NCBI GenBank assembly: GCA_038251535.1
Contig: JBBSBF010000001.1
Span: 2,232-66,231 of the forward strand
Direction of reading: 5' to 3'
From: Minisyncoccia bacterium
Lineage (GTDB): Bacteria; Patescibacteriota; Minisyncoccia; Phycocordibacterales; UBA9973
Length of the DNA: 64,000 bases
Shown here: positions 1 to 64,000 of the stretch, one piece after another
Numbering within the stretch: position 1 is the stretch's first letter
Layout of the letters: each line of letters begins with the position of its first letter
Notes under the pieces: generated by a model
Told to the model about the DNA's origin: nothing
The model's input: the letters and a program-made list of their open reading frames with translations, nothing else
Databases searched by the model: none
Made by a program: the position numbers and the translations under genes

Positions 1-2
1 AA

Positions 3-1202
3 ATGCGAGCCGATCTCGGTCGCGCAGCGGAGATACGCTATGGACATATTCCGATGCTTCAAAAAGAACTTGAGGCAAAGAGTCTCAAACTGAAAAAACT
101 TCAGAAAACTCGTCGTATCTTAAAGGAGGAAATAAACGAAGAAGATATCGCACAAGTTGTTGCACGATGGACCGGTGTACCATTGATGAAAATGCTTGAA
201 GAAGAGCGACAAAAACTCGTCAATATGGAGGCAGAGCTCAATAAACGAGTTGTCGGGCAAAAAGAGGCAATTGAAAAAATAGCAAATGTCATCAGGCGCA
301 ATCGTGCAGGAATCGGAGACCCAAATCGACCGATCGGTTCATATCTTTTCTTGGGTCCAACAGGTGTTGGTAAAACTGAACTCACCAAGACGCTCGCGGC
401 AAGTTTGTTCAATGATGAAAAGGCGCTCATACGAGTTGATATGAGTGAATATATGGAGCGTCATAGTGTGTCAAAACTCATTGGTTCACCTCCAGGGTAT
501 GTTGGATACGATGAAGCAGGACAGTTGACTGAGAGTGTTAAACATCGACCGTACTCCGTGATTCTCTTTGATGAGGTTGAGAAGGCACATCCCGAAGTGT
601 TTAACGTGTTGCTCCAGGTATTGGACGAAGGACATTTGCGTGACGCAAAAGGCCGGCTCGTTAACTTTAAAAATACTGTCATCATTATGACGAGTAATAT
701 CGGGAGTCAATTTATCGAAAAAATGGAAACGATTGGATTTCATGCCAATACAGAGTCCAACGAATACGGCAAGACGAAGGAAAAGGTAGAAGGAGCCCTC
801 AAAGACTACTTCCGTCCAGAGTTTCTCAACCGTATTGATGAAGTTGTCGTTTTTGATATCTTGACGCCAGAAGTGATCAAAGATATAGTCACCCTTCGCA
901 CCGATGTCGTATTGGCGCGTCTCAAGGATAAAGGTATCACTGTCTCAATTGCCGATGATACACTTTCATACCTTGCTCGGGTCGGGTATAATCCACACTA
1001 CGGAGCGAGACCCCTGAATCGTTTGATTCAGAACAAGATTCTCAATCCGATTGCAACACGTATCATTGCTCGATCAATCGAGGAAGGTGATCGTGTGAGC
1101 GTTTCTATGAATAATGATGACATTGTCATCCAAGTTCAAAAAAATAAAAAGAAACGTATTAGTTCTTTCACTGGTCATAAAAAAGAAGCACAGACTTCAT
1201 AA
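3..1202 (+). CDS. clpB: ClpB disaggregase chaperone, C-terminal part (5' end outside window)
   Basis: M-domain-like AEIRYGHIPMLQKELE...VARWTGVPL; second AAA+ module Walker A GPTGVGKTELTK, Walker B ILFDEVEKAHP, sensor/D2-small region; ORF runs from window edge. Confidence 0.9.
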   Translation: MRADLGRAAEIRYGHIPMLQKELEAKSLKLKKLQKTRRILKEEINEEDIAQVVARWTGVPLMKMLEEERQKLVNMEAELNKRVVGQKEAIEKIANVIRRNRAGIGDPNRPIGSYLFLGPTGVGKTELTKTLAASLFNDEKALIRVDMSEYMERHSVSKLIGSPPGYVGYDEAGQLTESVKHRPYSVILFDEVEKAHPEVFNVLLQVLDEGHLRDAKGRLVNFKNTVIIMTSNIGSQFIEKMETIGFHANTESNEYGKTKEKVEGALKDYFRPEFLNRIDEVVVFDILTPEVIKDIVTLRTDVVLARLKDKGITVSIADDTLSYLARVGYNPHYGARPLNRLIQNKILNPIATRIIARSIEEGDRVSVSMNNDDIVIQVQKNKKKRISSFTGHKKEAQTS

Positions 1203-1233
1203 TATGACCAAATCCCTCCCATACGGGAGGAGC

Positions 1234-1316
1234 GCGTCGGTGGTAGAGTGGTCAATTACATCAGACTGTAAATCTGACGCCTTCGGGCTACGCAGGTTCA
1301 AATCCTGCCCGACGCA
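1234..1316 (+). tRNA. tRNA-Tyr (anticodon GTA), long variable arm
   Basis: Acceptor gcgtcgg/ccgacgc, anticodon stem tcaga/tctga with loop ctGTAaa, T-arm gcaggTTCAAATcctgc, discriminator A; 83 nt. Confidence 0.85.
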
Positions 1317-1321
1317 CAATG

Positions 1322-1356
1322 AAAAAATCCCGAGCTTCTAGCTCTGGGATTTTTTC
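1322..1356 (+). terminator. Rho-independent terminator hairpin after tRNA-Tyr
   Basis: aaaaaatcccgagc-ttcta-gctctgggattttttc: imperfect stem followed by a T-run. Confidence 0.5.
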
Positions 1357-1358
1357 AT

Positions 1359-1477
1359 ATGTCTCGGCGTGTGCAGGATTTGAACCGTAGGTGCCTGTTT
1401 TTAAAGAACGAGGCGACTATAAAAACAGTGCATCTCGACCGAAGGGAGAGGCATTTCTGCCCGACGCACAATCACAA
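1359..1477 (+). repeat. tRNA-3'-end-associated element, Tyr-locus copy: conserved ~55-nt core plus duplicated 3' end of tRNA-Tyr
   Basis: Ends ...ttctgcccgacgcacaa, duplicating the last 15 nt of tRNA-Tyr (ctgcccgacgcacaa). Core gaacgaggcgactataaaaacagtgcatctcgaccgaagggagaggc is ~80% identical to the cores at 45886-45938 and 47237-47289. Confidence 0.6.
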
Positions 1478-1671
1478 AAGCTTGGCTTTATGCCAGGCTT
1501 TTGTGATTGTGAGCAAGAGAGCGAGCAAACTGCTTTACTCACATCAGGTTTTGAAAGCCGCAGTCATGCCGGCGGCAGGCGAGGCGGGCGATTAACAAAT
1601 CTTGCCGAAGGAGGCTTCGTGAGTACTTTGGCTTTTATGAATGAAATGAAATAAAAGCTTTAGTAACTCGT

Positions 1672-1695
1672 GACTAAATCCTGCCCCCACATCAA
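1672..1695 (+). repeat. Degenerate third copy of the tRNA-Tyr 3' fragment
   Basis: gactaaatcctgcccccacatcaa versus the tRNA 3' end caaatcctgcccgacgcacaa. Confidence 0.3.
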
Positions 1696-1701
1696 TCTTA
1701 T

Positions 1702-2787
1702 TTGTATTCATCACATCTATCCTGTACCATTCTATGTATGGATACAGAACGCTCTCATTTGAAACCTCGTTTGATAGCAATTGGGGTTATTTTGGTTATA
1801 GGGATATTTACGGCATTGTTTTTTGTGCGACAAGTTGATACCGAACAGCGATCATTGTTATTACAACAGACGCAGTATGCCGCACTTTTAGTGAACGCCG
1901 ACCAAATTGCTCAACTGAGAGGAGATGAGGCAGATATTGATAATCCCGTTTACCAAAAGCTCAAACAACTGTTCACGCAATTTCGAGCGTACAATCCTCG
2001 TATCCGGTTTGTGTACCTCATGGGATATCGACCTAATATCGAAAAAGAATTTTTCTATTTTGATTCTGAACCGGTGACTTCAGGGGATTATTCTCCTCCA
2101 GGGCAACTTTTTGAAGACACGAACAAGAAAGATATCGAGGGATTTGTAAAAGGAAACGCTTATACGAGTGGTCCATATCGTGATGCATGGGGTGAATGGG
2201 TTTCTGGTAATGCCCCCGTCAAAGATCTCAACGGCGAAACAGTCGGCATGGTTGGTATCGATATTGCAACGAGCGTATGGCATAGAGATAGTGCATTCGT
2301 TTGGTCTACTGTGGGAACGATTACGATACTGTTGTCGATACTCGTATTGTTTTTATTGCAGAGAATATATCGCAAACAAGATTCGATTAATGTTTTACAA
2401 GACAAAAATCGCACACTGACGTATAAAGAAAAAAAATTATCAGAAATACAAACTTTGGCACAGCTTGGCAAGATCACTATATATTTTGATGAAGAAACTA
2501 TAGTGGTAGATGAACAACTCGAACATTTATTTCATGAAAAGAAATCACCGATGACAATTGCAGATTTTCTGTTATATACTCATCCGGATGACCAACAGAC
2601 AGTCAAGACAGCATTTGAAGAAATAAAAACCAGCGATAATCAATACAGCTGGTTCGATGCACGCGTTGGTAGTCGTAGTGAAGGATATCGACTCTATCAT
2701 TTCTACGGTACGATCGATCGAAAGGGAAGTGTCAGGGGAGTGAGATTTTCTGGTATTATGCAAGACATTACTGATATTAAAAAATAA
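1702..2787 (+). CDS. Membrane-anchored sensor protein: extracytoplasmic Cache-like region, second TM, C-terminal PAS-like domain
   Basis: N-terminal TM LIAIGVILVIGIFTALFFV, ~180-aa exported domain, second TM ITILLSILVLFLL, C-terminal ~120-aa PAS-like fold. No kinase or output domain. Confidence 0.5.
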   Translation: MYSSHLSCTILCMDTERSHLKPRLIAIGVILVIGIFTALFFVRQVDTEQRSLLLQQTQYAALLVNADQIAQLRGDEADIDNPVYQKLKQLFTQFRAYNPRIRFVYLMGYRPNIEKEFFYFDSEPVTSGDYSPPGQLFEDTNKKDIEGFVKGNAYTSGPYRDAWGEWVSGNAPVKDLNGETVGMVGIDIATSVWHRDSAFVWSTVGTITILLSILVLFLLQRIYRKQDSINVLQDKNRTLTYKEKKLSEIQTLAQLGKITIYFDEETIVVDEQLEHLFHEKKSPMTIADFLLYTHPDDQQTVKTAFEEIKTSDNQYSWFDARVGSRSEGYRLYHFYGTIDRKGSVRGVRFSGIMQDITDIKK

Positions 2788-2790
2788 GAC

Positions 2791-3534
2791 ATGATACGAG
2801 AAGAAAAAATATATTTGTATGGAAAGCATGCGCTGTATGAAGCGCTCATCGCCCGGCCAGCAGTAATAAAAAAAGTATACCTCGATGCAAATGCGGCAAG
2901 TGATACAGAACTACAACTTCTTTTGAAGCAACATGCGATTTCGGTCAATGAAATAAAGGGTACTGATGCCACAAAAAAGGTAGGAGGAAACGCAGTACAT
3001 CAAGGAGTCATCGTAGAGATTGCAAACGAAAAACTTTACACATCGTTTGATGAGATAGTACCCCTTTTGGAAAAGGGGCAGTCACCGTGCTTTGTATTGC
3101 TTGATGAACTACAAGACCCACATAATGTCGGCGCAATCATCAGAAGTGCGGTTGCCTTTGGCGCTTCTGCAATCTTGCTTCCCGAGCACAACCAGTCTCC
3201 TGTTACCGGAACCGTGATCAAAACTTCAGCAGGGATGGTGTTTCGTGTACCTATCGTTCGTATCGGCAATGTAAATCAGACCATACGGCTTTTGAAAGAA
3301 AAAGGAATGTGGACGTATGGGTTGGTACTGGGTGGTACAACGGTACTGAAACAGGCAGTGTTTGATTCACCGACACTATTTATTGTAGGAAATGAATCGA
3401 CAGGTATTCGTGAAAAAACATTGGAACTCTGTGATATAACCCTTACCATCCCGATGCAACCGGGTTGTGAGTCGCTAAACGCATCGGTTGCTACTGCCGT
3501 CGTGCTCTACGAATGGAGTAGAGGACAACGATAA
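2791..3534 (+). CDS. rlmB: SpoU/TrmH-family RNA 2'-O-methyltransferase (RlmB-like)
   Basis: N-terminal L30e-like substrate-binding domain; SpoU motifs DPHNVGAIIRSAVAFGA, LFIVGNESTGI, ESLNASVATAV. Confidence 0.8.
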   Translation: MIREEKIYLYGKHALYEALIARPAVIKKVYLDANAASDTELQLLLKQHAISVNEIKGTDATKKVGGNAVHQGVIVEIANEKLYTSFDEIVPLLEKGQSPCFVLLDELQDPHNVGAIIRSAVAFGASAILLPEHNQSPVTGTVIKTSAGMVFRVPIVRIGNVNQTIRLLKEKGMWTYGLVLGGTTVLKQAVFDSPTLFIVGNESTGIREKTLELCDITLTIPMQPGCESLNASVATAVVLYEWSRGQR

Positions 3535-3556
3535 TCTTTTCTGCTACTATCAACCC

Positions 3557-4918
3557 ATGGAAGACACACAAGACAAGAAAAAGGTGGTCACACGATTCGC
3601 GCCAAGTCCGACTGGACATTTACATATCGGCAGTTACCGTACGGCATTTTTTGCGTACTTGTTTGCCAAAAAAAATAATGGGAAATTCATTATACGCATC
3701 GAAGATACTGATAAAGAACGCTCAAAAAAAGAATATGCTGATGAGATATTTCGTGTTTTTGAAACGATAGGTATCGTGTATGATGAGAAATTTATACAGT
3801 CCGATCATCTCGATCGTCATCGAGCATTGCTCAAGCAACTGATCGAACAAAACAAAGCATACGTCTCTCGAGAAGAAGCAAAAGATGGCAGTGGAGTAAT
3901 CAAAGATATCATCCGATTTCGCAATCCAAATAAAATAGTAAGTTTTACTGATTTGATACGAGGAGAGATTTCTACCGACACGACTGATCTAGGGGATTTT
4001 GTTATCGCCAAGAATCTCGAAGAGCCATTGTTTCATCTCGCCGTTGTTGTCGATGACTATGATGAAGGAATCACGCATGTCATACGAGCAGAAGAGCATA
4101 TTGCAAATACTCCGCGTCAGATACTGATACACGAGGCGCTCGATTTCCCCGTACCGCACTATGCGCACTTGCCCCTAGTCCTTGCGCCTGATAAAACAAA
4201 AATGAGTAAACGCAAAGGTGCAGTACCGGTGATAGAGTATTTGGCACAAGGGTATATGCCTGAAGCGCTTTTGAATGCGATCTGTTTGTGCGGATGGAAT
4301 CCTGGCACTGAGCAAGAGATATTTTCTCGAACTGAGCTTGAACAATTATTTGATCTTGATCGGGTTCATAGAAGCGGGGCAATTTTCAATGAAGAGAAAT
4401 TGAATTGGTTTAACCGAGAATACATCAAGAAACTCTCGCAACAAGAATTTTGGGATCACGCACAATACGGACTTAACTCTAGTATCGTTTTAGATAATGA
4501 AGAACACCGAGAAATCTTGAAAAAACTCGAACCTCTTATTCGTGAGCGCATGGTGAAATTTGAAGATATGCAACTATTTTTTGGACGAGCTGATGGCTTA
4601 GTACCGGGAGAATTTGATTATTTCTTCGTCGAGCCATCGGTAGATCAAAAGATGTTGGTGTGGAAAAATGATACGCTTGAAAATGCAAAACTACATCTCA
4701 CAAAGGCGAAAGAAATGCTTGAACAAGTTGCTGATTGGACAGTAGAAAGCATACAAGCAGTACTGATGCCATATGCTGAGTCTAACGGAAAGGGAAATGT
4801 ATTGTGGCCACTACGAGTGGCACTCTCGGGGAGAGAAAAATCACCCGATCCATTTGAGATCGCAGCAATCCTCGGCAAAGAAAAAACCCTTTCACGAATC
4901 AATACTATCCTTACATAA
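3557..4918 (+). CDS. gltX: Glutamyl-tRNA synthetase
   Basis: Class I HIGH motif RFAPSPTGHLHIGS; KMSKS motif KMSKRKG; anticodon-binding C-terminus. Start taken at the ATG at 3557 (MEDTQDKKKVVTRFAPSPTGH) rather than the overlapping 3488 ORF start. Confidence 0.9.
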   Translation: MEDTQDKKKVVTRFAPSPTGHLHIGSYRTAFFAYLFAKKNNGKFIIRIEDTDKERSKKEYADEIFRVFETIGIVYDEKFIQSDHLDRHRALLKQLIEQNKAYVSREEAKDGSGVIKDIIRFRNPNKIVSFTDLIRGEISTDTTDLGDFVIAKNLEEPLFHLAVVVDDYDEGITHVIRAEEHIANTPRQILIHEALDFPVPHYAHLPLVLAPDKTKMSKRKGAVPVIEYLAQGYMPEALLNAICLCGWNPGTEQEIFSRTELEQLFDLDRVHRSGAIFNEEKLNWFNREYIKKLSQQEFWDHAQYGLNSSIVLDNEEHREILKKLEPLIRERMVKFEDMQLFFGRADGLVPGEFDYFFVEPSVDQKMLVWKNDTLENAKLHLTKAKEMLEQVADWTVESIQAVLMPYAESNGKGNVLWPLRVALSGREKSPDPFEIAAILGKEKTLSRINTILT

Positions 4919-4945
4919 AAATTCCCCTCAAAGAGGGGAATTTTT
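4919..4945. terminator. Bidirectional hairpin terminator
   Basis: aaattcccctc-aaa-gaggggaattttt: perfect 10-bp stem with A/T runs on both sides. Confidence 0.7.
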
Positions 4946-4967
4946 ATCGTTAGGCCTTGTCTATCAA

Positions 4968-5087
4968 TTACATTTCGCTTTCTTCTTCTGCAGTTTCTAC
5001 AGAAGCCATATCGGGAAGTTTACATGTCCAAACGCCGTCTTCTTCTATCCAAGTACCGCCTATTTTCTCGCAATCTTCTTGGTTCAT
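4968..5087 (-). CDS. Small acidic Cys-containing protein (39 aa), hypothetical
   Basis: MNQEDCEKIGGTWIEEDGVWTCKLPDMASVETAEEESEM; intact ORF below the 60-aa track cutoff, convergent on the 4919 terminator. Confidence 0.25.
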   Translation of the reverse strand: MNQEDCEKIGGTWIEEDGVWTCKLPDMASVETAEEESEM

Positions 5088-5180
5088 ATACAGTAAATTA
5101 CAATTATGCTGATAGGTATATATTTTACCAAAAAGTGTCTTTTAGGTAAAGAAGAAAACCTTTGCTACAATCGCCAGGTA

Positions 5181-6422
5181 ATGTATACCTATGACGTTAT
5201 TATCGTTGGTGGTGGAGCGAGCGGTATGATGGCAGCTGGAACTGCCGCCAAAAGAGGCAAGAGAGTCCTGTTGCTTGAAAAAAATAAATCTCTGGGAGAG
5301 AAATTAAAAATCACCGGAGGTGGACGATGCAACATCACCAATGCCGAAGAAGACATCAGGAAGTTGTTGGCGCACTACGGTAAGGCAGAGCATTTTCTCT
5401 ATTCCTCGTTTTCGGTCTTTGGGGTGAAAGACACGTTTAACTTTTTTGAATCACGAGGGTTGCCGCTTGTCGTACAGGCACGTAAGCGGGCGTTTCCATA
5501 TACAGAAAAAGCACCTGATGTTGTTGCAGTGATGAAAAAACACGTAACCGATAGAAACATCACGATAAAAACTGGTGTCACGGTAAGAAATATCAACATA
5601 AAAGATGGTGCGATAAGTGGTGTAGTGATTGGTAAAGATATCTACAGCGCAGCGTCCTACATCATCGCCACCGGCGGTATGTCGCATCCAGAAACTGGCT
5701 CTACGGGGGATGGGTTTGGATGGCTTACAGAGCTCGGGCACACTGTTAAACAATCAACTCCGACGATTGTCCCACTTGCGACTAGAGAGCCATGGTCAAA
5801 GGTACTCTCTGGAACATCATTGTCATTTATGAAGATCACGTTCTTTGCCGATGGCAAAAAGGCGTTCAGTAAAACTGGTAAAGTGTTGTTTACGCACTTC
5901 GGACTTTCAGGCCCACTTATCCTTAACAGCGCAAGTACGGTCGCAGACCTTATACAGGAAGGTAAACTAGTGACGGTAACTATTGACGCGTATCCTGACA
6001 CCGATCTTGGTGCACTTGAAGACAAGATCATCAAAACGCTCGATCAGTATAAAAATAAAATGCTCAAAAATGTACTCGGAGAGATTGTGCCACCCGGGCT
6101 CGCGCCAGGTCTACAACTTTTGCTTGCAAGCGATATCAATTTTGAAACAAAAGTGCACAGCATCAGCCGCGACGATCGCAAGAAGTTGGTGTATGCATTA
6201 AAAGCTCTCCCGCTTACGGTCACCAACCTTATGGGGTTTGACCGCGCAGTTGTCGCAGATGGGGGAGTGACATTGACTGAGATAGACATGAAGACGATGC
6301 GAAGCAAAAAAATCCCCAACCTCTACGTGACTGGGGACTTGCTCGACATCACGCGTCCTTCTGGCGGGTACTCACTGCAGCTTTGTTGGACGACGGGGCA
6401 TGTAGCGGGGCTTAGTTGTTAA
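5181..6422 (+). CDS. HI0933/BaiN-family FAD-dependent flavoprotein
   Basis: N-terminal Rossmann YDVIIVGGGASGMMAAG...LLEKN...GGGRCNITN; family-typical length (~410 aa from M at 5181). Confidence 0.8.
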   Translation: MYTYDVIIVGGGASGMMAAGTAAKRGKRVLLLEKNKSLGEKLKITGGGRCNITNAEEDIRKLLAHYGKAEHFLYSSFSVFGVKDTFNFFESRGLPLVVQARKRAFPYTEKAPDVVAVMKKHVTDRNITIKTGVTVRNINIKDGAISGVVIGKDIYSAASYIIATGGMSHPETGSTGDGFGWLTELGHTVKQSTPTIVPLATREPWSKVLSGTSLSFMKITFFADGKKAFSKTGKVLFTHFGLSGPLILNSASTVADLIQEGKLVTVTIDAYPDTDLGALEDKIIKTLDQYKNKMLKNVLGEIVPPGLAPGLQLLLASDINFETKVHSISRDDRKKLVYALKALPLTVTNLMGFDRAVVADGGVTLTEIDMKTMRSKKIPNLYVTGDLLDITRPSGGYSLQLCWTTGHVAGLSC

Positions 6423-6424
6423 CA

Positions 6425-7003
6425 CTATGCGATAGCTTCACACAATATACCAACCCCAACCTTTTTCTCCGCAGAAAATGGCACAATGGTATGCGGACCG
6501 ACGATTGATTGGATCTTTGCGATACTTTTTTTGACATCATTTGCCTTTAGCTTGTCGATCTTGTTTGCGACGATGATGACGTCTTTCTTTTGTTCAGTCA
6601 GGTAGAGTAGCATGTCTTGGTCGTCAGCTGTTGGTCCAACTTTTGCATCGATGATGAGGACTACTTTGTGTTGAGAGATATTGCGGTTCCCAAAGTACCA
6701 AAGGATACGATTGCGCAAGAGTTCTTTGTCTGCAAATGAACCTTTTGCATAGCCGTAGCCTGGAAGGTCGACAAAGTAGTACTTGTTGTTTATGAGAAAG
6801 AAATTGATTTCTTTGGTAAATCCAGGAGCACTACTTGAGCGTGCCAAATTTTTCTCACCAGTGATACTGTTGATGACGCTTGATTTACCAACGTTTGACC
6901 TTCCGATAAATGCTATCTGAGGGAGTGTGTCATCGGGAAGCCCTTTATCGTCGACGACGGATTTGAGAAATATTGCGCTTTTTATTGTCTTAGTTATCGT
7001 CAT
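6425..7003 (-). CDS. engB: Ribosome-biogenesis GTPase EngB/YsxC
   Basis: G1 GRSNVGKSSVIN; G3 DLPGYGY; G4 NKIDK; ~190 aa. Confidence 0.85.
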   Translation of the reverse strand: MTITKTIKSAIFLKSVVDDKGLPDDTLPQIAFIGRSNVGKSSVINSITGEKNLARSSSAPGFTKEINFFLINNKYYFVDLPGYGYAKGSFADKELLRNRILWYFGNRNISQHKVVLIIDAKVGPTADDQDMLLYLTEQKKDVIIVANKIDKLKANDVKKSIAKIQSIVGPHTIVPFSAEKKVGVGILCEAIA

Positions 7004-7752
7004 TTCGTGAGCATAGCACGAATGTAGGCTTTGGTCTCATCGATGTTTTTGACCGACACGCACTCGATACCAGAAGCCTTCGCTGGCTCATCGTTGCCAC
7101 CCGGGTAGAGCGCATCGCCAACAAAGACCATATCGGAGATGGGTATCGATAAAACTTTTGATAATTGCTGGATGCCATACGTTTTGTCGATACCTTTTTT
7201 AGTAATATCAATAGAATTCGTTCCTCCTATATGCACTGTGTATTGTGGTAAACGTTTTATGAAATAAAAAATAATTTCTTTCCGCTTTGATCTATCTGGA
7301 TCCCACGAGCTCTTTTCCTGAAGTGGAGCATCTTGGCCGAGCGCTGAAAAGGTTATTTGTGAACCCCGGTCCTCTATTTGTGCGCCGTGAATTTTTTCAG
7401 GAATATTGCCAGTTGCAAAGGCAGCTTCGTGCAGCATTGTAGTAATCTCGTCACTTTCGACGAGTGATAGCGTGTGCATATAAATTTCTTGCCAATCATT
7501 ATGTGTGTAGCGATACATGGCCGTGCCAGATGTTGGAAGGAGGTATAGTTTTTGGTACTGGAGAGAGGAGAGTGGTAATTGTGAGAGAAACTGTTTTTTG
7601 TACTGGGCGAGTGATCCACCACTCATCACGGCGATATAGTGGTCGTGATCAATCAACTGCTTCAACAATGTTGCCATCTCGCTATCGAGAGGTTGCTTGC
7701 TTTCGGCGAGCGTACCATCGAGATCAAATACGATTACTTTTTTGGACATCAT
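7000..7752 (-). CDS. HAD-superfamily phosphatase (IIB/PMM-like), possibly a sugar-phosphate phosphatase
   Basis: Motif I VIVFDLDGTL; motif IV FVGDALYPGGND; ~250 aa; 4-bp overlap with engB. Confidence 0.7.
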   Translation of the reverse strand: MMSKKVIVFDLDGTLAESKQPLDSEMATLLKQLIDHDHYIAVMSGGSLAQYKKQFLSQLPLSSLQYQKLYLLPTSGTAMYRYTHNDWQEIYMHTLSLVESDEITTMLHEAAFATGNIPEKIHGAQIEDRGSQITFSALGQDAPLQEKSSWDPDRSKRKEIIFYFIKRLPQYTVHIGGTNSIDITKKGIDKTYGIQQLSKVLSIPISDMVFVGDALYPGGNDEPAKASGIECVSVKNIDETKAYIRAMLTK

Positions 7753-7757
7753 AACTA

Positions 7758-9650
7758 TTAGGAAAGTGTTTCTAGAATTTTGGATAATTTGGCAGTTGCA
7801 ACACCGGTGACTGCATCAGCAGCGCCGTAGTAAATATATAGTGTATTACCTCGTTTGACCAAGCCACATGGGAACACAACGTTGTTAACGATACCGTTCA
7901 ATTCATAAAACGCCTTTGGTTCAAACAACGGCAGTGCAGTTCGTGCCAAAACAATGGTCGGATCATCGAGATCGAGGAGTGCGGCACCGACGCTGTAGAC
8001 ACTGGTCGGGGATACGCCGTGATACAAGAGCAACCAACCTTTTTTTGTCTTGATCGGCGGAGCACTGATACCAACTTTTCTCCCGTCCCACATTCCACGT
8101 CTCGGAGAAAGTACTTCGATACAGCGCGATACTTTTTCTTTTGAAAAATCAAATGTGGGGAGAACGTCTGCGCAGATGTTGCTATCGATACGGTGCAGCA
8201 CGACGTATCCTGCCTTTGTTTTTCCTGGAACGATGCACCCGTCTTTGTCATCAACTGATGGAGGAGTGATCAGTAATGGTTCTGACCAGTTTTTCCATTT
8301 TTTGTCGAGGAAGTCTGCTTTGGAAATAAAACTTGACGCAACTCGAGGTAGATTGCCATCATATGCAGTATAAAAGATATATATGAAATCTCCCATGACG
8401 ACAGCTCTCGGATCTTCACATCCTGAGTTTCCTGGGCGCTGTTTATTTTCATATATTCCCCGAGGTACGTAGATCGGCTTACTTCCTCGTTCGGAAATCG
8501 TAACGCCGTCTGTTGATGCGGCCCATCCAACAGTCGATGTATCATCGTCCGACATTGCTCGATAGAGTATGTAGATAGTACCAGCGAGTTCGATTGCTGC
8601 AGGGTTAAAGACTCCGTGTGCTTCCCACGCTACCTTTGGTCTTGGTGCGAGTATTGGATTGTTGGCAAATCGGGTAACGATGTCTTTCTGTCGGTACATT
8701 GCTCCAATGAGACTCTTTAGGTTTACACTTGCTCTACAGCAGTGGGTGTCTGATCCACCATAGTATATATCGAGCATATCACCGCGAATAATCGCACCTG
8801 AAGGAAAGATAATCCTTGATATGGTGCCGATTTTTTCATAAAAAAGTTCGGGTACCATAAACGGCTTGTTGGTGTTGCCGATGATTTTGCGAGGTTTCTT
8901 GAGATCAAGTAAAAGACTCTGGATACCAAATATTGGAGTACCGTTTCGGTATTCTTGGATATGCGAATAGATCAGGAGCCATCCTTCTTTGGTTTTGACC
9001 GGTGGACTGCCAATCTCTACTTGTTCGTTGTCGTTGTGAGGAATGACGAGTGTACATTCATCAACGTGTTCGTACCAGTTGTTCCAAAAATCCATATCCC
9101 AGAGTTGCTCGATTGTATCAAATTCTGCAACGGCTATCTTGGTATGTGGTCGATCGGTATCGACGGTAAGGAGTGCACAGATTTTTCCATTGATACGCTC
9201 AGGAAATAACGACATTGCCTTTGCGTTAAACGGTGTTACCAGATGTTTTTCTGACACAGTTTCCAAGTCGTCACTGATCGCGAGCGCTACCTTTATGTTG
9301 TCAGGACCAAAGGGAAAGTTAGAGATAGCGGTATAAAAGATGTAATATCTCCCTTCAAACTTTGTCACTCTCGGGTCTTCGCAGCCGTATCGTTCGTAGT
9401 CTTCGTCAGTGGTTATAAATGGTCGTCGATCGGTGAAATCAACACCGTTTGTGCTGACCGCCTTGCCGATGATTGATTTGGGGATGCGTGGTTCGGCCAA
9501 AAGCTCTGGATGCGACATCGCACGATACAACAAGTGAGTAGTTTTTCCAATTTTTATAGGACAGCCGTTAAATGTTGCTTCAGCCTCCCATGGATGTTCG
9601 GGGATAGGTGAGAGTATAGGATTGTGTGGGTATCGGTGGATGGTAAACAT
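7758..9650 (-). CDS. Tandem GH130-family glycoside phosphorylase (two GH130/DUF377 modules, mannoside-phosphorylase-like)
   Basis: Both halves carry FNPAAI/FNGCPI...LYRAMS...GCEDPR...YIFYTAYDG signatures; 630 aa is about twice a single GH130. Confidence 0.75.
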   Translation of the reverse strand: MFTIHRYPHNPILSPIPEHPWEAEATFNGCPIKIGKTTHLLYRAMSHPELLAEPRIPKSIIGKAVSTNGVDFTDRRPFITTDEDYERYGCEDPRVTKFEGRYYIFYTAISNFPFGPDNIKVALAISDDLETVSEKHLVTPFNAKAMSLFPERINGKICALLTVDTDRPHTKIAVAEFDTIEQLWDMDFWNNWYEHVDECTLVIPHNDNEQVEIGSPPVKTKEGWLLIYSHIQEYRNGTPIFGIQSLLLDLKKPRKIIGNTNKPFMVPELFYEKIGTISRIIFPSGAIIRGDMLDIYYGGSDTHCCRASVNLKSLIGAMYRQKDIVTRFANNPILAPRPKVAWEAHGVFNPAAIELAGTIYILYRAMSDDDTSTVGWAASTDGVTISERGSKPIYVPRGIYENKQRPGNSGCEDPRAVVMGDFIYIFYTAYDGNLPRVASSFISKADFLDKKWKNWSEPLLITPPSVDDKDGCIVPGKTKAGYVVLHRIDSNICADVLPTFDFSKEKVSRCIEVLSPRRGMWDGRKVGISAPPIKTKKGWLLLYHGVSPTSVYSVGAALLDLDDPTIVLARTALPLFEPKAFYELNGIVNNVVFPCGLVKRGNTLYIYYGAADAVTGVATAKLSKILETLS

Positions 9651-9673
9651 GCTGTTTGTTTTTTATTAAATAA

Positions 9674-10813
9674 TCATGCGCTCGTATCGCGGCCGTACTT
9701 CTTGAGCCACTTGAGGAGTTCGTCGAGTGGAGTGCGTGCGACGCATACATATTTGTCGCCACCACCATAGTACACGAACAAATCTGATTCATGAACGACT
9801 GCACCAGAAGCGTAGATCACTCCAGGCTTTGAATCATTTTCATAATGAAATTCTGGAGAAAGTATGGGGTGCGGAGAGCGATAGAGAATCTTTTGAGGAT
9901 TATCGATGTCGAGTATCATTGCACCAAGTTTGTATTTATTTGGATCGCGATGATCCATAGAGTGATACAACAGTAGCCATCCCAAACTGGTCTTGATCGG
10001 CGGAGCACCGGCACCACGGACCATCGAGTCCCAGTGCTCCTTTCGTCCGTAGTAGTTGTGAGCGCCATCGTGCGGGGGACGGCTTTTGATCGGAGAAAGT
10101 TCGAGGGTACGTACATCCTCGACATACTCCACGAGGATTTCTGGTGAGATGCCGTGAAGTATTGCAAATTTTCCATGTATTTTTTCTGGAAAGAGTGACC
10201 AGTTTTTATGTGGTTCGCCTTTTGGAGATATAAGGATAGGCTTTGCCCAATCCCATCGGTTTTGTTTCAAGTCATCGAGTGATATAGAAGTAAGAGCAAC
10301 TCGTATCGATTGCCATCCTTCAAATGCGACATAGGTCATGTACACTCGACCGTCTATCACTACCATTTTTGGATCTTCACATCCTGCCCAACCTCCACCG
10401 GAACCGTAGAGTACTTGGTCGTATGTTTGCTCAACAGAAGGGATTATTGAATTTTCAGGAGTTGCTTGATATACCGGATACGGAGAGCGCTCACTAAAGG
10501 TAACACCGTCCTGCGAAGTACTATGTCCGATCTGAGATGTACCACCGCGACCAATAGCACGATAAAAAAGGTGAATCATCCCATTGTCGTCTTTGACTGC
10601 GGCGGGATTAAAGGTACTTTCGTTTTCCCATTCGCGATGTTCTTGGGGACTGACTAGTGGGTTGCATACCTCACGAGTCAAATGATAAGGGGGTGCGTTT
10701 TTACTACTAGATTTGCGACGTATCCTGCGCAAGACATACGAAATCGCAAAAATGCAAAACAAAAATGCAAGCAGCACTAAAAAAAATATGTTTGAAAACA
10801 GGGATTCAATCAT
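9674..10813 (-). CDS. Membrane-anchored GH130-family glycoside phosphorylase
   Basis: N-terminal TM IFFLVLLAFLFCIFAISYVL followed by FNPAAVKDDNGMIHLFYRAIG...GCEDPKMV...YMTYVAFEG. Confidence 0.75.
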   Translation of the reverse strand: MIESLFSNIFFLVLLAFLFCIFAISYVLRRIRRKSSSKNAPPYHLTREVCNPLVSPQEHREWENESTFNPAAVKDDNGMIHLFYRAIGRGGTSQIGHSTSQDGVTFSERSPYPVYQATPENSIIPSVEQTYDQVLYGSGGGWAGCEDPKMVVIDGRVYMTYVAFEGWQSIRVALTSISLDDLKQNRWDWAKPILISPKGEPHKNWSLFPEKIHGKFAILHGISPEILVEYVEDVRTLELSPIKSRPPHDGAHNYYGRKEHWDSMVRGAGAPPIKTSLGWLLLYHSMDHRDPNKYKLGAMILDIDNPQKILYRSPHPILSPEFHYENDSKPGVIYASGAVVHESDLFVYYGGGDKYVCVARTPLDELLKWLKKYGRDTSA

Positions 10814-10818
10814 AGAGT

Positions 10819-11172
10819 TTATGTTCGACCATACAGGTCTTCGACTCTAGTAATATCATTTTCATCAAAATCCCCGTACGCAATCTCAAGTACAACCAAC
10901 GGTTCAGTGTTTGCCTGGAGTCGATGGAGCATGTCACGAGGAATGGCATAATCACCTCCAACGATGATATCGGCAGTGGATAGTCCGATCGTAATAGTTC
11001 CGTTACCCGATATAACATGCCATTGTTCATCGCGCTTGCTATGTTTTTGTAAACTAAACGCTTGACCGCGCTCTATAGTCAGCAACTTTACAGTCAGTGG
11101 TGCGTTGTGTACAAAGGTTATAAATTTCCCCCATGGTCTTTCTTCGGTTACTGGTTTTGAAGTTCCATCCAT
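10819..11172 (-). CDS. Cupin-fold protein, type II phosphomannose-isomerase C-terminal-domain-like
   Basis: ERPWGKFITF...ERGQAFSLQKHSKRDEQWHVISGNGTITIG cupin motifs; 117 aa. Confidence 0.65.
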   Translation of the reverse strand: MDGTSKPVTEERPWGKFITFVHNAPLTVKLLTIERGQAFSLQKHSKRDEQWHVISGNGTITIGLSTADIIVGGDYAIPRDMLHRLQANTEPLVVLEIAYGDFDENDITRVEDLYGRT

Positions 11173-11251
11173 GCTTTATTTTACTATAAAACATAGCGCT
11201 TTGTACACAATATCCCCACCTATTTTTTCTGTGGTAGTCTACAATACTCGT

Positions 11252-11671
11252 ATGAAATTATCGGACATCATGATATTTGCAAAAAGACGAAGTCTGAGAA
11301 GAATGGTTCGTCGAAAAAAGGCACCCAAACCCATACCTATCGAGGTTCAGCGTGCCGCTCGAGTGCTCGTTCATCAAAAACTCGCGCAGTTCAACCTGTC
11401 GTATGCTTTTCAGTACCATAGAGTGGCGATACGAAACCAGTCGACTCGATGGGGGAGCTGTTCGAGTAAGGGAAATCTCAATTTTAACTACCGCATCATT
11501 TTTTTACCGCCCGAACTCCAAGACTATCTGATCGTTCACGAGCTTTGCCATCTCAAAGAACTCAATCATGGGAAGAAATTTTGGGAGTTGGTATCACAGA
11601 CGATCCCAGACTACGAACGACGCAAAAAAGCGCTGCACTCGATGGATCGTATGATTGGACACCATGCATAA
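11252..11671 (+). CDS. YgjP/DUF45-family zinc metallohydrolase
   Basis: WGSCSSKGNLNFNYRIIFLP...LIVHELCHLKELNHGKKFWELV (HExxH). Start chosen at MKLSD within the 11105 ORF, because the upstream part overlaps the cupin gene on the other strand. Confidence 0.75.
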   Translation: MKLSDIMIFAKRRSLRRMVRRKKAPKPIPIEVQRAARVLVHQKLAQFNLSYAFQYHRVAIRNQSTRWGSCSSKGNLNFNYRIIFLPPELQDYLIVHELCHLKELNHGKKFWELVSQTIPDYERRKKALHSMDRMIGHHA

Positions 11672-11686
11672 TGCTATACTGTCGCT

Positions 11687-12052
11687 ATGAGTTCAAAACG
11701 AATACTCCTCCTGTGTACGCTACTGGTACTTGTCCTCTATGTAGTAGAGGTACGAAAGGAAAGCAATATTTCAACTGTTATTCCGTCAATTGAAACAACG
11801 ACCAACTATGATGAGGGCGAAACAGTTGAAAAATACATTCGAACGCTCGATGTGACAACCTTGACGGGGGTTAATCCTGTACTGGGTGGGAACATGTATC
11901 TCACAGCGGTCAGAGTGGATACGCTGTCCCATACTGCTGTGATCGAGTACGAAGATGGACACATTGCGGGGAACGCATCGATTTCTTATACCTTTGATTC
12001 GGTGACTGGGGGAGTGACTGTCGTCAAAGTTACCCCGGAGAGTACCCAATAG
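11687..12052 (+). CDS. Hypothetical exported protein (N-terminal signal/TM)
   Basis: MSSKRILLLCTLLVLVLYVV hydrophobic N-terminus; no recognisable domain. Confidence 0.45.
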   Translation: MSSKRILLLCTLLVLVLYVVEVRKESNISTVIPSIETTTNYDEGETVEKYIRTLDVTTLTGVNPVLGGNMYLTAVRVDTLSHTAVIEYEDGHIAGNASISYTFDSVTGGVTVVKVTPESTQ

Positions 12053-12108
12053 TACATTTGGTAGAAACTTGTGTATAATTGAGCTATTAGCAATAAATCG
12101 TAAATTGT

Positions 12109-12471
12109 ATGCAAGTAATATTTTTAATCGGACGAATTCTCCTCGGTGGATACTTTCTCTATAGCGGATACAATCACTTCGCAAACCTCGCAGGGATGAC
12201 TGGCTATGCAAAAATGAAGCGTGTGCCTATGGCAAAGGCATCAGTGATCATCAGTGGTGCCATGCTTGCGCTTGGCGGGTTAGCCATCCTTGCGAACCGA
12301 TTTGCAATCCTCGGGATGCTCCTCCTTGTTCTCTTTTTGATCCCAACGACATTTATGATGCATGCCTTTTGGAAGGAACAGGATCCTGCAGCTCGGATGA
12401 CAGAACGTGTCAGCTTTATGAAAAACATCGCAATCCTCGGTGCACTCCTCCTTCTTGTTTCGATTGGATAA
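12109..12471 (+). CDS. DoxX-family membrane protein
   Basis: RILLGGYFLYSGYNHF...; four TM segments; ~120 aa. Confidence 0.7.
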   Translation: MQVIFLIGRILLGGYFLYSGYNHFANLAGMTGYAKMKRVPMAKASVIISGAMLALGGLAILANRFAILGMLLLVLFLIPTTFMMHAFWKEQDPAARMTERVSFMKNIAILGALLLLVSIG

Positions 12472-12496
12472 ATGATCAAAATAATAGAGAAATAAA

Positions 12497-12519
12497 AAAA
12501 GCCACCTGTGGTGGCTTTC
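12497..12519. terminator. Bidirectional hairpin terminator
   Basis: aaaaaaagccacc-tgt-ggtggctttc between convergent genes. Confidence 0.65.
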
Positions 12520-12529
12520 AAATACTTTT

Positions 12530-12751
12530 TTAACCATGGGGAATGGGATTTCGCATTTCTGTTTTATCACATTTGTGACAAATATGTTTCCGGAAATACA
12601 CCGGCGAGCCATTTCTCTTGGATTTTCTACACGTTGTATCTCTACTAATCATATGCCATTCGTGCTCGCAAAACATTTGAATAATGATGCGGTGGAATAT
12701 AGTTTTATACCCCCGTATGGGATATGAAGCTTGACCTATAGTTACTCCCAT
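12530..12751 (-). CDS. Small Cys/His-rich (zinc-ribbon-like) protein, hypothetical
   Basis: ...CEHEWH...CRKS...CHKCDK...; convergent on the 12497 terminator. Confidence 0.35.
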   Translation of the reverse strand: MGVTIGQASYPIRGYKTIFHRIIIQMFCEHEWHMISRDTTCRKSKRNGSPVYFRKHICHKCDKTEMRNPIPHG

Positions 12752-12996
12752 AATTTGTTAATTTAGTTTTCTTCCATATTACATCTTTCACATTTTTTAT
12801 CAATAACAAAAAAGTCACCAACAGCAGGGGGATTTAGTCCAATTATTTATTTCTTTCTCATCACGAGTAGTGCAAATCCGAAAATCAATCCTAATACTGA
12901 CCAGAAAATTCCGTATTTTTAAATATCCCCTATTGGTCAGACCTGTAGGAGAAGTAGCGAGGGTAGGAATGGTGGGTACGGTGGCCTGGTATACTG

Positions 12997-14688
12997 GTGG
13001 AGATGACTCAATCTCAAGCACTCGATATATTGAAAACAGGGGCAAATGTTTTTTTAACTGGAGAACCCGGGTCTGGCAAGACTCATACGGTCAACGTCTA
13101 TGTGGAGTATCTGCGCGCGCATGGGATCGAACCAGCGATCACTGCGTCGACCGGTATTGCTGCGACACACATTCATGGGCAGACGATTCATTCGTGGAGT
13201 GGTATCGGGATCAACCGTACACTTTCACCGTACGATATCGATCGTATTGCAACCACCGAACACGTCGTCAAACGAATACAAAAAACAAAAGCGCTCATTA
13301 TCGATGAGATCTCAATGATCGATGCTACCACACTTGATATGGTCGATACTATTCTTCGAGCGATCAAGCAAAACGATGAGCCATTTGGTGGTATACAGAT
13401 CGTGATGGTGGGGGATTTTTTTCAACTGCCACCGATCACACAAGTAGGGCAACAACCACACTTTGCTTTTGTAGCCTCAGTGTGGGGTCGGATGAAGCCA
13501 GTCATTTGTTATTTGACCGAACAACATCGCCAACGAGATACTGAGTTTCTCTCCCTTCTCTCTGCAATACGAAAAAATACCTATGGTCCAGAAGATCACC
13601 GTGTTATCGAACGCAAGCTCTATCAACCAACTGACGATGTCATCCATGACTTTACTGCAACACGATTGTTTTCTCACAATAAAAATGTCGACGCGATCAA
13701 CACCGTAGAGCTCAACAAACTACCGACTCTTTCAACGTGTTTTCTGATGCAAAGCAAGGGGAGGGAAACACTTGTCGCGCAATTAAAAAAGGGTTGTCTT
13801 TCTCCCGAAGAACTCGAACTAAAGATCGGTGCAGTGGTCATGTGTACAAAAAACAACCAACAAAAGGGCTATGCAAATGGGACTCTGGGCACGGTCCTTG
13901 GATTTGAGCCGGGAACGAAGTTTCCCATTATCGAAACAAAAGATGGCATACGTATCACGATCGAACCAGCAGAATGGATCATCGAAGAAAACGGTAAAAC
14001 AAAGGCAATGATTACGCAAGTCCCGCTTCGGCTCGCGTGGGCTATTACGATTCACAAAAGTCAGGGAATGAGTCTCGATGCGGCAGTGATGGATCTGCGA
14101 GATGTCTTTGAATACGGACAAGGATACGTTGCACTCTCGCGAGTCCGCTCACTCGACGGGCTACATATTTTGGGTTGGAATAGACAGGCGTTTTTGGTCC
14201 ACCCTCAGATTTTGGAAAAAGATCAGTATTTTATGCGTCAATCCGAATCAGCGGCTGCGATTTTTGGCGATATGTCGCAGATAGAACGAGAAAAGATGCA
14301 GCACAACTTTGTCCTCGCCTCAGGAGGAGTGGTAGATCGTGTTAAGAAGAAATCAACAAAGAAAGTTGCAGGGGATACGTTTCAAACAAGTCTTGCGCTT
14401 GTGTTACAAGGCAGGTCTATCGGAGAGATTGCAAAGGAGCGCAGCTTGGCCCCCGTGACCATCATTGGGCATATAGAAAAACTCGTACAACAACGTAGGT
14501 TGGGCGTTGCCGATATTATCTATCTTATCGATAAAAAAACGTTCAGTGGATTTGAAGATATCAAGGCGACATTTGTAAGTCTGGACACATCTAAACTTAC
14601 TCCGATACGTGAACATTACAATGGTAAGTTTACCTATGAACAATTGCGGTTCGCTCGGATGCTGATAGAGCTCGGTTATCCACACTAA
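12997..14688 (+). CDS. PIF1/RecD-like SF1 ATP-dependent DNA helicase with C-terminal HTH
   Basis: Walker A LTGEPGSGKTH; Walker B LIIDEISMID; GDFFQLPPI; UvrD_C_2-like ITIHKSQGMSLD; C-terminal helix-turn-helix region. Confidence 0.85.
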   Translation: MEMTQSQALDILKTGANVFLTGEPGSGKTHTVNVYVEYLRAHGIEPAITASTGIAATHIHGQTIHSWSGIGINRTLSPYDIDRIATTEHVVKRIQKTKALIIDEISMIDATTLDMVDTILRAIKQNDEPFGGIQIVMVGDFFQLPPITQVGQQPHFAFVASVWGRMKPVICYLTEQHRQRDTEFLSLLSAIRKNTYGPEDHRVIERKLYQPTDDVIHDFTATRLFSHNKNVDAINTVELNKLPTLSTCFLMQSKGRETLVAQLKKGCLSPEELELKIGAVVMCTKNNQQKGYANGTLGTVLGFEPGTKFPIIETKDGIRITIEPAEWIIEENGKTKAMITQVPLRLAWAITIHKSQGMSLDAAVMDLRDVFEYGQGYVALSRVRSLDGLHILGWNRQAFLVHPQILEKDQYFMRQSESAAAIFGDMSQIEREKMQHNFVLASGGVVDRVKKKSTKKVAGDTFQTSLALVLQGRSIGEIAKERSLAPVTIIGHIEKLVQQRRLGVADIIYLIDKKTFSGFEDIKATFVSLDTSKLTPIREHYNGKFTYEQLRFARMLIELGYPH

Positions 14689-14747
14689 TATTTTTATGGG
14701 TACGATTTTGTATTATACTGTAGGTATTATCAGTAAGAAGCATTTTG

Positions 14748-14810
14748 ATGGCAAAAGGAAACAACAGTCAGAAAAAGGAAGCAAAAAAACCGAAGAAGGC
14801 AAAGAAATAA
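14748..14810 (+). CDS. Very small Lys-rich peptide (20 aa), hypothetical
   Basis: MAKGNNSQKKEAKKPKKAKK, followed by its own hairpin terminator at 14841-14869. Confidence 0.25.
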   Translation: MAKGNNSQKKEAKKPKKAKK

Positions 14811-14840
14811 TTTGCCCGTTTCGACAAACCGATATTAAAG

Positions 14841-14869
14841 AAAGACCGTAACGAGCGGTCTTTCTTTTT
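14841..14869 (+). terminator. Rho-independent terminator
   Basis: aaagaccg-taacgag-cggtctttctttttg. Confidence 0.6.
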
Positions 14870-14924
14870 GCGTAATATATGGTAGAGTAATTTCAAACAT
14901 TCACAATTTAAAAAGGAGGAAAAA

Positions 14925-15599
14925 ATGAGTGAACTGACTACGCTCACTAAAGAAGATTACATATTCGCAGATGAGTTGCTTAAGCAAATAGGATATTCAA
15001 TTATCAAGAAGAAAGACAAGAGTCAAGATTTTTTCAGACTAAAACTTGAAGCGCCACGTCGCATTACAGGAAGCGAAATTGGTTTCTATTATTCCAACAA
15101 GGAATACACGGCAAAATTTTGGACATCATTTTTATTTGAGGAAGAGAAATTTCGCGATAAAGGAAAAGATGCATTTTGGCCCATCATTACGCAAGGTGAT
15201 GCGTTAGTATATAGTGCTAAACCAATATATCGTAACGATAGAGAAGCATTACTAAAAGCTCTACGGTATGCGTGGATCAATAAATGGAAAATAGATAATA
15301 TTCCACTGTGTCCATATTGTAATGCTCGAATGATTATCTTTCGAAAGAAAGACACACGATGTTATATGTATGCGTGTAAAAAAATCGAAAGTCACCCTAA
15401 TGGTAAATGGCGGTTTAGAAGTTGGGATTATGGACTTAAAGAAAATGCACAAGCGTTTGTACAAATCAGACGTGATGCGACTGTCAAGTATAAGCAGCGT
15501 ATGAAAGCGCTGGGTAAAAATCCTATTCCTGCAGCAGTACTACGAAAAAGATGGAAGATTGGAAACAATAGTAATTTTATCGAGAATCGTTTTAGGTAA
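14925..15599 (+). CDS. Hypothetical protein with C-terminal CxxC...CxxC zinc-ribbon
   Basis: CPYCNARMIIFRKKDTRCYMYACKK; SD-like aaaggagg upstream; terminator hairpin aagccttgtttgaacagggctttttt at 15605-15630. Confidence 0.5.
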   Translation: MSELTTLTKEDYIFADELLKQIGYSIIKKKDKSQDFFRLKLEAPRRITGSEIGFYYSNKEYTAKFWTSFLFEEEKFRDKGKDAFWPIITQGDALVYSAKPIYRNDREALLKALRYAWINKWKIDNIPLCPYCNARMIIFRKKDTRCYMYACKKIESHPNGKWRFRSWDYGLKENAQAFVQIRRDATVKYKQRMKALGKNPIPAAVLRKRWKIGNNSNFIENRFR

Positions 15600-15657
15600 T
15601 TTCTAAGCCTTGTTTGAACAGGGCTTTTTTTATGTACAATTTGCTATACTAAACCAT

Positions 15658-17562
15658 ATGACCGTTCCGTATGATCCCGAACACATCACGTATTTTGCTG
15701 AAACTGATGCACGCAATCAGCGGATTAAATTTGGCATCAAAAGTCGTGATCGTACACGCCACATGTACGTCATCGGTAAAAGTGGCGTAGGGAAGTCGAC
15801 ACTTTTAGAAAACATGGCGATCCAAGACATCCAGCACGGAGAAGGTGTTGCAGTCCTGGATCCTCACGGAAGCTTTGCTGAAAAGATGCTCGAGTATATC
15901 CCCGAACACCGCATCAAAGACGTCGTGTATTTTGCTCCGTTTGATACGGACAACCCGATATCGTTCAACGTACTCGAAGACGTGGGTGCAGATCGTCGAC
16001 ACCTCGTCGTTTCGGGACTGATGAGTACGTTTAAAAAGATTTGGGTTGATGCATGGAGTGCGCGTATGGAGTACATCCTGACCAACACACTCCTCGCACT
16101 TCTCGAGTATCCAGGGGCAACACTTCTCGGAGTGAACCGCATGCTTTCTGAAAAAGGATTCCGGAAAAAAGTGGTAGAGAACATCACCGATGCGGCGGTC
16201 AAGGCGTTTTGGACTGAAGAATTTGCAAACTATACGGAACGAATGGCAGCAGAGGCAGTGCCCGCAATCCAAAACAAGATTGGGCAGTTCACCGCAAATC
16301 CACTCGTGCGCAACATCATCGGCCAATCCAAATCAACCTTTGATCTACGCAAGGTAATGGATGAACAAAAGATACTGATCATCAACCTCTCCAAAGGACG
16401 CATCGGAGATACCAACACGAGTCTTCTCGGTTCGATGATCATTACCAAGATATATCTTGCAGCCATGAGTCGTGCAGAGCTTTCACAGAGTCGTATGGGA
16501 GGACTACCCAACTTTTATTTCTACGTTGATGAATTTCAATCGTTTGCAAACGAGACGTTTGCCGATATCCTTGCAGAAGCTCGGAAATACAAACTTGCGC
16601 TTATCATTGCGCATCAGTATGTAGCACAAATGGAGGAAAAGGTGCGTGATGCAGTATTTGGAAACGTTGGTACGACGGTGTCGTTTCGCGTGGGACCACT
16701 CGATGCCGAGCTCTTGGAAAAAGTCTTTGCACCACAGTTTACGCAAAACGACATCATCAACCTCGGGATGGCTGAGATTTATCTTTCACTCATGATCAAC
16801 GACATCGGGTCACCACCGTTTTCTGCTCGGACTCTCGCACCCTTGGCGCGTCCTGCTATAACATTTCGCAATGACGCAATCGAATCATCGCGTAGTCAGT
16901 ACGCATTTCCAAAAGAAACAGTAGAAAAAAACATCGCAGAATGGTTTGCCGCAGGTAGCGAGCCGGTGGAGGATAAAACACAAAAGAAAACTCGTTTTGT
17001 AGAGGGTGATCGATCAGTGCAAGCATTTTCTCCGCGACCTTCGTACCCAGAGATACGGACCGCTTCAACAGGTCCTGGACAGACAAAGACCCCGCACACA
17101 TTTCCACCTAAAAAAGTAACACCAGCAACCCATAAACCATTTGCCAAAGCATTGATAAAGCCCGTAGTCTCGCAGGTATCCACAGATTCTCCGGCTCCGC
17201 AATCTGATGTAGTACAAAAAGAAGATAACCCACAGCCGTCTTTGACACTAAAGCATCTCCTGGATTCTCTCGATACTACCGCTCCACCGATAGTAATGAA
17301 AGATAAACCAGAATCCCCATTTGTCGGTGAGAAGCCACTTCGCGAAAGTGTTTCGCCAGTCAAACACGCCGAACGCGGTCCTACAGAGAAAAATCGCGAC
17401 CTTCTCAAAATGGCGCTACAAAAGGCAACTCAGCAACAACCATTGCGGACAGAAAAAACAGAAACTGAAGCAGTGAAAACGGTGTCTGCTGACAGCACAA
17501 CATTAACGGCAAACCACACGAGCGAAGTTTCTTCCGATGCCCTAAGGCAACTATTGGAATAA
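15658..17562 (+). CDS. P-loop ATPase of the VirD4/TraG/HerA-FtsK (DUF87-like) superfamily with a long disordered P/T/S-rich C-terminal tail
   Basis: Walker A VIGKSGVGKSTLLEN; Walker B-like FYFYVDEFQSF; LALIIAHQYVAQ motif; no N-terminal TM; last ~200 aa low-complexity. Confidence 0.6.
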   Translation: MTVPYDPEHITYFAETDARNQRIKFGIKSRDRTRHMYVIGKSGVGKSTLLENMAIQDIQHGEGVAVLDPHGSFAEKMLEYIPEHRIKDVVYFAPFDTDNPISFNVLEDVGADRRHLVVSGLMSTFKKIWVDAWSARMEYILTNTLLALLEYPGATLLGVNRMLSEKGFRKKVVENITDAAVKAFWTEEFANYTERMAAEAVPAIQNKIGQFTANPLVRNIIGQSKSTFDLRKVMDEQKILIINLSKGRIGDTNTSLLGSMIITKIYLAAMSRAELSQSRMGGLPNFYFYVDEFQSFANETFADILAEARKYKLALIIAHQYVAQMEEKVRDAVFGNVGTTVSFRVGPLDAELLEKVFAPQFTQNDIINLGMAEIYLSLMINDIGSPPFSARTLAPLARPAITFRNDAIESSRSQYAFPKETVEKNIAEWFAAGSEPVEDKTQKKTRFVEGDRSVQAFSPRPSYPEIRTASTGPGQTKTPHTFPPKKVTPATHKPFAKALIKPVVSQVSTDSPAPQSDVVQKEDNPQPSLTLKHLLDSLDTTAPPIVMKDKPESPFVGEKPLRESVSPVKHAERGPTEKNRDLLKMALQKATQQQPLRTEKTETEAVKTVSADSTTLTANHTSEVSSDALRQLLE

Positions 17563-17563
17563 T

Positions 17564-18871
17564 ATGAAGTACAGTATCCTCATTCTAATCTTTTGTTGGT
17601 TATTGAGTGCATCGTATGCGAATGCTCAAATACACATCACCGAGATAGCATGGATGGGTACTGCCAACAGTCAGTATTCAGAATGGATAGAGCTATACAA
17701 TGACGCGACAACTTCGGTAAATCTTGCAGGTTGGAAGCTGTACGAATCAAGCAGTACGCTCATCATCGCTCTTTCCAAAACGATTGCAGCGCAAGGGTAT
17801 TTGTTAGTTGAACGAACGACGGCAAGTGCTCCCGATGCAGTACCAGGAGTTGATGATGAGGCAGGTTCTTTTGGTGGTGGAGGACTTGCCAATACTGGTG
17901 AGAAACTCATTCTCAAAGATGCAAATGGGAGTACAGTCGAATCACTGGACTTTAGTAGTGGGTGGCCAGCCGGAGATGCAACAACAAAACAAACGATGCA
18001 GTGGACGGGGAGTGATTGGATTACTGCCGACCCAACCCCAAAGGCACCGACAGCTACCTCACAAGGCACCACTGAGGATACTGTACCGACCGTCGAAGAT
18101 TCCGATCCCATCCCAAAAGTATCTCCCAACAAGCCGTACATTGCATTTGAAATACCACCTGTAGTGTATAGCGGTACCGCACATGAGTACAACGCTCATC
18201 CAGTTTATGAATACAACTATCAGTTTGATACAGGTAACATGTACTGGAACATGGGGGACGCGACGATGTATCGACAAAGCGCAATCGCGCCCGTCGTGCA
18301 CACGTATCAGTTTCCTGGAACGTACACGATCTCGTACTCGTTCGCAGATCCTGAAAACCGCCAACTTCCACTCACTGGCACCAAAAAAATAACCGTCGTA
18401 GCTCCCACGTTATCACTCACCACGCTCAATCACAAAGCACTCGTCATACAAAACAATGCACCACAGCCGATCGATCTAACGGGATGGAAACTCAATACGC
18501 CTGATAAGGTCATAGCGATACCTGACCAAACGATCATCGCCGAAGGAGCAACTATCGCATTACCATTTTCTATACTTTCGATTACGAGCGATACGTATTT
18601 TTCTATCACTGATCCTTCAGGTGTACTCGTGGCAACTACAAAGCCTGGGCAGGTACCAGTTGTAACATCGCGATCTTCAGCGCCTACCACTGTCCTGGCT
18701 GACGAATCAACCCTTACTCCTTCGGCTGAAATTACAGAAAATCCGACAACACCTTCACCAGAAAAAGCTCCAACAAACAAGCGCACCAGGACATATATTC
18801 TTGGTGCGCTTGGTATATTCGTTATAGCCTTGTCGTTACTCCTTGAGCGTTTTATGGCTCGACAGGAGTAG
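17564..18871 (+). CDS. Secreted lamin-tail-domain (LTD) protein with C-terminal membrane anchor
   Basis: Signal peptide; LTD signature ITEIAWMGTANSQYSEWIELYN...GWKL repeated (second LTD near residue 290); C-terminal TM ILGALGIFVIALSLLL. Confidence 0.65.
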   Translation: MKYSILILIFCWLLSASYANAQIHITEIAWMGTANSQYSEWIELYNDATTSVNLAGWKLYESSSTLIIALSKTIAAQGYLLVERTTASAPDAVPGVDDEAGSFGGGGLANTGEKLILKDANGSTVESLDFSSGWPAGDATTKQTMQWTGSDWITADPTPKAPTATSQGTTEDTVPTVEDSDPIPKVSPNKPYIAFEIPPVVYSGTAHEYNAHPVYEYNYQFDTGNMYWNMGDATMYRQSAIAPVVHTYQFPGTYTISYSFADPENRQLPLTGTKKITVVAPTLSLTTLNHKALVIQNNAPQPIDLTGWKLNTPDKVIAIPDQTIIAEGATIALPFSILSITSDTYFSITDPSGVLVATTKPGQVPVVTSRSSAPTTVLADESTLTPSAEITENPTTPSPEKAPTNKRTRTYILGALGIFVIALSLLLERFMARQE

Positions 18872-19604
18872 CAGTTGTAGTCTTGGTTTCTGGGGAAACA
18901 ATGGGGGTAATACTATCGGGTATTGAAGTAGCTTCAACTTCCGTCGTGATTGCATCAACTTCTTTTGAGATGATTATTACTTCTTGGTCAGAAACTTTTT
19001 GAATGGTTGCGTCAACTGCGATGAGTGCGGCGTCGTTGTTTGATCCGTCACTGTTTTCGGTATTTTCGATGACGAGTTTATTTGCTTTGAGCGTTTCCTC
19101 GAGTGATGTAGTTGCACTGAGTGCTGCATTAGGAGCAACGGCACTGAGGGTATTGAGGTCAACTGAAAGGTTTTTGATGTGTGTATCGAGTGCTTTTTGT
19201 ACTGTTGCTTGCTTTGCCTTGGTTAAGGTCTTTGACTCTGCCAATGTTTTTATTTCGTTGACTCGATTTTCTACACGCTTTGCTCCGTAGGCAACTTTTT
19301 CTTGTGGAGTGTTCTGAAAGAAACCTTTTACTTCTTCGTTTACATTGAGTTTGAATGCGTAGAGCGGATCTCCCGGGAGGGCATTGTCAGCAACGGCAGA
19401 GATAGTCCCACCGATAAATATGAAAAACAAAAAACTCGAAAGTGCAATGCGCAAGCCGTGGTAGATGCCGCGTTGCAACAATGAATGACGATATACACTT
19501 TCTTGCTGCATGATGTGCGCAAGGTGCGCGCGTATATGACCACGCTCACTTTCGGAAAGCTTGATATCTTTTACTTGCACAAGTTGTTCAAAATTATATT
19601 TCAT
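18852..19604 (-). CDS. Putative membrane anti-sigma factor
   Basis: Immediately downstream of, and overlapping, the ECF sigma gene; single TM LSSFLFFIFIGGTIS; extracytoplasmic helical domain. Confidence 0.5.
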   Translation of the reverse strand: MKYNFEQLVQVKDIKLSESERGHIRAHLAHIMQQESVYRHSLLQRGIYHGLRIALSSFLFFIFIGGTISAVADNALPGDPLYAFKLNVNEEVKGFFQNTPQEKVAYGAKRVENRVNEIKTLAESKTLTKAKQATVQKALDTHIKNLSVDLNTLSAVAPNAALSATTSLEETLKANKLVIENTENSDGSNNDAALIAVDATIQKVSDQEVIIISKEVDAITTEVEATSIPDSITPIVSPETKTTTATPVEP

Positions 19605-20157
19605 TATATTGTTTTCGTAATTTTTTGATGATCCGGTGTATCTGCACAGTCATAGCATTTACGCTTTTGTTATACAGGAGGGCGATTTCTTCGATAGGTT
19701 TTTCTTCGGTATAGCGCAAAAAGATGATCTGGTAGCTTTCGTCATCGAGGATATCGAGGATTTTGCGGATGTCTTGAATATCATCGTTGCGCAAAATCTC
19801 GTCAGTATCTTTGTTGGACTCCGGGTCATATCCTGCCTCCATCAGCATGTCGAGAGAGCCAGCTTTTGACTTTTTGTAATAATCAATCAGCGCATTTTTG
19901 GCAGCTCTATAAAGAAACGCTTCCGGATACTCGATTTCTTTGCCGGACGAAAGATATACCCACGTTTTTGTGAATGTGTCTTGGGTAATATCAACCGCAA
20001 TAGCGCGAATACCGACGCGAAAGTATATAAAACGGAATATTGCATCTTGGTATTTCTCGACCATTGCCATGAAAACCCCTTCAATATCAGGGCCCTTTTG
20101 TATTGGATCAATCTTATCTTGTGACGATTCAGGAACTTCCACCTTACAAGTATACAC
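19594..20157 (-). CDS. ECF-type RNA polymerase sigma-70 factor
   Basis: Region 2 (FRFIYFRV) and region 4 FLRYTEEKPIEEIALLYNKSVNAMTVQIHRIIKKLR. Confidence 0.8.
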   Translation of the reverse strand: MYTCKVEVPESSQDKIDPIQKGPDIEGVFMAMVEKYQDAIFRFIYFRVGIRAIAVDITQDTFTKTWVYLSSGKEIEYPEAFLYRAAKNALIDYYKKSKAGSLDMLMEAGYDPESNKDTDEILRNDDIQDIRKILDILDDESYQIIFLRYTEEKPIEEIALLYNKSVNAMTVQIHRIIKKLRKQYNEI

Positions 20158-20217
20158 GAACTATGTTCTAAAAACCCCTCTCGTGCGTTGTGCCTTCTGA
20201 CAATGTATACTTATGGC

Positions 20218-21477
20218 ATGAAAATCAAGACCAAAACCCCTCATGTAGTTGTCGTCGGTGGCGGGTTTGCAGGTATTGAGGTAGTGAAGACACTCCGCGC
20301 AATCGATGCAACTGTTGATATTACACTTGTGACAAAAAGTCGTATTTTTGAATACTATCCCGCGCTGTATAAACTGGTCACCGGAGCTCTCCCAATAGAG
20401 GTCTCAGTACCGGTCGAAAAAATAGTTCCAAAAAACAAGGTACATATTGTCTATGCAACATATACTGCATTGGATCAGGAACGACAAGTTATAACGATCA
20501 ATGATGGAGATGATACAACGAGAGAAGTTGCGTATGACTACCTCGTGCTTGCGCTCGGAAGTGAGACCAACTTTTTCAACATCAAAGGCTTGCCCGAACT
20601 TTCGTACAGTTTCAAATCAGTTACTGCAGCGCTCGCACTGAAGCAGCATTTTTGTGAATTGTTTTCCAAAGCGCATACGATGACCAAAGAAATACTCGTC
20701 TCGATGCTCCACGTCCTTATCGTCGGTGCTGGTCCATCAGGAGTAGAGCTTGCGGGGGATTTGCGAAGTTATCTCAGTCGACTTGCGAGAGAATTTGCAG
20801 TTGATCCGGGGCTCGTCACGATTGATCTGATCGAAGCTGCAGGTAGAGTACTACCGTCTATGCCCGAAAAAGTTTCATTCATTGCAGAAGCACGGTTGCG
20901 AAAAATGGGAGTCAACATTTTTGTCAATCGAGCACTTGCTTCCCAAGAAGTCGAAGAAGTCATACTCAAAGATATGTCGATGAACTCACATACGGTGATA
21001 TGGACTGCCGGGACTCGCATCAACACCGCATATACGGCAATCCCCAATATCCAACTAGACGAACATAAACACGTCATAGTGTCAGAAACACTTTCATTAC
21101 CACACGACAATCATGTGTTTATTGCTGGAGATGGCGCGGCGACGAAGTACGGGGGACTCGCACAATCTGCGATCGAGCACGGGAAATACATCGCGATGAC
21201 GATTGACGCAACGATCAAAAATAAGAAAGTCAAACCCTTTGTACCGATCCGACCAACCTTTGTTATCCCGATCGGAGTCGACTGGGCGATTCTCAACTAC
21301 AACAACTTTGTTATGACAGGATTTATTCCCTGGATACTACGAAGTATGGCTGATTTTCGGTATTTTTTGCATATTGTGCCATTGTCGTACGTGTTTGGGG
21401 TTTTTGAACAAGGAAAAAAATACCGCAAAACACAAGGCGGATGCCCGGTACCTCCCACTGAGAAAACGATTTCATAG
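20218..21477 (+). CDS. ndh: Type II NADH dehydrogenase (NDH-2)-like FAD/NAD(P)-binding oxidoreductase
   Basis: PHVVVVGGGFAGIE...; second Rossmann ILVSMLHVLIVGAGPSGVELAG; start at MKIKTK. Confidence 0.75.
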   Translation: MKIKTKTPHVVVVGGGFAGIEVVKTLRAIDATVDITLVTKSRIFEYYPALYKLVTGALPIEVSVPVEKIVPKNKVHIVYATYTALDQERQVITINDGDDTTREVAYDYLVLALGSETNFFNIKGLPELSYSFKSVTAALALKQHFCELFSKAHTMTKEILVSMLHVLIVGAGPSGVELAGDLRSYLSRLAREFAVDPGLVTIDLIEAAGRVLPSMPEKVSFIAEARLRKMGVNIFVNRALASQEVEEVILKDMSMNSHTVIWTAGTRINTAYTAIPNIQLDEHKHVIVSETLSLPHDNHVFIAGDGAATKYGGLAQSAIEHGKYIAMTIDATIKNKKVKPFVPIRPTFVIPIGVDWAILNYNNFVMTGFIPWILRSMADFRYFLHIVPLSYVFGVFEQGKKYRKTQGGCPVPPTEKTIS

Positions 21478-21528
21478 CTATTGACTTAATTTTAAATATA
21501 TGTAGTATTGTAAAAAAATACTACAACC

Positions 21529-22605
21529 ATGAAAGTACAGTTATTTAATAAACCAAAGAAGCAAATACTTTTTGTCCGTTATTTCTTATTATGTTTCTAT
21601 CTACATCAAAAGAAAATAAATACGGAAGGAAAAAAAGCATGGCTACGGGCCATCTTTCTTCAAATCCAATACGGATTGGATATTGTCATTTTTTCATCTA
21701 CCTCCTATATTTCACACAAAACTATAACAAAAGGTAGAAAATGGGAATTTCCGAATGATCTTAATGTAGTTAGTATAGAAAAAAGAAAAGCTAATTATTG
21801 TATGCACTTTTCTTTTAACGAAAATCCGAAAGAGATACTCAATCAAGGAACCGTGTTTTATGTAAAAAAAGGACACTGGTTTATAAAAAGGTTCCCAATC
21901 GAAGAGTTTTTTCGCTCAAACAATATATTTACGTTTGAGACCAGGCCGGTAATTTCAAAAATGAGAGCACTTCCGTTAAGAGGAAGTATTGGTCCAGAAC
22001 AAAAACTAGTTATTGATTATCCAAAGGAAATTGCTGCATTAGAACTTGAGATTAAGAGATTGGAGATTAACAAGGATGAGCGCTTAAAACAATCACCACT
22101 TTCTGATGAAATAGTTGCGTTGAATGATGAGATACAAAAAGCAAAAGAACACCTCTTGTTTTTTGTAAAAAATGGCCATGTTGCATATGAATCAGTCCCT
22201 GCTTTACTTGCGCACTCAAAAATTGAGGATGCTATAGCGCATGAATATGCCAAGAAAATACGCAATCTTGATCTGAGCATTGCTCTAACAGACGCGTCAG
22301 AAATAGTCCCCACTAAGAAGGATCAACTATTTATCACCCAAACAAAAGATTTGGAGGAGCTGGTTAGAAAGAACGATGCTATGCCAGCTATTCACGTTTC
22401 AAAAAAAATAGACACTGATTTCCAGGCTTTATGCAAAAATGCACAGCAGCGCATAGAGAAAAAAGATATGTCATCCGCGAAACTATTGTTTGTTTTTTTG
22501 AAAACCAGGAAAGAAAAAGATTGGGTTTCGTTTAAGGAAAGTGTAATAATTCCCATAAACCACAATTTTTTTCGCCCCCACCGTTATGAGAGGAAAAGTT
22601 CGTAA
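21529..22605 (+). CDS. Hypothetical protein (coiled-coil region); start uncertain
   Basis: Long intact ORF, no recognisable motif; terminator at 22611. Confidence 0.4.
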   Translation: MKVQLFNKPKKQILFVRYFLLCFYLHQKKINTEGKKAWLRAIFLQIQYGLDIVIFSSTSYISHKTITKGRKWEFPNDLNVVSIEKRKANYCMHFSFNENPKEILNQGTVFYVKKGHWFIKRFPIEEFFRSNNIFTFETRPVISKMRALPLRGSIGPEQKLVIDYPKEIAALELEIKRLEINKDERLKQSPLSDEIVALNDEIQKAKEHLLFFVKNGHVAYESVPALLAHSKIEDAIAHEYAKKIRNLDLSIALTDASEIVPTKKDQLFITQTKDLEELVRKNDAMPAIHVSKKIDTDFQALCKNAQQRIEKKDMSSAKLLFVFLKTRKEKDWVSFKESVIIPINHNFFRPHRYERKSS

Positions 22606-22610
22606 CCTAG

Positions 22611-22636
22611 AGCCGCATTCACTGCGGCTTTTTTAT
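22611..22636 (+). terminator. Rho-independent terminator
   Basis: agccgca-ttcact-gcggcttttttatt. Confidence 0.7.
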
Positions 22637-22850
22637 TGTTTAATTTTTCGTAACACCATGGGTATCTTTTTAAAATCATTCATACAATGTTCGCGTAGTC
22701 GACCGTTGTACAGAGCTGCAGCAGGGAACTAACGAAGATGTATCCAATTGAATGCTGCCTTTTTTTCAGTACGGTATATAGCTCAATAAATCGAAGTTTT
22801 CCACAGTCATTATTGTAGACACACAAAAAGTATTTTATAATTTAGTAATA

Positions 22851-25800
22851 ATGAAAAAATTGAAAAGGTACGGTGTACTTTTTATTTTCTTCGCCTCACT
22901 ATCTCTTTGCCATACAAGTTCTGTTTTTGCTGCGACAATTATACAAGATGTCATTACGACAGACACAATGTGGACTAAGGACAATAGCCCCTACGTTATT
23001 TCTGGCATCGTTGACGTAAATCCAGGCGCGACGTTGTCGATACAAGCGGGAACAATTATTAAATTTGAAGATAATGCAACTATTGAAATCTTTGGTGCAA
23101 TGGCCATCATGGGTACTCAGACTGAACCAGTCTACGCTACATCAATCGCTGACGATTCTATTGGTGGAGATACAGACAATAATGGCATAACAGACCCTGC
23201 TAACATTACAAATTCATTTGTTAACTTTGCCTTTTTGTCGCCACAAGGTGTACAGAAAATGGACTATCTACACTTTAAATATGGGCAAGTTTATATTGAT
23301 AGTGGAAATCTAGATATTGCTTACTCACTATTTGAACATAGCGCTATTTCTGCAGATACATCTACTATACATATCAGCGCTACTTCTTTCTTGGATCCAG
23401 ATTTAATAGCTTTAGACGCAAACAATAATACCACGATAGTCGCTGATACAATTACTATACAAAATGGCAAAACTGATGGTGTAAATATATATGATAATAG
23501 TAGTCTTGTAATGAGTAATTCAACTATTGATACACTCTACGGTAGTGCGATTGTTGGATTTAACACATCGGCAATCACCATAAAAAATACAAATATTGAT
23601 TCAGCTGATATAGGTATTGAAATATTTAACCACACCTCTCTTGTTGCCGACAACACAACTATCGCTCATATGCAGTATGCAGGTGTAAGTGTCTATGAGA
23701 CATCAACTGCAAAGATTACAAAGAGTTTAATTACTGATACGTATGATGGTGTAGAAATATTTAACAATTCAATTGTCAATTTAGACCACGATAAAATACA
23801 AGACTCCTTAGATACGGGAATCATCAGTTTTGGCAATTATGGCAGCAATAGTATTGATATATCGAACACTGATATTTCGCAAAACTTTGTTGGTATCTAT
23901 TCCATAAATTTTACCCACATAAATACTTTTATCGATAATAGTATTTATAACAATGTTAATGGAGCTCAAACATTTGAAACAAATACTATCGATATGAAAA
24001 ATAATTGGTGGGGGGGTGTAACAGGACCAACACATCCATCCAATCTTCTCGGCACGGGGGATGTTGTCAGTGATTACATTTTATTTACCCCATGGCTAAC
24101 GATAGACCCTATTAACCCTACAGCCGTTATTCCTTTACAGTATTATGCCAAACTAGATGCTTCAGGCGTTATCAATCTCTATGAATTGCCAGATACAACA
24201 AGTCTGCTTGTGAAGACACTGCCACATGATTGGATTGTCAAAGTGCTTTCTGTTGATCCCGTGATAGCCAATGGGTCACTGTGGTACAAAGTAGAAGATC
24301 CTACAGATGGTAGCCAGATGTGGACAATTGCTGCACCAGCCTCAATCTCTACGCCTATTTATCTTCCGTATAATGAAAATAACCAAGGGGTATACCAGCA
24401 GTCTGGAGTAGATATACTGACAACCAAAGCTTCTCGCGCACAGTCGATCGTAAATGCAATTGATCATTATTATGGCAATACGAGTACTACTCCTTCAATA
24501 GATAGTTCCGATGATCACTCGCTCAAGATTTCAACACTCGTTCAAGCTGGATTTCCCAAAGAATTAATCATGGCAATTGCAGCGCAGGAAAGCGGTGGAA
24601 TTAATTTTAATAATGAGTATGTAAGTTTTGATTACGGGCATGGTGTAATGCAAGTTACACCAGATGCATATAAAAATGAAAAACCGGGTGGAAAATTTAC
24701 TAACAACAAAGAAGATAGTAGAGGCGTACTAAGTGATATACATTTAAAAAAGTGTGATGAAGTAAATTCAGATAATTATAAAAAATGTTATAAAAACACA
24801 GAAAGTTTTAATAATAAATTAAAATCATATGATAATTATCAACACGACCCAGTAAATTTTGTATACAAGCAATATACCAACACTACTCAATCAATCTTTG
24901 CAAATATCAAAGACGGGTTAGGTATTCTCAGCAGCAAATACAGACATGTCTTTGTTCACCCGTGCTCCAGTAGTGTCACTTATGGGGGAGAAGTATTTAG
25001 TTGTACAGATATTGATATGATAAAGGCAGTGTGGGGATACAACGGAGCGGTGACGACGCCGGCAAACAATTATTTGAAATTAATATCCCAAAAGCTCACA
25101 AACCTAAATGCATATTTTGCAAATCACTCATATCCCAACAGCGATCACCTGATCCAAAAGCTTGCGATCGCTAACGACAATAGAATAGAGCTCAAGGCGC
25201 ACAGCCCTATTGCTATTGAGGCGATAGATTCCCAAGGTCGTGTCACGGGATTAAACAATGCCGGTGATATGTTAAGTGATATTCCCAATTCTTATTATGA
25301 TCCTGAAGACGAGACGGCGTTGATCCTTTTCCCAGAGGATACCTATACGTATCAAGTCACTGGTGACGGTACGGGTCCGAGTTATGGATTTGATATTACT
25401 ATAGAGCGTGATAGTGCAAGTCCGCTCGTATTTCAAGCGAGCGACATTCCCATTGCTGAAGGAGAGATACATACGTTTCATATTGATGAAGCAGTGCTTG
25501 CTGCGGGAGGAAATGGCACCACGATCGATATAGACTCCGATGGCGATGGCACTCCCGAAAAGACTATTACTACCGGGGCGTTACTCAACGATACGACGCC
25601 TCCGTTGATCGACGAGACGTTGATCGCCCCAAACTATATCCTTGGCGATAAGATAAATCTCAAAAAAATAATTAGTGATAACCAAACCAAAAAAAAGAAT
25701 ATTGTCCTGTCAGCGACATGGGATATGGTGCCACTTGCCCTGACAAACAATACGATTATCCTCCCTTCAATCGGATCACACTCATTGACAATAACTGCGA

Positions 25801-26201
25801 CAGATCAGGTAGGTAATACAACAACATTAATCAAATCAATTCTGGTCACTTATATATTCAAAGGTTTTAAACCAGTGTCATTTGATACTATTTCCTTCGA
25901 TCAAAACAATAAAGTCCCTATTAGATTTAGCTTGAAATCAAAAAACGGAATAGTCATTCCACTACTTCATCCAACCCTGTCTATCGTTCGATCTGCGGAT
26001 GGGTATCATTTGCCAGTCAACCCTGATACCTTTGACGAAGATCCCAATTGCGATTCTGATGACGATTGTTTCATCAACCATCACAATAGATATAAATATG
26101 TTGTTCCGGGCAATTCGTTTCCGTCTCTTGGACAATGGATAATTACAGTTGGATTAGATGATGGGAAGAGTTATACTGCTACTGTGAATATAATTTCTTA
26201 A
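22851..26201 (+). CDS. Giant (1116 aa) secreted surface protein: parallel beta-helix repeats plus an internal lytic-transglycosylase (SLT/lysozyme-like) motif
   Basis: Signal peptide MKKLKRYGVLFIFFASLSLCHTSSVFA; repeated N/T/I-rich ~22-aa beta-helix (PbH1-like) units; IAAQESGGINFNNEYVSFDYGHGVMQVTPDAY matches the SLT E-S...G-(L/V)-M-Q signature. Confidence 0.7.
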   Translation: MKKLKRYGVLFIFFASLSLCHTSSVFAATIIQDVITTDTMWTKDNSPYVISGIVDVNPGATLSIQAGTIIKFEDNATIEIFGAMAIMGTQTEPVYATSIADDSIGGDTDNNGITDPANITNSFVNFAFLSPQGVQKMDYLHFKYGQVYIDSGNLDIAYSLFEHSAISADTSTIHISATSFLDPDLIALDANNNTTIVADTITIQNGKTDGVNIYDNSSLVMSNSTIDTLYGSAIVGFNTSAITIKNTNIDSADIGIEIFNHTSLVADNTTIAHMQYAGVSVYETSTAKITKSLITDTYDGVEIFNNSIVNLDHDKIQDSLDTGIISFGNYGSNSIDISNTDISQNFVGIYSINFTHINTFIDNSIYNNVNGAQTFETNTIDMKNNWWGGVTGPTHPSNLLGTGDVVSDYILFTPWLTIDPINPTAVIPLQYYAKLDASGVINLYELPDTTSLLVKTLPHDWIVKVLSVDPVIANGSLWYKVEDPTDGSQMWTIAAPASISTPIYLPYNENNQGVYQQSGVDILTTKASRAQSIVNAIDHYYGNTSTTPSIDSSDDHSLKISTLVQAGFPKELIMAIAAQESGGINFNNEYVSFDYGHGVMQVTPDAYKNEKPGGKFTNNKEDSRGVLSDIHLKKCDEVNSDNYKKCYKNTESFNNKLKSYDNYQHDPVNFVYKQYTNTTQSIFANIKDGLGILSSKYRHVFVHPCSSSVTYGGEVFSCTDIDMIKAVWGYNGAVTTPANNYLKLISQKLTNLNAYFANHSYPNSDHLIQKLAIANDNRIELKAHSPIAIEAIDSQGRVTGLNNAGDMLSDIPNSYYDPEDETALILFPEDTYTYQVTGDGTGPSYGFDITIERDSASPLVFQASDIPIAEGEIHTFHIDEAVLAAGGNGTTIDIDSDGDGTPEKTITTGALLNDTTPPLIDETLIAPNYILGDKINLKKIISDNQTKKKNIVLSATWDMVPLALTNNTIILPSIGSHSLTITATDQVGNTTTLIKSILVTYIFKGFKPVSFDTISFDQNNKVPIRFSLKSKNGIVIPLLHPTLSIVRSADGYHLPVNPDTFDEDPNCDSDDDCFINHHNRYKYVVPGNSFPSLGQWIITVGLDDGKSYTATVNIIS

Positions 26202-26204
26202 ATT

Positions 26205-26846
26205 ATGAAACCGAAGTACAAGACAAATTATTACATGTTGCTGTTAGTCACAATAACGGGCGCTATGTTTGTATATTTTATAATGCAAAAGATATATTTT
26301 AATACGCAAAGTAATGATGTTGTCTACGACAACATAAATATTATAAAAACTGTTGTTGTGGGTAGGATTACCAAAGGCAGTGTCGGAAACTTATCATTTT
26401 TCTATCCAAATAATTGGCATTTAACAACTGAAAATAACAGCATTGGACTTAAACCTGAATTTAAAATAAGTAATTTAAATACTGATATTTATAGCTTGGA
26501 TTTTATTGTAACTTACTTGAAAGACGATAATAAAGAAAGATTAACGACATCAGATTGGATTCAAAAAAACACAGACAGTGGAACAGGAGATCAAAAAGGA
26601 AAAGATATTGTAGTTGGAGATATTCGAATGTATCATGAATTTTATAATGACCGAACGAGCGATGAGCTCGGTTATTTTTCTCCAGTTGTACTTACAATAA
26701 CTCATGGAACCGACGTGTATGAAATATTTATGCACGAAATACCCACTGAACTAGACCCTGATCTTTCTCCTACAGATATCCAAGCCGCAAAAGAATATGA
26801 ACAAACAGTTAATCAAATTCTCCAGAGTTTTAAATTTTCTGACTAA
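26205..26846 (+). CDS. Hypothetical membrane-anchored protein
   Basis: N-terminal TM YYMLLLVTITGAMFVYFIM; no known domain. Confidence 0.45.
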   Translation: MKPKYKTNYYMLLLVTITGAMFVYFIMQKIYFNTQSNDVVYDNINIIKTVVVGRITKGSVGNLSFFYPNNWHLTTENNSIGLKPEFKISNLNTDIYSLDFIVTYLKDDNKERLTTSDWIQKNTDSGTGDQKGKDIVVGDIRMYHEFYNDRTSDELGYFSPVVLTITHGTDVYEIFMHEIPTELDPDLSPTDIQAAKEYEQTVNQILQSFKFSD

Positions 26847-27426
26847 CTATCTTTCGCATTTTTTTTAATATGAGTGGGATTTGTTTGAAATCTGAAAGGA
26901 GAGTTGCGCGCATACCGCCGTTGTAGAGTGCAGCAGCAGGATGGTAGAGGGGGAGGAAATGAGTTGTTGGGATATCGGGGAATTTTTTGAGGAGGAGTTT
27001 GCCATGAGCTGTAGAAATCTTTTCGGTCGGGAAGAAATCATTCATTGAGTGCCGTCCCAAAAAAACGATGAGTTCAGGGTTTATAAGTGCGAGTTCGGCA
27101 TGAAGCCACCCCTTACACGCATTCTTTTCTTCATCAGACGGATCTCGGTTGTCAGGCGGTCTGTATTTGACGATATTGGTGATGTACACACTGCCACGTT
27201 TGAGGTTGATTGAGGCGAGCATTTCATCGAGAAACTTACCTGCAGCACCGACAAAAGGTACTCCTGTTTGATCTTCTTTTTTTCCCGGGGCTTCTCCGAT
27301 AAACACAACTGAGGCCGCAGGGTTGCCATTTCCAAATACAGGTTGAGTAGCAGTTTTTTTGAGTTCGCAGGTATTTGTCTGTGCCCAGTGATGGTTGAGT
27401 TCGGTGAGCTCGAGTGTGGTTGCCAT
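26830..27426 (-). CDS. Uracil-DNA glycosylase, family 4
   Basis: VVFIGEAPGKKEDQTGVPFVGAAGKFLD...; HPAAALY motif. Confidence 0.85.
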   Translation of the reverse strand: MATTLELTELNHHWAQTNTCELKKTATQPVFGNGNPAASVVFIGEAPGKKEDQTGVPFVGAAGKFLDEMLASINLKRGSVYITNIVKYRPPDNRDPSDEEKNACKGWLHAELALINPELIVFLGRHSMNDFFPTEKISTAHGKLLLKKFPDIPTTHFLPLYHPAAALYNGGMRATLLSDFKQIPLILKKMRKIVSQKI

Positions 27427-27465
27427 ATGGTTTGATTATAACTCGGATTTTGCTATAGTAATCGG

Positions 27466-27768
27466 ATGTCTATCAAATCATTTTTAATCAAAAAGACACT
27501 CCAGATGAAAGGCTTGTCCAAAGAACAAGCAGAAAAGATCGCAACTGAACTCGCGGCAAATCCCGAACTCGCCAAAAGCCTCAAATCACTTGAATCCAAC
27601 CCCGAGGTCAAAGAACTCTTTGAAAAGATTCAAAAAGATATCGAGGAAAAGAAAAAAGGTGGCATGGCAGAGATGTACGCGGCAGTAGCAGTGATGGAAA
27701 AATATAAAAGTCAGATTGCTAAATATAAAGATGAACTCGCACCGTTAATGCAATTGATGAGGAAATAA
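27466..27768 (+). CDS. Hypothetical small helical protein
   Basis: 100 aa, charged/helical; no motif. Confidence 0.4.
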   Translation: MSIKSFLIKKTLQMKGLSKEQAEKIATELAANPELAKSLKSLESNPEVKELFEKIQKDIEEKKKGGMAEMYAAVAVMEKYKSQIAKYKDELAPLMQLMRK

Positions 27769-27985
27769 AAAAGAAACCCAAGATGTAGATCTCAGGTTTA
27801 AAGCGTCATTGTTGGCTGCAATATTCTGTTTAGTTGTAAGTAAATGCCAATCCGCATCGACACCCCTAGTCTTAAAGTACCTCACTTATTGGAGCAACCA
27901 GGACCAGACCAGATTCCTGTGTATTAAATATAATAATAGGTTTTTTTAATACTAAGTCAATATAGCTACTTTTCATGGACATTAT

Positions 27986-28366
27986 ATGCAACATTATGTT
28001 CGGAATAGAGTATATGGTAGGATAGGAAAAACATTTTCTATGCAAAGTAAAAAAGAGCTCTCTAGGCTTAAAAATCAAAACATCCTTGAATATATTGTAA
28101 AACACGGAGTATGGAGATTGAAAAGAGGAAGAAGGCTTTCAGCTACACTCCCAATGCCATATAATATACTCAATCCGGAAAAGGCATTTAAGGCCGCAAA
28201 AGAAATGCTAGATCATACGAAATCAAATAGAGCAAGAATGAGAATTCGACGCCAAATGTTGCTCACTGGACAAACACCACTTGAAGCAATGCTTGGTGTC
28301 CGCCCTCCAAATGAACCACCATGGCCTGGAGCACGAAGAGTTCCGCATACCACCAATTGGTATTAA
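27986..28366 (+). CDS. Hypothetical protein
   Basis: 126 aa basic protein; no motif. Confidence 0.35.
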   Translation: MQHYVRNRVYGRIGKTFSMQSKKELSRLKNQNILEYIVKHGVWRLKRGRRLSATLPMPYNILNPEKAFKAAKEMLDHTKSNRARMRIRRQMLLTGQTPLEAMLGVRPPNEPPWPGARRVPHTTNWY

Positions 28367-28433
28367 TCTACATACAGCCATCCTATAAGATGGCTTTTTT
28401 CTTTTCTTCATATTTCTGCTAGTATAAAGCTCT

Positions 28434-29423
28434 ATGAGTTTAAGTATCGGTATTGTCGGGCTTCCCAATGTGGGCAAAAGTACGCTCTTTAATGCGTTGA
28501 CCAAAAAGAGTGTGCCGGCAGAAAACTATCCCTTTTGTACGATTGATCCATCAGTCGGTATCGTTGCGGTACCCGATGAACGGCTCTGGAAGCTCTCTCA
28601 GTTGTCACACTCAGCATCGACGATCCCTGGCGCGATCGAGTTTGTCGATATCGCAGGACTTGTCGCCGGCGCGTCCAAAGGAGAGGGTTTGGGCAATAAA
28701 TTTCTCACCAACATTCGTGAAGTAGATGCGATTGCACACGTCGTGCGTGTCTTTGCAGACCCTTCAGTTATCCACGTCGCCAACACGATCGATCCGTTGA
28801 ACGACATTGGTGTCATTAATCTTGAGCTTATACTCTCTGATATGGAGATCGTATCCAAGCGCATTGGGACACTCGCAAAGGATGTGAAAAAAGGTGACAA
28901 GGGCGCACTCTCTGAGGAAGCTATTTTGAAAAAGATCGAAACAGTCCTCGAGGCAGGGCAGCTCGCAAAAGATGCGGGTATATCGACAGAGGAGCAACTC
29001 ATCATCAAATCGCTCAATCTCCTCACCCTCAAGCCGATGCTCTATGTGTTAAACACCTCTGAGGCAAATGAAAATGTCGTATTTGAAGTTCCGGGTGCAT
29101 TTGTCAAAATAGATAGCGTATTTGAGACAGGATTTGATGACCTGATAACTGAAAGCTACAAACTCCTCGGACTCGAGACATATTTTACGACAGGGGAAGA
29201 CGAGACGCGTGCGTGGACTATAGCCGTAGGAAGCACAGCCCCGATCGCAGGTACGGCGATCCACACTGATTTTAAAGACAAGTTCATACGCGCCGAAGTG
29301 GTGTACTGGAGCGATCTCCTCGAGGCGGGGAGTTATACAGAGGCAAAGGCAAAAGGAAAAGTACGGACAGAAGGCAAAGACTATATCGTCAAAGATGGAG
29401 ATGTGATTGAATTTAAGATCTAA
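28434..29423 (+). CDS. ychF: Ribosome-binding ATPase YchF (Obg-family)
   Basis: G1 IGIVGLPNVGKSTLFNALT; IEFVDIAGLVAGASKGEGLGN; C-terminal TGS-like domain. Confidence 0.85.
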   Translation: MSLSIGIVGLPNVGKSTLFNALTKKSVPAENYPFCTIDPSVGIVAVPDERLWKLSQLSHSASTIPGAIEFVDIAGLVAGASKGEGLGNKFLTNIREVDAIAHVVRVFADPSVIHVANTIDPLNDIGVINLELILSDMEIVSKRIGTLAKDVKKGDKGALSEEAILKKIETVLEAGQLAKDAGISTEEQLIIKSLNLLTLKPMLYVLNTSEANENVVFEVPGAFVKIDSVFETGFDDLITESYKLLGLETYFTTGEDETRAWTIAVGSTAPIAGTAIHTDFKDKFIRAEVVYWSDLLEAGSYTEAKAKGKVRTEGKDYIVKDGDVIEFKI

Positions 29424-29556
29424 CATACATGTATTGTTGATTTACATTCAATCACGTCGCGTAGTCATAAGCCCAGCAACGAAGCGACGCCGAGTGAATG
29501 TAAAATTTTATGGACATATGCATCAAATTTCACATATGATACAACACCTGTATTGA

Positions 29557-29585
29557 TTGACAAGTATCATAAAAGGTGCTATAAT
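29557..29585 (+). promoter_or_regulatory. Consensus sigma-70 promoter (TTGACA-17 nt-TATAAT)
   Basis: ttgaca agtatcataaaaggtgc tataat; perfect hexamers, 17-nt spacer, ~30 nt upstream of the small ORF at 29617. Confidence 0.6.
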
Positions 29586-29616
29586 AGAAGAAATTAAACC
29601 ATTAAATTCCTTGAAT

Positions 29617-29730
29617 ATGAAAAAGTTTCTCAAAGCAGTAGTTATTATTATAATAATACTTTTAATTGCATCATTGTTTCAAAATACAGGGCCAAACATG
29701 GAAAATCCTAAAATCCATGTACGACCGTAA
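29617..29730 (+). CDS. Small hydrophobic peptide (37 aa), hypothetical
   Basis: MKKFLKAVVIIIIILLIASLFQNTGPNMENPKIHVRP; single TM; driven by the consensus promoter. Confidence 0.35.
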   Translation: MKKFLKAVVIIIIILLIASLFQNTGPNMENPKIHVRP

Positions 29731-29741
29731 ATTTAAAATAA

Positions 29742-30254
29742 TTATTTCTTCTTTAAGCTCTCAATTTCATTTGAGAGTTTTTTTAATGTCTCCTGTATCG
29801 AGATGAGCATGTCGTGCTCTTTCTTTTCTTGTTGTGCTTCTGTAGTGTCGTCTTCTTCTATTTCTTCGATATCTTCCTGGATCTCATCAACGTCTTCTTG
29901 GATTTCGTCCACATCCTTTTGGATCTCATCAACGTCTTTTTCAATCTCTTCCACGTCTTCTTGGATCTCGCCGACGTCTTCGGCGATCTCTTCTATGTCG
30001 GCCGTGTTTTTGTTCACGGACATTTGGATAAATATAGAGAGATAGATCGCCTCGAGCGATACGATCGTTGTCATGACAAGCAGCATTCGATCAAATGGAA
30101 CCCCAAAAATGGGAAGAGAGAATGCCACAACAAAGAGTATCGTGTGCGTCACGAGTGACGCCGTCGATCCGATCCACTTTGTCGCAATATCTGCCCCACG
30201 TTCCAATTTGATGTTACTTCGTTTTGAGAAAGGCATAGGTATATGTTGTAACAC
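29742..30254 (-). CDS. DUF1003-family membrane protein with C-terminal acidic heptad tandem repeats
   Basis: ADIATKWIGSTASLVTHTILFVVAF (DUF1003 N-terminal signature), two TMs, then (E/D)(D/E)V(D/E)EIQ repeated ~8 times. Confidence 0.6.
   Translation of the reverse strand: MLQHIPMPFSKRSNIKLERGADIATKWIGSTASLVTHTILFVVAFSLPIFGVPFDRMLLVMTTIVSLEAIYLSIFIQMSVNKNTADIEEIAEDVGEIQEDVEEIEKDVDEIQKDVDEIQEDVDEIQEDIEEIEEDDTTEAQQEKKEHDMLISIQETLKKLSNEIESLKKK
29850..30000. repeat. 21-bp tandem repeat array inside the DUF1003 gene (encodes EDVDEIQ heptads)
   Basis: atcttc(c/t)tggat(c/t)tc(a/g)tc(a/c)acgtc units reiterated. Confidence 0.7.
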
Positions 30255-30316
30255 AAAACCGAAATATAAAAAAATTTGTAATAAAAAAGACCCCTTTTCC
30301 GAGGGGTCTTACTAGA

Positions 30317-31390
30317 TTAACTTGCCATTTTTTTTTCTTCATCAAAGACAAGTTTTTTTAAATTTTCAAAACCTGGTGCAGTGCTTAATGCGCGGGGTTT
30401 TTTGCTGTACTGAAGAGATCTTAATACAATTGCCATTAGTACATTTGGAGCAATTCTTGTCGGGGTTTTTTCTGGTGAAGATATACTACCATTAAAAATC
30501 CGATTTGCTTCCTTTTGGAAATGCCATTCATCGAGACCAACCATATGTCCTTCTTCCAAAAGTCTTGGATCTCTCGGATTAAACTTCATGTTTTTTATAG
30601 ACATTTCTGTGATGGCTATATCCCGATAAACATAGGCAAGGTTAACAAAAGGGCGTTTAGAAGTTGAGATATACACGTTTCCCCGGGAATTTTGACAAAT
30701 AACCACATTAGCGGATACTCCCTGTGAAGTTTTTGCAATGGTTGTCATCTGTGGATCATCGGTTTGAATAAATGCAACTTTGATTTTAAAGTCTTTGTAT
30801 CGAATTTTTTCCACTATTGCATTCTTTCTGCAATAGTTTGCTGATTCATGGGAAAATTGATCTTGTGAAGCTATAAGCCATTGAAATGGCTCTATGGCAC
30901 GTTGAAGCATATATGTTTGCGCTTCATGACTTGTGCCATGATACAGTTGCCCCCTCCTTATGTGAGAAGAAAAACTCAAGAAATCATCTTCGCTTTTCCT
31001 GTCGCTTTTGACCAAGCCATTTAACATTTTTTCGATACCATTTCCTTTGAGTTTTAATGCTCGCGCAACTAATGTTGTTGAACACTCAAATTGTCGTATT
31101 TCTTCTGGAAGGTAGTGTTCGTCGTATGGGCTGTCCATAGTGCCAACAAATATTACTCCTTTGTCTTCCCATTGCTCCCAGTTCAATCCCTCGTAAATAG
31201 TAATACCTGCCGGTACAAAGAGGAATTTTTTTTGTTCGATCGCGTTAGTAATGCCGGGATGAATTTCATCACCATAAAAGCTCAATTCTGCATAACTCGC
31301 TGCCTCTTCGTCGTGGAAGTTTATGTGCGTACCAACAGTGTGGCACTCCTTGCCGGGCGTATAGCTCCGGAATTGAAAATTTTGATTCAT
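30317..31390 (-). CDS. Hypothetical protein (357 aa)
   Basis: Intact ORF; no recognisable motif. Confidence 0.4.
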   Translation of the reverse strand: MNQNFQFRSYTPGKECHTVGTHINFHDEEAASYAELSFYGDEIHPGITNAIEQKKFLFVPAGITIYEGLNWEQWEDKGVIFVGTMDSPYDEHYLPEEIRQFECSTTLVARALKLKGNGIEKMLNGLVKSDRKSEDDFLSFSSHIRRGQLYHGTSHEAQTYMLQRAIEPFQWLIASQDQFSHESANYCRKNAIVEKIRYKDFKIKVAFIQTDDPQMTTIAKTSQGVSANVVICQNSRGNVYISTSKRPFVNLAYVYRDIAITEMSIKNMKFNPRDPRLLEEGHMVGLDEWHFQKEANRIFNGSISSPEKTPTRIAPNVLMAIVLRSLQYSKKPRALSTAPGFENLKKLVFDEEKKMAS

Positions 31391-31505
31391 TTGTAAAGAA
31401 TTTATTTGGTTAAGAAATATTTTTACTTATTATAGCATATTGTAATCAAAAGTCAATGTATTGAGGATTGCCTAAAAATGACCTATCTGCTATAGTTTTG
31501 CCACT

Positions 31506-31664
31506 ATGTCACAAGATAACCTCATCAAATTGACCAATAAAGAAACAGGGGAAACCTATTGGAGTACTAAAAACCGCAAAAAGCTTGCCGGTATCAAAAT
31601 CGAGTCAAACAAGTATTCGAAAAAACTTCGCAAAGTTGTGAAGTTTAAAGAGTCAAAGAAATAA
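31506..31664 (+). CDS. rpmG: 50S ribosomal protein bL33
   Basis: MSQDNLIKLTNKETGETYWSTKNRKKLAGIKIESNKYSKKLRKVVKFKESKK (52 aa) matches the bL33 pattern (TKN-K/R...KLE...KY...RK.V.FKE.K). Absent from the ORF track because it is <60 aa. Confidence 0.75.
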   Translation: MSQDNLIKLTNKETGETYWSTKNRKKLAGIKIESNKYSKKLRKVVKFKESKK

Positions 31665-31673
31665 ATAGTAGAT

Positions 31674-31702
31674 AAAATACCTTCCGATCGGAAGGTATTT
31701 TA
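31674..31702. terminator. Hairpin terminator between rpmG and tRNA-Trp
   Basis: aaaatacc-ttccgatcggaa-ggtatttt. Confidence 0.7.
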
Positions 31703-31705
31703 TTG

Positions 31706-31776
31706 CGGGCGATAAGGGAATCGAACCCCTACCAAAGGTTTTGGAGACCTTCGTTCTACCACTAAACTAATCGCCC
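31706..31776 (-). tRNA. tRNA-Trp (anticodon CCA)
   Basis: Reverse complement gggcgat...aaggt-ctCCAaa-acctt...ggggTTCGATTcc...atcgccc-g; 71 nt. Confidence 0.85.
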
Positions 31777-31813
31777 AGAACTTTAATACTATATCAAAAT
31801 AGGCGCAATCGAG

Positions 31814-32686
31814 CTATTTCCCATATTTCTTAAACCACGTACGCTGACGTTTGGCATAGTTCCAGATTTCTTTTTCTAGTTTCTCAAGCATATCTGATTT
31901 GGAAAGTTTATCCTGAGCTGTGTCGAAGGGTTTATCCTGAGCTGTGTCGAAGGGTTTATTCTGTAAGTACTGCGCGATGTATCGGTACTCAAGTCCCAAC
32001 GCTTCGAGGCGTTTCCATGAGACTCCACTGTCATGAAGTCTCTGTACTTCGCGTACCATACCCGACTTCATTCGTTTGAACAGTCGATCGTGAATGCGTT
32101 GCTTCAACACGTCGTCAGGGAAGTCGAGGTAGTGCCACTCGACGACGTACTTTGAGATACGGGTGACTTTTGGTACAGAGCCGAGAGATTTGGCTATCTC
32201 GATTGCACGAATCAGTCTGACTTTGTTTTTGGTATCGATAGTTTCAAATCGTTTTGGATCGAGTACTCCGAGTTGTTGAGCCAGCTGCTCTGTCGAAAAC
32301 TTCTCAAGCTTTTTGCGTAGTGCAGTGTTTGGTTTAACGACCGGGAAATTTTGTCCGTATACGACGCTATCGATATAGAACCCAGTCCCGCCGCATATGA
32401 TCGGTACCTTGTTGCGCTTCAAGATATCTCTGATCGCCTTGTCGGCAAGCGTTTGGTACTGTGTTACTGAACATGTGCGTTTGGGACTTACGACGTCCAG
32501 GAGGTGATGCCGAACACCACGCATTTCTTTCTTTGTAATTTTTCCACTTCCAATATCGAGCCCACGGTAGACTTGGCGGGAATCAGCAGAAACAATCTCG
32601 CCACCAATTTGTTTTGCTCGCGTTACTGCATAGTCGGACTTACCAGTAGCAGTTGGACCGCAGATGACGATAATTTTTTCTTTCAT
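31814..32686 (-). CDS. miaA: tRNA dimethylallyltransferase MiaA
   Basis: P-loop IIVICGPTATGKSDYAV; start at MKEKIIV; the longer ORF to 32839 would overlap tRNA-Leu. Contains an in-frame 24-bp tandem duplication. Confidence 0.85.
   Translation of the reverse strand: MKEKIIVICGPTATGKSDYAVTRAKQIGGEIVSADSRQVYRGLDIGSGKITKKEMRGVRHHLLDVVSPKRTCSVTQYQTLADKAIRDILKRNKVPIICGGTGFYIDSVVYGQNFPVVKPNTALRKKLEKFSTEQLAQQLGVLDPKRFETIDTKNKVRLIRAIEIAKSLGSVPKVTRISKYVVEWHYLDFPDDVLKQRIHDRLFKRMKSGMVREVQRLHDSGVSWKRLEALGLEYRYIAQYLQNKPFDTAQDKPFDTAQDKLSKSDMLEKLEKEIWNYAKRQRTWFKKYGK
31906..31953. repeat. 24-bp perfect tandem duplication inside miaA (encodes KPFDTAQD twice)
   Basis: tttatcctgagctgtgtcgaaggg x2. Confidence 0.8.
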
Positions 32687-32688
32687 TG

Positions 32689-32771
32689 TGCCGGAGAGAG
32701 GACTTGAACCTCCACACCCTTGCGAGTATTCGATTTTGAGTCGAACGCGTCTACCATTCCGCCACACCGGC
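32689..32771 (-). tRNA. tRNA-Leu (anticodon CAA), long variable arm
   Basis: Reverse complement gccggtg-tggcggaatggtag...tcga-ctCAAaa-tcga...ggaggTTCAAGTcctct-ctccggc-a; 83 nt. Confidence 0.8.
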
Positions 32772-32942
32772 AATGTACAAAATATACTGCGTATTTTGTA
32801 TCCCTTTCGGGACCATTGCCGGTGTGTCGGCCACATCATTCCATTCTGATATAAAGCAAAGCAGTTTGCTTTATATCCACACCTGCAATTTCCTTATTCT
32901 ACAGTGCATTTTGGGGATTGCAAGAAAGAGTTTTGGGGATAC

Positions 32943-32970
32943 TTGACATATATTTTGTATAGTGTATACT
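32943..32970 (+). promoter_or_regulatory. Candidate sigma-70 promoter (TTGACA-16 nt-TATACT) with no protein gene downstream
   Basis: ttgaca tatattttgtatagtg tatact; the next plus-strand CDS is 350 nt away. Confidence 0.35.
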
Positions 32971-33251
32971 ATAGTTGAGTAAATAATAATTGTTCATCAA
33001 AAAAATCAAAAGTATGACACGACGGCAAAGGTTAAATTTAACAAAAAAAGTTGAATGTTTACAAAGCGCGGGCCGCTTGAAAGCCCAACTCATAGTAATC
33101 GCGTAAGCTGCCGGCCAGGTTAAAAGAATTGCCCATGCAAAAAAAGTATCAAACCGTGCGTGTAGAAGGCACGCAAATTAAATTACATTTTAGTAATACA
33201 TAGGATATTAATGCAGATGTGTCTGCAGCATGCACCCCGCATGCTATCACA

Positions 33252-33287
33252 ATCCCTCCAATAGATTTTGGAGGGATTATTTTTTTT
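33252..33287 (+). terminator. Rho-independent terminator
   Basis: atccctccaa-tagatttt-ggagggat + tttttttt. Confidence 0.65.
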
Positions 33288-33317
33288 ACCTATTTATTTT
33301 TATGCTATTATATCTCC

Positions 33318-34364
33318 ATGTCTGAACTCTATACCAACTCCATTTTCTTCATCGACACCGACAAGATATTGCCCAACCCATTTCAACCTCGTCGTGAGTT
33401 TGAAGAAGGCCCACTCAAAGATCTCGCAGAGTCTATCCGTCAGTACGGCGTGCTTCAGCCACTCGTCGTTTCTCGTATTGAAAAAGAAACGGGAGATGGG
33501 GGACTGATCACTGAGTACGAACTTATCGCCGGAGAGCGTCGACTTCGCGCATCTCGTCTTGCAGGACTTTCACAGGTACCTGCCATCATTCGAGTGGGAG
33601 ATGACTCCATGATGAAGCTCGAGATCGCCATCATAGAAAACTTGCAGCGAGAAGACCTCAACGCAGTTGAGCGTGCACGAGCGTTTGAACGTCTTGTCAG
33701 CGAGTTTAAGTTCACTCATACACAGATCGGTCAAAAGATGGGAAAAAGTCGTGAATATGTTTCCAACTCAATCCGTCTTTTGGCACTCCCGCAAGAGTTT
33801 CTCGACGCGCTCTCAGCTGGCAAAATCAACGAAGGTCATACTCGGCCGCTCATGATGCTCTCGACTCGCCCCGAAGAACAAATGACGTTATTCAAAGAAA
33901 TCATGATGCGCAAGATCAGCGTTCGCGAAGCAGAGCGTATCGCTCGCCGGATTGCCGTCGACAAAGTGCGCAAAAAAGAATTGCTTCCAAGTACTGAGCT
34001 CATGGAGATCGAACAAAAACTCCAAGAATCGTTGGGTACCCGTGTCCACATCGAACCGCGTGAAGTAGGAGGGAAAATCACGATTGATTATTTCTCTCCG
34101 GAAGATCTCGATACGATCATTTCTGTACTCGGTACGCACGAACATGCGCACAAAGGCCCACTCGAAACCCTCAAAAATCTTTTTATAAAAAAGGACGAAG
34201 AAACCACAACGCCAGTATCGGCTGAACTTGAGCCAGCTACACTTCTATCAGTCCAAGAAGCCAAAGAAGAAGTCGCACTCTTGGATGATCGAGACAAAGC
34301 AGAGGCAGTACAAGCCGAAGAAGACGTTGATGACCTCTACAATGTCAAAAACTTCAGTCTTTAG
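33318..34364 (+). CDS. parB: Chromosome partitioning protein ParB/Spo0J
   Basis: ParB box LIAGERRLRASRLAGL; HTH region; start at MSELYTNSIFFIDTDKILPNPFQPRREF. Confidence 0.85.
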   Translation: MSELYTNSIFFIDTDKILPNPFQPRREFEEGPLKDLAESIRQYGVLQPLVVSRIEKETGDGGLITEYELIAGERRLRASRLAGLSQVPAIIRVGDDSMMKLEIAIIENLQREDLNAVERARAFERLVSEFKFTHTQIGQKMGKSREYVSNSIRLLALPQEFLDALSAGKINEGHTRPLMMLSTRPEEQMTLFKEIMMRKISVREAERIARRIAVDKVRKKELLPSTELMEIEQKLQESLGTRVHIEPREVGGKITIDYFSPEDLDTIISVLGTHEHAHKGPLETLKNLFIKKDEETTTPVSAELEPATLLSVQEAKEEVALLDDRDKAEAVQAEEDVDDLYNVKNFSL

Positions 34365-34372
34365 GATATAAA

Positions 34373-34400
34373 TTGACAACACTAGATTTTTGCGTATAGT
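34373..34400 (+). promoter_or_regulatory. Sigma-70 promoter (TTGACA-16 nt-TATAGT)
   Basis: ttgaca acactagatttttgcg tatagt, 40 nt upstream of the 34441 ORF. Confidence 0.5.
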
Positions 34401-34440
34401 AGATTTATAACACAACATTGTTCATTTTAAACGAATTGCT

Positions 34441-34848
34441 ATGAAAGTATTCATTTTCCTGATTCTTATGTTTGCATTTCTACAAGATAATGCGCAATAT
34501 AATCGACAGAATAGGCGAGGATATTTAAACAATACTAGACCTCGTAACTACCGTGTAAACAATACGTATTCTTACGGCCTGAGAAATAGTAATAACCTAT
34601 ACAGTAATGGATATTACAATCAATATCTGCCTGTAGTACGACCTGTGTATTCAGATAATAATTTATACAGTAACGGTTTTTATAATCAATACCCAAGGAT
34701 ATATCGAGCACCTCGCTGTATCGGATATCGATCCTATTATGGCCAGCGGAGAAATATATTTAACCAACTGGTTTCGATATTATTACGGGAACCTATTTAC
34801 GAAACAGTGCCGTACGAACAACCATATTATTTTACCAACGGTTATTAA
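34441..34848 (+). CDS. Small secreted Tyr/Asn-rich repeat protein
   Basis: Signal peptide MKVFIFLILMFAFLQ; repeats NLYSNG(Y/F)YNQY(L)P; 135 aa. Confidence 0.5.
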   Translation: MKVFIFLILMFAFLQDNAQYNRQNRRGYLNNTRPRNYRVNNTYSYGLRNSNNLYSNGYYNQYLPVVRPVYSDNNLYSNGFYNQYPRIYRAPRCIGYRSYYGQRRNIFNQLVSILLREPIYETVPYEQPYYFTNGY

Positions 34849-34884
34849 ATAGTTACAAAGTAAGCACCTCTATGGGGTGCTTTT

Positions 34885-36351
34885 TTATTTTTTACTACTA
34901 AAAAATTTATCGATCAATCCTCCGTGTTCGGCTATATAACTACGAATCCTACGTTTTGCAAAGCTTGTCTTTGTGTACTCGAGCCATTTGCTCGATGGAT
35001 GAGTATGTTTACTCGTCTGGATTTCAACGATGTCCCCGTTGTGGAGCACTGTCTTTAGTGGAGCCATCTTGCTGTTGACCCGTGCAGACGAAACAGCATC
35101 TCCGATGTCAGAGTGTATGGCGTAGGCAAAGTCGATCGGGGTGGCTTCTTCGGGGAGATCGATGACGTCGCCTTTAGGGGTGAAGACAAAGATGCGCGCC
35201 TTGAACAGATCCATGTGGAGCTGTTGGAGGAACTTACTCGGACTTCCCGGGATATCACCGACATCTTTGAGACTATCGATCCACGCCAGATGGTTGTGAG
35301 TTGAAGGTACTTTCTTTTTTGAAGTATCTAGTTCTTTGTATACGAGATGCGACGTGATTCCCATCTCTGCTTCGTGATGCATGTCGATAGTTCTGATCTG
35401 TACTTCGATAATGCCGAGTTCGGTGACGACGGTTGTGTGAAGCGATTGATAGCCGTTTGGTTTGGACAGCGCGATGAAGTCCTTGATACGTTTTGGGATA
35501 GGTTTCCACAGCATATGGATGAGTCCGAGCACTTGGTAACAGTCGGTGACCGAGTTGGTAATGACGCGCAACGCGACAATGTCGTAGACGAGTTCAGTAT
35601 TCATATTGTACTTGATCAATTTTTTGTACGTTGAGTACGTTGCCTTTACTCTCGACAATATCTGACTAGAAATAGAAAATGTCGCAAGTGTTTCGGTAAT
35701 CTTTTTGTGTGCAAAGTCTGCAACTTTTTGTGCCTCTGGCACGATGTCTTCCATAATCTTTTTTGTTGCCACGTATTCCTTGGGGAATGCAAATGGAAAT
35801 GCAAAATCCTCAAGCATGTTTTTGAGCTTTTCCATACCGAGACGCCCTGCAAGTGCGGCGTGTACTTCGATGGTTTCAAGCGCGATACGTTTTTGTTTTT
35901 CGGGTGGGACGTGTTGGAGAGTAGAGACGTTGTGAAGACGATCGGCGAGTTTGATGATGAGCACGCGCAAGTCTTCGGCCATCGCCATGAAAAATTTGCG
36001 TAGGCTCTCGACGTGCCGTTCTGCGCCATGGTATTTGAGATGTCCGAGCTTCGTTACTCCTTTGACGAGGAAAAGTATGTCATCTCCAAATGCCTCACGC
36101 ATCTCTTCTTCGCTCGTATCCGTATCTTCGAGTACGTCGTGCAAAAGCGCACCGATGATAGTCTCAGTGTCCATGTTGAGTCGTGCGCAGTTTTCTGCGA
36201 CTGCAAGCGCGTGGGTGAAGTAGGGCTCGCCGCTATTTCTTTTCTGCGATGCATGTTTTTCTTTAGCAAACTCAAACGCTTTTTCAATGAGTGCCTTGTC
36301 AGCATCCGTCAGCGGATGAGTGATAAGCGAAAAAAGGGAATCGGGATTCAT
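34885..36351 (-). CDS. Bifunctional (p)ppGpp synthetase/hydrolase, RelA/SpoT homolog (no ACT domain)
   Basis: HD domain HDVLEDT; RelA_SpoT synthetase domain; TGS domain near the C-terminus. Confidence 0.85.
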   Translation of the reverse strand: MNPDSLFSLITHPLTDADKALIEKAFEFAKEKHASQKRNSGEPYFTHALAVAENCARLNMDTETIIGALLHDVLEDTDTSEEEMREAFGDDILFLVKGVTKLGHLKYHGAERHVESLRKFFMAMAEDLRVLIIKLADRLHNVSTLQHVPPEKQKRIALETIEVHAALAGRLGMEKLKNMLEDFAFPFAFPKEYVATKKIMEDIVPEAQKVADFAHKKITETLATFSISSQILSRVKATYSTYKKLIKYNMNTELVYDIVALRVITNSVTDCYQVLGLIHMLWKPIPKRIKDFIALSKPNGYQSLHTTVVTELGIIEVQIRTIDMHHEAEMGITSHLVYKELDTSKKKVPSTHNHLAWIDSLKDVGDIPGSPSKFLQQLHMDLFKARIFVFTPKGDVIDLPEEATPIDFAYAIHSDIGDAVSSARVNSKMAPLKTVLHNGDIVEIQTSKHTHPSSKWLEYTKTSFAKRRIRSYIAEHGGLIDKFFSSKK

Positions 36352-36436
36352 CTACTAATAATACCTTAATTTTTAGGGAAAGTATGAAATATTGACATCA
36401 GAAAAATAAAATGTAATATCAAAAAAAAATAGTATC

Positions 36437-36859
36437 ATGATAAATCAAATAAATGCAAAACAACTCTTTTTGCTTTGTGCATTAAGGCACAAGTCAGTTC
36501 GAGCAAAAAACCTTGAGGTGTATAGTTGGACTATACGTCATAGCCATGAACATATCGAAAGAGCTAATAAAGCACTTGAAGATAAATCGAGAACGTATAA
36601 AGAAGTAATGGCTACTATCAAAGAAGAAATAAAAGATAAATTTCCAGTTCATGAATCCCGCTTCAGAAATTTTATTGTTTACGATGGACAGATGGGATGC
36701 GATCTGACAGATCAGGATGAAGATATGGCTTGGTATTCAAACTGTAGCCATGGTTGGGATTATAGTGGCATGTTCGAAATTGAGCAGTCACTTTCAAGAA
36801 GAGAACAAGATTTCCTTTTTTCTTTTCTTGAAATAAGTAGACCAAAAGTATTTATTTAG
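36437..36859 (+). CDS. Hypothetical protein (140 aa)
   Basis: Intact ORF with upstream TTGACA-N16-TAATAT promoter at ~36393. Confidence 0.4.
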   Translation: MINQINAKQLFLLCALRHKSVRAKNLEVYSWTIRHSHEHIERANKALEDKSRTYKEVMATIKEEIKDKFPVHESRFRNFIVYDGQMGCDLTDQDEDMAWYSNCSHGWDYSGMFEIEQSLSRREQDFLFSFLEISRPKVFI

Positions 36860-36906
36860 CAAAATTCCAAAATAGGATTATTAGAATTTTTTCTGATAAT
36901 CTTTTT

Positions 36907-39192
36907 TTATTTCTTTTTCTGAAACCCTCTCGGTTTTTTTTCTTGCGCGAGGAGCTCGAGCGCTTGGTCGAGGGTGATCGTGTAGGGATCAAGCGGCTTT
37001 TTGATCGAGCGGAAGTTTCGTTCATGTCCGACGTATGGACCAAAGCGGCCGATGTTTGCGATGATGTCTTTGCCATCGCTCGGGTGTGTTCCGAGGATGC
37101 GAGGAAGTGCGAGGTAGTGGAGTGCCATGTCGAGCGTTACCGTACTTGGGTCGATCTCTTTGGGGATGCTTGCCATTTTTGGTTTCGCAATTTTTGCAAG
37201 TGCTGCTTTTTCTTCTTTTGCGGCGAGTTTTTGTTCAGGAGTTTTTTTTATGAGTTTTCCATTTTCGTCTCTCGCAGCTTTTGTTGCGACTTTTTTGGGT
37301 GCTCGGGTGCCGAGTTGTACATAGGGTCCGAAACGACCTACGAGGACAAATATTGGGAGTTTTGTCTCTGGGTCGATACCGACCGGCTCATCTTTTTTGA
37401 TTTCGGTGCCATCTATCGTGAGAGCGCCTTCGCAGTCAGGGTATCGATCACATGAGATGAACTTGCCACCACGGCCGAGTTTGACGATCATACTACTCCC
37501 ACAAACAGGGCATCTGAACTTTGGATCAGCGGCTTCGAGGATCGTTGCTTTATCAAGCTTGTCCTTTTCTTTGACTTCTTTTTGAAATGGACCATAAAAG
37601 TCTTTGAGTGTTTTTACATAATCACGTTCGCCGTTGGCGATCTCATCAAGTTCGTTTTCCATTTCGGCTGTAAAAGTGTCAGAAATATACTGCATAAAAT
37701 TTTGTTCGAGAAATGTCGATACGACCATGCCAGTATCGGTAGGTTTGAGAGAGCGACCGATCTTTTCTATGTAACCTCTCGTTTCAATCGTGCGAATGAT
37801 GGCTGCGTAGGTACTTGGTCTGCCGATGCCACGTGCTTCGAGTTCTTTCACCAAGCCTGCTTCAGAATATCTGTTAGGTGGCTGTGTTTGTTTTTCGGTA
37901 TCGAGTATGTCGACGAGGTCGAGCGACTCTTTTTCTTTGACCAACGGTAGTTCGACGTCTTCTCCGCGGGCATCGGGGTCTGCGATGAGCCATCCAGGGA
38001 ACAGCACTCTACTTCCCGTAGTAGTGAAGTCAGGGATACTCTCTGTACTCTCTACATTTGCGACCATGCGCGTTTTGAGTACTTTTGCATCAGCCATTTG
38101 TGAAGCCACGGTGCGTTCCCAGATGAGTGCGTAAAGTTTTTTCTGCTCTTCATTGTTTCCTGTAGAAAATTTCTCAACATGCGTTGGTCGGATCGCCTCA
38201 TGAGCTTCTTGGGCATTTTTTGCCTTTGTTTTGTAGGTACGTATTTCTAAGTATTCCTTGCCGTACTTTTTCTCAACTATTTTTGAGATAGCGGCGAGTG
38301 CGACAGCAGAAAGAGTGGTTGAGTCAGTACGCATATAACTGATATGTCCGGCTTCGTAGAGTTTCTGTGCGACCTGCATGGTGCGGCTCGGGGAGAAGCC
38401 AAGTCGCGAACTCGCTGCTTGCTGCAATGTCGAAGTAGTAAAGGGAGCACGAGGGCTTCTCTTTTGTTCACTTTCTTTTAGTTCTTTGACAAACCACGGC
38501 TCCTTTTTTCCGATAGCGATGATTCGATCAACTTCTTTTTTTGCTCGTGGTTCGTCGACGCAAGTCACTGTGATAGTAACACCTGTGGTTGTTTTGAAGT
38601 CTGCAGTTAGTACCCAGTATGTTTCAGGGATAAATGCATCAATCTCGCGTTCTCGTTCGACGAGTATGCGTAGTGCAGGGGATTGTACTCGGCCCGCAGA
38701 GAGTCCATATCGAACCTTTTTCCAGATGATACCAGAGAGATCATAGCCGACGAGACGATCAAGCACGCGGCGTGCCTCCTGGGCTTTTCTGAGATTGGTA
38801 TCGACACTACGCGGATGAGTAAGGGCGAGGGTTATGGCTTCTTTGGTGATTTCATTAAAGGTCACTCGAGAGATCGGGGACTTGACCTTTTTGTCTGCTT
38901 TCAAGAGCTCTTCGATATGCCATGCGATCGCCTCACCTTCGCGGTCCATATCAGTAGCGAGAATGATTTCGCCAGCTTTTTCTGCCAGTGAACGGAGTTC
39001 GTCGACTACTTTTTCTTTGCCTTTACTGATCTCATAGTGCGGCACAAAACCAGCATCGATATCAATGGCTTTTTTTTGGGACTTGGGCAAATCACGGATA
39101 TGTCCGACCGAAGCGCGCACGGTATATGCACCATCGAGATACTTCTCAATAGTTTTTGCTTTTGAAGGGGATTCGACGATCAATAATTTCAT
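36907..39192 (-). CDS. topA: DNA topoisomerase I
   Basis: Toprim start MKLLIVESPSKAKTIEKYL; active-site region; C-terminal zinc-ribbon CPVCGSSM...C..C. Start set at MKLL rather than the upstream ORF start. Confidence 0.9.
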   Translation of the reverse strand: MKLLIVESPSKAKTIEKYLDGAYTVRASVGHIRDLPKSQKKAIDIDAGFVPHYEISKGKEKVVDELRSLAEKAGEIILATDMDREGEAIAWHIEELLKADKKVKSPISRVTFNEITKEAITLALTHPRSVDTNLRKAQEARRVLDRLVGYDLSGIIWKKVRYGLSAGRVQSPALRILVEREREIDAFIPETYWVLTADFKTTTGVTITVTCVDEPRAKKEVDRIIAIGKKEPWFVKELKESEQKRSPRAPFTTSTLQQAASSRLGFSPSRTMQVAQKLYEAGHISYMRTDSTTLSAVALAAISKIVEKKYGKEYLEIRTYKTKAKNAQEAHEAIRPTHVEKFSTGNNEEQKKLYALIWERTVASQMADAKVLKTRMVANVESTESIPDFTTTGSRVLFPGWLIADPDARGEDVELPLVKEKESLDLVDILDTEKQTQPPNRYSEAGLVKELEARGIGRPSTYAAIIRTIETRGYIEKIGRSLKPTDTGMVVSTFLEQNFMQYISDTFTAEMENELDEIANGERDYVKTLKDFYGPFQKEVKEKDKLDKATILEAADPKFRCPVCGSSMIVKLGRGGKFISCDRYPDCEGALTIDGTEIKKDEPVGIDPETKLPIFVLVGRFGPYVQLGTRAPKKVATKAARDENGKLIKKTPEQKLAAKEEKAALAKIAKPKMASIPKEIDPSTVTLDMALHYLALPRILGTHPSDGKDIIANIGRFGPYVGHERNFRSIKKPLDPYTITLDQALELLAQEKKPRGFQKKK

Positions 39193-39294
39193 ATAAGTAG
39201 TTGCAGTAGTACCACGTGGAGAATTATTTAGCAAATTAGAAACATTTTTCAAATAAAAAACCGCCATATAATTGAATTAATACGGCGGCTATTT

Positions 39295-39786
39295 TTATGC
39301 GGCTTTTAAAGCTCTTCTTGAGATTTCATATAAACTTTTCAGCAAAGCTCTTTGCCTAAAAGGGATTTGGTCATTATTTACATCTAACACAAAAATGATT
39401 ACATCATCTATATCTTTTAATATTTCTTTAAATAAAGAAATAGCAATTAGAAATTGTCTTTGTGATGGCTTAATTCGAATATTTTTTTCAAAAGCACGAT
39501 CTTCAAATTTGATTACATGCTTTTTGACTAGGGCTCGCTTGCCGATTTGAGCCTTTGCATCAAATATTTCTTTTAGTATACGTCTATTGTGAATGCAGTT
39601 TGATATTTCTTCATTATCAATTAAATGCAATTCTTCAATGGTTGTGACGCCCAGACGTAGTGCTAATCGTTTTATAGAACCACTTGATAAGTTCTTTAAA
39701 AAAAATAACGGAATTTGTGCATTGCATACAATTTTCTTAGGAGGATTACCTTTTGAGTATTTACTCCGAATTACAGATACGATCAT
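39295..39786 (-). CDS. Hypothetical protein (163 aa), possible helix-hairpin-helix motif
   Basis: SGSIKRLALRLGVTTIEEL resembles an HhH/RNAP-alpha-CTD-like motif; between dprA and topA. Confidence 0.4.
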   Translation of the reverse strand: MIVSVIRSKYSKGNPPKKIVCNAQIPLFFLKNLSSGSIKRLALRLGVTTIEELHLIDNEEISNCIHNRRILKEIFDAKAQIGKRALVKKHVIKFEDRAFEKNIRIKPSQRQFLIAISLFKEILKDIDDVIIFVLDVNNDQIPFRQRALLKSLYEISRRALKAA

Positions 39787-39830
39787 AGTTAAAGATTTGG
39801 TTTGAAAGTACTCTACAACAAAAGTTTGAT

Positions 39831-40700
39831 TTACACAATACGCTGGACAAACCCCATACTTTCAGTGATCGCACCCTTGATTTCGAGTGTAGAAAAGATG
39901 ACGTTGGCGCTACTGGGGTCGAGGTCGAGTTCGCGCATAATCTGCTCTTTGGTTTTGGGTTCGTTCAGTGTTGCGAGCACTCGTTCTTCGTCGGTATTTA
40001 ACATCAGATATGCTGAAACATCTCCGGTCGGCTTTTCGGCAAAACCGAGTTCTTGGAGGATGTCTTTTGTCTCGGTGATCGGCGTTGCACCGAGTCTGAT
40101 GAGCCAGTTCGTCCCTTTGGAGTTTGGAGACGTGATGGTCCCTGGGACGGCGCCAACGATCTTGTTGTACTCAGTGCCAAGACGTGCGGTGATGAGGGTC
40201 CCTGATTTTTCTTCTGCCTCGATAATGATAACCATGTCTGAGAGTCCTGCCTTGAGGCGATTGCGACGGGGAAATGTCCAGATGGCACCACGAGTGTCGT
40301 GTGGAAATTCTGAAACGAGTGCGCCGCCTGACTGCAAGATCTCTTCGGCGAGTCCGCGGTGTTGTGCTGGATGCAAGACATTCCAGTTGAGTCCTGAGCC
40401 AGGGAACGCAATGGTAGGAAGTCCGGCGTCGAGTGCTGCTCGATGTGCGATGGAGTCGATACCGATGGCAAGTCCTGAGACGATCGTGACGGGATATCCC
40501 GCAAGCCCTGCGATCAAAGCTTGGCAGACACTTTTGCCGTAGCTGGTGTAGTTGCGACTTCCAACGACGGTGATGTACTTTGTTCCTTTCGCTTGAGTAA
40601 GTGACCCACGCATAAAGAGTGACTTGGGAGGTTGGGGAATTTCGGCGAGTGCCGGGAATGCGTCAAAGGGATCAATCGTTGTGATAGGAAACCGCTCCAT
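39831..40700 (-). CDS. dprA: DNA processing protein DprA (Smf)
   Basis: Rossmann-like motif VVGSRNYTSYGKSVCQALIAGLAGYPVTIVSGLAIGIDSIAHRAAL; start at MERFPITTID. Confidence 0.85.
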   Translation of the reverse strand: MERFPITTIDPFDAFPALAEIPQPPKSLFMRGSLTQAKGTKYITVVGSRNYTSYGKSVCQALIAGLAGYPVTIVSGLAIGIDSIAHRAALDAGLPTIAFPGSGLNWNVLHPAQHRGLAEEILQSGGALVSEFPHDTRGAIWTFPRRNRLKAGLSDMVIIIEAEEKSGTLITARLGTEYNKIVGAVPGTITSPNSKGTNWLIRLGATPITETKDILQELGFAEKPTGDVSAYLMLNTDEERVLATLNEPKTKEQIMRELDLDPSSANVIFSTLEIKGAITESMGFVQRIV

Positions 40701-40733
40701 TGAATAATTGTACCATTTTGGTACTATGTCCTT

Positions 40734-41999
40734 ATGCTCGATATTAAATTTATCAAAGAAAACCCCGACCTTATCAAAGACGCAGTTCGTAAAAAACACC
40801 TTTCATTTGATGTCGACGCGCTCCTGTTGGTTGAAGAAAAACGAAAAGCGGCGCAAGCGTTGTTTGAAACATTGCGCACTGAGCAAAACACTCTCTCGGA
40901 TGAAATTCCCAAAACAACTGATGGGGCAAAACGAGCCGAACTCATCGAATCGTTGAAACCACTCAAAGAAAAAGTACAAGCAGCCGAAGAAGACATCAAG
41001 ACCATCATGAAAGAGTGGCATACGCTCATGCTCCAGGTACCCAACGTGCCAGATGTATCAGTTCCAGAAGGAGCAAATGATGAAGAAAATGTTGAGTGCA
41101 AAATTTGGGGAGAGCAACCGATGTTTGATTTTGAGGTGAACGATCATGTAGAGCTTATGGAAAAGCTCGATATGGTGGACTTTGATAGAGGAACCAAAGT
41201 TGCAGGTTTTCGTGGGTACTTTCTCAAAAACGATGCAGTGTTGTTGCAGTTTGCATTGTGGCAGTACTGTATGCAACATGTCATCGCAAAAGGATTTTCG
41301 CCATTTGTCGTTCCTTCGTTGGTTACCAAACACTCTTTATATGGTACTGGGTATTTACCTCAAGGTGAAGAAGATTTGTACAAGACACAAGACGACGATT
41401 ACCTCGCAGGTACAGGAGAAGTAGCAATGATGTCATACCATTCTGATGAAGTGTTGGCAGTAGGCGATCTTCCCAAAAAATATGTGGCCTTCTCACCGTG
41501 TTTTCGTCGTGAAGCGGGAAGTCACGGCAAAGATGTAAAAGGGCTCATTCGAGTGCATGAATTTTACAAACTAGAACAAGTCGTACTCTGTGAGGCAAGT
41601 CACGAGATGTCAGTAAAATACCACGAAGAAGTCACCGCAAATGTTGAAGAATTGTTGCAGGCGCTTGGGCTGCATTATCACATCGTGACGAACTGCGGTG
41701 GAGATCTCGGACTAGGACAAGTCAAAAAATATGATATCGAAGTATGGATGCCAAGTCAGAAAAAATTTCGCGAGACACATTCGGCCTCATATTTTCATGA
41801 TTTTCAGACACGACGACTCAACATCAGATACAAAGATGCCGAGGGGAAACTTCGCTATGCACACTCACTCAACAACACACTCATCGCAACACCATCACGG
41901 ATGATCCCCGCTATTATAGAAAATTTTCAACAGCCCGATGGTCGTATCAAAGTGCCCGAAGTCCTTCGTCCATATGTTGGTAAAGAGTATCTTGGATAA
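40734..41999 (+). CDS. serS: Seryl-tRNA synthetase
   Basis: N-terminal coiled-coil arm; class II motifs (FRREAGSHGKDVKGLIRVHEF; GLGQ...). Confidence 0.9.
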   Translation: MLDIKFIKENPDLIKDAVRKKHLSFDVDALLLVEEKRKAAQALFETLRTEQNTLSDEIPKTTDGAKRAELIESLKPLKEKVQAAEEDIKTIMKEWHTLMLQVPNVPDVSVPEGANDEENVECKIWGEQPMFDFEVNDHVELMEKLDMVDFDRGTKVAGFRGYFLKNDAVLLQFALWQYCMQHVIAKGFSPFVVPSLVTKHSLYGTGYLPQGEEDLYKTQDDDYLAGTGEVAMMSYHSDEVLAVGDLPKKYVAFSPCFRREAGSHGKDVKGLIRVHEFYKLEQVVLCEASHEMSVKYHEEVTANVEELLQALGLHYHIVTNCGGDLGLGQVKKYDIEVWMPSQKKFRETHSASYFHDFQTRRLNIRYKDAEGKLRYAHSLNNTLIATPSRMIPAIIENFQQPDGRIKVPEVLRPYVGKEYLG

Positions 42000-42001
42000 G
42001 T

Positions 42002-42829
42002 ATGTATGAACGGACATACCATAAAACAGTACTGAAACAAGACAGTAATGCAAAAAAGCAAAAACCCTTTCCATGGAAACTTTTCTTGTTCATCGTCGGT
42101 ATTGTGTTCGTCGTCGTTGGTATCGTCTTGTTGATCAAGCTCCCCAAATTTCAAGTGAGTCAGATACATGTAGAAGGCACGCACGTTGCTGATCCGATGG
42201 ATGTATCACAGTCCGTCATGGCTCTCCTTCAAGGTCAACATTTATGGATACTACCAAAGTCGAGCATTTTTTTAGTATCTACCTCAAGCATTTCTCATGC
42301 AGTGTTGCAGTCATATCCTCGATTTAAAACAATAGAAGTAACGCGTGACTCGATGCACTCGCTACGAGTAGTCGTATCCGAATACACTGGTCTGTATCTC
42401 TGGTGTGATAGCGATCAGGTGTGTTCATTTATGGATGAACAGGGTACCGTGTTTGCCGATGCGCCATATTTTTCAGGTAATGCATATCTCAAAATATATA
42501 AAGGAGAGCGAAAGCCGTACCCGTTCGATCCGCTCGATGATCAGGAGCGAGCTAAGATTGCGTTGATACAAGATCGACTCAAGGCGATCGACGTCGAACC
42601 GATTTCATTTTTATTTATTTCAGAGCACAATCTTTCAGTGGTATTTGATCATAGTAAGCACGACGCGAACATTATATTTGATCCAGCAAAAGATACTGAA
42701 GCTGCACTCGACATACTCTATAGCGCACTTCGTACTGAACCACTGTCGAGTCAGTATCGCGATGCATCAAAGGTACTCGAATACTTGGATGTTCGATTTG
42801 GAAATAAGGTAATTTATAAATTCCACTAG
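42002..42829 (+). CDS. FtsQ/DivIB-like cell division protein (TM + POTRA)
   Basis: N-terminal TM LFLFIVGIVFVVVGIVLLI then a POTRA-like beta-alpha region; 275 aa. Confidence 0.5.
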   Translation: MYERTYHKTVLKQDSNAKKQKPFPWKLFLFIVGIVFVVVGIVLLIKLPKFQVSQIHVEGTHVADPMDVSQSVMALLQGQHLWILPKSSIFLVSTSSISHAVLQSYPRFKTIEVTRDSMHSLRVVVSEYTGLYLWCDSDQVCSFMDEQGTVFADAPYFSGNAYLKIYKGERKPYPFDPLDDQERAKIALIQDRLKAIDVEPISFLFISEHNLSVVFDHSKHDANIIFDPAKDTEAALDILYSALRTEPLSSQYRDASKVLEYLDVRFGNKVIYKFH

Positions 42830-42830
42830 T

Positions 42831-43901
42831 ATGAATTTTTGGCAAACACTGCGACATGAGCGAAAGCCGTTTTTTTGTGTCGCACCCATGGCTGATGTGA
42901 CCGATGCGGCATTTCGTCGTCTCATTGTTCGATACGGCAAACCAGACGTCATGTGGACTGAGTTTGTCTCTGCCAACGGACTGATGAGTGGCGGGCGTGA
43001 GGTGCTCGCTCGCGACCTGGTGTATAGCGAAGGAGAGCGACCGATTGTGGCACAGCTTTTTTCTTCAGATCCGGTGATGATGGAAGGTGCAGTGAAGCTT
43101 GCGTGTGAGCTTGGGTTTGATGGAGTAGATATCAACATGGGTTGCCCTGACAAAACGATCGAGAAGCAAGGATCGGGAGCCGCAATGATCAAAGACCCCG
43201 ATGCAGCACTTGCCGTTATTAACGCCGCGAAGCGTGCGATCAAGGCCTCGGGCAAAGATATCCCACTTTCAGTCAAAACACGTGTTGGGTACAACAGCGT
43301 GCAGATCGATACCTGGATACCGATGCTCCTCTCTACGGGTATCGCCGCGCTGTCCGTGCATGCACGCACTCGCAAAGACATGTCAAAAGTTCCTGCTCAG
43401 TGGGACTATATCAAACAGGTCGTCCTCCTTCGTGACGCTCTTGCACCCGACACGGTCGTCATCGGTAACGGGGACGTGACGAGTCTCCATGACGGGAGAG
43501 CAAAGGCAACGATGAGTGGCTGCGACGGCGTGATGGCAGGGCGTGCACTGTTTGGAAATCCATGGTTTTTTGACGAGAGTAGGGAAGTCAATGCAACGCT
43601 TCCAAAGCGATCGATGTTTTACAAGGTGCCACTACTGAAAATGTTTTTTGATACAAAGCGTGGCGCTCCGATGTCAAAAACAAATCCGATCACGATAGAA
43701 GAACGGCTCCATGTTTTAGTGGAGCACACAGAGCTTTTTGAAGAACTTCTGGGTGATATCAAAAGCTTCGCCATCATGAAAAAACATTTCAAGGCGTACT
43801 GCACAGGGTTTACTGGTGCAAAAGAGTTGCGTATACAACTCATGGAGACCAAGAGCAGTGAAGAGACGAGACATATTGTGGAAGGATTTCTAAAGAATTG
43901 A
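42831..43901 (+). CDS. dus: tRNA-dihydrouridine synthase
   Basis: FCVAPMADVTDAAFRRL; TIM-barrel FMN site; ...GNGDV... motif. Confidence 0.85.
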   Translation: MNFWQTLRHERKPFFCVAPMADVTDAAFRRLIVRYGKPDVMWTEFVSANGLMSGGREVLARDLVYSEGERPIVAQLFSSDPVMMEGAVKLACELGFDGVDINMGCPDKTIEKQGSGAAMIKDPDAALAVINAAKRAIKASGKDIPLSVKTRVGYNSVQIDTWIPMLLSTGIAALSVHARTRKDMSKVPAQWDYIKQVVLLRDALAPDTVVIGNGDVTSLHDGRAKATMSGCDGVMAGRALFGNPWFFDESREVNATLPKRSMFYKVPLLKMFFDTKRGAPMSKTNPITIEERLHVLVEHTELFEELLGDIKSFAIMKKHFKAYCTGFTGAKELRIQLMETKSSEETRHIVEGFLKN

Positions 43902-43916
43902 CAAAAATGTATACTT

Positions 43917-44417
43917 ATGGTATTGTTTCAAAAAATATTATTTATGAGACATGAAGATATAACAGCTATTGTAGGTGGAGCTGTAGAAACAAATTTACAA
44001 CTTACAAACCACGCCTGCTCATTAAAAGAAATTTTGAAAGAAAAAGAACAGAAACTTGATTTATCACATCATAACGTGAAAAGTCAGATTAGGTTTGTAA
44101 TAAACAATTATTACGACCATAATAATGATTACTTTTCTGATTTTTTAAATCAACAAGTGCCCGCAGGGCATGAAAAAGATTATGGATTGGAAATACAACA
44201 TGTTGCGGATCGGTTCGGAGCAAGCAATCTACTGTATCTGACTTATGCTATCAAGCACACATTACTGACTGGTACGCGTACAGAAGTTGTACTCAAAGAT
44301 AAGCAGACTCTTGAAAAATTGGAAGATTTTTTCTCAGGAATTGAAAAAGCGCTTGATCTGTTTATTCAGCGAATTGCAGTTGATAATACATATGTGGTTA
44401 TAGATAAGAAAAAGTAA
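43917..44417 (+). CDS. Hypothetical protein (166 aa)
   Basis: Intact ORF; terminator at 44425. Confidence 0.4.
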   Translation: MVLFQKILFMRHEDITAIVGGAVETNLQLTNHACSLKEILKEKEQKLDLSHHNVKSQIRFVINNYYDHNNDYFSDFLNQQVPAGHEKDYGLEIQHVADRFGASNLLYLTYAIKHTLLTGTRTEVVLKDKQTLEKLEDFFSGIEKALDLFIQRIAVDNTYVVIDKKK

Positions 44418-44424
44418 ATAAGTA

Positions 44425-44455
44425 AATCCCTGCCCAAAAAAGCAGGGATTTTTTA
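44425..44455 (+). terminator. Rho-independent terminator
   Basis: aaatccctgc-ccaaaaaa-gcagggattttttaatt. Confidence 0.7.
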
Positions 44456-44474
44456 ATTCTGTTACAATAGCGCT

Positions 44475-45533
44475 ATGAAAGATGCGATGCTAAACCAGGT
44501 GTTTTACCGAAAATATCGGCCAGATGATTGGAAAAAAGTCATCGGGCAAGAACACATCGTATCAGTACTCGAAGCATCCATACGAAACAACACCTTTTCT
44601 CACGCGTACCTGTTCACGGGTAGCCGTGGTACGGGCAAAACGTCAGTTGCCCGTATCTTTGCGGCTTCTCTTGGTACTAACCCCGAAGACATCAATGAGA
44701 TCGATGCCGCATCAAACCGGAGTATCGACGACATCCGAGAGTTGCGCCAAGCAGTACGCGTGTTGCCGTTTTCATCAGTGTTCAAGGTTTACATTATCGA
44801 CGAGGTACACATGTTGACCAAGGATGCATTCAATGCACTTTTGAAGACGCTCGAAGAGCCACCGGCGCATGTGATATTTATCCTCGCGACAACAGAGCAG
44901 GGCAAAGTACCTGAGACGATACTCTCGCGATGTCAGGTGTTTTCGTTCAGAAAACCAACAGAAAAAATACTTGCACAAACGCTGCGTGATGTCGCCACGA
45001 AAGAATCATTTACCATCGACGCAGAGTCGGCGTCCTTGATCGCTTTTCTTTCTGAAGGATCGTTTCGCGATGCGCTCGGCATGCTGCAAAAGATTTGCTC
45101 AGGTTCCCCGACTCGAGTGATCACGAGAGAGGTCGTAGAGATGATCACTGGCGCCCCGACGCTCTCGACCATCACCGAGCTCTACCGCGCACTGATCGTA
45201 CGAGATATCGATCTCGCGTACCAGACACTCGCTCGTGCACAGGCACATCACACTGATATGATGCTGTTGGCGAGCCTGTTTCTCGATGTTATGCGTGCAT
45301 CTCTCATGTATCGGTATGCGCCGTCGATGCGAGAGACATTTGAAGATGAGCATTCGGAGGTGTATGTCGAGCTTGTCAAAGCGGGTGCGATCGAAGGTAT
45401 GGAGGCGATATCATCTCGCGGCGTTATCGCGATGATTACGGCGATTGAGCGCATCGCGTACGCAGCAGTCCCGGCGTTACCGCTCGAACTCGCGATGATC
45501 GAGATGATGGGGATTGAATCTTCGTTGAAATAG
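44475..45533 (+). CDS. dnaX: DNA polymerase III subunit gamma/tau, short form
   Basis: Walker A FTGSRGTGKTSVARIFA; Walker B YIIDEVHML; sensor SRCQVF; 352 aa. Confidence 0.85.
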   Translation: MKDAMLNQVFYRKYRPDDWKKVIGQEHIVSVLEASIRNNTFSHAYLFTGSRGTGKTSVARIFAASLGTNPEDINEIDAASNRSIDDIRELRQAVRVLPFSSVFKVYIIDEVHMLTKDAFNALLKTLEEPPAHVIFILATTEQGKVPETILSRCQVFSFRKPTEKILAQTLRDVATKESFTIDAESASLIAFLSEGSFRDALGMLQKICSGSPTRVITREVVEMITGAPTLSTITELYRALIVRDIDLAYQTLARAQAHHTDMMLLASLFLDVMRASLMYRYAPSMRETFEDEHSEVYVELVKAGAIEGMEAISSRGVIAMITAIERIAYAAVPALPLELAMIEMMGIESSLK

Positions 45534-45565
45534 CATACATTTTGTGTTATAAAATATCAGCGTCT

Positions 45566-45760
45566 CGGGGAATCGTTCTCATGCTCCCGTTTTCTTAAAC
45601 CGAAGGTTTGTAGAAAACGCAGTGCAGAGAGAGCGAAGCTCGAATCGTAGTACGACGCGAGTCCTACTATTGGGGAATCGTCTGGTGGTGGGAATACAAA
45701 TGAATCTGCTTTCATTTGTATCCGGTTCCGAAGGAATGCAGTGCTTTTTGTAAACAAAGC
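45566..45760 (+). repeat. Cluster of partial tRNA-Gln copies (5' acceptor/D-arm and T-arm fragments) with an 11-bp perfect hairpin
   Basis: ggggaatcgt appears at 45567 and 45672 as well as at the true tRNA start 45762; gcgagtcctac at 45655 mimics the T-arm 3' half; hairpin atacaaatgaa-tctgct-ttcatttgtat. Confidence 0.5.
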
Positions 45761-45831
45761 TGGGGAATCGTCTAATGGTAGGACAACGGATTTTGGTTCC
45801 GTTTATCTAGGTTCGAGTCCTAGTTCCCCAG
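45761..45831 (+). tRNA. tRNA-Gln (anticodon TTG)
   Basis: Acceptor tggggaa/ttcccca; anticodon arm acgga-ttTTGgt-tccgt; T-arm ctaggTTCGAGTcctag; discriminator G; 71 nt. Confidence 0.85.
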
Positions 45832-45959
45832 CTTTGAGTGCAAATCACTGCAAGGGGATTTTGGTTCCGTTTACTATAGGTCCCTATTTTTAATGAACGA
45901 AGTGATTATAAAAATAGTGGATCTCGACCAGCGGAAGAGGCGAGTCCTAGTTCCCCAGC
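45832..45959 (+). repeat. tRNA-3'-end-associated element, Gln-locus copy A1
   Basis: Pseudo anticodon arm ggggattttggttccgttta, conserved core gaacgaagtgattataaaaatagtggatctcgaccagcggaagaggc, then cgagtcctagttccccagc (exact copy of the tRNA-Gln 3' 17 nt). Near-identical to 47182-47307. Confidence 0.7.
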
Positions 45960-46009
45960 AAACAAAAAACTGTATTTAATAAATACAGTTTTAAAATAGT
46001 TTTTTAATT

Positions 46010-46354
46010 TTAAGCAATGCCTAAAATCTTCCGCTCTTCCGGTGAAAGCTTTTTAAGTGCAGCTTCTTTAATTTTCAAAATTTCTTTTTCATCATCAAAG
46101 TGCAAGGCTGTTCTTGATTCATTCATAGTAAATCCATTTTTACCGTCTGAAAGTACAAATACTTCATCAACCTTTACTCTGTTAGAGTCATTTTGTTGCC
46201 CAGCAAATGCTTTAGCAACATCAGGGTTTTTGAAGAAACCAAGAGAAACAGGATTTAGTCCGTCTACGTCTACTCGGTAGACTTCGCTCATGAGAACAAT
46301 TTTATAAGAACTTAAATCTTGTCCAATGAGTTTCTCAAGAAATTTGTTTATCAT
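46010..46354 (-). CDS. Hypothetical protein (114 aa), cassette ORF 1
   Basis: Intact ORF with minus-strand terminator aaaaaactgtattta-ataaatacagtttt at 45962-45995. Confidence 0.45.
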   Translation of the reverse strand: MINKFLEKLIGQDLSSYKIVLMSEVYRVDVDGLNPVSLGFFKNPDVAKAFAGQQNDSNRVKVDEVFVLSDGKNGFTMNESRTALHFDDEKEILKIKEAALKKLSPEERKILGIA

Positions 46355-46400
46355 TGTATGGTAGTTTTAATTTAAATGGATATTATAATATTTCCTTTAT

Positions 46401-46442
46401 TTGTCAATCAATATGGTTCTAACATCGTCCCAGACCCCTAGC
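46401..46442 (+). repeat. Cassette boundary repeat R1
   Basis: ttgtcaatcaatatggttctaacatcgtcccagacccctagc. Confidence 0.65.
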
Positions 46443-46480
46443 AAATAAAAAACTGCATCAATTGTTGATGCAGTTTAAAG

Positions 46481-47101
46481 CTATCTATTCCAGAAATAGG
46501 CGAACAGGAAAATAATCACACCGCCACAGATAACAATCCATAAACGTAAGAGGAAGACCCTGATAGGAGTGTCGTGTACTTCAATAGGTGAACTAAACCA
46601 ACCAAAAGGACTTATAAAGCGTTTAATAATATTTTTCTGTATTGCTGAATAGATGATTACCCATTCTGCAACAAAAACATCTTTTCCGTTTTGGTTCATT
46701 CCTTTGATCTGCCAGATACATTCTGCGTGACATTTTGTCTCTGGAAGTTTTTTCTGTAAAAGTGTATAGGTATACATTATCTTATCTCCCATATTTACAG
46801 GGCGTAGGTAACGAATATTGTTATAACCTTTTGCAATAATTTCTGTAGGTTCGGCAAACTTGAGAATTTTAAAAATAAAACTTTCAGCTTGTGCCAGTGT
46901 GCTAATACCATGTCTAGCTAATCCGCCAAGTTTTGATTTGAAGTTTGTGGTCGTAAAGGGGTTAATATGAATGGGATTTAAATCGCCAGTCAAAAATCCA
47001 AACAGGAGTGTCCACAAGTATTTCGCCTTTTTCTTTGGGGAAGTATAGGTGTAGTTTTCTGGAATAGTAGCTATGTCTGAGTAAGATTTAAGGTACAACA
47101 T
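46481..47101 (-). CDS. Hypothetical protein with C-terminal TM (206 aa), cassette ORF 2
   Basis: Intact ORF; minus-strand terminator ctgcatcaa-ttg-ttgatgcag at 46453-46475. Confidence 0.45.
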   Translation of the reverse strand: MLYLKSYSDIATIPENYTYTSPKKKAKYLWTLLFGFLTGDLNPIHINPFTTTNFKSKLGGLARHGISTLAQAESFIFKILKFAEPTEIIAKGYNNIRYLRPVNMGDKIMYTYTLLQKKLPETKCHAECIWQIKGMNQNGKDVFVAEWVIIYSAIQKNIIKRFISPFGWFSSPIEVHDTPIRVFLLRLWIVICGGVIIFLFAYFWNR

Positions 47102-47140
47102 GCTATATGATTTTTCTGTATATTACATACTATTTATAAT

Positions 47141-47181
47141 TTGTCAATAATTCGGTTCGAATATCGTCCCAGGCCCTCAGC
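47141..47181 (+). repeat. Cassette boundary repeat R2 (tRNA-T-arm-like)
   Basis: ttgtcaataattcggttcgaatatcgtcccaggccctcagc; followed directly by element copy A2, exactly as the tRNA-Gln 3' end is followed by A1. Confidence 0.65.
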
Positions 47182-47307
47182 TTTGAGTGCAAATCACTGC
47201 AAGGGGATTTTGGTTCCGTTTACTATAGGTCCCAATTTTAAGAAAGGGAGTGATTATAAAAATAGTGGATCTCGACCAACGGAAGAGGCGAGTCCTAGTT
47301 CCCCAAC
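47182..47307 (+). repeat. tRNA-3'-end-associated element, copy A2
   Basis: ~95% identical to 45832-45959; ends gagtcctagttccccaac. Confidence 0.7.
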
Positions 47308-47364
47308 AAGTAAAAATAAGCAATAAAAAAAGAAGCAATTTTAATGCTTCTTAATAACTTTGTA

Positions 47365-47640
47365 CTAAAACCCATCTAATAAAAGTCTTGTGAACGCTAT
47401 CGTCCACATGACGATCAATCCGTATATATCTGCAGGAATTGTTTTCTGTGCCCCAGAATGTATGCCGTAGCCGATTCGACCAATGAAGATCGTACCCGAT
47501 AGAAAGGCAAAGAGGAAACTGGAGTGTATATGATGAGTAGTTATTCCAAAATATAATTCGTACCCGCCACCAATAGTTACATAAATAAATACAATGATTT
47601 TTGTTATGTTGCCCCATTTAGCAGCTTTTAGACTATTCAT
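47365..47640 (-). CDS. Small membrane protein (91 aa), cassette ORF 3
   Basis: Three predicted TM helices; preferred over the overlapping W/C-rich 47351..47617 frame; terminator hairpin at ~47318-47348. Confidence 0.4.
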   Translation of the reverse strand: MNSLKAAKWGNITKIIVFIYVTIGGGYELYFGITTHHIHSSFLFAFLSGTIFIGRIGYGIHSGAQKTIPADIYGLIVMWTIAFTRLLLDGF

Positions 47641-47685
47641 TTGTAAACGTTTTAATTAATTGTATTATAGCATTATTATTCTATA

Positions 47686-47729
47686 TTGTCAATGTAATAC
47701 AAGTTCTAACATCGTCCCACAGCCTCAGC
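47686..47729 (+). repeat. Cassette boundary repeat R3
   Basis: ttgtcaatgtaatacaagttctaacatcgtcccacagcctcagc. Confidence 0.65.
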
Positions 47730-47776
47730 TCGTAAAATGGAAATAAAAAAGTCTCTCAAAAAAGAGAGACTCTGGT

Positions 47777-48178
47777 TTAATTATTTCCCGCATTTTTCTT
47801 TGAAAGTAAATCAAGCTGCATGTCGATATCTATATCTTCCAATTTTGTATTTGGAAGATCGATTTGTAGACCAATACTTACAGAAAATTTATGCCCTTCA
47901 TTATTTAGGATACCTTGCAATTTTTCTTGAAGGAAAAGGTATTCACCCATAGGGGGTAAAATAATTTCTATTTCTTCAACAATTATTCCTTTGCGTACAC
48001 AGCTTCCTGCAAGAAACCCTATAATATGAAGTAGCTCTTTTTCAAACCCACGCATGTCTTCATTTTTGATAATAACAGGAATAGAAGCGGGTAAAGATTT
48101 TGTATAGGGAAGTATAATTTTAAAGAACTGGTTAGGTTGACGAACACAATACACAGTTTCAAAAGAAGTATTTATCAT
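47777..48178 (-). CDS. Hypothetical protein (133 aa), cassette ORF 4
   Basis: Intact ORF; minus-strand terminator agtctctc-aaaaaa-gagagact at 47748-47771. Confidence 0.45.
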   Translation of the reverse strand: MINTSFETVYCVRQPNQFFKIILPYTKSLPASIPVIIKNEDMRGFEKELLHIIGFLAGSCVRKGIIVEEIEIILPPMGEYLFLQEKLQGILNNEGHKFSVSIGLQIDLPNTKLEDIDIDMQLDLLSKKNAGNN

Positions 48179-48217
48179 CTTTTATTGTTTTTAGTATAAT
48201 GCTATATATTAACAATA

Positions 48218-48259
48218 TTGTCAATGATTTTAGTTCCAATATCGTCCCACAGCGCCAGC
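48218..48259 (+). repeat. Cassette boundary repeat R4
   Basis: ttgtcaatgattttagttccaatatcgtcccacagcgccagc. Confidence 0.65.
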
Positions 48260-48296
48260 AAACACAAAGGAATCGAACTTTTAGTATAATTAAGGC

Positions 48297-48845
48297 ATGT
48301 CAATAAAAATTACATATTTTGTTCATGGGACTACGACTGATAATGAGAACAATATTTCTTCAGGATGGAAAGATGTCCCACTTTCTGATCTCGGAATTAA
48401 GCAATCAATAGAACTAAAGGAACAAACGAAATATCAGAAATTTGATATAGTATTTTGCTCTGATTTAAGGCGCGCAGTTGATTCAGCAAAACTATCTTGG
48501 GAAGGCATGTATGAGATTATTCCTGATGCACGACTACGAGAATGTAACTACGGAAGCTTGAATGGTGCATCATCAGACATAGTTGAACCAATGCAGGAGG
48601 ACGAATGTATTGTGAATAAATTTCCAGAAGGTGAAAGTTATGAAGACGTCAAGATTAGAATTACAGACTTCCTCAAATTTCTAAAAGCTAACTATGATGG
48701 CAAACATATTGCAATAGTTGCTCACAAGGCTCCACAACTAGCTTTGGACGTTTTGATCAAAGGTAAGATATGGAAACAAGCGCTCGCCGAAGATTGGCGT
48801 AAAACTAGGTCTTGGAAACCCGGCTGGGAATATCAGGTTAACTAA
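48297..48845 (+). CDS. Histidine phosphatase superfamily (phosphoglycerate-mutase-like) protein, cassette ORF 5
   Basis: ITYFVHGTTTDNENN (RHG-type catalytic His in the hGtT context)...GWKDVPLSDLGIKQS...; 182 aa. Confidence 0.65.
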   Translation: MSIKITYFVHGTTTDNENNISSGWKDVPLSDLGIKQSIELKEQTKYQKFDIVFCSDLRRAVDSAKLSWEGMYEIIPDARLRECNYGSLNGASSDIVEPMQEDECIVNKFPEGESYEDVKIRITDFLKFLKANYDGKHIAIVAHKAPQLALDVLIKGKIWKQALAEDWRKTRSWKPGWEYQVN

Positions 48846-48848
48846 TCA

Positions 48849-48876
48849 AAGTTCTAACAACGTCCCACAGCGCCAG
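48849..48876 (+). repeat. Cassette boundary repeat R5
   Basis: agttctaacaacgtcccacagcgccagc. Confidence 0.6.
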
Positions 48877-48912
48877 CAAGTAAGTTTCAACATAATTTGA
48901 TATAATCATTTC

Positions 48913-49491
48913 ATGAATGAAGAAATGAAAAGTGGTCCGAGCCCTGAAGAAAAACAAAGATTAGAAAAGATTGCACAAGAAAAGGAAGAAAGTGAATGGT
49001 TACAAGATTACTTATCGAGACAACCTCAAGAGGAAGTGACTACTCCAGAAGAAGCTGCTGAGCTCGTGGCACGTTTTGAAAAATTGACATTGGCCTTTGA
49101 TGCAGCCCATTCTCTTGAGGCATTGCTATCAATAGAAGAAATTTCTTCTGACCTTGCGGAGTTGTACCTCAATGCCCCCATACTCGACAATCCATTACGG
49201 ATAATTGCGGATATAAAAACTTTAGAAAAGCACAATCCTACACACGTACCTATCTATAAAGCAAAGATTGAGAGGCTTCAGTCTTTGGTGTTGAACGACG
49301 AAGAGAAAAGAATATATAACTTGCGAATGGCTGCGCGTAAAGATTATGATTATATGAATATGATATTGGGATTTATTAAAAAATGTTCTTCTTTACCCAG
49401 TGATCAAGTTGAAGCACTTGCAAAACGAAGTAAGACTTACTCAAACGCTATTGGAATACTCAGAAACAATAAAATTGTTCACGATCTTTGA
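48913..49491 (+). CDS. Hypothetical protein (192 aa), cassette ORF 6
   Basis: Intact ORF between R5 and R6. Confidence 0.45.
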   Translation: MNEEMKSGPSPEEKQRLEKIAQEKEESEWLQDYLSRQPQEEVTTPEEAAELVARFEKLTLAFDAAHSLEALLSIEEISSDLAELYLNAPILDNPLRIIADIKTLEKHNPTHVPIYKAKIERLQSLVLNDEEKRIYNLRMAARKDYDYMNMILGFIKKCSSLPSDQVEALAKRSKTYSNAIGILRNNKIVHDL

Positions 49492-49505
49492 TTTTGGCGC
49501 AAATA

Positions 49506-49533
49506 GGTTCCAACATCGTCCCACAGCGCCAGC
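49506..49533 (+). repeat. Cassette boundary repeat R6
   Basis: ggttccaacatcgtcccacagcgccagc. Confidence 0.6.
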
Positions 49534-49846
49534 AAAATAGTTATAAAAAAACCACCCGAAGGCAGTTTAAAATAAGTGTCCAAGTAAGAACAGACTAGGA
49601 CCGTTAAAGGTACGGCCGACGTTCTCGAGAATGATCTTGCTTTGTATTTCGAGTCAGTCATATCAAATGCAGTCTGTATACTTAGACACTTATTAGGTAA
49701 TCAATTCTTCATTCAGCTCTATCTTCTGGGAAATGATAAGGATGTCCGGTCTTGTACTTCAAGATCCTTTGCAGAAGCGGGTGCAGAGATGACAGAAAAC
49801 GTAATTCAATTTGAATGTAGCATAGCTCTTAAAAAAGTTCAAACAT

Positions 49847-49863
49847 CAACCTAGACCTTCAGC
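49847..49863 (+). repeat. Cassette boundary repeat R7 (degenerate)
   Basis: gttcaaacatcaacctagaccttcagc; followed by AAATAAAAAG and a minus-strand terminator, as for R1. Confidence 0.4.
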
Positions 49864-49901
49864 AAATAAAAAGAGTGGCTGTTAGCCACTCTGCAAGTAT
49901 A

Positions 49902-50243
49902 TTATTTATTGCAATATTTTTTTGCTGCGGTATGTAAAACTTTAGGAATATTATTCAGAGCAAGAATCGATTTCGTTTGATATACATACGAAAGTTTCAA
50001 GGATTGAAAATTTTTAACAAAATATTGTTCCACTGATTCTATCGAATCAGTTTCTACTTTTTCATTTCTTGCACATTTACAGATGAACTGAATGAAATCA
50101 CTTTCACACTCAGCTATTTTGATATGAGGTACATTTCTGAGGGGAACAGTTTCTATTTTAGAATTTTCTCTCCGCCTTGTGAATAATACAATTGCAATTA
50201 TTATTGCAACAAAAAGCACTGATAAAATAAATATTAATGTCAT
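49902..50243 (-). CDS. Hypothetical protein with N-terminal TM (113 aa), cassette ORF 7
   Basis: Intact ORF; minus-strand terminator agagtggct-gtt-agccactct at 49872-49892. Confidence 0.4.
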   Translation of the reverse strand: MTLIFILSVLFVAIIIAIVLFTRRRENSKIETVPLRNVPHIKIAECESDFIQFICKCARNEKVETDSIESVEQYFVKNFQSLKLSYVYQTKSILALNNIPKVLHTAAKKYCNK

Positions 50244-50284
50244 ATCTATATATTTTATTCTACTATACTCAATTTAATTTATAT

Positions 50285-50309
50285 GTCAACATCAACCCAA
50301 ACAGCTAGC
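50285..50309 (+). repeat. Cassette boundary repeat R8 (weak)
   Basis: gtcaacatcaacccaaacagctagc. Confidence 0.25.
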
Positions 50310-50344
50310 GAACACTTTTCGGTCAGATTTGATACAATGAAATT

Positions 50345-50554
50345 ATGCAAAAAATAGCAACACGGATATTTATCTACGCATCTATCGTTTTTGGAATTAT
50401 CGGTATGTTGATTGTGGTGACTGCTTCTGGACCAGATATGCCGGATTCAACTGCAACCAAGGTATTGATCCGGCTCTTGTTCGCTACGGTCTTTGTGATC
50501 CTGCCTTCGTTTGCTCTAAGTCTGGCCAGTAAGTACCTAAACGATAAATCATAA
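50345..50554 (+). CDS. Small two-TM membrane protein (69 aa), cassette ORF 8
   Basis: Hydrophobic ORF after R8. Confidence 0.35.
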   Translation: MQKIATRIFIYASIVFGIIGMLIVVTASGPDMPDSTATKVLIRLLFATVFVILPSFALSLASKYLNDKS

Positions 50555-50579
50555 GTACACCACATCCTTAGTTTGTAAA

Positions 50580-51290
50580 TTGGAAATAAAAAAAGCACCT
50601 ACGGGAAAACAAATGAAACTGGTAACGTACAAATTTTTAGAAAACATCATCAACGTTTTTCGCGGGCGTACTATCCTTTGGCACATCTTATTTTGGGGAG
50701 TCAGCTTTGTGTTAGTGAGCAGCGGATTTGACTGGTGGTACTTTGAGCACACTCGTGGAGCGACGGTCCAAGCGATATTGTTCCCACCGGTATTTCTCGG
50801 AATGCTTGTTCCGTTTGGTATGTTCTTCGTGCTCATCACCTGTGGAATGGTGCGAAAAAGTACATCTCTCATACACACTGCCTTTGCCACTGCTCAAGCG
50901 GGCATCCTCGGCTTTGGTATTTCTTCACTCTACAAAGTGTTCACTGGTCGCTCAGGACCACCTGGATTTAGGTCAATGGTGAGTACACTATCCGACACGA
51001 GTCATGGGTTTAAGTTTGGATTTTACCGAGGTGGGGCCTTTCAAGGCTGGCCTTCGTCGCATACTACGGTGGCATTTGCTATGTCAGCCGCTCTTGTTGC
51101 GCTCTATCCCGGCAACGACACAAAGAGCAAGGTCATTCGTTTTGTCGCCATGCTCTATGCGCTCTATATCGGCATCGGAGTCTCAGTCAACATTCATTGG
51201 TTTTCTGACTTTGTCGCCGGAGCTATCTTGGGGACACTCATCGGGCTCGTCGTCGGCAAAGCTTTTTACAACCGATTAAAAAGGCAATAA
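50580..51290 (+). CDS. PAP2-family (type 2 phosphatidic acid phosphatase-like) membrane phosphatase
   Basis: Multi-TM; PAP2 motif elements R(S)GPPGFRS, PSSHT, S...H...D (SVNIHWFSD). Confidence 0.75.
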   Translation: MEIKKAPTGKQMKLVTYKFLENIINVFRGRTILWHILFWGVSFVLVSSGFDWWYFEHTRGATVQAILFPPVFLGMLVPFGMFFVLITCGMVRKSTSLIHTAFATAQAGILGFGISSLYKVFTGRSGPPGFRSMVSTLSDTSHGFKFGFYRGGAFQGWPSSHTTVAFAMSAALVALYPGNDTKSKVIRFVAMLYALYIGIGVSVNIHWFSDFVAGAILGTLIGLVVGKAFYNRLKRQ

Positions 51291-51320
51291 AGAACCTCTC
51301 AACTCTGCTATACTGATACT

Positions 51321-52244
51321 ATGAAAAATAAAATCATTTTTGTAGTACTCAGTCTTGTCGCCATTGTTGTTGTCGGGATATTGTTACAAGGTCATTCGAG
51401 CAACAACATACCGGTACCAGACAACAACACCGCAAGTCCAAAAAACGCTACCTATACAGTCGATGGTCAGGCAGTGACGTTGGTAGATGGTCAGGCGAGT
51501 GTACCTGCTGCTCCTGGTTCAGCATCCAACATCACTACTCAATATGTCGGCGATGAAGTGTCGCATGATTTTGATGGTGATGGCAGGATGGATACTGCAT
51601 TTATATTGACTCAAAACACTGGTGGGAGTGGGACGTTTTATTATGTTGTAGCAGCGCTCAATACAGCAAATGGATATGTGGGTTCTGATGCAGTGCTTCT
51701 CGGAGATCGTATTGCGCCTCAAACGTTGGAAATGTCACAAAATCCATCTACTCCAGATGTGCTCGTCGTTAACTACAGTGATAGGAAACCACAAGAATCT
51801 TTTGTAGTTGCGCCATCAGTTGCAAAGACCATCTGGCTCAAGCTCGATACCAAAACAATGCAGTTTGGTGAAGTCGCACAAGGCTTTGAAGGTGAAGCGA
51901 ATCCATCCAAAATGTCTCTGGGTATGAAGACGTGGAGTTGGGTACAAACGATATACAGCAATGATACAAAGGTAACACCAAAGACAAATAAATTTACCCT
52001 TACCTTTAAAGCCAACAAAACTTTTTCTGCAACAACGGACTGTAACGGCGTGGGTGGGGAATACATCGTGAGTGATGAAAAGATTTCGTTCACCAACATG
52101 CTCTCTACGCTCATGTACTGCAAAGGTTCACAAGAGCAGGACTTTACCAAAATGCTAAGTGAAGCACAAAGCTACATGTTCACTGCAAAAGGCGAACTGG
52201 TTTTCATGTTGAAATACGACAGCGGATCGGTGATTTTCAAATAG
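51321..52244 (+). CDS. Secreted protein with C-terminal META (HslJ-like) domain
   Basis: Signal/TM N-terminus; C-terminal FTLTFKANKTFSATTDCNGVGGEYIVSDEKISFTNMLSTLMYC. Confidence 0.55.
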   Translation: MKNKIIFVVLSLVAIVVVGILLQGHSSNNIPVPDNNTASPKNATYTVDGQAVTLVDGQASVPAAPGSASNITTQYVGDEVSHDFDGDGRMDTAFILTQNTGGSGTFYYVVAALNTANGYVGSDAVLLGDRIAPQTLEMSQNPSTPDVLVVNYSDRKPQESFVVAPSVAKTIWLKLDTKTMQFGEVAQGFEGEANPSKMSLGMKTWSWVQTIYSNDTKVTPKTNKFTLTFKANKTFSATTDCNGVGGEYIVSDEKISFTNMLSTLMYCKGSQEQDFTKMLSEAQSYMFTAKGELVFMLKYDSGSVIFK

Positions 52245-52301
52245 AAATTAGCAAGAACCGTTCTTGCTAAACACCACGACCAAAGATGATATACTAGGGT
52301 T

Positions 52302-52466
52302 ATGCATAATCAAATTGTAAATCATCAAGACTTTTTTGGGACACTATGGATTATCGGGTGGCTCTTTTCGATCGGGTACCTCAACCTAACGTTTTGGAAA
52401 GGGGTTCTCGCACTTTTTGTGTGGCCGTATTTCATGGGAATAAAGTTCCACAATACAAAAAACTAA
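52302..52466 (+). CDS. Small membrane protein (54 aa), hypothetical
   Basis: MHNQIVNHQDFFGTLWIIGWLFSIGYLNLTFWKGVLALFVWPYFMGIKFHNTKN; hairpin agcaagaaccgttcttgct upstream. Confidence 0.3.
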   Translation: MHNQIVNHQDFFGTLWIIGWLFSIGYLNLTFWKGVLALFVWPYFMGIKFHNTKN

Positions 52467-52522
52467 GTTTTGATTAAACCGTCAACAAAGTCCGGTATTG
52501 TGTCATGTGATATACTGATGCT

Positions 52523-52990
52523 ATGAAAAAATTATTGATTGTAATCCTGCTTATTGTAGCAGTAGTGTTGATCGCACGGTCTACTAAAAAGACTTCAGCA
52601 CCAGTAGAAGTACCAACAACGACCCAAACATCCGCCATTGTCGGCTGTTATGTTGCAGGGACAGATAAAGATGTATTTACCATGCACATTGCGAGTCAGG
52701 AAGGACAAGCGGTGGCGGGGGATTTGAAGTTTAACAACTTTGAAAAAGATAGCTCGAGCGGTACCTTTACTGGTACATATACCAATGACACCTTGATCGG
52801 GGATTATACGTTCAACTCAGAAGGAACGACATCGGTGATGCAAGTCGCATTCAAAAAATCCGGACAAGACTTTGTCCGAGGATACACTGATGTGAACGCT
52901 GACGGAACGCAGTTTACCGATGTCTCAACACTGACATACGACGCGTCATCACCGTTGAATGTATTTAAAAAAGGGGAATGCGCTCTGTAA
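52523..52990 (+). CDS. Secreted hypothetical protein (155 aa)
   Basis: N-terminal signal/TM KLLIVILLIVAVVLIA. Confidence 0.45.
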   Translation: MKKLLIVILLIVAVVLIARSTKKTSAPVEVPTTTQTSAIVGCYVAGTDKDVFTMHIASQEGQAVAGDLKFNNFEKDSSSGTFTGTYTNDTLIGDYTFNSEGTTSVMQVAFKKSGQDFVRGYTDVNADGTQFTDVSTLTYDASSPLNVFKKGECAL

Positions 52991-53046
52991 TACGTCCGAT
53001 ACTGTTGTAGAAAAAAAGCCACTCATTTGGGAGTGGCTTTTGTATG

Positions 53047-53583
53047 TTATGCACTTTTTTCGGCATAGCATGTGTTTTGAATTATGAATTTTCCGTATGG
53101 TTCACTGATACTTATGAATTGAGCATCCGTGTTGTGCGGCAAAAATAATCCTTTACGGCTATGTTCTAAATATACATGCTCCGCGTGGATTAAATTTCGG
53201 GCGATGTTATTGTTTGCCCATAGTACGATCATGGAGATTTCCGCATTAATACGGAATATCTGTTTTGGTTTGTAACGATAGAACTCAACTGCTTCTGAGA
53301 ATGTACGGCACTTACCGTTGCTCTTTTCTATTCTGTACGCCCTCTTACGGCTGTCATAATAGGTGCCGGTGCAGTCGTTTCTTGTGCGTACATTCAAACA
53401 AGCTTTTAAAACAGGAATCCAAAAAAAGATACATCTTTTTTCTAAAACAAATTTATTTGTAGCTGTTTGGTGAATACGATAATTTTTTGGTAAACAAGCT
53501 TCTGTAGTTTCGGTAGTGAGGGGTTTATTTTCCATTATTAATTTTTTATGTAGCCTACTGCTAGAAACAGACGTTGTCAACAC
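53047..53583 (-). CDS. Hypothetical protein (178 aa)
   Basis: Intact ORF, basic, Cys-containing; weak resemblance to HNH/NUMOD-type nuclease motifs (NNNIARNLIHAEH) that cannot be confirmed by eye. Confidence 0.35.
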   Translation of the reverse strand: MLTTSVSSSRLHKKLIMENKPLTTETTEACLPKNYRIHQTATNKFVLEKRCIFFWIPVLKACLNVRTRNDCTGTYYDSRKRAYRIEKSNGKCRTFSEAVEFYRYKPKQIFRINAEISMIVLWANNNIARNLIHAEHVYLEHSRKGLFLPHNTDAQFISISEPYGKFIIQNTCYAEKSA

Positions 53584-53626
53584 GTCGTTTGAATGAGATA
53601 TATAAGCATGGTATAACAGTCATGCA

Positions 53627-55135
53627 ATGATAAAAACCATATCAATCAAAAATATCTCACAATCATTCTTGGAAAAGAATATTTTGGATCAAGTATCATT
53701 TAAAGTCACCGCACATGAACGGATGTGTATTGTCGGCGACAACGGCACGGGCAAATCAACACTGTTGAAAATCATCGTCGGTGAGATCGAGCCGACCGCA
53801 GGAAGCATTGAACACAACGGCCATATCCGCTGTTACTACGTTCCTCAGGAGTTCACACCTGAAAATGCGGCCCTGACTATCGAGGCATATATACAAAAGC
53901 ACGGTAGTGTAACTCTTTACAAGAAAATATTTGCCGTTGGACAAAGTCTCGGATACAACCTCGAAAAAAACATGCACATGCAGTGCGCACTCCTCTCTGG
54001 TGGACAACAAAAGGTACTCGCGCTTTCGGTGGGGATTGCAAATGCACCCGACTTTTTGCTCCTCGATGAACCAGAAAACCACCTCGACATCGTGAGTCGA
54101 CTCGAGCTCATGGTACAACTACAGGAATACCGTGGTGGTATTTTGTTCGTGTCACACGATCGACTGATGATTGATTCGGTTGCGACAAAGGTAGCCGAGG
54201 TCGCGACAAAGAAAGTATATATCTCAGAAGGAACGTACGAAGATTACATCGAAAACAGACTCACCCGCATCGCAGGACTGCAACGCAGTTTTGATACTGA
54301 CACCAAACGCATCAAGCAACTGCAAACGATGCTTCCGATTCTTGCGCAAAAAGCATATCGTGGCAAAGACGTGCCGACCTATCTCAAACGCAAAGAAGAG
54401 CTGCGACTGTTGAAAGAAAAACAGGCAGACAGTCCGCGCGCAGATGATACCCGAACAAAAATCAAGCTCGCACACTCGGGAAGTGCGCTACACAACGGTA
54501 AATTGCTCTGCCGTATTACCGATGCAACGTTTGGGTATGACAAAGGAGGGAGCGATATCTTTCGAGATATTTCAGTCGATGTTCGAATTGGTCAACACAT
54601 CGTGTTGCTTGGAAGAAACGGATCGGGTAAATCTACTTTTCTCAAGGCGCTCACCGGAAACGTATCACTCACCAGAGGATCGATCGCGTGGTCTCCTGAT
54701 ATAACGACGAGCTACTTTGATCAACATGCCGTGTTTGACCCCGGGCAAACTCCCGTCGAGATCGTTGTCGAAGCGCTCGCGTGTGATGACAACAAGGCTC
54801 GTGCGCATCTCGGTGCGATGAAATTTACCAAAGAAAAAATGGAAACCATGGTCGGAGAACTATCGGGAGGTGAGCGGATGCGTTTGCGTTTTGCACTCGT
54901 GTTTGGAAGTAAACCAGATGTCATCATTTTGGATGAGCCAACAAACCATCTCGACGAAGTGACCTGGCAAATACTACTCGATGCTTGTAATGCGACGACG
55001 AGCACGATACTGCTCGTTACGCATGATTATGAATTTATAGAAAATCTCGAGTCAAAGTTGTTTTGGCTTATAAAAAACCATGTCTTACGAGAGAGATACA
55101 AAGATCTCAAGGATATCATTGAAGAATTGAGATAA
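53627..55135 (+). CDS. ABC-F family ATPase (two tandem ABC domains, no TM; Uup/EttA-like)
   Basis: Two Walker A sites (GDNGTGKSTL, GRNGSGKSTF); two signature motifs (LSGGQQ, LSGGERMR); two Walker B sites (LLLDEPENHLD, IILDEPTNHLD). Confidence 0.85.
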   Translation: MIKTISIKNISQSFLEKNILDQVSFKVTAHERMCIVGDNGTGKSTLLKIIVGEIEPTAGSIEHNGHIRCYYVPQEFTPENAALTIEAYIQKHGSVTLYKKIFAVGQSLGYNLEKNMHMQCALLSGGQQKVLALSVGIANAPDFLLLDEPENHLDIVSRLELMVQLQEYRGGILFVSHDRLMIDSVATKVAEVATKKVYISEGTYEDYIENRLTRIAGLQRSFDTDTKRIKQLQTMLPILAQKAYRGKDVPTYLKRKEELRLLKEKQADSPRADDTRTKIKLAHSGSALHNGKLLCRITDATFGYDKGGSDIFRDISVDVRIGQHIVLLGRNGSGKSTFLKALTGNVSLTRGSIAWSPDITTSYFDQHAVFDPGQTPVEIVVEALACDDNKARAHLGAMKFTKEKMETMVGELSGGERMRLRFALVFGSKPDVIILDEPTNHLDEVTWQILLDACNATTSTILLVTHDYEFIENLESKLFWLIKNHVLRERYKDLKDIIEELR

Positions 55136-55152
55136 ATGGTATACTAGGAGCA

Positions 55153-56013
55153 ATGAATGTACGAATAGCAGTAATATTGTGTTTATCCCTTTCATTTCTA
55201 GGGGTTACAAGTACTTATGCGATAGATCCGCCACAAATAACGGCAAAGGGGATTGCAATATATGGATGGAAAGACAATGTAGCAACTCCGATCTTGCTTA
55301 AAAAAGAACATCAACTTTTTCCAATCGCGAGTTTGACCAAACTAATCACGGCAAAGATCGCCGAGGACCTCTATCTGCCGGATAGAGTATTTACTATCAG
55401 TAAGGTAGCCGCTGCAACCGAAGGCACGATACCGGGTATAGTCGCCGGAGCGACGTTCACTCGCGATGATTTGCTCAAGGCACTCTTGATCAACTCGAGT
55501 AACGATGCGGCAGTTGCACTGATGGAGCCAGTTGGAGCAAAGACATTCATCGATCGCATGAACGATGAGTTGCATACGAAAAATTATACTACGACTTCGT
55601 TTATCAATCCTTCTGGATTGGACCCAAGTAAAAAAAGCAAACTCAAACCAAACCGTTTGACACCGTATCATCTCACTGAAATACTCAATGATATATACCT
55701 AAATGATTCTTTTTTGGCGGGGATCCTCGACAGTAACAATGTCGAGATTACCAATCTAACTGACAACACACCGGTGTCGCTCAAGCAAACCAATGCGTTG
55801 TTTCGGGATGACATATATAAAAATAAAATGTGGATGAGTAAGACTGGGCTGACCAATATGGCAGGACAAAACCTTGCCTTTGTCACTGACGGAGGGACCG
55901 CCTATGACTATGTGACGGTAGTGTTTTTGGGGTCAAAGGGGAGAACAGTGGATTCAAAGAAACTACTGGATTGGCTCGACCTCGTCGTCAATAATCAAAA
56001 CTATGGAGGATAA
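55153..56013 (+). CDS. D-alanyl-D-alanine carboxypeptidase (serine peptidase S11, PBP5-like)
   Basis: Signal peptide; SxxK IASLTK; SxN SSND; 286 aa. Confidence 0.75.
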   Translation: MNVRIAVILCLSLSFLGVTSTYAIDPPQITAKGIAIYGWKDNVATPILLKKEHQLFPIASLTKLITAKIAEDLYLPDRVFTISKVAAATEGTIPGIVAGATFTRDDLLKALLINSSNDAAVALMEPVGAKTFIDRMNDELHTKNYTTTSFINPSGLDPSKKSKLKPNRLTPYHLTEILNDIYLNDSFLAGILDSNNVEITNLTDNTPVSLKQTNALFRDDIYKNKMWMSKTGLTNMAGQNLAFVTDGGTAYDYVTVVFLGSKGRTVDSKKLLDWLDLVVNNQNYGG

Positions 56014-56095
56014 ATCAAATTCGTGATTATCAATACTGATTGATTGTTGAAAAAGGAGTATACTGGGGGTATTATCATAATAGATCAACACACTA

Positions 56096-56197
56096 TGAAC
56101 CAACAAAAAGGAAACACGAACGGTACTCTATTGGTAGTAATCCTCGTCGTCATTGTCGGGTTTGTTGTCTGGTATGTGACGTCGCTTAATACATAAC
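56096..56197 (+). CDS. Small single-TM peptide (33 aa), hypothetical
   Basis: MNQQKGNTNGTLLVVILVVIVGFVVWYVTSLNT. Confidence 0.25.
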
Positions 56198-56340
56198 CAC
56201 AGCCTCAAGGAGTCCAAATCAATCTCGGTGGTACCTCTAGGCAACAATAAGACAATAAACGATCTTGGTTGACTGGGAAGTAGATTTTGGGAAAGCATTT
56301 CGCATGATATGCATCAATAATACCAAGGCTCAGGTCCGAG

Positions 56341-56369
56341 TTGACATTCAAAACAAAGGGTGTTATCAT
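56341..56369 (+). promoter_or_regulatory. Sigma-70 promoter (TTGACA-17 nt-TATCAT) upstream of the DEAD-box helicase
   Basis: ttgaca ttcaaaacaaagggtgt tatcat. Confidence 0.5.
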
Positions 56370-56448
56370 AGCTCATTATTCTAAATATATTGTGTTATTG
56401 ACTACTCGGTCAGGTTGACACAGTAGAACAATAAAAATAACACAACAT

Positions 56449-57726
56449 ATGATCATCACGAACACGCGCCCAGCGCGAAAAACAACACGTACTTTTTCTA
56501 GTAAAACAAGCGCACCATCTCGACCCTCTTCGGGTTCTCGCTATTCGAGCGCAAAACCATCGTACGGTGGGAGTCGATATGGCGCCAAGCGTCCGACGAG
56601 CAACCGACGCGGACCCAAAGCAGACTTCATCGACGAAAACCGGTTTATCAACAAAGCAGCCGTAAATGAAGTGGAAGTAGTATACAATCCAAAACACACG
56701 TTTTCTGATTTCAATATTCACGAACAGCTTGGGATAAACCTCGCAAAGAAAAATTTTATTCACCCTTCTCCGATCCAAGATCAGGCGATCCCCGTGCTCC
56801 TCGAAGGTAAAGACGTTATCGGTATTGCAAGTACTGGTACTGGCAAGACTGCGGCGTTTTTGATCCCGATCATCAACAAGTTTGTCGAAGACCGTCGTCA
56901 TCAGGCGATGATACTCACTCCAACACGTGAACTCGCACAACAAGTCGAAGAAGAATTTCGAATCTTTACCGTAGGGATGCGTCTCTACAGTGTCTCTGCA
57001 GTTGGTGGACTTCCGATCACGAAACAGATTCGTGAGATCGATCAAGGTGTTCATATCGTCATTGGTACTCCAGGACGAGTCAAGGACCTCATCGCTCGCG
57101 GCAAAATCAAAATGGCTGACTTCAACACGATCGTCCTCGATGAGGCTGATCGAATGCTTGATATGGGATTTGTCGATGACATGCGTGAGATACTCGGGGC
57201 GATGCCAAAGGAAAAGCACGGGATGTTTTTCTCTGCAACGTTTTCTGGTCCGATCAAAGCACTTTGTAGCGACTTTTTGCGCGATCCAGTGACGATCTCA
57301 CTTAAAACACGTGATACCTCAGCAAGCGTTGATCAAGACGTTATTCGTGTACCTCGTGGGATGGAAAAGATCGAAGTGCTTCAGGACTTACTCAATAAGC
57401 CTGATTTCAAGAAAGTGCTCATTTTCCGTGAGACAAAACGAAATACTGACGATCTCGCAAAAGATCTCAAGAAACGTGGATTTTCTGCTCTGGCACTTCA
57501 TGGAGACATGCGCAGTCGTGAGCGAATGCGCGCAGTTGAATCCTTTTCAAAAGGCACAACTGCAATTGTTGTTGCAACAGATGTTGCAGCACGAGGTATC
57601 GACATCCCTGATATCACCCACGTTATCAACTATGACGTACCTTCGACATACGATACCTACATTCACCGTATTGGACGAACGGGCCGTGCCAACAAAAAAG
57701 GTGTGGCATTGACATTTGTTCGGTAA
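56449..57726 (+). CDS. DEAD-box ATP-dependent RNA helicase with N-terminal Arg/Ser-rich extension
   Basis: Q motif; motif I ASTGTGKTAAF; motif II VLDEADRML; SAT; HRIGRTGRA. Confidence 0.9.
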   Translation: MIITNTRPARKTTRTFSSKTSAPSRPSSGSRYSSAKPSYGGSRYGAKRPTSNRRGPKADFIDENRFINKAAVNEVEVVYNPKHTFSDFNIHEQLGINLAKKNFIHPSPIQDQAIPVLLEGKDVIGIASTGTGKTAAFLIPIINKFVEDRRHQAMILTPTRELAQQVEEEFRIFTVGMRLYSVSAVGGLPITKQIREIDQGVHIVIGTPGRVKDLIARGKIKMADFNTIVLDEADRMLDMGFVDDMREILGAMPKEKHGMFFSATFSGPIKALCSDFLRDPVTISLKTRDTSASVDQDVIRVPRGMEKIEVLQDLLNKPDFKKVLIFRETKRNTDDLAKDLKKRGFSALALHGDMRSRERMRAVESFSKGTTAIVVATDVAARGIDIPDITHVINYDVPSTYDTYIHRIGRTGRANKKGVALTFVR

Positions 57727-57747
57727 GTAACTTTTACTATGCTTTGA

Positions 57748-57819
57748 GCCGTTGATCGGGATTGAACCGATGACCTCCCCATTACCAATGGAGTGCTCTA
57801 CCAACTGAGCTACAACGGC
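57748..57819 (-). tRNA. tRNA-Thr (anticodon GGT)
   Basis: Reverse complement gccgttg-ta-gctcagttggtagagc...ctcca-ttGGTaa-tgggg...atcggTTCAATCccgat-caacggc-t. Confidence 0.8.
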
Positions 57820-57980
57820 ATTTAATTGAACCTATAAAAAGATACCACAAAAACTTCTTTTTTCAACATAATTGATATTAGGGTGGTTTAACCTGGCTTT
57901 GTCTTTTTTAATTTTTCTGTTATAGTGGAGTGCTTAAGTTCTGCCCCATAGCGGGCCTTTATTTTATAAAAAACAACATT

Positions 57981-59780
57981 ATGGAAATTCGAAATATCGC
58001 AATCATTGCCCATGTGGACCATGGAAAAACAACACTAACAGACAAAATGCTCGCCTTTTGCGGAGAGGTGCTTGATGGCGCGTCTATGGACTCCAACGCC
58101 ATCGAACTCGAACGTGGGATCACCATCTATGCAAAAAACACTGCAGTTTTTTACAAAGATACAAAAATCAATATCGTCGACACTCCTGGACACGCGGATT
58201 TTGGCTCAGAGGTAGAGCGTGTATTGCGAAGCATTGACTCAGTGCTCTTGATTGTCGATGCGCAAGAAGGACCAATGCCTCAAACTCGCTTTGTTTTGAA
58301 AAAATCCCTCGAACTCGGTCTCAAACCCATCGTCGTCATCAACAAGATAGATAAACCAGGAGCTGATTGTGCTGGTACGCACGATGCAGTGTTTGAACTC
58401 TTTATGGAGCTCGGCGCTACTGATGAACAACTTGATTTCACTACCGTCTATGCGATTGGGCGAGATGGAGTAGCTATGCGAGAACCAAACGATGAGAAAA
58501 AAGATCTCGCGCCACTTTTTGATACGATCCTTGAAAAAGTCCCGGTTGCGATCAACGATACGACCAAGTCATTTCGTATGCAGGCATTTAACCTTGCGTA
58601 TGACAACTTTCTCGGACGTCTCGCCGCAGGACGTGTGTATGAAGGAATTGCAAAGGCAGGAGACATCGTATTTGTTAAAACGATTGATGGCGAAGCTCGA
58701 CAAGCAAAGATCACCAAACTCTTTACCTTTCACGGTATGAAGCGTGAAGAAGTAGCCGAGGCGGTTGCAGGAGACATCGTCATGGTGGCAGGTATTCCGG
58801 ACATCTTTATCGGAGAGACCATCAGTACGGACAAAAACGCCGAACTATTGCCTGCGATCACGATCGATGAACCGACTATTGTGTTGGACTTTTTGGTCAA
58901 CAACTCACCGTTTGCAGGGAAAGAAGGGAAGTTTGTAACGAGTCGACAGATTCGAGAACGACTTGAGCGAGAGCTTGAAGTGAACGTTGGACTCAAGGTT
59001 GATTTCACTGCAAACCCTGATCGTATCGCCGAAGGCTTTACGGTGTTTGGACGCGGAGAAATGCACATTGCAGTCTTGCTCGAAACCATGCGACGAGAAG
59101 GATACGAAATCCAAGTCTCACAACCACAGGTCATCATCAAAGAAATAGAAGGCAAAAAGAGCGAGCCGTTTGAAGAAGTCACGATCGACGCACCTACCGA
59201 ACATCAGGGCGTTATTATCGAGAAGCTCGGCATGCGTGGGTTTATCATGGGAGATATGAAGTTGCACTCAACTACCGTGCGCATGGTGTTTACTGGTCCT
59301 ACTCGTGGACTCCTCGGATATCGAAACCAGTTTCTCGTTGATACAAAAGGCGAGGGCATCATGAGTGCTCGTGTGCTCGGGTTCCGTGCCTACGCAGGTG
59401 AGATCACGCGTCGCCAAGTTGGAAGCATGATCTCTATGGAAAACGGCAAGGCACTCGCATTTGCGCTCTGGGGACTACAAGATCGTGGCACGCTCTACAT
59501 CGGTCCGCAGACGGAAGTCTACGAAGGTATGGTGATCGGAAATACCAGTAAGGGTGAAGAAATGAAAGTAAACCCAACAAAAGGAAAGCAACTCACTAAC
59601 ATGCGTGCATCAGGAACTGATGAAGCAGTAACGATCATCCCACCTTGGACGATGACGATCGAACGTGGACTGGAAGTCATGAGTGATGATGAATTTCTCG
59701 AAGTTACTCCGATGAGCGTACGCTTGCGCAAGCAGTATCTCAATGAGACAGAACGGACGAAGGCGAAACGAGGGAAATAA
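57981..59780 (+). CDS. typA: Translational GTPase TypA/BipA
   Basis: [19 protein letters not shown]; [14 protein letters not shown]; NKIDK; EF-G-like domains II-V. Confidence 0.9.
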
Positions 59781-59784
59781 AAAA

Positions 59785-59802
59785 CCATCACGTACGTGAT
59801 GG
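59785..59802 (+). terminator. Hairpin terminator after typA
   Basis: ccatcacgtacgtgatgg, a perfect palindrome. Confidence 0.55.
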
Positions 59803-59811
59803 AATATTTGT

Positions 59812-60066
59812 CTATGAGAGTTGTATATGCTCCCATGTAAAGGCCATTGCATAAAATATTGTGCAGCAAATAGCAACCAAAAAAAAGATTTTTTTAGCGA
59901 TCTTTATATCCCTTTTGGATTGTTCTATCTCGCTAAAATGACGAAGGGAATGATCGCTTGATTTTACTAACTGGTGTAAATGACTGTGTGCATTCAAAAT
60001 CACCCATATCACTATCCCCGAAAGCAGGAAGCATACGGTCGCAAGTATCAAGAAATATATTTTCAT
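59812..60066 (-). CDS. Small two-TM membrane protein (84 aa)
   Basis: IYFLILATVCFLLSGIVIWVIL...FFLVAICCTIFYAMAF. Confidence 0.4.
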   Translation of the reverse strand: MKIYFLILATVCFLLSGIVIWVILNAHSHLHQLVKSSDHSLRHFSEIEQSKRDIKIAKKIFFLVAICCTIFYAMAFTWEHIQLS

Positions 60067-60080
60067 ATTAAATGTAGTTT

Positions 60081-60824
60081 TTGCAATATTACAACTTATC
60101 TGGTACTATGTCAACCATGAACGAAAAACGACTCAAAGAATTTTGGAACAAGGAATACAACGACCCAGGGATGTTTGCGCTCTCAGATGAAGTGAGCGCT
60201 GACTTGGTGAAATTTACTCGTTGGATGCAAAAGGAGTATGGCAAGGATGCCATCCGCTCTGATACTACTGTCGTAGATGCAGGGTGTGGTAATGGTCGCA
60301 ATCTCCTTTGGCTCAACGAGATGTATCGTGTGCGCGGATATGGATATGACATTTCCGAAATAGCGATTGCACAAGCGCAGGCAATAGCAGTCAAACAAAA
60401 GTGGGGGAGCAAACTCGCATTTTCTGTCCGTTCTCTTGATGAGCTTATCGCACTTCCAAATGACAGCGTTGATATCGTCATCGACGCGATGAGTAGTCAC
60501 TTTCTCAAGAACGTCGAACGAGCGAGATTTATCTTAGAAGTTGCACGAATACTCAAACCGCAGGGAGTGCTTTTTTTCAAGTCATTTTACGCAGAGCGCG
60601 ATACACACACGAAAGAAATGCTTGAGAAATACGGCGCAGGCGAAGAAAATGCATACATCCATCCCAAGCTCAAAGTGTACGAATACGTTTGGACCGACAA
60701 GGCACTAGAGGAATCGTTTGGTGAGCAGTTTGTCATGATGAAAAAAGAAGCGTCGGGTAAGCACCACATCAAAGGCAAACCCGCCAAACGTCGCAGTATC
60801 GTGTGTTATTTTGAGAAGAAATAA
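60081..60824 (+). CDS. Class I SAM-dependent methyltransferase
   Basis: Motif I VVDAGCGNGRNLL; motif post-I GYDISE; true start may be an internal Met (MSTMNEK / MNEK). Confidence 0.7.
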   Translation: MQYYNLSGTMSTMNEKRLKEFWNKEYNDPGMFALSDEVSADLVKFTRWMQKEYGKDAIRSDTTVVDAGCGNGRNLLWLNEMYRVRGYGYDISEIAIAQAQAIAVKQKWGSKLAFSVRSLDELIALPNDSVDIVIDAMSSHFLKNVERARFILEVARILKPQGVLFFKSFYAERDTHTKEMLEKYGAGEENAYIHPKLKVYEYVWTDKALEESFGEQFVMMKKEASGKHHIKGKPAKRRSIVCYFEKK

Positions 60825-60827
60825 AAA

Positions 60828-60846
60828 ATCCCACAAAGTGGGACTA
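60828..60846. terminator. Bidirectional hairpin terminator
   Basis: aaaaaatcccac-aaa-gtgggactaaaaa between convergent genes. Confidence 0.6.
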
Positions 60847-61278
60847 AAAATGAATACGATGCCAAAGAGTTGGTGAATGCAAAATTTGGCTTATCGCCAT
60901 AATAATCATCCACATCACTACGTCTAGAGCAAAAAAAATAATTAATTGTTTATTGCGTTTCGTAGATATTCGAATTTTGAGGAAAGGGATTTTATACGTT
61001 TCCTTTACCTGAGTCGGTTCTTCGTAAAAGTTTCCAACATCGATGCAAGCCGCAACAATAAAGACGAAAGAAATACTGATAAAAATCCAGAAAGAACAAA
61101 ACAACAACGCAGCAAAGGTAATCATGTGGCGAATGATTAAAAACCACATAAATGCAAAGCTGATAAGTGGATCTTTGCGCATGCTCAATAGTTGAACAAG
61201 CACGATGAAACCATATATCGCAACAATAAAAAGCTGACTTGTCGTTGTTGTGCTTTCATTAAAAAATGAAGTCATCAT
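60844..61278 (-). CDS. Multi-TM membrane protein (144 aa), hypothetical
   Basis: Four hydrophobic helices. Confidence 0.45.
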   Translation of the reverse strand: MMTSFFNESTTTTSQLFIVAIYGFIVLVQLLSMRKDPLISFAFMWFLIIRHMITFAALLFCSFWIFISISFVFIVAACIDVGNFYEEPTQVKETYKIPFLKIRISTKRNKQLIIFFALDVVMWMIIMAISQILHSPTLWHRIHF

Positions 61279-61368
61279 AGTAAAGTTTTGATTGACTTTA
61301 CTTTTTTTATAGGGAATGTCAAATAACGCCTTTTAAAAAAACATAAATTACTATAGGATATCTTTGTT

Positions 61369-61441
61369 GCCACCTTAGCTCAGTTGGTAGAGCACAGCTT
61401 TCGTAAAGCTGGGGTCCCGAGTTCGATCCTCGGAGGTGGCT
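61369..61441 (+). tRNA. tRNA-Thr (anticodon CGT)
   Basis: gccacct-ta-gctcagttggtagagc-a-cagct-ttCGTaa-agctg...cgaggTTCGATCctcgg-aggtggc-t. Confidence 0.85.
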
Positions 61442-61460
61442 CAAGAATAGAGAGGTAGAT

Positions 61461-62654
61461 TTGAACAAAAAGCGCTATACTAGAGGTATGAAGGTACCGC
61501 TCAAGCAAAAATTGCCTCCAAAACCCCGTGTATTGTTGTTTTATGATGCGGACCACCAGATAGATGTAGCACACCCTCTCTACTCAGAGATCACCGTGTT
61601 TGGAGAAAAGTTCGAAGAAGTGCATGTCATCGTTACGCTCAAACAACTACCCAACAAGTTTCCCTTTGCGAGTACTCTCGGATCAAATATATTTCTTTAC
61701 TACATTTGTGAAGGCAGCATTATATTTACCTTTGATGAGATTCGGCCATTTTTGCGTTATCACCTCGTATGGAGAGCGAGATTTCGTCCTGACCTCATAC
61801 TCAACTATTCGGAGCGCAGTACGATATGGATCGCGTATTTCTTTGCGAGACACTATCAGCGCCCGCTCACCATGGTGACGTCGGGTACATTTTTAGACCT
61901 CCCTTTTTTCTCTCGCATGCAACTGCGTCAGTATATAGTTGCAAAGAGTGCAACGCAGATCATTGCTCCAGGGGAATTCATTGCAAATAACCTCATTAGT
62001 CGAATTCATGTTAGAACAGAAAAAGTTTCTGTGATAACACCAGCCATTGATATGAAATTTTTAGAAGGAAAGATTGCTCCAATCAGTTTTGCCAAACAAT
62101 TTCCTCCAAGTGTTTTTTTTCTCGTCAGCCATGTTACTGCCGCACACCAGAGAGATTTGGCATTTTTGTTGAATGTCTATACTGAGATTCATGCGCGATA
62201 TCGATGGGCTGGATTGGTGCTCATGGTGCCGAGCGCCCATGTTGGAGCGATTGAAAAAATCGTTGCGACAAAACAGGATACATCTATCAACGTTGTTGGA
62301 GCAGACGATACGATCGGCAATTATTTTGCAGGAGCGAATATATTTTTGTCAGTATCCGAATCAGCCGACACCACAAAAGCATTGATCCAATCGCTGAGTC
62401 TCCATACGCCAGTAGTCACTACTGCCACTCCTACTGCAAAAGAAATATTTACCGGATCGAGATACGAGCAGTTTGTGCAACCCTTTGGAGATGTCCGCGC
62501 GTACAGCGCCGCAGTCATTGAGCTGATCGAACATCAACAGGTGCGAGACGAGTATCGACTAAACGCATCAGTGTTGTTGGATAAAATTAAAGTGCAAACG
62601 GTGCCAGGGTATATGGCGACTCTCATCGCAACCATAACAAAGACTGTAGAATAA
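61461..62654 (+). CDS. Glycosyltransferase, GT-B fold (group 1/GT4-like)
   Basis: Two-Rossmann-domain architecture; C-terminal donor-binding region (...VVTTATPTAKEIF...); no strong motif legible by eye. Confidence 0.5.
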   Translation: MNKKRYTRGMKVPLKQKLPPKPRVLLFYDADHQIDVAHPLYSEITVFGEKFEEVHVIVTLKQLPNKFPFASTLGSNIFLYYICEGSIIFTFDEIRPFLRYHLVWRARFRPDLILNYSERSTIWIAYFFARHYQRPLTMVTSGTFLDLPFFSRMQLRQYIVAKSATQIIAPGEFIANNLISRIHVRTEKVSVITPAIDMKFLEGKIAPISFAKQFPPSVFFLVSHVTAAHQRDLAFLLNVYTEIHARYRWAGLVLMVPSAHVGAIEKIVATKQDTSINVVGADDTIGNYFAGANIFLSVSESADTTKALIQSLSLHTPVVTTATPTAKEIFTGSRYEQFVQPFGDVRAYSAAVIELIEHQQVRDEYRLNASVLLDKIKVQTVPGYMATLIATITKTVE

Positions 62655-62655
62655 T

Positions 62656-63537
62656 ATGGATGCGGAAATGATACAAAAGCAAATACTTGAGATAGAACAC
62701 GCGATGACGCAGAATAATTTTTGGCAAGACAAAGTAGTGGCACAAGAAAAGATAAAGCTACTCCAAGAGCTCAAGGATCAGTTGCTAGGGGGTGAAAAGT
62801 ATGACAAAGGAAATGCAATCATCACTATTTTTTCTGGAGCAGGAGGGGACGACGCCGAGGACTTTAGCGCCATGTTACTGCGTATGTACTCTAAATACAT
62901 TGAACAAAAAGGCTGGGGACTACAACCGCTTCATGAACACACCAATGATCATGGAGGATATCGCAATGTGGCGTTTGAGGTCGAGGGAAAGGGTGCATTT
63001 GGTGCACTAAAAAACGAATCAGGCGTGCATCGATTGGTACGTATTTCACCGTTCAATGCAAATGCGAAACGGCACACCTCGTTTTCGCTCGTAGAAGTTA
63101 TTCCTAAACTTACCAAGGCAGATACGACAGTGGTGATCCCAGAGAAGGATCTTGAGATATCATTTGCGCGTTCTGGTGGGCCAGGTGGACAAAATGTAAA
63201 CAAACGCGAGACAGCAGTTCGTATCGTACACATGCCAACGGGGCTCGCGGTGCATGTGACGAGTGAACGCAGTCAAGAACAAAATCGCGAGCGAGGACTC
63301 GAGTTGTTGAAAGGGAAGCTCTACAAACGTCAAGAAGAAGAACGCATAGCCCGCGAAAAGGGTCTCTACATCTCAAAGACAACAGAAATCGAATGGGGCA
63401 ATCAGATTCGTTCGTACGTATTGCATCCGTACAAAATGGTCAAAGACCACCGTACTGGTGTAGAGACCGGTAATGTTGATAAAGTCTTGAACGATGGCGA
63501 TATTGATGAGTTTATTGAGGCAGAACAATCGCTGTAA
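62656..63537 (+). CDS. prfB: Peptide chain release factor 2 (short form, no programmed frameshift)
   Basis: SPF tripeptide RISPFNANAKRHTSF; GGQ motif SGGPGGQNVNKRETAVRIVHMPTG; 293 aa. Confidence 0.85.
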   Translation: MDAEMIQKQILEIEHAMTQNNFWQDKVVAQEKIKLLQELKDQLLGGEKYDKGNAIITIFSGAGGDDAEDFSAMLLRMYSKYIEQKGWGLQPLHEHTNDHGGYRNVAFEVEGKGAFGALKNESGVHRLVRISPFNANAKRHTSFSLVEVIPKLTKADTTVVIPEKDLEISFARSGGPGGQNVNKRETAVRIVHMPTGLAVHVTSERSQEQNRERGLELLKGKLYKRQEEERIAREKGLYISKTTEIEWGNQIRSYVLHPYKMVKDHRTGVETGNVDKVLNDGDIDEFIEAEQSL

Positions 63538-63577
63538 AAAAACTTTAGAACTCAATATGTTATACTAAAACATTGTT

Positions 63578-64000
63578 ATGATAAAATTTGTAAATGTCTC
63601 CAAAGTCTATCCAAATGGTTCAGTTGCCCTAGAAAATATCAACCTCGATATTGCCACAGGGGACTTCGTAACTATTATCGGCCCATCGGGTGCTGGCAAA
63701 ACGACACTGACCAAACTCATACTTTCCGAAGAAGAACCAACTGAAGGATCAGTATTGTTTGAAAACATCGATATCAACACGCTCTCTCGAGGAGAAACCA
63801 CACAGCTACGTCGTCGTGTCGGGACAGTATTTCAAGAATTTCGACTACTCGGAAGCAAAACTGCATATGAAAATATCGCCTTTGCAATGGAAGCCGCGGG
63901 TAAAAGTGATGAAGAAATAGTCTCTGATGTACCACACGTCCTGCAACTCGTTGATTTACAGGATCGAATGTTTCATTTCCCAAATCAACTATCCGGTGGA
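63578..64000 (+). CDS. ftsE: Cell-division ABC transporter ATP-binding protein FtsE (3' end outside window)
   Basis: MIKFVNVSKVYPNGSVALENINLDIATGDFVTIIGPSGAGKTTL...; the signature LSGG sits at the window edge. Confidence 0.8.
   Translation, partial: MIKFVNVSKVYPNGSVALENINLDIATGDFVTIIGPSGAGKTTLTKLILSEEEPTEGSVLFENIDINTLSRGETTQLRRRVGTVFQEFRLLGSKTAYENIAFAMEAAGKSDEEIVSDVPHVLQLVDLQDRMFHFPNQLSGG

Follow-up and report, generated by a model that had tools for sequence, protein, structure and literature searches.

The 1116-residue protein under study is very probably an enzyme of the GH23/SLT kind that cleaves the glycan strands of peptidoglycan, as judged from family conservation and the predicted fold. 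It has a new domain architecture built on this known kind of enzyme, with a Sec signal peptide, a beta-helix, an SH3b domain, the GH23/SLT domain, and then three beta-sandwiches in this order. In the closest clade, its gene and the gene directly downstream, here called u213, constitute a conserved two-gene cassette. A considerable part of bacterial diversity belongs to the Patescibacteria, which are believed to live in attachment to other cells. The way in which they breach or tap the envelopes of their partners is largely unknown (PMC11665869).

Gene and Domain Organization

The following features were located in the window, i.e. the whole 64-kb stretch of DNA that was analyzed.

22609..22631, plus strand, terminator-like hairpin after the upstream ORF (consensus scan; 9-pair stem, then a T run)
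22851..26201, plus strand, ORF of the target protein, 1116 aa
22851..22931, plus strand, predicted signal peptide, residues 1-27, Sec/SPI type
22932..24122, plus strand, right-handed parallel beta-helix, residues 28-424 (Pfam Beta_helix and AF2)
24132..24350, plus strand, SH3b domain, residues 428-500 (profile matches of homologues; AF2 small beta-barrel, strands 431-496)
24375..25178, plus strand, divergent GH23/SLT-type lysozyme-like domain, residues 509-776, ~270 aa
24588..24590, plus strand, codon of Glu580, predicted catalytic general acid (family conservation, MltE alignment)
25179..25586, plus strand, beta-sandwich 1, residues 777-912 (AF2 strands; EF-hand-like loop)
25587..26201, plus strand, beta-sandwiches 2 and 3, residues 913-1008 and 1009-1116, plus the stop codon (AF2)
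26205..26846, plus strand, partner gene u213, 213 aa, starting 3 nt past the stop codon of the target

The target ORF starts with ATG and is open over its full length, and the 1116-aa reading frame of the first-pass annotation was borne out. The hairpin parts the upstream ORF from the target gene, which therefore owns a 245-nt upstream region. A promoter scan was uninformative, with 19 sites versus 18.9 expected.

The N terminus, composed of MKKLKR, YGVLFIFFASLSL, and CHTSSVFA/A (slash, predicted cleavage site), has the layout of a Sec signal. Four of the first 6 residues are Lys or Arg, the hydrophobic core comprises 13 residues with a Kyte-Doolittle 12-mer maximum of 2.6, and V-F-A/A is found at −3/−1. 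In the AF2 model a low-pLDDT helix was present at residues 6-19, and the folded part began at residue 28. A hydrophobic N-terminal segment was found in 100 of the 139 family members beginning with Met. The cleavable signal peptide claimed previously agrees with this layout, hydrophobicity, and model, from which we infer Sec export of the target protein. The four Cys residues that are invariant among 30 close homologues and family-specific (Cys 635, 646, 705, and 718) were also counted for export. Lipoprotein and sortase anchoring were rejected on sequence: a canonical lipobox is not present (L-S-L-C20 does not fit, and the Cys is missing from sequences P0002-P0004), and no LPXTG motif was seen at the C terminus when read by eye. 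A C-terminal transmembrane (TM) segment is absent from the target; some relatives end in a C-terminal TM helix, by which the enzyme would be exposed at the surface of its producer.

Residues 28-424 were matched by Pfam Beta_helix PF13229 (E 2.8e-11, 43.7 bits versus a cut-off of 25.9) and by NosD (E 0.0029), and AF2 predicted all-beta coils over this range with pLDDT mostly >90. Foldseek gave matches to AlgG (target-normalised TM-score 0.44-0.49) and to phage tailspikes. The beta-helix fold assigned in the first-pass annotation was thus retained, but its extent was not: the helix ends at ~424 and not at ~550, i.e. it had been drawn ~130 residues too far. The ~22-residue repeats described for it were recovered only weakly from the sequence. 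The best identity offsets were 45 and 22, and in the autocorrelation no offset other than 15 gave a peak exceeding z 2.5. With a median identity of 25.7% to 29 homologues, the beta-helix is the fastest-evolving large module. A catalytic role was considered for it and rejected, as 30 homologues share no invariant acidic or basic residue between positions 110 and 380. Because of its fast evolution and the lack of an invariant acidic or basic cluster, we read the beta-helix as a stalk or binding module.

The SH3b domain was overlooked before; its residues 428-500 lay inside the ~550-aa beta-helix. Pfam SH3_3 (PF08239) matched 16 of 20 orthologous segments (best E 7.8e-9), and SH3_4 matched 11. 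The segment of the target itself, which is 25-51% identical to the orthologous segments, gave no SH3_3 match at E ≤ 0.1. The median identity of the domain in the homologue comparison was 45.2%. SH3_3 or PG_binding_1 was found by Pfam in diverse family members, and SH3b 428-500 is presumed to be a cell-wall-binding module.

At the C terminus, 400 aa of Ig-like or beta-sandwich domains with a calcium-type motif had been expected. Three beta-sandwiches and a DxDxDG loop were indeed present, over 340 aa rather than 400. The loop, IDIDSDGDGTPEK, belongs to sandwich 1 (residues 892-904, nt 25524-25562), and is a putative Ca-binding site. In a set of 30 sequences, the conservation of D895, D899, and G900 reaches 90% or more. 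With EF-hand_5, sandwich 1 gave only weak matches (E 0.036, for 3 of 13), and beyond these no Pfam or PDB family was matched. Sandwich 1 always accompanies the catalytic domain and is conserved alongside it, as seen in consensus sequences of close members and of diverse ones, with a median identity of 45.2%. For sandwiches 2 and 3, the coverage was 0.55 and 0.74 at 22-33% identity; sandwich 2 is missing in P0002-P0004, as seen from alignment gaps. In Foldseek searches the C-terminal sandwiches matched tandem Ig arrays.

The Predicted Catalytic Domain

Residues 509-565, much of which fell within the earlier beta-helix range, already form the first helical part of the lysozyme-like domain. A family-1 lytic transglycosylase motif had been quoted at residue ~575. 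It is contained in AAQESGGINFNNEYVSFDYGHGVMQVTPDAY (residues 577-607), and all SLT motifs are present in canonical order: E580-S, G598-V-M-Q601, N685-I-K-D-G..L693, W728-G-Y-N-G732, and Y741. All 151 family members in the alignment have Glu at the position of Glu580, and in 120 of them the next residue is Ser or Thr. High conservation was likewise observed for motif II (G598 in 151/152, M600 in 118/152, and Q601 in 153/153 members) and for motif III with the downstream Tyr (Y730 in 140/149, N731 in 142/149, G732 in 134/149, and Y741 in 142/145). Two further features are specific to the family: the residues Asn588, Asp594, and Asp688, which hardly vary among its members, and a Cys-containing insertion of ~65 residues at ~606-670. 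A lysozyme-like fold was predicted at high confidence, with structural matches to GH23 lytic transglycosylases and g-type lysozyme. Both the fold and the conservation of the catalytic Glu in homologues, on which the first-pass annotation had staked its reading, were therefore recovered.

Searches of PDB sequences with the whole protein returned only noise, and a 4-sequence domain profile returned nothing. A 32-sequence domain profile was needed to reach MltE, which was the best PDB profile match; Glu64 of E. coli MltE (chain 3t36 numbering) aligns with Glu580. An SLT profile search, recommended previously, gave a divided result. Against Pfam SLT PF01464 the target scored 16.5 bits as whole protein and 19.6 bits as domain alone, below the gathering cut-off of 21.3, whereas 13 of 32 diverse homologous domains matched at E ≤ 0.01 (best E 1.2e-8). 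SLT membership of the target is therefore transitive, through its family.

Family Distribution and Divergence

The domain profile found 273 cluster representatives (50% identity), almost all from Patescibacteria. This number comes from an exhaustive search of the cluster representatives; a word-indexed search was limited by its index and gave no more than 2 proteins. Across 185,579 species genomes, at least 38 loci matched far into the domain; the scan was pattern-limited, so that more such loci may exist. Homologues of the target were found in Nomurabacteria/Paceibacterota genomes assembled from metagenomes. The public names of the members seen here are "right-handed parallel beta-helix repeat-containing protein" or hypothetical, and the lysozyme-type domain is missed by the public annotation of these named members. 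The best homologue is ~40% identical to the target, and SerRS from the same window has relatives with 84-85% identity (84% to a "Candidatus Pacebacteria" protein). This SerRS identity and the genomes in which the homologues lie place the organism in the Paceibacteria, within the candidate phyla radiation (CPR). Within the family, the conserved core of SH3b, GH23, and sandwich 1 retains 45-48% identity, and the flanking modules diverge fast or are swapped. Beta-helix/NosD, Laminin_G_3, RCC1, PQQ propellers, cadherin-like, Big, and Lcl_C modules occur in these positions. A phage origin or an endolysin was rejected on searches of viral collections, in which the best BFVD fold match had an E of 0.07 and 2.9 million viral contigs yielded one partial, motif-level match.

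The Downstream Partner Gene

The conserved partner gene had gone unremarked in the earlier annotation. From its sequence, u213 is predicted to have an N-terminal TM anchor and an outside domain of ~170 aa. Homologues of u213 directly follow the enzyme gene in 7 loci (L006, L007, L008, L009, L010, L012, and L016), and no other window neighbour is conserved in those closest-clade loci. The identity of u213 to its aligned homologues is only 19-28%. No match was obtained in Pfam, NCBIfam, PADLOC, or PDB profiles, and none to known immunity or inhibitor families; an immunity function of u213 would be pure conjecture. Distant loci mostly carry a non-homologous N-anchored protein in the place of u213. 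When the partner clusters of distant loci were compared by hhalign, similarity was detected in the TM segment only. Ten further downstream proteins yielded nothing relevant.

Foreign Wall or Own Wall as the Target

We tentatively propose, on the basis of sequence and models, a Sec-exported modular GH23 enzyme aimed at a foreign wall, with u213 as its protector or regulator; as a whole, this proposal has somewhat less than an even chance of being correct. After cleavage of the signal peptide, SH3b would dock the protein onto peptidoglycan, and the adjacent GH23/SLT-type domain would cut the MurNAc-GlcNAc bond with Glu580 as general acid. The Ca-loop beta-sandwich that follows may support the catalytic domain, and the fast-evolving beta-helix together with the C-terminal Ig-like domains may form an extended stalk or surface-recognition scaffold. 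The enzyme would then open or thin the peptidoglycan of the partner or host at the contact site, and the membrane-anchored u213 would act as cognate protector or regulator on the surface of the producer. We lean toward a foreign wall because the conserved core is flanked by fast-diverging or swapped adhesin-type modules, because the divergence is fast compared with SerRS and the distribution is patchy, because the downstream gene is tightly coupled, fast-evolving, and membrane-anchored, and because some relatives carry C-terminal TM anchors. A review stating that surface lytic transglycosylases of Patescibacteria have been proposed to compromise host envelopes was counted in favor as well; the general idea of a host-attack role is thus already published for this group (PMC11665869).

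Other observations speak against a foreign wall. Export would be by Sec only, with no toxin-type secretion-marker domain detected in the Pfam scan. The membrane partner could equally activate or regulate an autolysin, and beyond the closest clade the downstream genes have no detectable homology except in the TM segment. SH3b-bearing hydrolases are also typical autolysins. Methanogenic archaea are not known to contain murein. Some Paceibacteria have been reported on methanogenic archaea (PMC10936435), which counts against a foreign-murein target and for a self-directed enzyme.

Nearly as likely as host attack is a self-directed autolysin, which would serve growth, the separation of daughter cells, or turnover by remodelling the peptidoglycan of the organism itself. 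Here SH3b would bind the own wall, and the downstream membrane protein would tether or regulate the enzyme. An S11 DD-carboxypeptidase (55153-56013) and FtsQ (42002-42829) are encoded in the same window, indicating that the organism makes peptidoglycan and that a self-directed substrate exists. The combination of SH3b or PG_binding_1 with a glycosidase is a standard layout and is found in family members, and Sec export without a dedicated delivery system fits an autolysin. SLT-type autolysins are known in monoderms (e.g. S. aureus IsaA/SceD and B. subtilis CwlQ). An autolysin does not need a large adhesin-like beta-helix or swapped N-terminal modules that do not bind the wall, and the patchy, low-copy distribution and a divergence faster than that of housekeeping genes also argue against it, but neither point is decisive.

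The foreign-wall proposal can be taken further, to a form that we consider unlikely. The SH3b-GH23-Ca-sandwich core and u213 would then be a Patescibacteria-specific, Sec-dependent wall-opener and self-protection cassette, by which host peptidoglycan would be cut and the own shielded. Adhesin-like modules that can be exchanged for one another (beta-helix, LamG, RCC1, and cadherin-like) would present the enzyme at the episymbiotic contact site. If true, the cassette would parallel effector-immunity pairs without depending on a secretion system, and it would help determine the host range.

A VirB1-like space-making hydrolase, which would open a local hole in the own wall for a T4SS or type IV pili, is improbable. 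A T4SS linkage was considered because a VirD4/TraG-like coupling protein is encoded 5 kb upstream of the target (15610-17562). Moreover, Paceibacteria VirB1 homologues have been reported to be associated with virB4 (PMC12102498), and the gene directly after the GH23 homologue is prepilin-like in 4 distant loci. However, neither VirB4 nor another T4SS channel component was found among the scanned ORFs of the 64-kb window, and in 60 related loci the homologues have beside them neither the coupling protein nor any of the other upstream neighbours, so that a conserved T4SS linkage was rejected. None of 12 other window neighbours tested recurs beside target homologues in the Patescibacteria loci of this set; of these 12, only Pyr_redox was matched near homologues, in two unrelated Clostridia loci. 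A second domain of the CHAP/NlpC-P60 type was not detected (Pfam, E ≤ 1), and the VirB1 proteins known so far are compact, in contrast to the target with its 1116 aa and its adhesin-like modules.

Action on another beta-1,4 glycan (chitin, a chitosan-like or deacetylated glycan, pseudomurein, or host capsule), or a role as non-catalytic glycan-binding adhesin module, is also improbable. In its favor, GH19 chitinases and a GH124 cellulase are among the structural matches, and the substrate groove could take another shape owing to Asn588, Asp594, Asp688, and the ~65-residue insertion. Against it, every top match, by structure as well as by sequence, is an enzyme that acts on peptidoglycan, the same substrate is indicated by the SH3b and PG_binding_1 partners, and the invariant Glu with the full SLT motif set argues for catalysis.

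Comparison with Known Systems

The work defines a divergent GH23 domain family of ~270 aa in which the core with SH3b and the Ca-sandwich is constant, the adhesin-type heads vary, and a partner gene is linked. The family offers a concrete, cloneable candidate for host-wall remodelling, for which E580Q would be a clean catalytic-dead control. Should the protein turn out to be an ordinary autolysin, the gain would be confined to a better annotation of CPR cell-wall metabolism.

Approximately half of the 270-aa domain superposes on family-1 lytic transglycosylases (MltE/EmtA, Slt70, and MltC; P. aeruginosa MltF and Slt). In contrast to these, the target adds an N-terminal helical extension and a C-terminal helix, and its ~65-residue Cys insertion sits between motif II and the N-I-K-D-G helix. 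Asn588, Asp594, and Asp688 are near-invariant only in the target family, and the flanking modules differ. The organism that carries the target is a monoderm-like CPR bacterium, whereas the known enzymes are periplasmic proteins or lipoproteins of diderms.

Compared with goose-type lysozyme and Bdellovibrio DslA (Bd0314), the target is much larger and multidomain. Two residues past the motif-II Gln, at what we take to be the position of goose lysozyme Asp97, Thr603 is found in 143 of 153 members, and an Asp97 equivalent is absent. Asp594 lies 4 residues before Gly598, whereas goose lysozyme Asp86 presumably lies 6 before the equivalent Gly. With these mismatches, hydrolase versus lytic transglycosylase chemistry is not assignable, and the sequence does not tell whether a lytic transglycosylase (1,6-anhydro-MurNAc) or a lysozyme (hydrolysed end) is to be expected.

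Effector-immunity pairs of the Tse3-Tsi3 type differ from the target, which would use Sec only and has no secretion-marker domain in the Pfam scan. Monoderm VirB1-like hydrolases (PrgK of pCF10, TraG of pIP501, and CwlT of ICEBs1) are alike in the SLT-type domain and the monoderm-type envelope, and a T4SS coupling protein gene likewise lies within the target's window. Unlike them, the target is without CHAP/NlpC-P60 and is encoded outside a T4SS cluster in a neighbourhood that is not conserved. Lysostaphin-type bacteriocins and phage endolysins resemble the target in module shuffling and in a catalytic domain that adjoins SH3b. In the target, however, this domain is GH23 and not M23, amidase, or GH25, and it is accompanied by extra beta-helix and Ig-like modules.

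Domain organization of the beta-helix protein

The first-pass annotation had assigned a 1116-aa secreted beta-helix protein to 22851-26201. This ORF is real, on the plus strand, with an ATG start and 1116 encoded aa, and is flanked as follows.

21529-22605, plus strand: upstream 358-aa Lys-rich ORF, ending in a strong terminator-like hairpin
22609-22631: the terminator-like hairpin, 3' of the upstream ORF
26205-26846, plus strand: next ORF (213 aa), starting 3 nt past the stop codon
Opposite strand: uracil-DNA glycosylase (UDG) gene, convergent

Because the hairpin comes after the upstream ORF, a 245-nt leader belongs to the gene alone. Neither Pfam nor NCBIfam matched the 358-aa ORF significantly, and related loci lack a counterpart.

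A full-length AlphaFold model was built on 30 homologues (mean pLDDT 87.5). It comprises a low-confidence N-terminal helix (residues 6-19), a beta-helix (28-~424), a small beta-barrel (431-496), a helical domain (509-776), and three beta-sandwiches (777-912, 913-1008, and 1009-1116). The first helix lies ahead of the fold, consistent with the signal peptide proposed earlier. In Foldseek searches the beta-helix end matched AlgG and tailspike beta-helices, and the other end matched tandem Ig arrays. The beta-helix fold proposed for the N terminus was borne out by the model and by Pfam (Beta_helix, E 2.8e-11; NosD weak), but its supposed extent of ~550 aa was wrong. It ends ~130 residues earlier, as the small barrel proves to be an SH3b domain: SH3_3 matched 16 of 20 orthologous segments (best E 7.8e-9) and SH3_4 matched 11. 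The protein's own copy diverges too far to reach a score but aligns to these segments at 25-51% identity. This wall-binding module thus sits immediately N-terminal of the catalytic domain.

The three modeled beta-sandwiches agree with the Ig-like C terminus expected from the sequence, and the DxDxDG-type motif IDIDSDGDGTPEK is present at residues 892-904. Its calcium character drew only weak EF-hand_5 matches, and calcium binding by this loop is therefore presumptive. Beta-sandwich 1 matched no Pfam or PDB family. Four cysteines (635, 646, 705, and 718) do not vary across 30 sequences, as would suit an exported protein. Some relatives carry a C-terminal transmembrane (TM) helix; this protein has none.

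The N-terminal beta-helix module is also common to a set of large homologous proteins (P0005-P0050), some of them named Bacteroidota and some with PF18962, a T9SS C-terminal sorting domain. There it is fused to LCAT/PGAP1-type lipases, M10 and subtilase proteases, an M23 peptidase, and cohesin/dockerin modules. The module would seem to be an all-purpose carrier of secreted enzymes.

The lysozyme-like domain

The motif quoted for family-1 lytic transglycosylases, AAQESGGINFNNEYVSFDYGHGVMQVTPDAY, is present at residues 577-607, with the codon of the predicted catalytic Glu580 at nt 24588-24590. On the whole protein, Pfam SLT matched residues 565-612 below threshold (E 0.0065; 16.5 bits against a cut-off of 21.3), whereas 13 of 32 family members matched SLT independently (best E 1.2e-8) and two matched Lysozyme_like. 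The SLT assignment was therefore recovered through the family and not through the protein itself.

A word-indexed search reached only three full-length homologues (36-40% identity); its remaining matches share the beta-helix alone, joined to domains of the lipase, protease, or M23 type. An exhaustive search of 1.84 billion representatives with a profile of residues 521-790 retrieved 273 proteins at E <= 1e-3, of which 114 reached E <= 1e-30. These proteins make up a real domain family. Profile positions ~90-147 are missing in many members, and the Cys-containing stretch ~606-670 is therefore a variable insertion. The short forms resemble textbook SLT domains.

All four family-1 motifs occur in canonical order (E-S; G-x-M-Q; N-I-x-x-G..L; x-Y-N-x-G followed by Y), with Asn588, Asp594, and Asp688 as family-specific additions. 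E580, G598, Q601, Y675, N685, D688, L693, and Y741 are invariant in a 32-sequence alignment. Counts drawn from 152 family proteins gave Glu at position 580 in 151/151, Q601 in 153/153, G598 in 151/152, Y675 in 151/151, N588 in 151/152, D594 in 147/150, D688 in 148/151, Y730 in 140/149, and N731 in 142/149. The best PDB match of the 32-sequence profile was E. coli MltE/EmtA, where Glu580 falls on Glu64, and the domain modeled alone reached a pLDDT of 90.9 and a pTM of 0.90. The proposed signature thus held up, and none of the three refuting outcomes named in the first-pass annotation came about: a lysozyme-like fold is predicted, the glutamate is conserved, and the N terminus has the layout of a cleavable Sec signal peptide.

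Compared with goose lysozyme, the near-invariant Asp594 lies near, but not at, the Asp86 position; the position equivalent to Asp97 is Thr603. The sequence is compatible with either a lytic transglycosylase or a hydrolase and does not discriminate between them.

Architecture and distribution of the family

The conserved core consists of SH3b, GH23, and beta-sandwich 1, with median identities to 29 homologues of 45.2%, 48.3%, and 45.2%, respectively, rising to 65% around motifs I-II. Divergence is fast in the beta-helix (25.7%) and in the last two sandwiches (22-33%), which are often missing. Among 44 more distant members, the N terminus is instead made up of NosD/Beta_helix (9-10 members), Laminin_G_3, RCC1 or PQQ propellers, cadherin-like, Big, or Lcl_C modules; SH3_3 (7) and PG_binding_1 (4) recur among them. 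The named members among those retrieved are labelled "right-handed parallel beta-helix repeat-containing protein" or listed as hypothetical; public records thus leave the catalytic domain without annotation.

Distribution was scanned in one genome per species across 185,579 species. At least 38 loci, a lower bound in this pattern-limited scan, match far into the GH23 domain, and all but a few are Patescibacteria. The exceptions are one contig binned as both Sedimentisphaerales and Planctomycetota, one Bipolaricaulota MAG, and one "Gammaproteobacteria" MAG. The first is an identical 37,613-bp contig deposited in two MAGs (loci L037 and L038), which suggests binning ambiguity and not a true occurrence outside the CPR. 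Bacillaceae and a few other genomes match motifs I-II only, as for ordinary SLT domains. A phage-borne origin was rejected: a BFVD fold search gave no significant match for the family, and 2.9 million viral contigs gave one partial match.

Genomic context

The window is chromosomal, with housekeeping genes for GltX, TopA, DprA, ParB, RelA/SpoT, SerS, FtsQ, Dus, a DnaX-like protein, and BipA, and six tRNAs. Its SerRS is 84% identical to a "Candidatus Pacebacteria bacterium" protein and 75% to "Candidatus Nomurabacteria" proteins, and homologues of the enzyme were found in MAGs of Nomurabacteria, Paceibacterota, Yonathbacteria, Azambacteria, and Adlerbacteria. Because of these affiliations, the small-genome episymbiont frame of the first-pass annotation is reasonable for the phylum as a whole (Patescibacteria/CPR).

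Upstream lies a row of genes resembling the remnant, or a satellite, of a conjugative/T4SS element.

12997-18871, plus strand: four consecutive genes for a PIF1-like helicase with a C-terminal HTH_40, a 224-aa Cys-rich ORF, a VirD4/TraG-like coupling protein, and a secreted Lamin-tail-domain (LTD) and PKD-like protein
15610-17562, plus strand: the VirD4/TraG-like T4SS coupling protein

The two genes at 18852-20157 (minus strand), for an ECF-type sigma factor (Sigma70_r2/r4) and a DUF5667 protein, share a few bases in the manner of a sigma/anti-sigma pair; the LTD protein gene flanks them on one side and a pyridine-nucleotide-disulfide oxidoreductase gene on the other. Two adjoining GH130 genes (beta-1,4-mannooligosaccharide phosphorylase family; 7758-10813, minus strand), one a 630-aa double-length form, adjoin a HAD/phosphomannomutase-like gene, a small mannoside-utilization cluster in a reduced genome. 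The mechanically called MiaA (IPP transferase) ORF at 31814-32839 (minus strand) overlaps at its 5' end tRNA-Leu (32688-32771, minus strand) and matches Pfam only from residue 88, so its true start codon is probably downstream of the tRNA. GC content, ~0.43 elsewhere, dips to 0.353 at 22001-24000, over the beta-helix-coding part, which may reflect Asn/Ile/Thr-rich coding, and to 0.344-0.366 at 46001-50000.

A linked membrane protein

A homologue of the 213-aa ORF directly follows the enzyme gene in seven of the loci carrying enzyme homologues (L006, L007, L008, L009, L010, L012, and L016). This partner is anchored by an N-terminal TM segment; its outside domain showed no detectable relatives in Pfam, NCBIfam, PADLOC, or PDB searches, and the protein is only 19-28% identical to its aligned homologues. 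The NCBI copy is annotated with a length of 193 aa, against 213 aa for the Logan copy. Most other loci have a tightly coupled, N-anchored 170-280-aa protein in the same position, with no homology past the TM helix. In four distant family loci (L019, L021, L023, and L024) the next gene is instead prepilin-like (GFTLIELL-type N terminus), a possible sign of a connection with type IV pili in certain lineages.

The other neighbors tested, including PIF1, the 224-aa ORF, the VirD4-like coupling protein, the LTD protein, the ECF sigma/DUF5667 pair, the 358-aa ORF, UDG, and YchF, do not recur beside homologues in Patescibacteria loci. Apart from the 213-aa ORF, Pyr_redox was the sole neighbor with any match, in two unrelated Clostridia loci.

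Which wall is the substrate

The protein is very probably an exported, SH3b-targeted GH23 peptidoglycan glycosidase. As to its target, we tentatively prefer the foreign wall of a partner or host. The swappable adhesin-type heads, divergence that is fast relative to housekeeping genes, the patchy distribution, and the linked membrane protein argue for this, and a review records the proposal that surface lytic transglycosylases of Patescibacteria compromise host envelopes (PMC11665869).

The genome itself encodes wall synthesis and trimming, and export appears to be by Sec only; both points favor an autolysin acting on the cell's own wall, a reading that is almost as probable. Two further points weigh the same way. 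SH3b hydrolases are classic autolysins, and some Paceibacteria are reported to sit on methanogenic archaea (PMC10936435). Such archaea are not known to have murein.

A machine-associated space-maker is improbable. VirB1 homologues are reported to be linked to virB4 in Paceibacteria (PMC12102498), but the ORFs scanned across the 64-kb window showed no VirB4, which leaves a VirB1-type role without conserved support, and the coupling protein is not kept beside homologues. Another glycan substrate or a binding-only role is similarly improbable.

With the foreign wall as the preferred target, the enzyme and its partner might form a Sec-dependent wall-opener and self-protection cassette that determines host range, although we consider this rather unlikely. 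The catalytic fold and the general host-envelope idea are both already known; what is new is a separate GH23 subfamily, restricted to Patescibacteria and unannotated, in which a fixed SH3b/calcium-sandwich core (calcium presumed) is combined with variable heads and a linked partner gene.

Follow-up and report, generated by a model that had tools for sequence, protein, structure and literature searches.

The stretch of DNA that we analysed (64 kb, hereafter the window), which comes from a tiny, uncultured member of the Patescibacteria, raises the question of how an island of small genes came to be assembled behind a tRNA gene. The island (45,833-50,572) is flanked by tRNA-Gln and a PAP2 gene, and its GC content is low (29-40%, mostly 31-38%, versus about 44-53% in the flanks). 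A preliminary description had counted eight small ORFs there, each bounded by a repeat resembling a tRNA 3' end, and had proposed an integron-like platform. We found all eight ORFs at the locus, on both strands (five minus, three plus). The array starts at the last 22 nt of tRNA-Gln (45811-45832, GTTCGAGTCCTAGTTCCCCAGC), which we call the T site. Between the small genes lies a 27-nt repeat, R (GTTCNAAYATCGTCCCA-N3-C-N2-CAGC), always in the same orientation. From left to right, the features are:

45761-45832, plus strand: tRNA-Gln(UUG), from ARAGORN, the Rfam tRNA model (63 bits) and the comparison of the T and R logos
45833-45960, plus strand: element A copy 1, non-coding, 128 nt, directly after the CAGC of tRNA-Gln
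45961-46442, plus strand: cassette 1, with a terminator, a 114-aa ORF (46010-46354, minus strand) with its own promoter, and R1 (46416-46442)
46443-47181, plus strand: cassette 2, with a 206-aa MaoC-like protein (46481-47101, minus strand) and R2 (47155-47181)
47182-47308, plus strand: element A copy 2 (94% identity with copy 1), inserted immediately behind the CAGC of R2
47309-47729, plus strand: cassette 3, with a 91-aa membrane protein (47365-47640, minus strand) and R3 (47703-47729)
47730-48259, plus strand: cassette 4, with a 133-aa ORF (47777-48178, minus strand) and R4 (48233-48259)
48260-48877, plus strand: cassette 5, with a histidine phosphatase (48297-48845, plus strand) and R5 (48851-48877)
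48878-49533, plus strand: cassette 6, with a 192-aa ORF (48913-49491, plus strand) and R6 (49507-49533)
49534-49863, plus strand: unit 7, which lacks a convincing ORF and contains a 16-nt inverted repeat and a degenerate R7 (49837-49863)
49864-50309, plus strand: cassette 8, with a 113-aa ORF (49902-50243, minus strand) and a degenerate R8 (50283-50309)
50310-50572, plus strand: cassette 9, with a 69-aa membrane protein (50345-50554, plus strand) and an R remnant (50560-50572), at the right edge of the island
50613-51290: PAP2 gene, just beyond the right edge of the island

The minus-strand cassettes of the window carry TTGACA/TATAAT promoters and terminators. A hairpin terminator had been ascribed to every ORF; this holds for the minus-strand genes but not for the others. 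Among the cassette genes first listed as hypotheticals, one encodes a MaoC-like domain. As first described, element A follows both the genuine tRNA 3' end and R2. Its copies are 93-94% identical over the 128-nt unit, which reproduces the anticodon arm of tRNA-Gln and ends on the right in a T-type sequence (CGAGTCCTAGTTCCCCAGC). A gene nearby encodes the natural-transformation protein DprA.

We searched the 64 kb for R with the pattern GTTCNAAYATCGTCCCANNNCNNCAGC, allowing at most three mismatches. This gave seven matches, all on the plus strand (46416, 47155, 47703, 48233, 48851, 49507 and 49837), versus 0.01 expected, and none in the remainder of the window. Repeat searches and reading of the sequence added the degenerate copy at 50283-50309 and the remnant at 50560-50572. 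The island thus has seven good copies of R, an eighth that is degenerate and one remnant, and the distal copies are degenerate. The repeat is present at the positions initially proposed. One part of the original consensus had to be dropped: TTGTCAAT is the reverse complement of TTGACA, the −35 hexamer of the minus-strand gene promoters, and it is not part of R because, in related loci, only 8 of 158 copies of R have it close by. The resemblance of R to the 3' end of tRNA-Gln is supported by our analysis. Compared with the local tRNA-Gln end, R has a 5-nt expansion and several substitutions, which rules out an exact copy of the tRNA 3' segment of the kind found as repeats in tDNA islands with a tyrosine integrase. 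True tRNA-end copies are carried only by element A and by T0, a bare 22-nt copy of T that heads some arrays elsewhere.

The arrangement recurs across the phylum. The exact 27-nt pattern was found in genome contigs at 70 loci, nearly all in Patescibacteria, versus about 2 expected by our own estimate, and had no match in viral contigs. A profile search retrieved about 158 copies, and those of one locus are nearly all co-oriented, irrespective of the strand of the genes, in the window as in related loci. Conservation stops sharply at the edges of the block and does not extend into the flanks. Copies have a median spacing of about 600 nt, and arrays reach 8 copies. Exactly one ORF is present in 60 of the 87 segments between R copies. 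In most other loci, R comes immediately 3' of the stop codon of a same-strand ORF. The tRNA-Gln represents 20 of the 25 tRNAs of R loci and is almost always upstream of R in the same orientation; other arrays begin with T0. R variants are lineage-specific, and the primary sequence is conserved across phyla. The cargo is highly diverse (about 90 mostly unrelated small proteins and enzymes, mostly unknowns or small enzymes), with about four homologous pairs among 90 cassettes. The preliminary description did not recognise such an organisation as a described system, and we found no account of it in the literature searched.

R could be a homology handle that lets homologous recombination reshuffle the cassettes once DNA has been taken up, as in the promoter/stem-loop cassettes of T4-type phages, or a regulatory or RNA-processing signal acting in transcription or 3'-end formation. 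Several features fit this: both in the window and in a locus with the same flanks (L073), R sits 6-8 nt upstream of a −35 box that belongs to minus-strand promoters, it follows stop codons in most other loci, and DprA is encoded nearby. We nevertheless regard it as very improbable. R keeps one orientation whatever the strand of the gene, it is absent from the rest of the window, and it has no match in Rfam. It also forms the far end of large serine recombinase (LSR) elements, with versions specific to tRNA-Ser and tRNA-Tyr (see below). Besides, 27 bp is marginal for RecA-dependent exchange.

Comparison with relatives, one of the checks initially suggested, revealed turnover between conserved flanks. 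Relatives whose dnaX is 79-80% identical share the flanks with the window but none of its cassettes: L073 has four different cassettes, each ending with R, and in another locus with the same flanks (L075) there is a defence island of 8 kb that includes an LSR. Conversely, when one cassette occurs in two arrays, the homology starts just after the CAGC of the upstream site and stops at the CAGC of the cassette's own R. For example, a cassette shared by L015 and L028 (86% nucleotide identity) is preceded by R in one and by T in the other. The ORF+R unit of cassette 5 matches L037 at about 71%, and there it is preceded by a degenerate R. These comparisons support the claim that the repeats delimit separately acquired cassettes, and with it the view of the tRNA-Gln locus as a hypervariable hotspot.

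Is this an integron? In this scenario, a distant IntI- or Xer-like tyrosine recombinase would join folded single-stranded R, as the analogue of attC, to the tRNA end, as the analogue of attI. The architecture agrees with it: most cassettes are a single ORF followed at its 3' end by the site, one fixed primary site (tRNA-Gln or T0) comes first in the array, the cargo is very diverse and the R variants are lineage-specific. The resemblance stops at the architecture. No attC-like hairpin was found in six R copies with their flanks (three of them on both strands): the DNA folds are no better than those of shuffled controls (z from −1.9 to +0.6), with no shared helix or common structure, and R is a non-palindromic block conserved as primary sequence without dyad symmetry. 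Neither the 64-kb window nor 75 related loci gave a phmmer match (E ≤ 1) to an approximate E. coli XerD sequence, a single query of limited sensitivity, and no integrase is among the 25 most frequent of the 86 Pfam families of the window proteins. Nor are the cassettes mostly promoterless and co-oriented with a platform promoter: 29% of the cassette ORFs are on the opposite strand, several of these have promoters of their own, and such promoters are frequent among the cassettes. A true integron-like platform thus seems to us a poor candidate, with little chance of being correct.

The searches for a recombinase were more informative outside the window. No LSR gene or remnant was found in the 64 kb, in agreement with the initial remark that the window has no recombinase, but some related loci encode LSRs. 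At four of them (L034, L058, L078 and L081), LSRs with Resolvase, Recombinase and Zn_ribbon domains adjoin tRNA-Gln via their 3' ends, and R lies at the far end of the island, 3-7 kb away. A convergent tRNA also adjoins about 40 of 80 metagenomic relatives of the LSR. The closest relatives have far-end sites analogous to R at tRNA-Ser and tRNA-Tyr. The tRNA-Ser site (GTTCCAAGTTCGTCCCACCCTCTCCGC) is present in two copies that flank an LSR-less cassette placed after an LSR element (L077). The tRNA-Tyr site is GTTCC[CT]AAATC[AG]TACCAGGCTCCCCAC (L082 and L083). Autonomous elements with the same ends as the arrays exist (L034, L058, L078, L081 and L083). Together with the degenerate distal R copies of the window, they could indicate that the arrays are only scars, i.e. 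decayed full-size LSR or prophage-type elements that lost their recombinase by deletion, the small cassettes never having been mobile themselves. This is unlikely in our opinion. On its left side, each cassette starts exactly behind the CAGC of the preceding site, there are no fragments of LSR genes, 60 of 87 units are neat single-gene units, and one and the same unit is found behind different upstream sites. Repeated deletions would hardly stop precisely at the crossover point.

The geometry of the sites also argues for a recombinase of the LSR type. A right alignment of R (n=119) and T (n=38) at CAGC places GGTTC 5 bp further out in R, and the same offset is found in the tRNA-Ser and tRNA-Tyr versions. 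In LSR sites, attP has the motif of the zinc-ribbon domain at positions 16-24, and attB has it shifted inward by 5 bp (PMC3783163), and because the offset matches this signature, R is best viewed as a putative attP-type arm and T as a putative attB-type arm. On the right of CAGC(AA), nothing is conserved in either R or T, which counts against an LSR. In canonical LSR sites, a central dinucleotide is flanked by two half-sites that are recognisable and quasi-symmetric; here the right side has no information content. Canonical LSRs are not known to reuse attL, and integration at one site time after time would require that the right half-site matters little.

We consider it probable, if by no means certain, that the region consists of tandem miniature integrative cassettes, which an LSR clade has assembled at the tRNA-Gln 3' end through conservative site-specific recombination. 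The enzyme would belong to a clade that uses tRNA 3' ends as attB. The attB-type left arm would be the last ~22 nt of the tRNA (T: GGTTCGAnnCC...CCAGC), and the attP-type left arm would be the 27-nt R (GGTTCCAACATCGTCCCA...CCAGC) carried by every incoming element. Strand exchange would take place at or beside the shared CCAGC. Integration would keep the tRNA intact on the left and deposit the R of the element on the far side. The regenerated T could then take the next element, and older units would be shifted outwards. By analogy with ccr-less SCC elements, the single-gene units without recombinase, which are the majority, would be mobilised in trans by the LSRs of autonomous relatives (LSR, cargo and R). 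The presence of element A after both T and R2 is what one would expect if a composite circle had integrated at T. That an LSR recombines R with T is deduced from site sequences and from the elements that share these ends, and several observations count against it. An LSR is present within 8 kb at only about 4 of the 70 R loci, and the window has none. Some R-like sites lie directly beside an LSR with no tRNA (L007, L089 and L115), and bare T copies immediately follow the stop codon in several genes, including alaS and ychF. Neither circular intermediates nor strain-level presence/absence polymorphisms were seen, and the decay of R that one would expect with growing distance from T amounts to no more than a weak, non-significant trend.

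If the LSR reading is correct, the evidence points to a system closer to SCC-type tandem integration than to integrons. In SCCmec and its relatives in staphylococci and enterococci, the LSRs CcrAB or CcrC act at the 3' end of rlmH. As here, elements integrate serially at a conserved gene, whose 3' end is the target and which stays intact, tandem composite arrays are bounded by repeats of the same orientation, and recombinase-less elements, presumably mobilised in trans, occur beside autonomous ones. In our loci, up to 8 units are found behind tRNA-Gln or T0, and in L077, at tRNA-Ser, an LSR element is followed by an LSR-less cassette. The presumed enzyme is likewise an LSR, and the target is the tRNA-Gln 3' end or its 22-nt copy instead of rlmH. 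Moreover, most units here are single genes (0.3-1 kb), and they are delimited by a 27-nt attP-type arm whose conservation spans a superphylum. Integrons (IntI, attI and attC) share with our arrays the fixed head site, the cassettes of usually one ORF with a 3' recombination site, the diverse cargo of mostly unknowns or small enzymes and the lineage-specific site variants; they differ by the attC hairpin, the tyrosine recombinase, the common promoter logic, the orientation of the genes and a site conserved in structure rather than in sequence. In tRNA islands such as the tycheposons of Prochlorococcus, new elements enter at the tRNA and push older ones inward, and degenerate elements and partial tRNA copies are scattered along the island (bioRxiv 10.1101/2020.12.28.424599). 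Tycheposons and Islander-type tDNA islands also grow by repeated integration at a tRNA, but their delimiters are true partial tRNAs and their elements, mostly of 2-10 kb, have tyrosine integrases (a minority of tycheposons use an LSR), whereas here the delimiter is a tRNA end with a 5-nt expansion and most units have no recombinase. Finally, the sites of phage LSRs (A118/LI, Bxb1 and phiC31) also have an outer and an inner motif in both left arms, with the outer one 5 bp further out in the attP-type (PMC3783163). Unlike in these phages, the right half-sites are not recognisable here, the regenerated site is apparently reused, and the outer motif coincides with the universal T-loop of tRNAs.

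Patescibacteria have tiny genomes, and how they acquire genes is poorly known. We tentatively propose, as a possibility that we would put somewhat below even chances, that they have a phylum-wide, integron-like mode of gene capture that uses other chemistry. LSRs reading the T-loop and acceptor strand would insert single-gene cassettes with one 27-nt attP arm at tRNA-Gln or at 22-nt landing pads behind housekeeping genes, and this may be a main route of gene gain. If true, a conserved cassette system defined by its sequence at tRNA-Gln would give gene flow in many lineages of Patescibacteria a concrete mechanism that can be searched for. The biology of serine integrases would gain a clade with the T-loop as distal recognition motif, with sites that apparently have one informative arm and with reuse of the regenerated site. 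The rule of a conserved 17-mer plus a tRNA-specific 10-mer suggests that these integrases are naturally re-targetable, which may be of interest for genome engineering. The cargo of the cassettes would mark accessory functions under selection in epibionts.

The island is a low-GC stretch (45,833-50,572): its G+C content ranges from 29 to 40% (31-38% for the most part), compared with about 44-53% for the flanking DNA. Its landmarks in the window are as follows.

44475-45533: dnaX, left flank of the island
45761-45832: tRNA-Gln(UUG), left border of the island
50613-51290: PAP2 gene, right border; a META-domain gene also lies on this side

ORF prediction bore out the eight small ORFs on both strands listed in the preliminary description. 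Among them, only 46481-47101 (MaoC-like domain) and 48297-48845 (histidine phosphatase) have Pfam matches. Single-gene cassettes are bounded by R, a 27-nt repeat ending in CAGC, with copies starting at 46416, 47155, 47703, 48233, 48851, 49507 and 49837, every one on the plus strand. The series extends to the island edge through a degenerate copy at 50283-50309 and a remnant at 50560-50572. The rest of the 64 kb has zero copies; chance would give 0.01 matches. This absence rejects the reading that R is a promoter or terminator signal used throughout the genome, a case that the preliminary description had named as fatal to its own proposal. That description had also included TTGTCAAT in the repeat. 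This is instead the -35 hexamer TTGACA of minus-strand gene promoters; it lies near R in only 8 of 158 copies elsewhere and is hence outside the repeat. R is not part of a known RNA either, as an Rfam E-value scan of 44-52 kb returned the tRNA alone.

A 128-nt non-coding unit, element A, lies directly behind the tRNA (A1) and again behind R2 (A2), and contains sequence copied from the anticodon arm and the 3' end of tRNA-Gln. Group I introns of Patescibacteria tRNAs are located in the anticodon loop (PMC13011429) and account for neither R nor A. The 300-nt unit at 49534-49836 has no convincing ORF and no Rfam match, and carries a 16-nt inverted repeat (49571-49586 and 49679-49694, 94% complementary). 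The start of cassette 4 after R3 (47717-47750) resembles the chromosomal flank that follows the last R remnant (50560-50593) at 85% over 34 nt, 21 of them beyond R. Like the duplication of A, this hints that composite circles carrying a copy of the native flank integrated.

There are about 170 additional nt between dnaX and tRNA-Gln (45560-45760), a gap of only 60 nt in the related locus L073. In the window this stretch holds two partial 5' tRNA-Gln copies, one at 45567 and one at 45671-45693 (87% identity with the start of the tRNA), as well as a T-loop-like GCGAGTCCTA at 45657, and the extra nucleotides may be debris of an earlier rearrangement or a decayed tRNA-Gln paralogue. The tRNA leader (45747-45767) and trailer (45824-45844) are complementary past the acceptor stem (21-nt arms, 86%), the trailer half being part of element A. 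Just upstream of dnaX, a second low-GC patch (43917-44417, about 32-35%) encodes a 166-aa ORF of no Pfam family, in place of which relatives carry a different, smaller ORF.

Among one-genome-per-species contigs, 70 loci carry an exact match to the pattern GTTCNAAYAWCGTCCCANNNCNNYAGC, with about 2 expected by chance by our estimate. Nearly all are from Patescibacteria (Paceibacterota, Moranii-, Nealson-, Kaiser-, Doudna-, Ames-, Jorgensen- and Adlerbacteria), and some are in MAGs labelled Saccharibacteria. Viral contigs (IMG/VR) gave zero matches to this pattern; with R absent there, element A absent as well and the island dissimilar to GenBank phages, we rejected a phage origin. A profile built from the 70 loci retrieved about 158 copies of R, in arrays of up to eight and nearly all in one orientation per locus. 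The conserved block is sharp-edged, GTTCCAACATCGTCCCAgAcCcCCAGC preceded by ..aAG and followed by Aa, and its flanks are unconserved. Copies are spaced at a median near 600 nt, and 60 of the 87 inter-R segments contain exactly one ORF (>=60 aa). ORFs are co-oriented with R in 71% of cases, and R often comes immediately past the stop codon. Of the 25 tRNA genes in these loci, 20 are tRNA-Gln, and these nearly always precede R in the same orientation. Arrays lacking a tRNA are headed by T0, GTTCGATACCTAGTCTGCCAGC, a 22-nt copy of the tRNA-Gln 3' end directly past the stop codon of conserved genes, a position kept in related genomes. T0 heads arrays after alaS in L015, L064 and L065 and after ychF in L028, L031 and L033, and one MAG (H51-bin099_1) has at least 5 such arrays.

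In the nearest relatives (dnaX 79-80% identical), the genes upstream come in the same order as in the window and the tRNA is present. The preliminary description had proposed such a comparison as a test of mobility, and cassette content differs entirely between conserved flanks. L073 and L074, where the META gene on the other flank is conserved too, carry four other minus-strand cassettes with R at the end of each. L071 has different genes at the tRNA-Gln site. In L075 the hotspot is occupied by an 8-kb defence island with a large serine recombinase (LSR) and no R; this island (11388-19577) encodes two ThsB-TIR, T5orf172, an Alw26I-type restriction enzyme, two methylases and the LSR. None of the window's cassette proteins was found in these four loci. 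Homologous pairs are few, about four among 90 cassettes. For example, L015 and L028 have a cassette in common at 86% nucleotide identity, whose left edge lies just past the upstream CAGC (of R in L015, of T0 in L028) and whose right edge is the CAGC of its own R. L037 has a counterpart of the window's histidine-phosphatase ORF together with its R (about 71% nucleotide identity), preceded there by a degenerate R. Among the cargo are serine hydrolases, peptidase S51, SDR, HAD, NUDIX, GNAT, DAG kinase and amidase, all of them small enzymes; the remainder are unknowns and known defence content is scarce. The Logan assembly of SRR19962010 (L156, L157), made independently from the sample that yielded the window, breaks 77 nt past dnaX and again within cassette 5, which could result from the repeats or from heterogeneity of the island in the population. 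R is very probably a recombination site marking serial insertions.

Which recombinase would act there? A dif/Xer site is rejected, since R lacks dyad symmetry and XerD-like proteins went undetected across the window and 75 related loci. We found neither an LSR gene nor an LSR remnant in the window. In L034 and L058, the 3' end of an LSR (Resolvase, Recombinase and zinc ribbon domains) lies against tRNA-Gln, and the other end of the island, 5.3-5.6 kb off, is R. tRNA genes are usually viewed as tyrosine-integrase targets. When we searched metagenomes with an alignment of these LSRs, we retrieved 80 relatives (L076-L155), about 40 of which adjoin a convergent tRNA: Gln in nine cases, and also Ser, Tyr, Asn, Ala, Asp, Val, Thr, Met, Arg, His, Phe and Glu. 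The gap to the tRNA 3' end is often 15-260 nt. In the closest relatives, the R-like far ends consist of the same 17-mer followed by a tRNA-specific 10-mer. The smallest autonomous element, L083, comprises an LSR, one ORF and R.

Far-end sites of the closest LSR relatives, by adjoining tRNA
tRNA-Gln: L078, L081; R or R-like variant
tRNA-Ser: L077; GTTCCAAGTTCGTCCCA+CCCTCTCCGC, two copies flanking an LSR-less cassette
tRNA-Tyr: L082, L083; GTTCC[CT]AAATC[AG]TACCA+GGCTCCCCAC

The LSR frame of L034, L058 and L007 continues without a stop through the adjacent opposite-strand tRNA-Gln or R, placing the att junction inside the 3' end of the open frame.

Right-aligned at CAGC, R and T (the last 22 nt of tRNA-Gln) have in common an inner part, TCC.Ag....CCAGC, and an outer GGTTC motif that is 5 bp farther out in R. 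An attP half-site of a serine integrase has its zinc-ribbon-domain motif at positions 16-24, and attB has it 5 bp nearer the centre (PMC3783163). With this spacing as a ruler, the site centre falls on or adjoining the common CCAGC, in agreement with the cassette boundaries and with the T-A1 and R2-A2 junctions, where identity resumes right past CAGC. Hence, we read T as a B arm and R as a P arm. A mid-site crossover, by which R would be a displaced native tRNA 3' end, is rejected because the right half of R mismatches the acceptor stem of the neighbouring, intact tRNA in the window, L034 and L081.

Integration would yield the order tRNA, element, R, old flank, and the regenerated T would accept the next incoming element. 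Element A may have been duplicated when a composite circle, A-c1-c2, integrated at the junction of T and A. Several observations fit this reading poorly. Besides the missing LSR in the window, the age gradient expected along arrays, a decay of R with distance from T, is no more than a weak trend (p about 0.1). We found no conserved right half-site beside R or T. Canonical LSRs are not known to reuse attL. LSR action leaves unexplained the origin of the T0 landing pads, as well as three loci (L007, L089, L115) where an R-like site adjoins an LSR with no tRNA. Altogether, we consider an LSR mechanism behind the cassette array moderately probable.

The preliminary description called the array integron-like. 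The architecture is similar, but the defining features tested fail: R folds unlike attC, which rules out an attC-like hairpin, no IntI-type recombinase turned up, and the cassettes are not promoterless and co-oriented. The closest working analogue is the SCC-type composite island, with which R arrays have in common accretion in tandem at the 3' end of a conserved gene, members that lack a recombinase and, probably, the use of an LSR. Serial integration anchored at tRNAs is already known from tycheposons (bioRxiv 10.1101/2020.12.28.424599). The literature searched had nothing specific on the R motif, on CPR cassette systems or on LSR-tRNA systems, and we found this arrangement described nowhere in it. 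What appears to be new is the single-gene scale of the units, a delimiter, probably an attP-type arm, conserved in sequence across the superphylum, an LSR clade that would read the T-loop, and landing pads standing alone.

Follow-up and report, generated by a model that had tools for sequence, protein, structure and literature searches.

Why should an intact tRNA-Gln gene be preceded by broken pieces of itself, and what left them there? The window analyzed here, a 64,000-nt (64-kb) stretch of DNA from an uncultured CPR/Patescibacteria genome, contains dnaX (44475-45533, stop codon 45531-45533) followed by an intact tRNA-Gln (UUG) gene on the plus strand (45761-45832), which is called by ARAGORN and scores 63 bits with the Rfam tRNA model. 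The dnaX product shows 72-80% identity to 'Candidatus Paceibacterota' MAG proteins, and no relative closer than this was found in a database of 5.8 billion proteins. A first reading of the interval between the two genes, made from the sequence and referred to here as the original prediction, had described fragments of the tRNA in it and explained them as the expected scars of repeated recombination at an active hotspot.

Partial tRNA-Gln copies upstream of the intact gene

The fragment-bearing part of the interval is described here as two units, U1 (45567-45670) and U2 (45671-45760). U1 starts with a stub, GGGGAATCGT (45567-45576, plus strand), which is an exact match to tRNA-Gln positions 2-11, as had been predicted. 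This 10-nt stub occurs three times in the window, always at the tRNA-Gln locus, against 0.12 occurrences expected, and none of 100 shuffled sequences reached three. The U2 stub (45671-45693, plus strand) is preceded by 'tat' and corresponds to tRNA-Gln positions 1-23, with 20 of the 23 nt identical. Its first 13 nt, TGGGGAATCGTCT, are found exactly both at 45671-45683 and at the start of the tRNA (45761-45773), which confirms the 13-nt repeat reported earlier apart from a shift of its start from 45672 to 45671. The copy extends beyond these 13 nt through the D arm (TGGGGAATCGTCTGGTGGTGGGA vs TGGGGAATCGTCTAATGGTAGGA), and its three mismatches are all A-to-G changes at D-loop positions 14, 15, and 20, which are invariant among 12 tRNA-Gln alleles of relatives. 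With three substitutions at invariant positions, U2 is a decayed copy and not a fresh one.

The T-arm mimic of the original prediction is also present, at 45654-45667 (plus strand) and not at 45651. This piece, GACGCGAGTCCTAC, resembles the 3' half of the T loop together with the T stem (tRNA positions 54-62), and matches the version in the downstream E units (see below), GAGGCGAGTCCTA, at 12 of 13 positions. Its core, GCGAGTCCTA (45657-45666), has three copies in the window vs 0.06 expected; the other two belong to 3' fragments of tRNA-Gln (45940 and 47288). In U2, the heptamer GGTTCCG (45724-45730, plus strand) equals tRNA positions 35-41, which extend from the third base of the anticodon as far as the 3' strand of its stem. 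Alone the heptamer is not significant, and it is possibly a second block of homology. The original prediction had listed neither this heptamer nor the long hairpin in U1 and the inverted repeat around tRNA-Gln, both of which are described below.

Local alignments gave z-scores of 8.9 for U2 against the tRNA, 2.5 for U1 against the tRNA, and 5.4 for U1 against the downstream unit E1. The fragments are genuine copies of parts of tRNA-Gln and are oriented as the gene is, consisting of blocks of 10 and 9 nt within U1 and of 23 and 7 nt within U2. Neither unit is collinear with the tRNA over most of its length, U1 and U2 are not significantly alike past the stub (z = 1.3), and ARAGORN finds no tRNA in them with introns allowed, also at the 80% threshold. 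The end of the stub is separated from the next tRNA start by 94 nt in U1 and by 67 nt in U2, and successive copies are spaced by 104-105 and 90 nt. Some other calls in the window were discarded: the "permuted tmRNA" calls of ARAGORN (45741-46070 and c1364-1571), which have no Rfam support, and its intron-containing tRNA call (c1366-1475) are taken as false positives arising from tRNA fragments, and a featureless minus-strand ORF of 66 aa with a TTG start (45557-45757) was judged spurious.

The sequence between the stubs is rich in hairpins. The perfect 11-bp hairpin that had been predicted, ATACAAATGAA/TTCATTTGTAT with a 6-nt loop (arms 45694-45704 and 45711-45721, plus strand), occupies what would be the anticodon-arm site of U2. 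U1 contains a long imperfect hairpin of ~64 nt (45573-45636, plus strand) with an outer 8-bp stem, an inner perfect 8-bp stem (CGTTTTCT/AGAAAACG), and the cap AAACC-GAA-GGTTT.

Comparison with relatives and recurrence in other lineages

The original prediction had called for a comparison of the dnaX-tRNA-Gln interval with its orthologs. The spacer is 227 nt in the window vs 31-59 nt in six relatives (L002, L082, L085, L086, L088, and L121), all of which share the gene order Dus, dnaX, tRNA-Gln and have a dnaX 72-80% identical to that of the window. Judged by sequence comparison, the ~195 nt with the tRNA pieces is a lineage-specific insertion, missing from about 15 other related lineages including the nearest ones (dnaX 76-80%). 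In three lineages (L089, L093, and L119) dnaX and tRNA-Gln are separated by a gene, with no tRNA fragments or stubs there. The tRNA 5' end was the sole match of U1 and U2 in BLAST searches against all fetched loci. The fillers of U1 and U2, which are single-copy, have no source within the 64-kb window, and scans of viral contigs for the 3' end of the tRNA, the site of the array, and the X motifs (the last two described below) gave nothing but unrelated att sites of proteobacterial prophages, tRNA arrays of jumbo phages, and chance matches in GC-rich phages. A foreign origin of the fillers is only putative, as neither the 120 loci that were fetched nor the viral collection contains a homolog of them.

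An extended -10-like promoter box, TGTGTTATAAAAT (45543-45555, plus strand), lies 10 nt past the dnaX stop codon. A -10 box (TGTGGTATAAAAT or TGGTATAAAAT) is also located between dnaX and tRNA-Gln in L085, L086, L002, and L121, the extended form in the spacers of the six relatives being TG(T)GGTATAAAAT, and in L089 the box is immediately 5' of tRNA-Gln. The GGGG of U1 starts 11 nt past the box of the window, which is the point where the tRNA starts in relatives. The box would mark the position of the ancestral tRNA-Gln promoter, and its promoter function is putative. A simple sigma-70 scan of 45400-46100 picked up no second promoter, which makes transcription of the stubs probable; we consider it likely that they form a structured 5' leader of ~205 nt, starting at the old promoter, which RNase P would remove. 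The three window copies differ in the sequence directly in front of them, that is, 'gtctc' at U1, 'tat' at U2, and CAAAGC at the intact gene. The 'tat' leader is the one found before tRNA-Gln in most relatives, while CAAAGC is unlike the leaders of all of them. The trailer of the intact gene, GCTTTG, is an inverted repeat of its CAAAGC leader.

A scan for partial copies of every tRNA (33) in 25 CPR loci identified upstream 5' copies only at tRNA-Gln and in three lineages, namely the window, L004, and L006/L109/L112. In L004 (dnaX 51% identical), tRNA positions 1-29 are found directly behind the promoter and are followed by a 16-nt replacement, by positions 35-45, and by a fold-back palindrome (GTCCAAG-TAA-CTTGGAC) with which the copy ends; the starts of this copy and of the intact tRNA-Gln are 96 nt apart. 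The homology of the upstream copy thus resumes at position 35 in both L004 and the window. In the L006 lineage, with a dnaX only 49% identical and a tRNA-Gln 100% identical to that of the window, TGGGGAATC occurs at -155, and at -111 there are tRNA positions 1-18 and 18-25 on either side of a D-loop palindrome that is GC-rich and 37 nt long, with gaps of 35-48 nt from stub to next tRNA. The stubs of both lineages are promoter-proximal, with the intact tRNA-Gln 44-111 nt away. Stub end-points in tRNA numbering are 11 and 23 in the window and 9, 25, and 29/45 in the other lineages, and neither the filler nor the architecture is conserved among the three.

These comparisons bear on whether the region is an RNA with a function of its own. 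The original prediction had named a single conserved structured RNA as the reading that would compete with its own. Such a covarying RNA is excluded as the region is absent in close relatives and has no Rfam or ARAGORN match; Rfam searches of the window at gathering level and of 45400-46100 at E <= 10 returned tRNA only, and those of six related loci tRNAs only. A functional structured 5' leader or small RNA restricted to this lineage, for example a tRNA-like decoy modulating RNase P processing or tRNA-Gln expression, is in our view very unlikely. The predicted folds are very stable, with -41.2 kcal/mol and z = -4.55 for 45566-45670 as RNA (z = -4.17 as DNA) and z = -7.41 for leader plus tRNA, the region is probably transcribed with no separate promoter detected for the intact gene, 5' copies arose in three lineages, and a predicted 12-bp helix between U2 and the end of U1 is kept through G-U pairs despite the three A-to-G changes in U2. 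However, U2 alone as RNA folds no better than shuffled sequences (z = -1.21), and palindromes fold well whatever their origin. The absence from ~15 related lineages, the lack of conservation among the three lineages with stubs, and the lack of an Rfam match speak against a leader of this kind as well.

We also asked how far the arrangement could be an assembly artefact, in which strain variants or repeats were collapsed into a chimeric tandem structure. Assemblies do break within ~80 nt of tRNA-Gln (L001 at 45610, L002, L006, and L112), and the Logan assembly is fragmented over 45610-45855. An independent assembly of SRR19962010, however, matches the window up to 45610 and over 45855-47207 with 0 mismatches, the stub structure of the L006 lineage is seen in three separate contigs with 1-2 nt differences, and repeats of 10-23 nt are shorter than the assembly k-mers and cannot alone cause a mis-join. 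An artefact is thus extremely improbable.

Downstream fragments, cassette array, and exchange of the tRNA gene

Fragments of tRNA-Gln are found on the downstream side of the gene as well. E1 (45855-45959, plus strand), which starts 23 nt after tRNA-Gln, is a 3' stub that reproduces tRNA positions 28-45 and 54-72 exactly and has a two-hairpin module of ~65 nt, termed X, inserted in its T loop. A second, slightly decayed copy in which hairpin 1 is disrupted, E2, is located at 47204-47310 (plus strand). The repeat takes in the 22-nt leader of the E unit as well (47182-47310), and over the whole 165-nt unit the copies are 83-93% identical. It is here that the term "expected" in the original prediction does not hold for the upstream fragments. 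When an element integrates into tDNA, the gene is restored and one of its end fragments is moved aside (PMC4383910), in classical cases a 3' fragment to the downstream side, and the Islander collection lists 3760 islands with 3' fragments vs 159 with 5' fragments (159/3919, ~4%) (PMC4383910). The expected 3' scars at the present locus are 45855-45959, 47204-47310, and the downstream array.

The X module occurs three times in the 64 kb, each time within the T loop of a 3' tRNA fragment. The third copy (85% identical) is downstream of tRNA-Tyr at 1373-1472 (plus strand), where X itself (1379-1456) lies in a 3' tRNA-Tyr fragment, between an inverted (1373-1386) and a direct (1457-1472) copy of the 3' part of tRNA-Tyr, and its long hairpin shows two compensatory pair changes. 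A covariance model found no X copies in 25 related CPR loci. These counts were set against small mobile hairpin elements (MITE/PATE-like), which have several near-identical copies per genome, well-defined ends, and a preferred target. U1 and U2 were considered as members of the X family and rejected, with scores of 7.9-8.2 bits that are not significant. A 361-aa ORF beside the tRNA-Tyr fragments, examined as a possible integrase, turned out to be a membrane/PAS-like protein instead.

Further downstream, seven co-oriented copies of a 27-28-nt site, GTTCyAAyATCGTCCCAnnnCnCCAGC, are distributed over 46416-49863 (plus strand), each bounding one small cassette. The copies are at 46416, 47155, 47703, 48233, 48851, and 49507, with a degenerate one at 49837 (6 matches in the window vs 0.00 expected). 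The site is no palindrome, and in alignment it corresponds to tRNA-Gln positions 35-48 and 58-72. Each cassette is a single small gene with a promoter and a terminator of its own; among the products are a MaoC-like protein, a histidine phosphatase, and unknown proteins. The same site is present in L082 (dnaX 79%), where it bounds four different cassettes, and as one copy in L119. The cassette proteins of the window have no homologs in the locus of any relative, and only the flanking META-domain gene is common. The cassette array and the X module are more novel than the stubs.

The intact gene is itself bracketed by an inverted repeat of ~24 nt (CAAAGC/GCTTTG plus TGCAGTG/CACTGCA). The imperfect left arm, TGCAGTG ... 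CAAAGC (45737-45760, plus strand; 13-bp and 7-bp inverted matches), and the right arm (45833-45854, plus strand), which is the E1 leader TTTGAGTGCAAATCACTGCAAG and recurs at 47182-47203, add 6 perfect bp past the acceptor stem, plus the 7-mer. Folded as DNA, tRNA-Gln with its flanks gives z = -7.84. This suggests a further way to generate the fragments, namely that an intact tRNA-Gln cassette bounded by the inverted repeat (45737-45852) was inserted in the anticodon loop of a resident gene, splitting it into U2 (positions 1-41) and E1 (positions 28-72). U2 and E1 would then cover the whole tRNA with an overlap of just positions 35-41, the inverted repeat that bounds the intact gene is significant, and the right arm and E appear together a second time, at 47182-47310. 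Yet U2 lacks positions 24-34, and the 7-mer that continues it is the one without significance of its own; U2 is more diverged than E1, U1 is left unexplained, there is no second left arm, and no such cassette was found in other genomes. Likewise, reverse-complemented U1 and U2 show no significant likeness to the E units past the flanks of 22-24 nt (U2 vs E1, z = 1.3). We therefore hold this insertion to be distinctly unlikely. The same doubt attaches to its extension, in which the unit would be a self-replacing tRNA cassette with a duplicated anticodon-arm core, mobilized in trans by the recombinase of the array, even though the sites of the array derive from tRNA-Gln and are kept from species to species, whereas the cassettes change.

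The surroundings of tRNA-Gln are highly variable. The gene content downstream of it is different in every relative, with a defense island containing a large serine recombinase in L085, and strains with identical upstream sequence differ downstream. L107, for instance, retains the same upstream 55 nt as the L006 lineage, yet differs from L109 downstream of tRNA-Gln. The L006 lineage has no 3' partner stubs on its downstream side. The tRNA gene itself has moved as well, as can be seen by setting the number of its differences from the window allele beside the identity of dnaX. There are no differences in L089 and L006 (dnaX 76% and 49%, respectively), 2 in both L082 and L085 (79%), 14 in L086 (80%) and L002 (76%), and 28 in L088 (78%). 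The tRNA-Gln allele is thus discordant with the dnaX tree, and the gene has been swapped among lineages. The locus is a recombination hotspot with turnover on an evolutionary time scale. This part of the original prediction is borne out by the downstream turnover and the allele discordance; that the hotspot is active at present is not shown by the stubs themselves.

No recombinase domain was found among the 47 ORFs of the window, and the stretches that separate the stubs from the tRNA starts following them contain neither an element nor a cargo or recombinase gene. Nor was any intact case found in which an element with genes separates tRNA-Gln from a 5' stub. No tyrosine recombinase was seen in ~18 lineages (by precomputed Pfam calls in the case of the relatives), and the recombinases seen in related islands are all large serine ones (L085 and L089).

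The absence of a recombinase gene is one of the points in favor of local replication errors without any mobile DNA, in which a tRNA unit of ~90-105 nt was tandemly duplicated through slippage or unequal crossing-over and the spare upstream copies were then wrecked by deletions and by fold-back template switches, which give rise to palindromes. The spacings of 104-105 and 90 nt in the window, 96 nt in L004, and 111 nt in L006 amount to about one tRNA plus spacer, the break points are heterogeneous, and palindromes, perfect or nearly so, are found at the lesions (the 11-bp hairpin of U2, the GTCCAAG-TAA-CTTGGAC of L004, and the 37-nt GC-rich one of L006), while the inverted repeat around the intact gene extends its own acceptor-stem palindrome. 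On the other hand, decay of tandem duplicates would be graded, but the similarity is all-or-none past the blocks of 10-23 nt (z = 2.5 for U1), and the filler is not templated within the 64-kb window, contrary to nearby template switching. Replication errors also do not account for the three different leaders or the allele discordance, and only the tRNA that seeds islands is affected. We regard this explanation as unlikely on balance.

Proposed displacement of 5' stubs and known tRNA-anchored systems

The reading that we prefer, with a probability of roughly one half, is that U1 and U2 are what remains of the 5' ends of earlier tRNA-Gln genes, that is, stubs without function that were stranded behind the ancestral promoter when a replacement gene arrived with incoming DNA. 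The ancestral order would have been dnaX, the -10 box, and tRNA-Gln, with a spacer of 30-60 nt. Incoming DNA carrying its own tRNA-Gln, or at least the 5' part of it, would have recombined into the resident gene at least two times, and at each event the old 5' end would have been kept at the old promoter and the new copy placed further downstream, giving U1 and then U2. Later deletions would have removed most of what had been inserted between each stub and the new gene, with hairpin-rich remnants of 67-94 nt staying in place, while the matching 3' stubs (E1 and E2) and the tRNA-derived cassette sites would have piled up on the other side. The break between U2 (positions 1-23, then 35-41) and E1 (from position 28) would be in or beside the anticodon stem-loop; U2 and E1 fit a site in the anticodon loop, as homology resumes at 35, like in L004, and E1 begins at 28. 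The order of the events, the type of recombinase, and the deletions are what we infer from the fragments that survive. The stubs probably do nothing today.

Displacement by incoming DNA is favored by the lineage-specific nature of the insertion, by the start of U1 at the point where the tRNA of relatives starts, and by the three different leaders. The swapping of alleles, the complete turnover downstream, and the recurrence of stubs in the L004 and L006 lineages, only at tRNA-Gln among 33 tRNAs in 25 loci, point in the same direction. An upstream 5' fragment in the same orientation is the configuration of the rare 5'-type tDNA islands, and the start of E1 and E2 at position 28 resembles the displaced fragments of the anticodon type (PMC4383910). 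This reading is weakened, however, by the lack of any element or recombinase between the stubs and the tRNA or in the window, and by the heterogeneous end-points, for which a single site-specific crossover is a poorer fit than illegitimate joins or deletions at a later time. Further weak points are that the fillers have no homologs in the sequences compared and that the L006 lineage lacks 3' partner stubs, and the 3 changes in the 23 nt of U2 vs 0 in the 37 nt of E1 are awkward if the two come from one event.

A more far-reaching version appears quite unlikely to us. In it, tRNA-Gln would itself be mobile cargo, its anticodon arm and 3' half serving as the site at which the array is built, with the occasional insertion of a complete replacement, stubs shed on both sides, and a recombinase that is encoded elsewhere or by transient elements. 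As part of the same claim, and just as unlikely, the X module, whose hairpin shows compensatory changes and which is found in the T loops of 3' fragments of two different tRNAs, would serve this system as a functional arm or as a folded recombination substrate.

The 5' stubs can be set beside several known systems. Tandem-duplicate tRNA pseudogenes also comprise upstream partial copies in the same orientation, with a spacing of about one gene unit and point decay as in U2, but the sharp end blocks of 10-23 nt, the different leaders, and the turnover of island and allele set the present locus apart. It is like the tDNA islands of the Islander type (Hudson, Lau & Williams 2015) in the same-orientation 5' fragment upstream of an intact gene, in a U2/E1 break that would lie at the anticodon stem-loop, and in a tRNA that is a hotspot of integration and variation. 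Unlike in those islands, there is no island of at least 2 kb and no integrase in between, only the 67-94 nt of hairpin-rich filler; two stubs with heterogeneous ends lie within 200 nt, and 5' and 3' stubs flank one gene. Known crossovers are in the anticodon loop (a subsite used by tyrosine integrases), the T loop, and the T/acceptor junction (PMC4383910). The boundaries at 35 (U2 and L004) and 28 (E1/E2) and the insertion of X in the T loop can be compared with these subsites, but the boundaries at 11 (U1) and at 9 and 25 (L006) deviate from them.

Tycheposon-type islands (Hackl et al., bioRxiv 10.1101/2020.12.28.424599) are likewise found in streamlined genomes and adjoin a full-length tRNA, with scattered partial tRNA copies, a peak of variability by the tRNA, and no active element in most islands. 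The present locus differs from them in that no tyrosine recombinase or hallmark gene was seen, in its regular array of single-gene cassettes with a 28-nt site, and in its upstream 5' stubs. As in integrons, small unrelated single-gene cassettes are bounded by a repeat in one orientation, and the content turns over while the site is kept. Unlike in integrons, there is no intI or attI, the site is a derivative of the tRNA 3' half and not an attC imperfect palindrome, the cassettes have their own promoters and terminators and occur in both orientations, and the array is anchored on a tRNA. In sum, the locus works like tDNA-anchored additive islands, lacks the integrase and the element that define them, and is integron-like only in the organization of its cassettes.

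Taken alone, the stubs are a modest finding, most likely non-functional scars in which the history of the locus is recorded and which would make the precursor of the tRNA longer. The genomes of CPR/Patescibacteria are tiny and their gene exchange is little understood, and the locus described here is a tRNA-anchored site of such exchange. It is unusual in that the anchoring tRNA is replaced along with the cargo, in the rare configuration of its 5' stubs, and in a conserved tRNA-derived site that orders single-gene cassettes with no integrase nearby. The mechanism, if worked out, could show how accessory genes, such as the defense genes of L085, move in uncultured symbionts.

Cassette array downstream of tRNA-Gln

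The region between the intact tRNA-Gln(UUG) gene (45761-45832) and the conserved META gene is occupied by an integron-like array of single-gene cassettes (45833-50600), each with its own promoter and terminator and found in both orientations. Adjacent cassettes are divided by copies of a conserved 27-28-nt site (46416, 47155, 47703, 48233, 48851, 49507 and 49837) that is derived from tRNA-Gln positions ~35-48 plus 58-72. The GC content of the array is 0.34-0.39, compared with ~0.44 in its flanks, and no recombinase gene was found near it. The same site is present in the comparison loci L119 (12089) and L082 (11650-13336); L082, from a relative with a dnaX 79% identical to that of the window, combines it with wholly different cassettes.

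A module in the T loop of tRNA fragments

A two-hairpin module of ~65-78 nt, here called X, lies inside the T loop of 3′ fragments from two tRNAs, Gln and Tyr, with copies at 45868-45945, 47217-47293 and 1379-1456. The copies are 85% identical, and the long hairpin carries two compensatory base-pair changes. Rfam contains no match to X, and 25 related loci lack it. The module at tRNA-Tyr lies between two copies of the tRNA 3′ part, one inverted and one direct. Since a second tRNA-Tyr 3′ fragment, AAATCCTGCCC, is located ~360 nt downstream of that gene (1676-1686), stacked 3′ scars are present at tRNA-Tyr too.

Structure and assembly around tRNA-Gln

The intact tRNA-Gln gene forms the apex of an imperfect palindrome (45737-45852), in which the 5′ flank TGCAGTGC..CAAAGC pairs with the 3′ flank GCTTTG..GCACTGCA, so that pairing continues past the acceptor stem to 13 bp and further; no relative was seen to share this palindrome. 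In L004, an upstream tRNA-Gln pseudo-copy (9047-9146) terminates in a perfect fold-back palindrome, GTCCAAG-TAA-CTTGGAC, which is made from the anticodon stem's 3′ strand and is a signature of template switching.

We also noticed that independently assembled contigs of several lineages (L001, ending at the equivalent of window position 45610, L002, L006 and L112) end within ~80 nt of tRNA-Gln, a pattern that repeats or a heterogeneous population at the site could produce. A contig from the independent Logan assembly, L118, corresponds exactly to 45855-47207 and is bounded by the repeat shared by E1 and E2, the two 3′ stubs of tRNA-Gln downstream of the intact gene.

tRNA-Gln and its neighbors in relatives

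The tRNA-Gln island of L085 (11388-19577) is a defence island encoding two ThsB-TIR proteins, T5orf172, an Alw26I-type restriction enzyme and two methylases, with a large serine recombinase at its end; in L089 (16479-17041), a gene for a large serine recombinase lies against a tRNA-Ala or overlaps it. Directly 3′ of tRNA-Gln, an element of ~120 nt (GCACGAGACGCGT ... TGCATACCCGCTGAGAGCGGTAAYCAGAAC, with a terminator hairpin after it) is conserved in three lineages, one of them the distant L006 lineage (L085 11168-11290; L108 650-788, minus strand; L109 2231-2360, with a compensatory change of C-G to T-A). The element belongs to no Rfam family, is absent from the window and is possibly a small RNA travelling with the tRNA-Gln allele.

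Comparison of the window with L002, L006, L082, L085, L086, L088, L089 and L093 revealed that the similarity of the tRNA-Gln sequences departs strongly from that of dnaX, with 0 tRNA differences at a dnaX identity of 49% but 28 at 78%. This discordance implies that the tRNA gene has been replaced repeatedly at a conserved locus.
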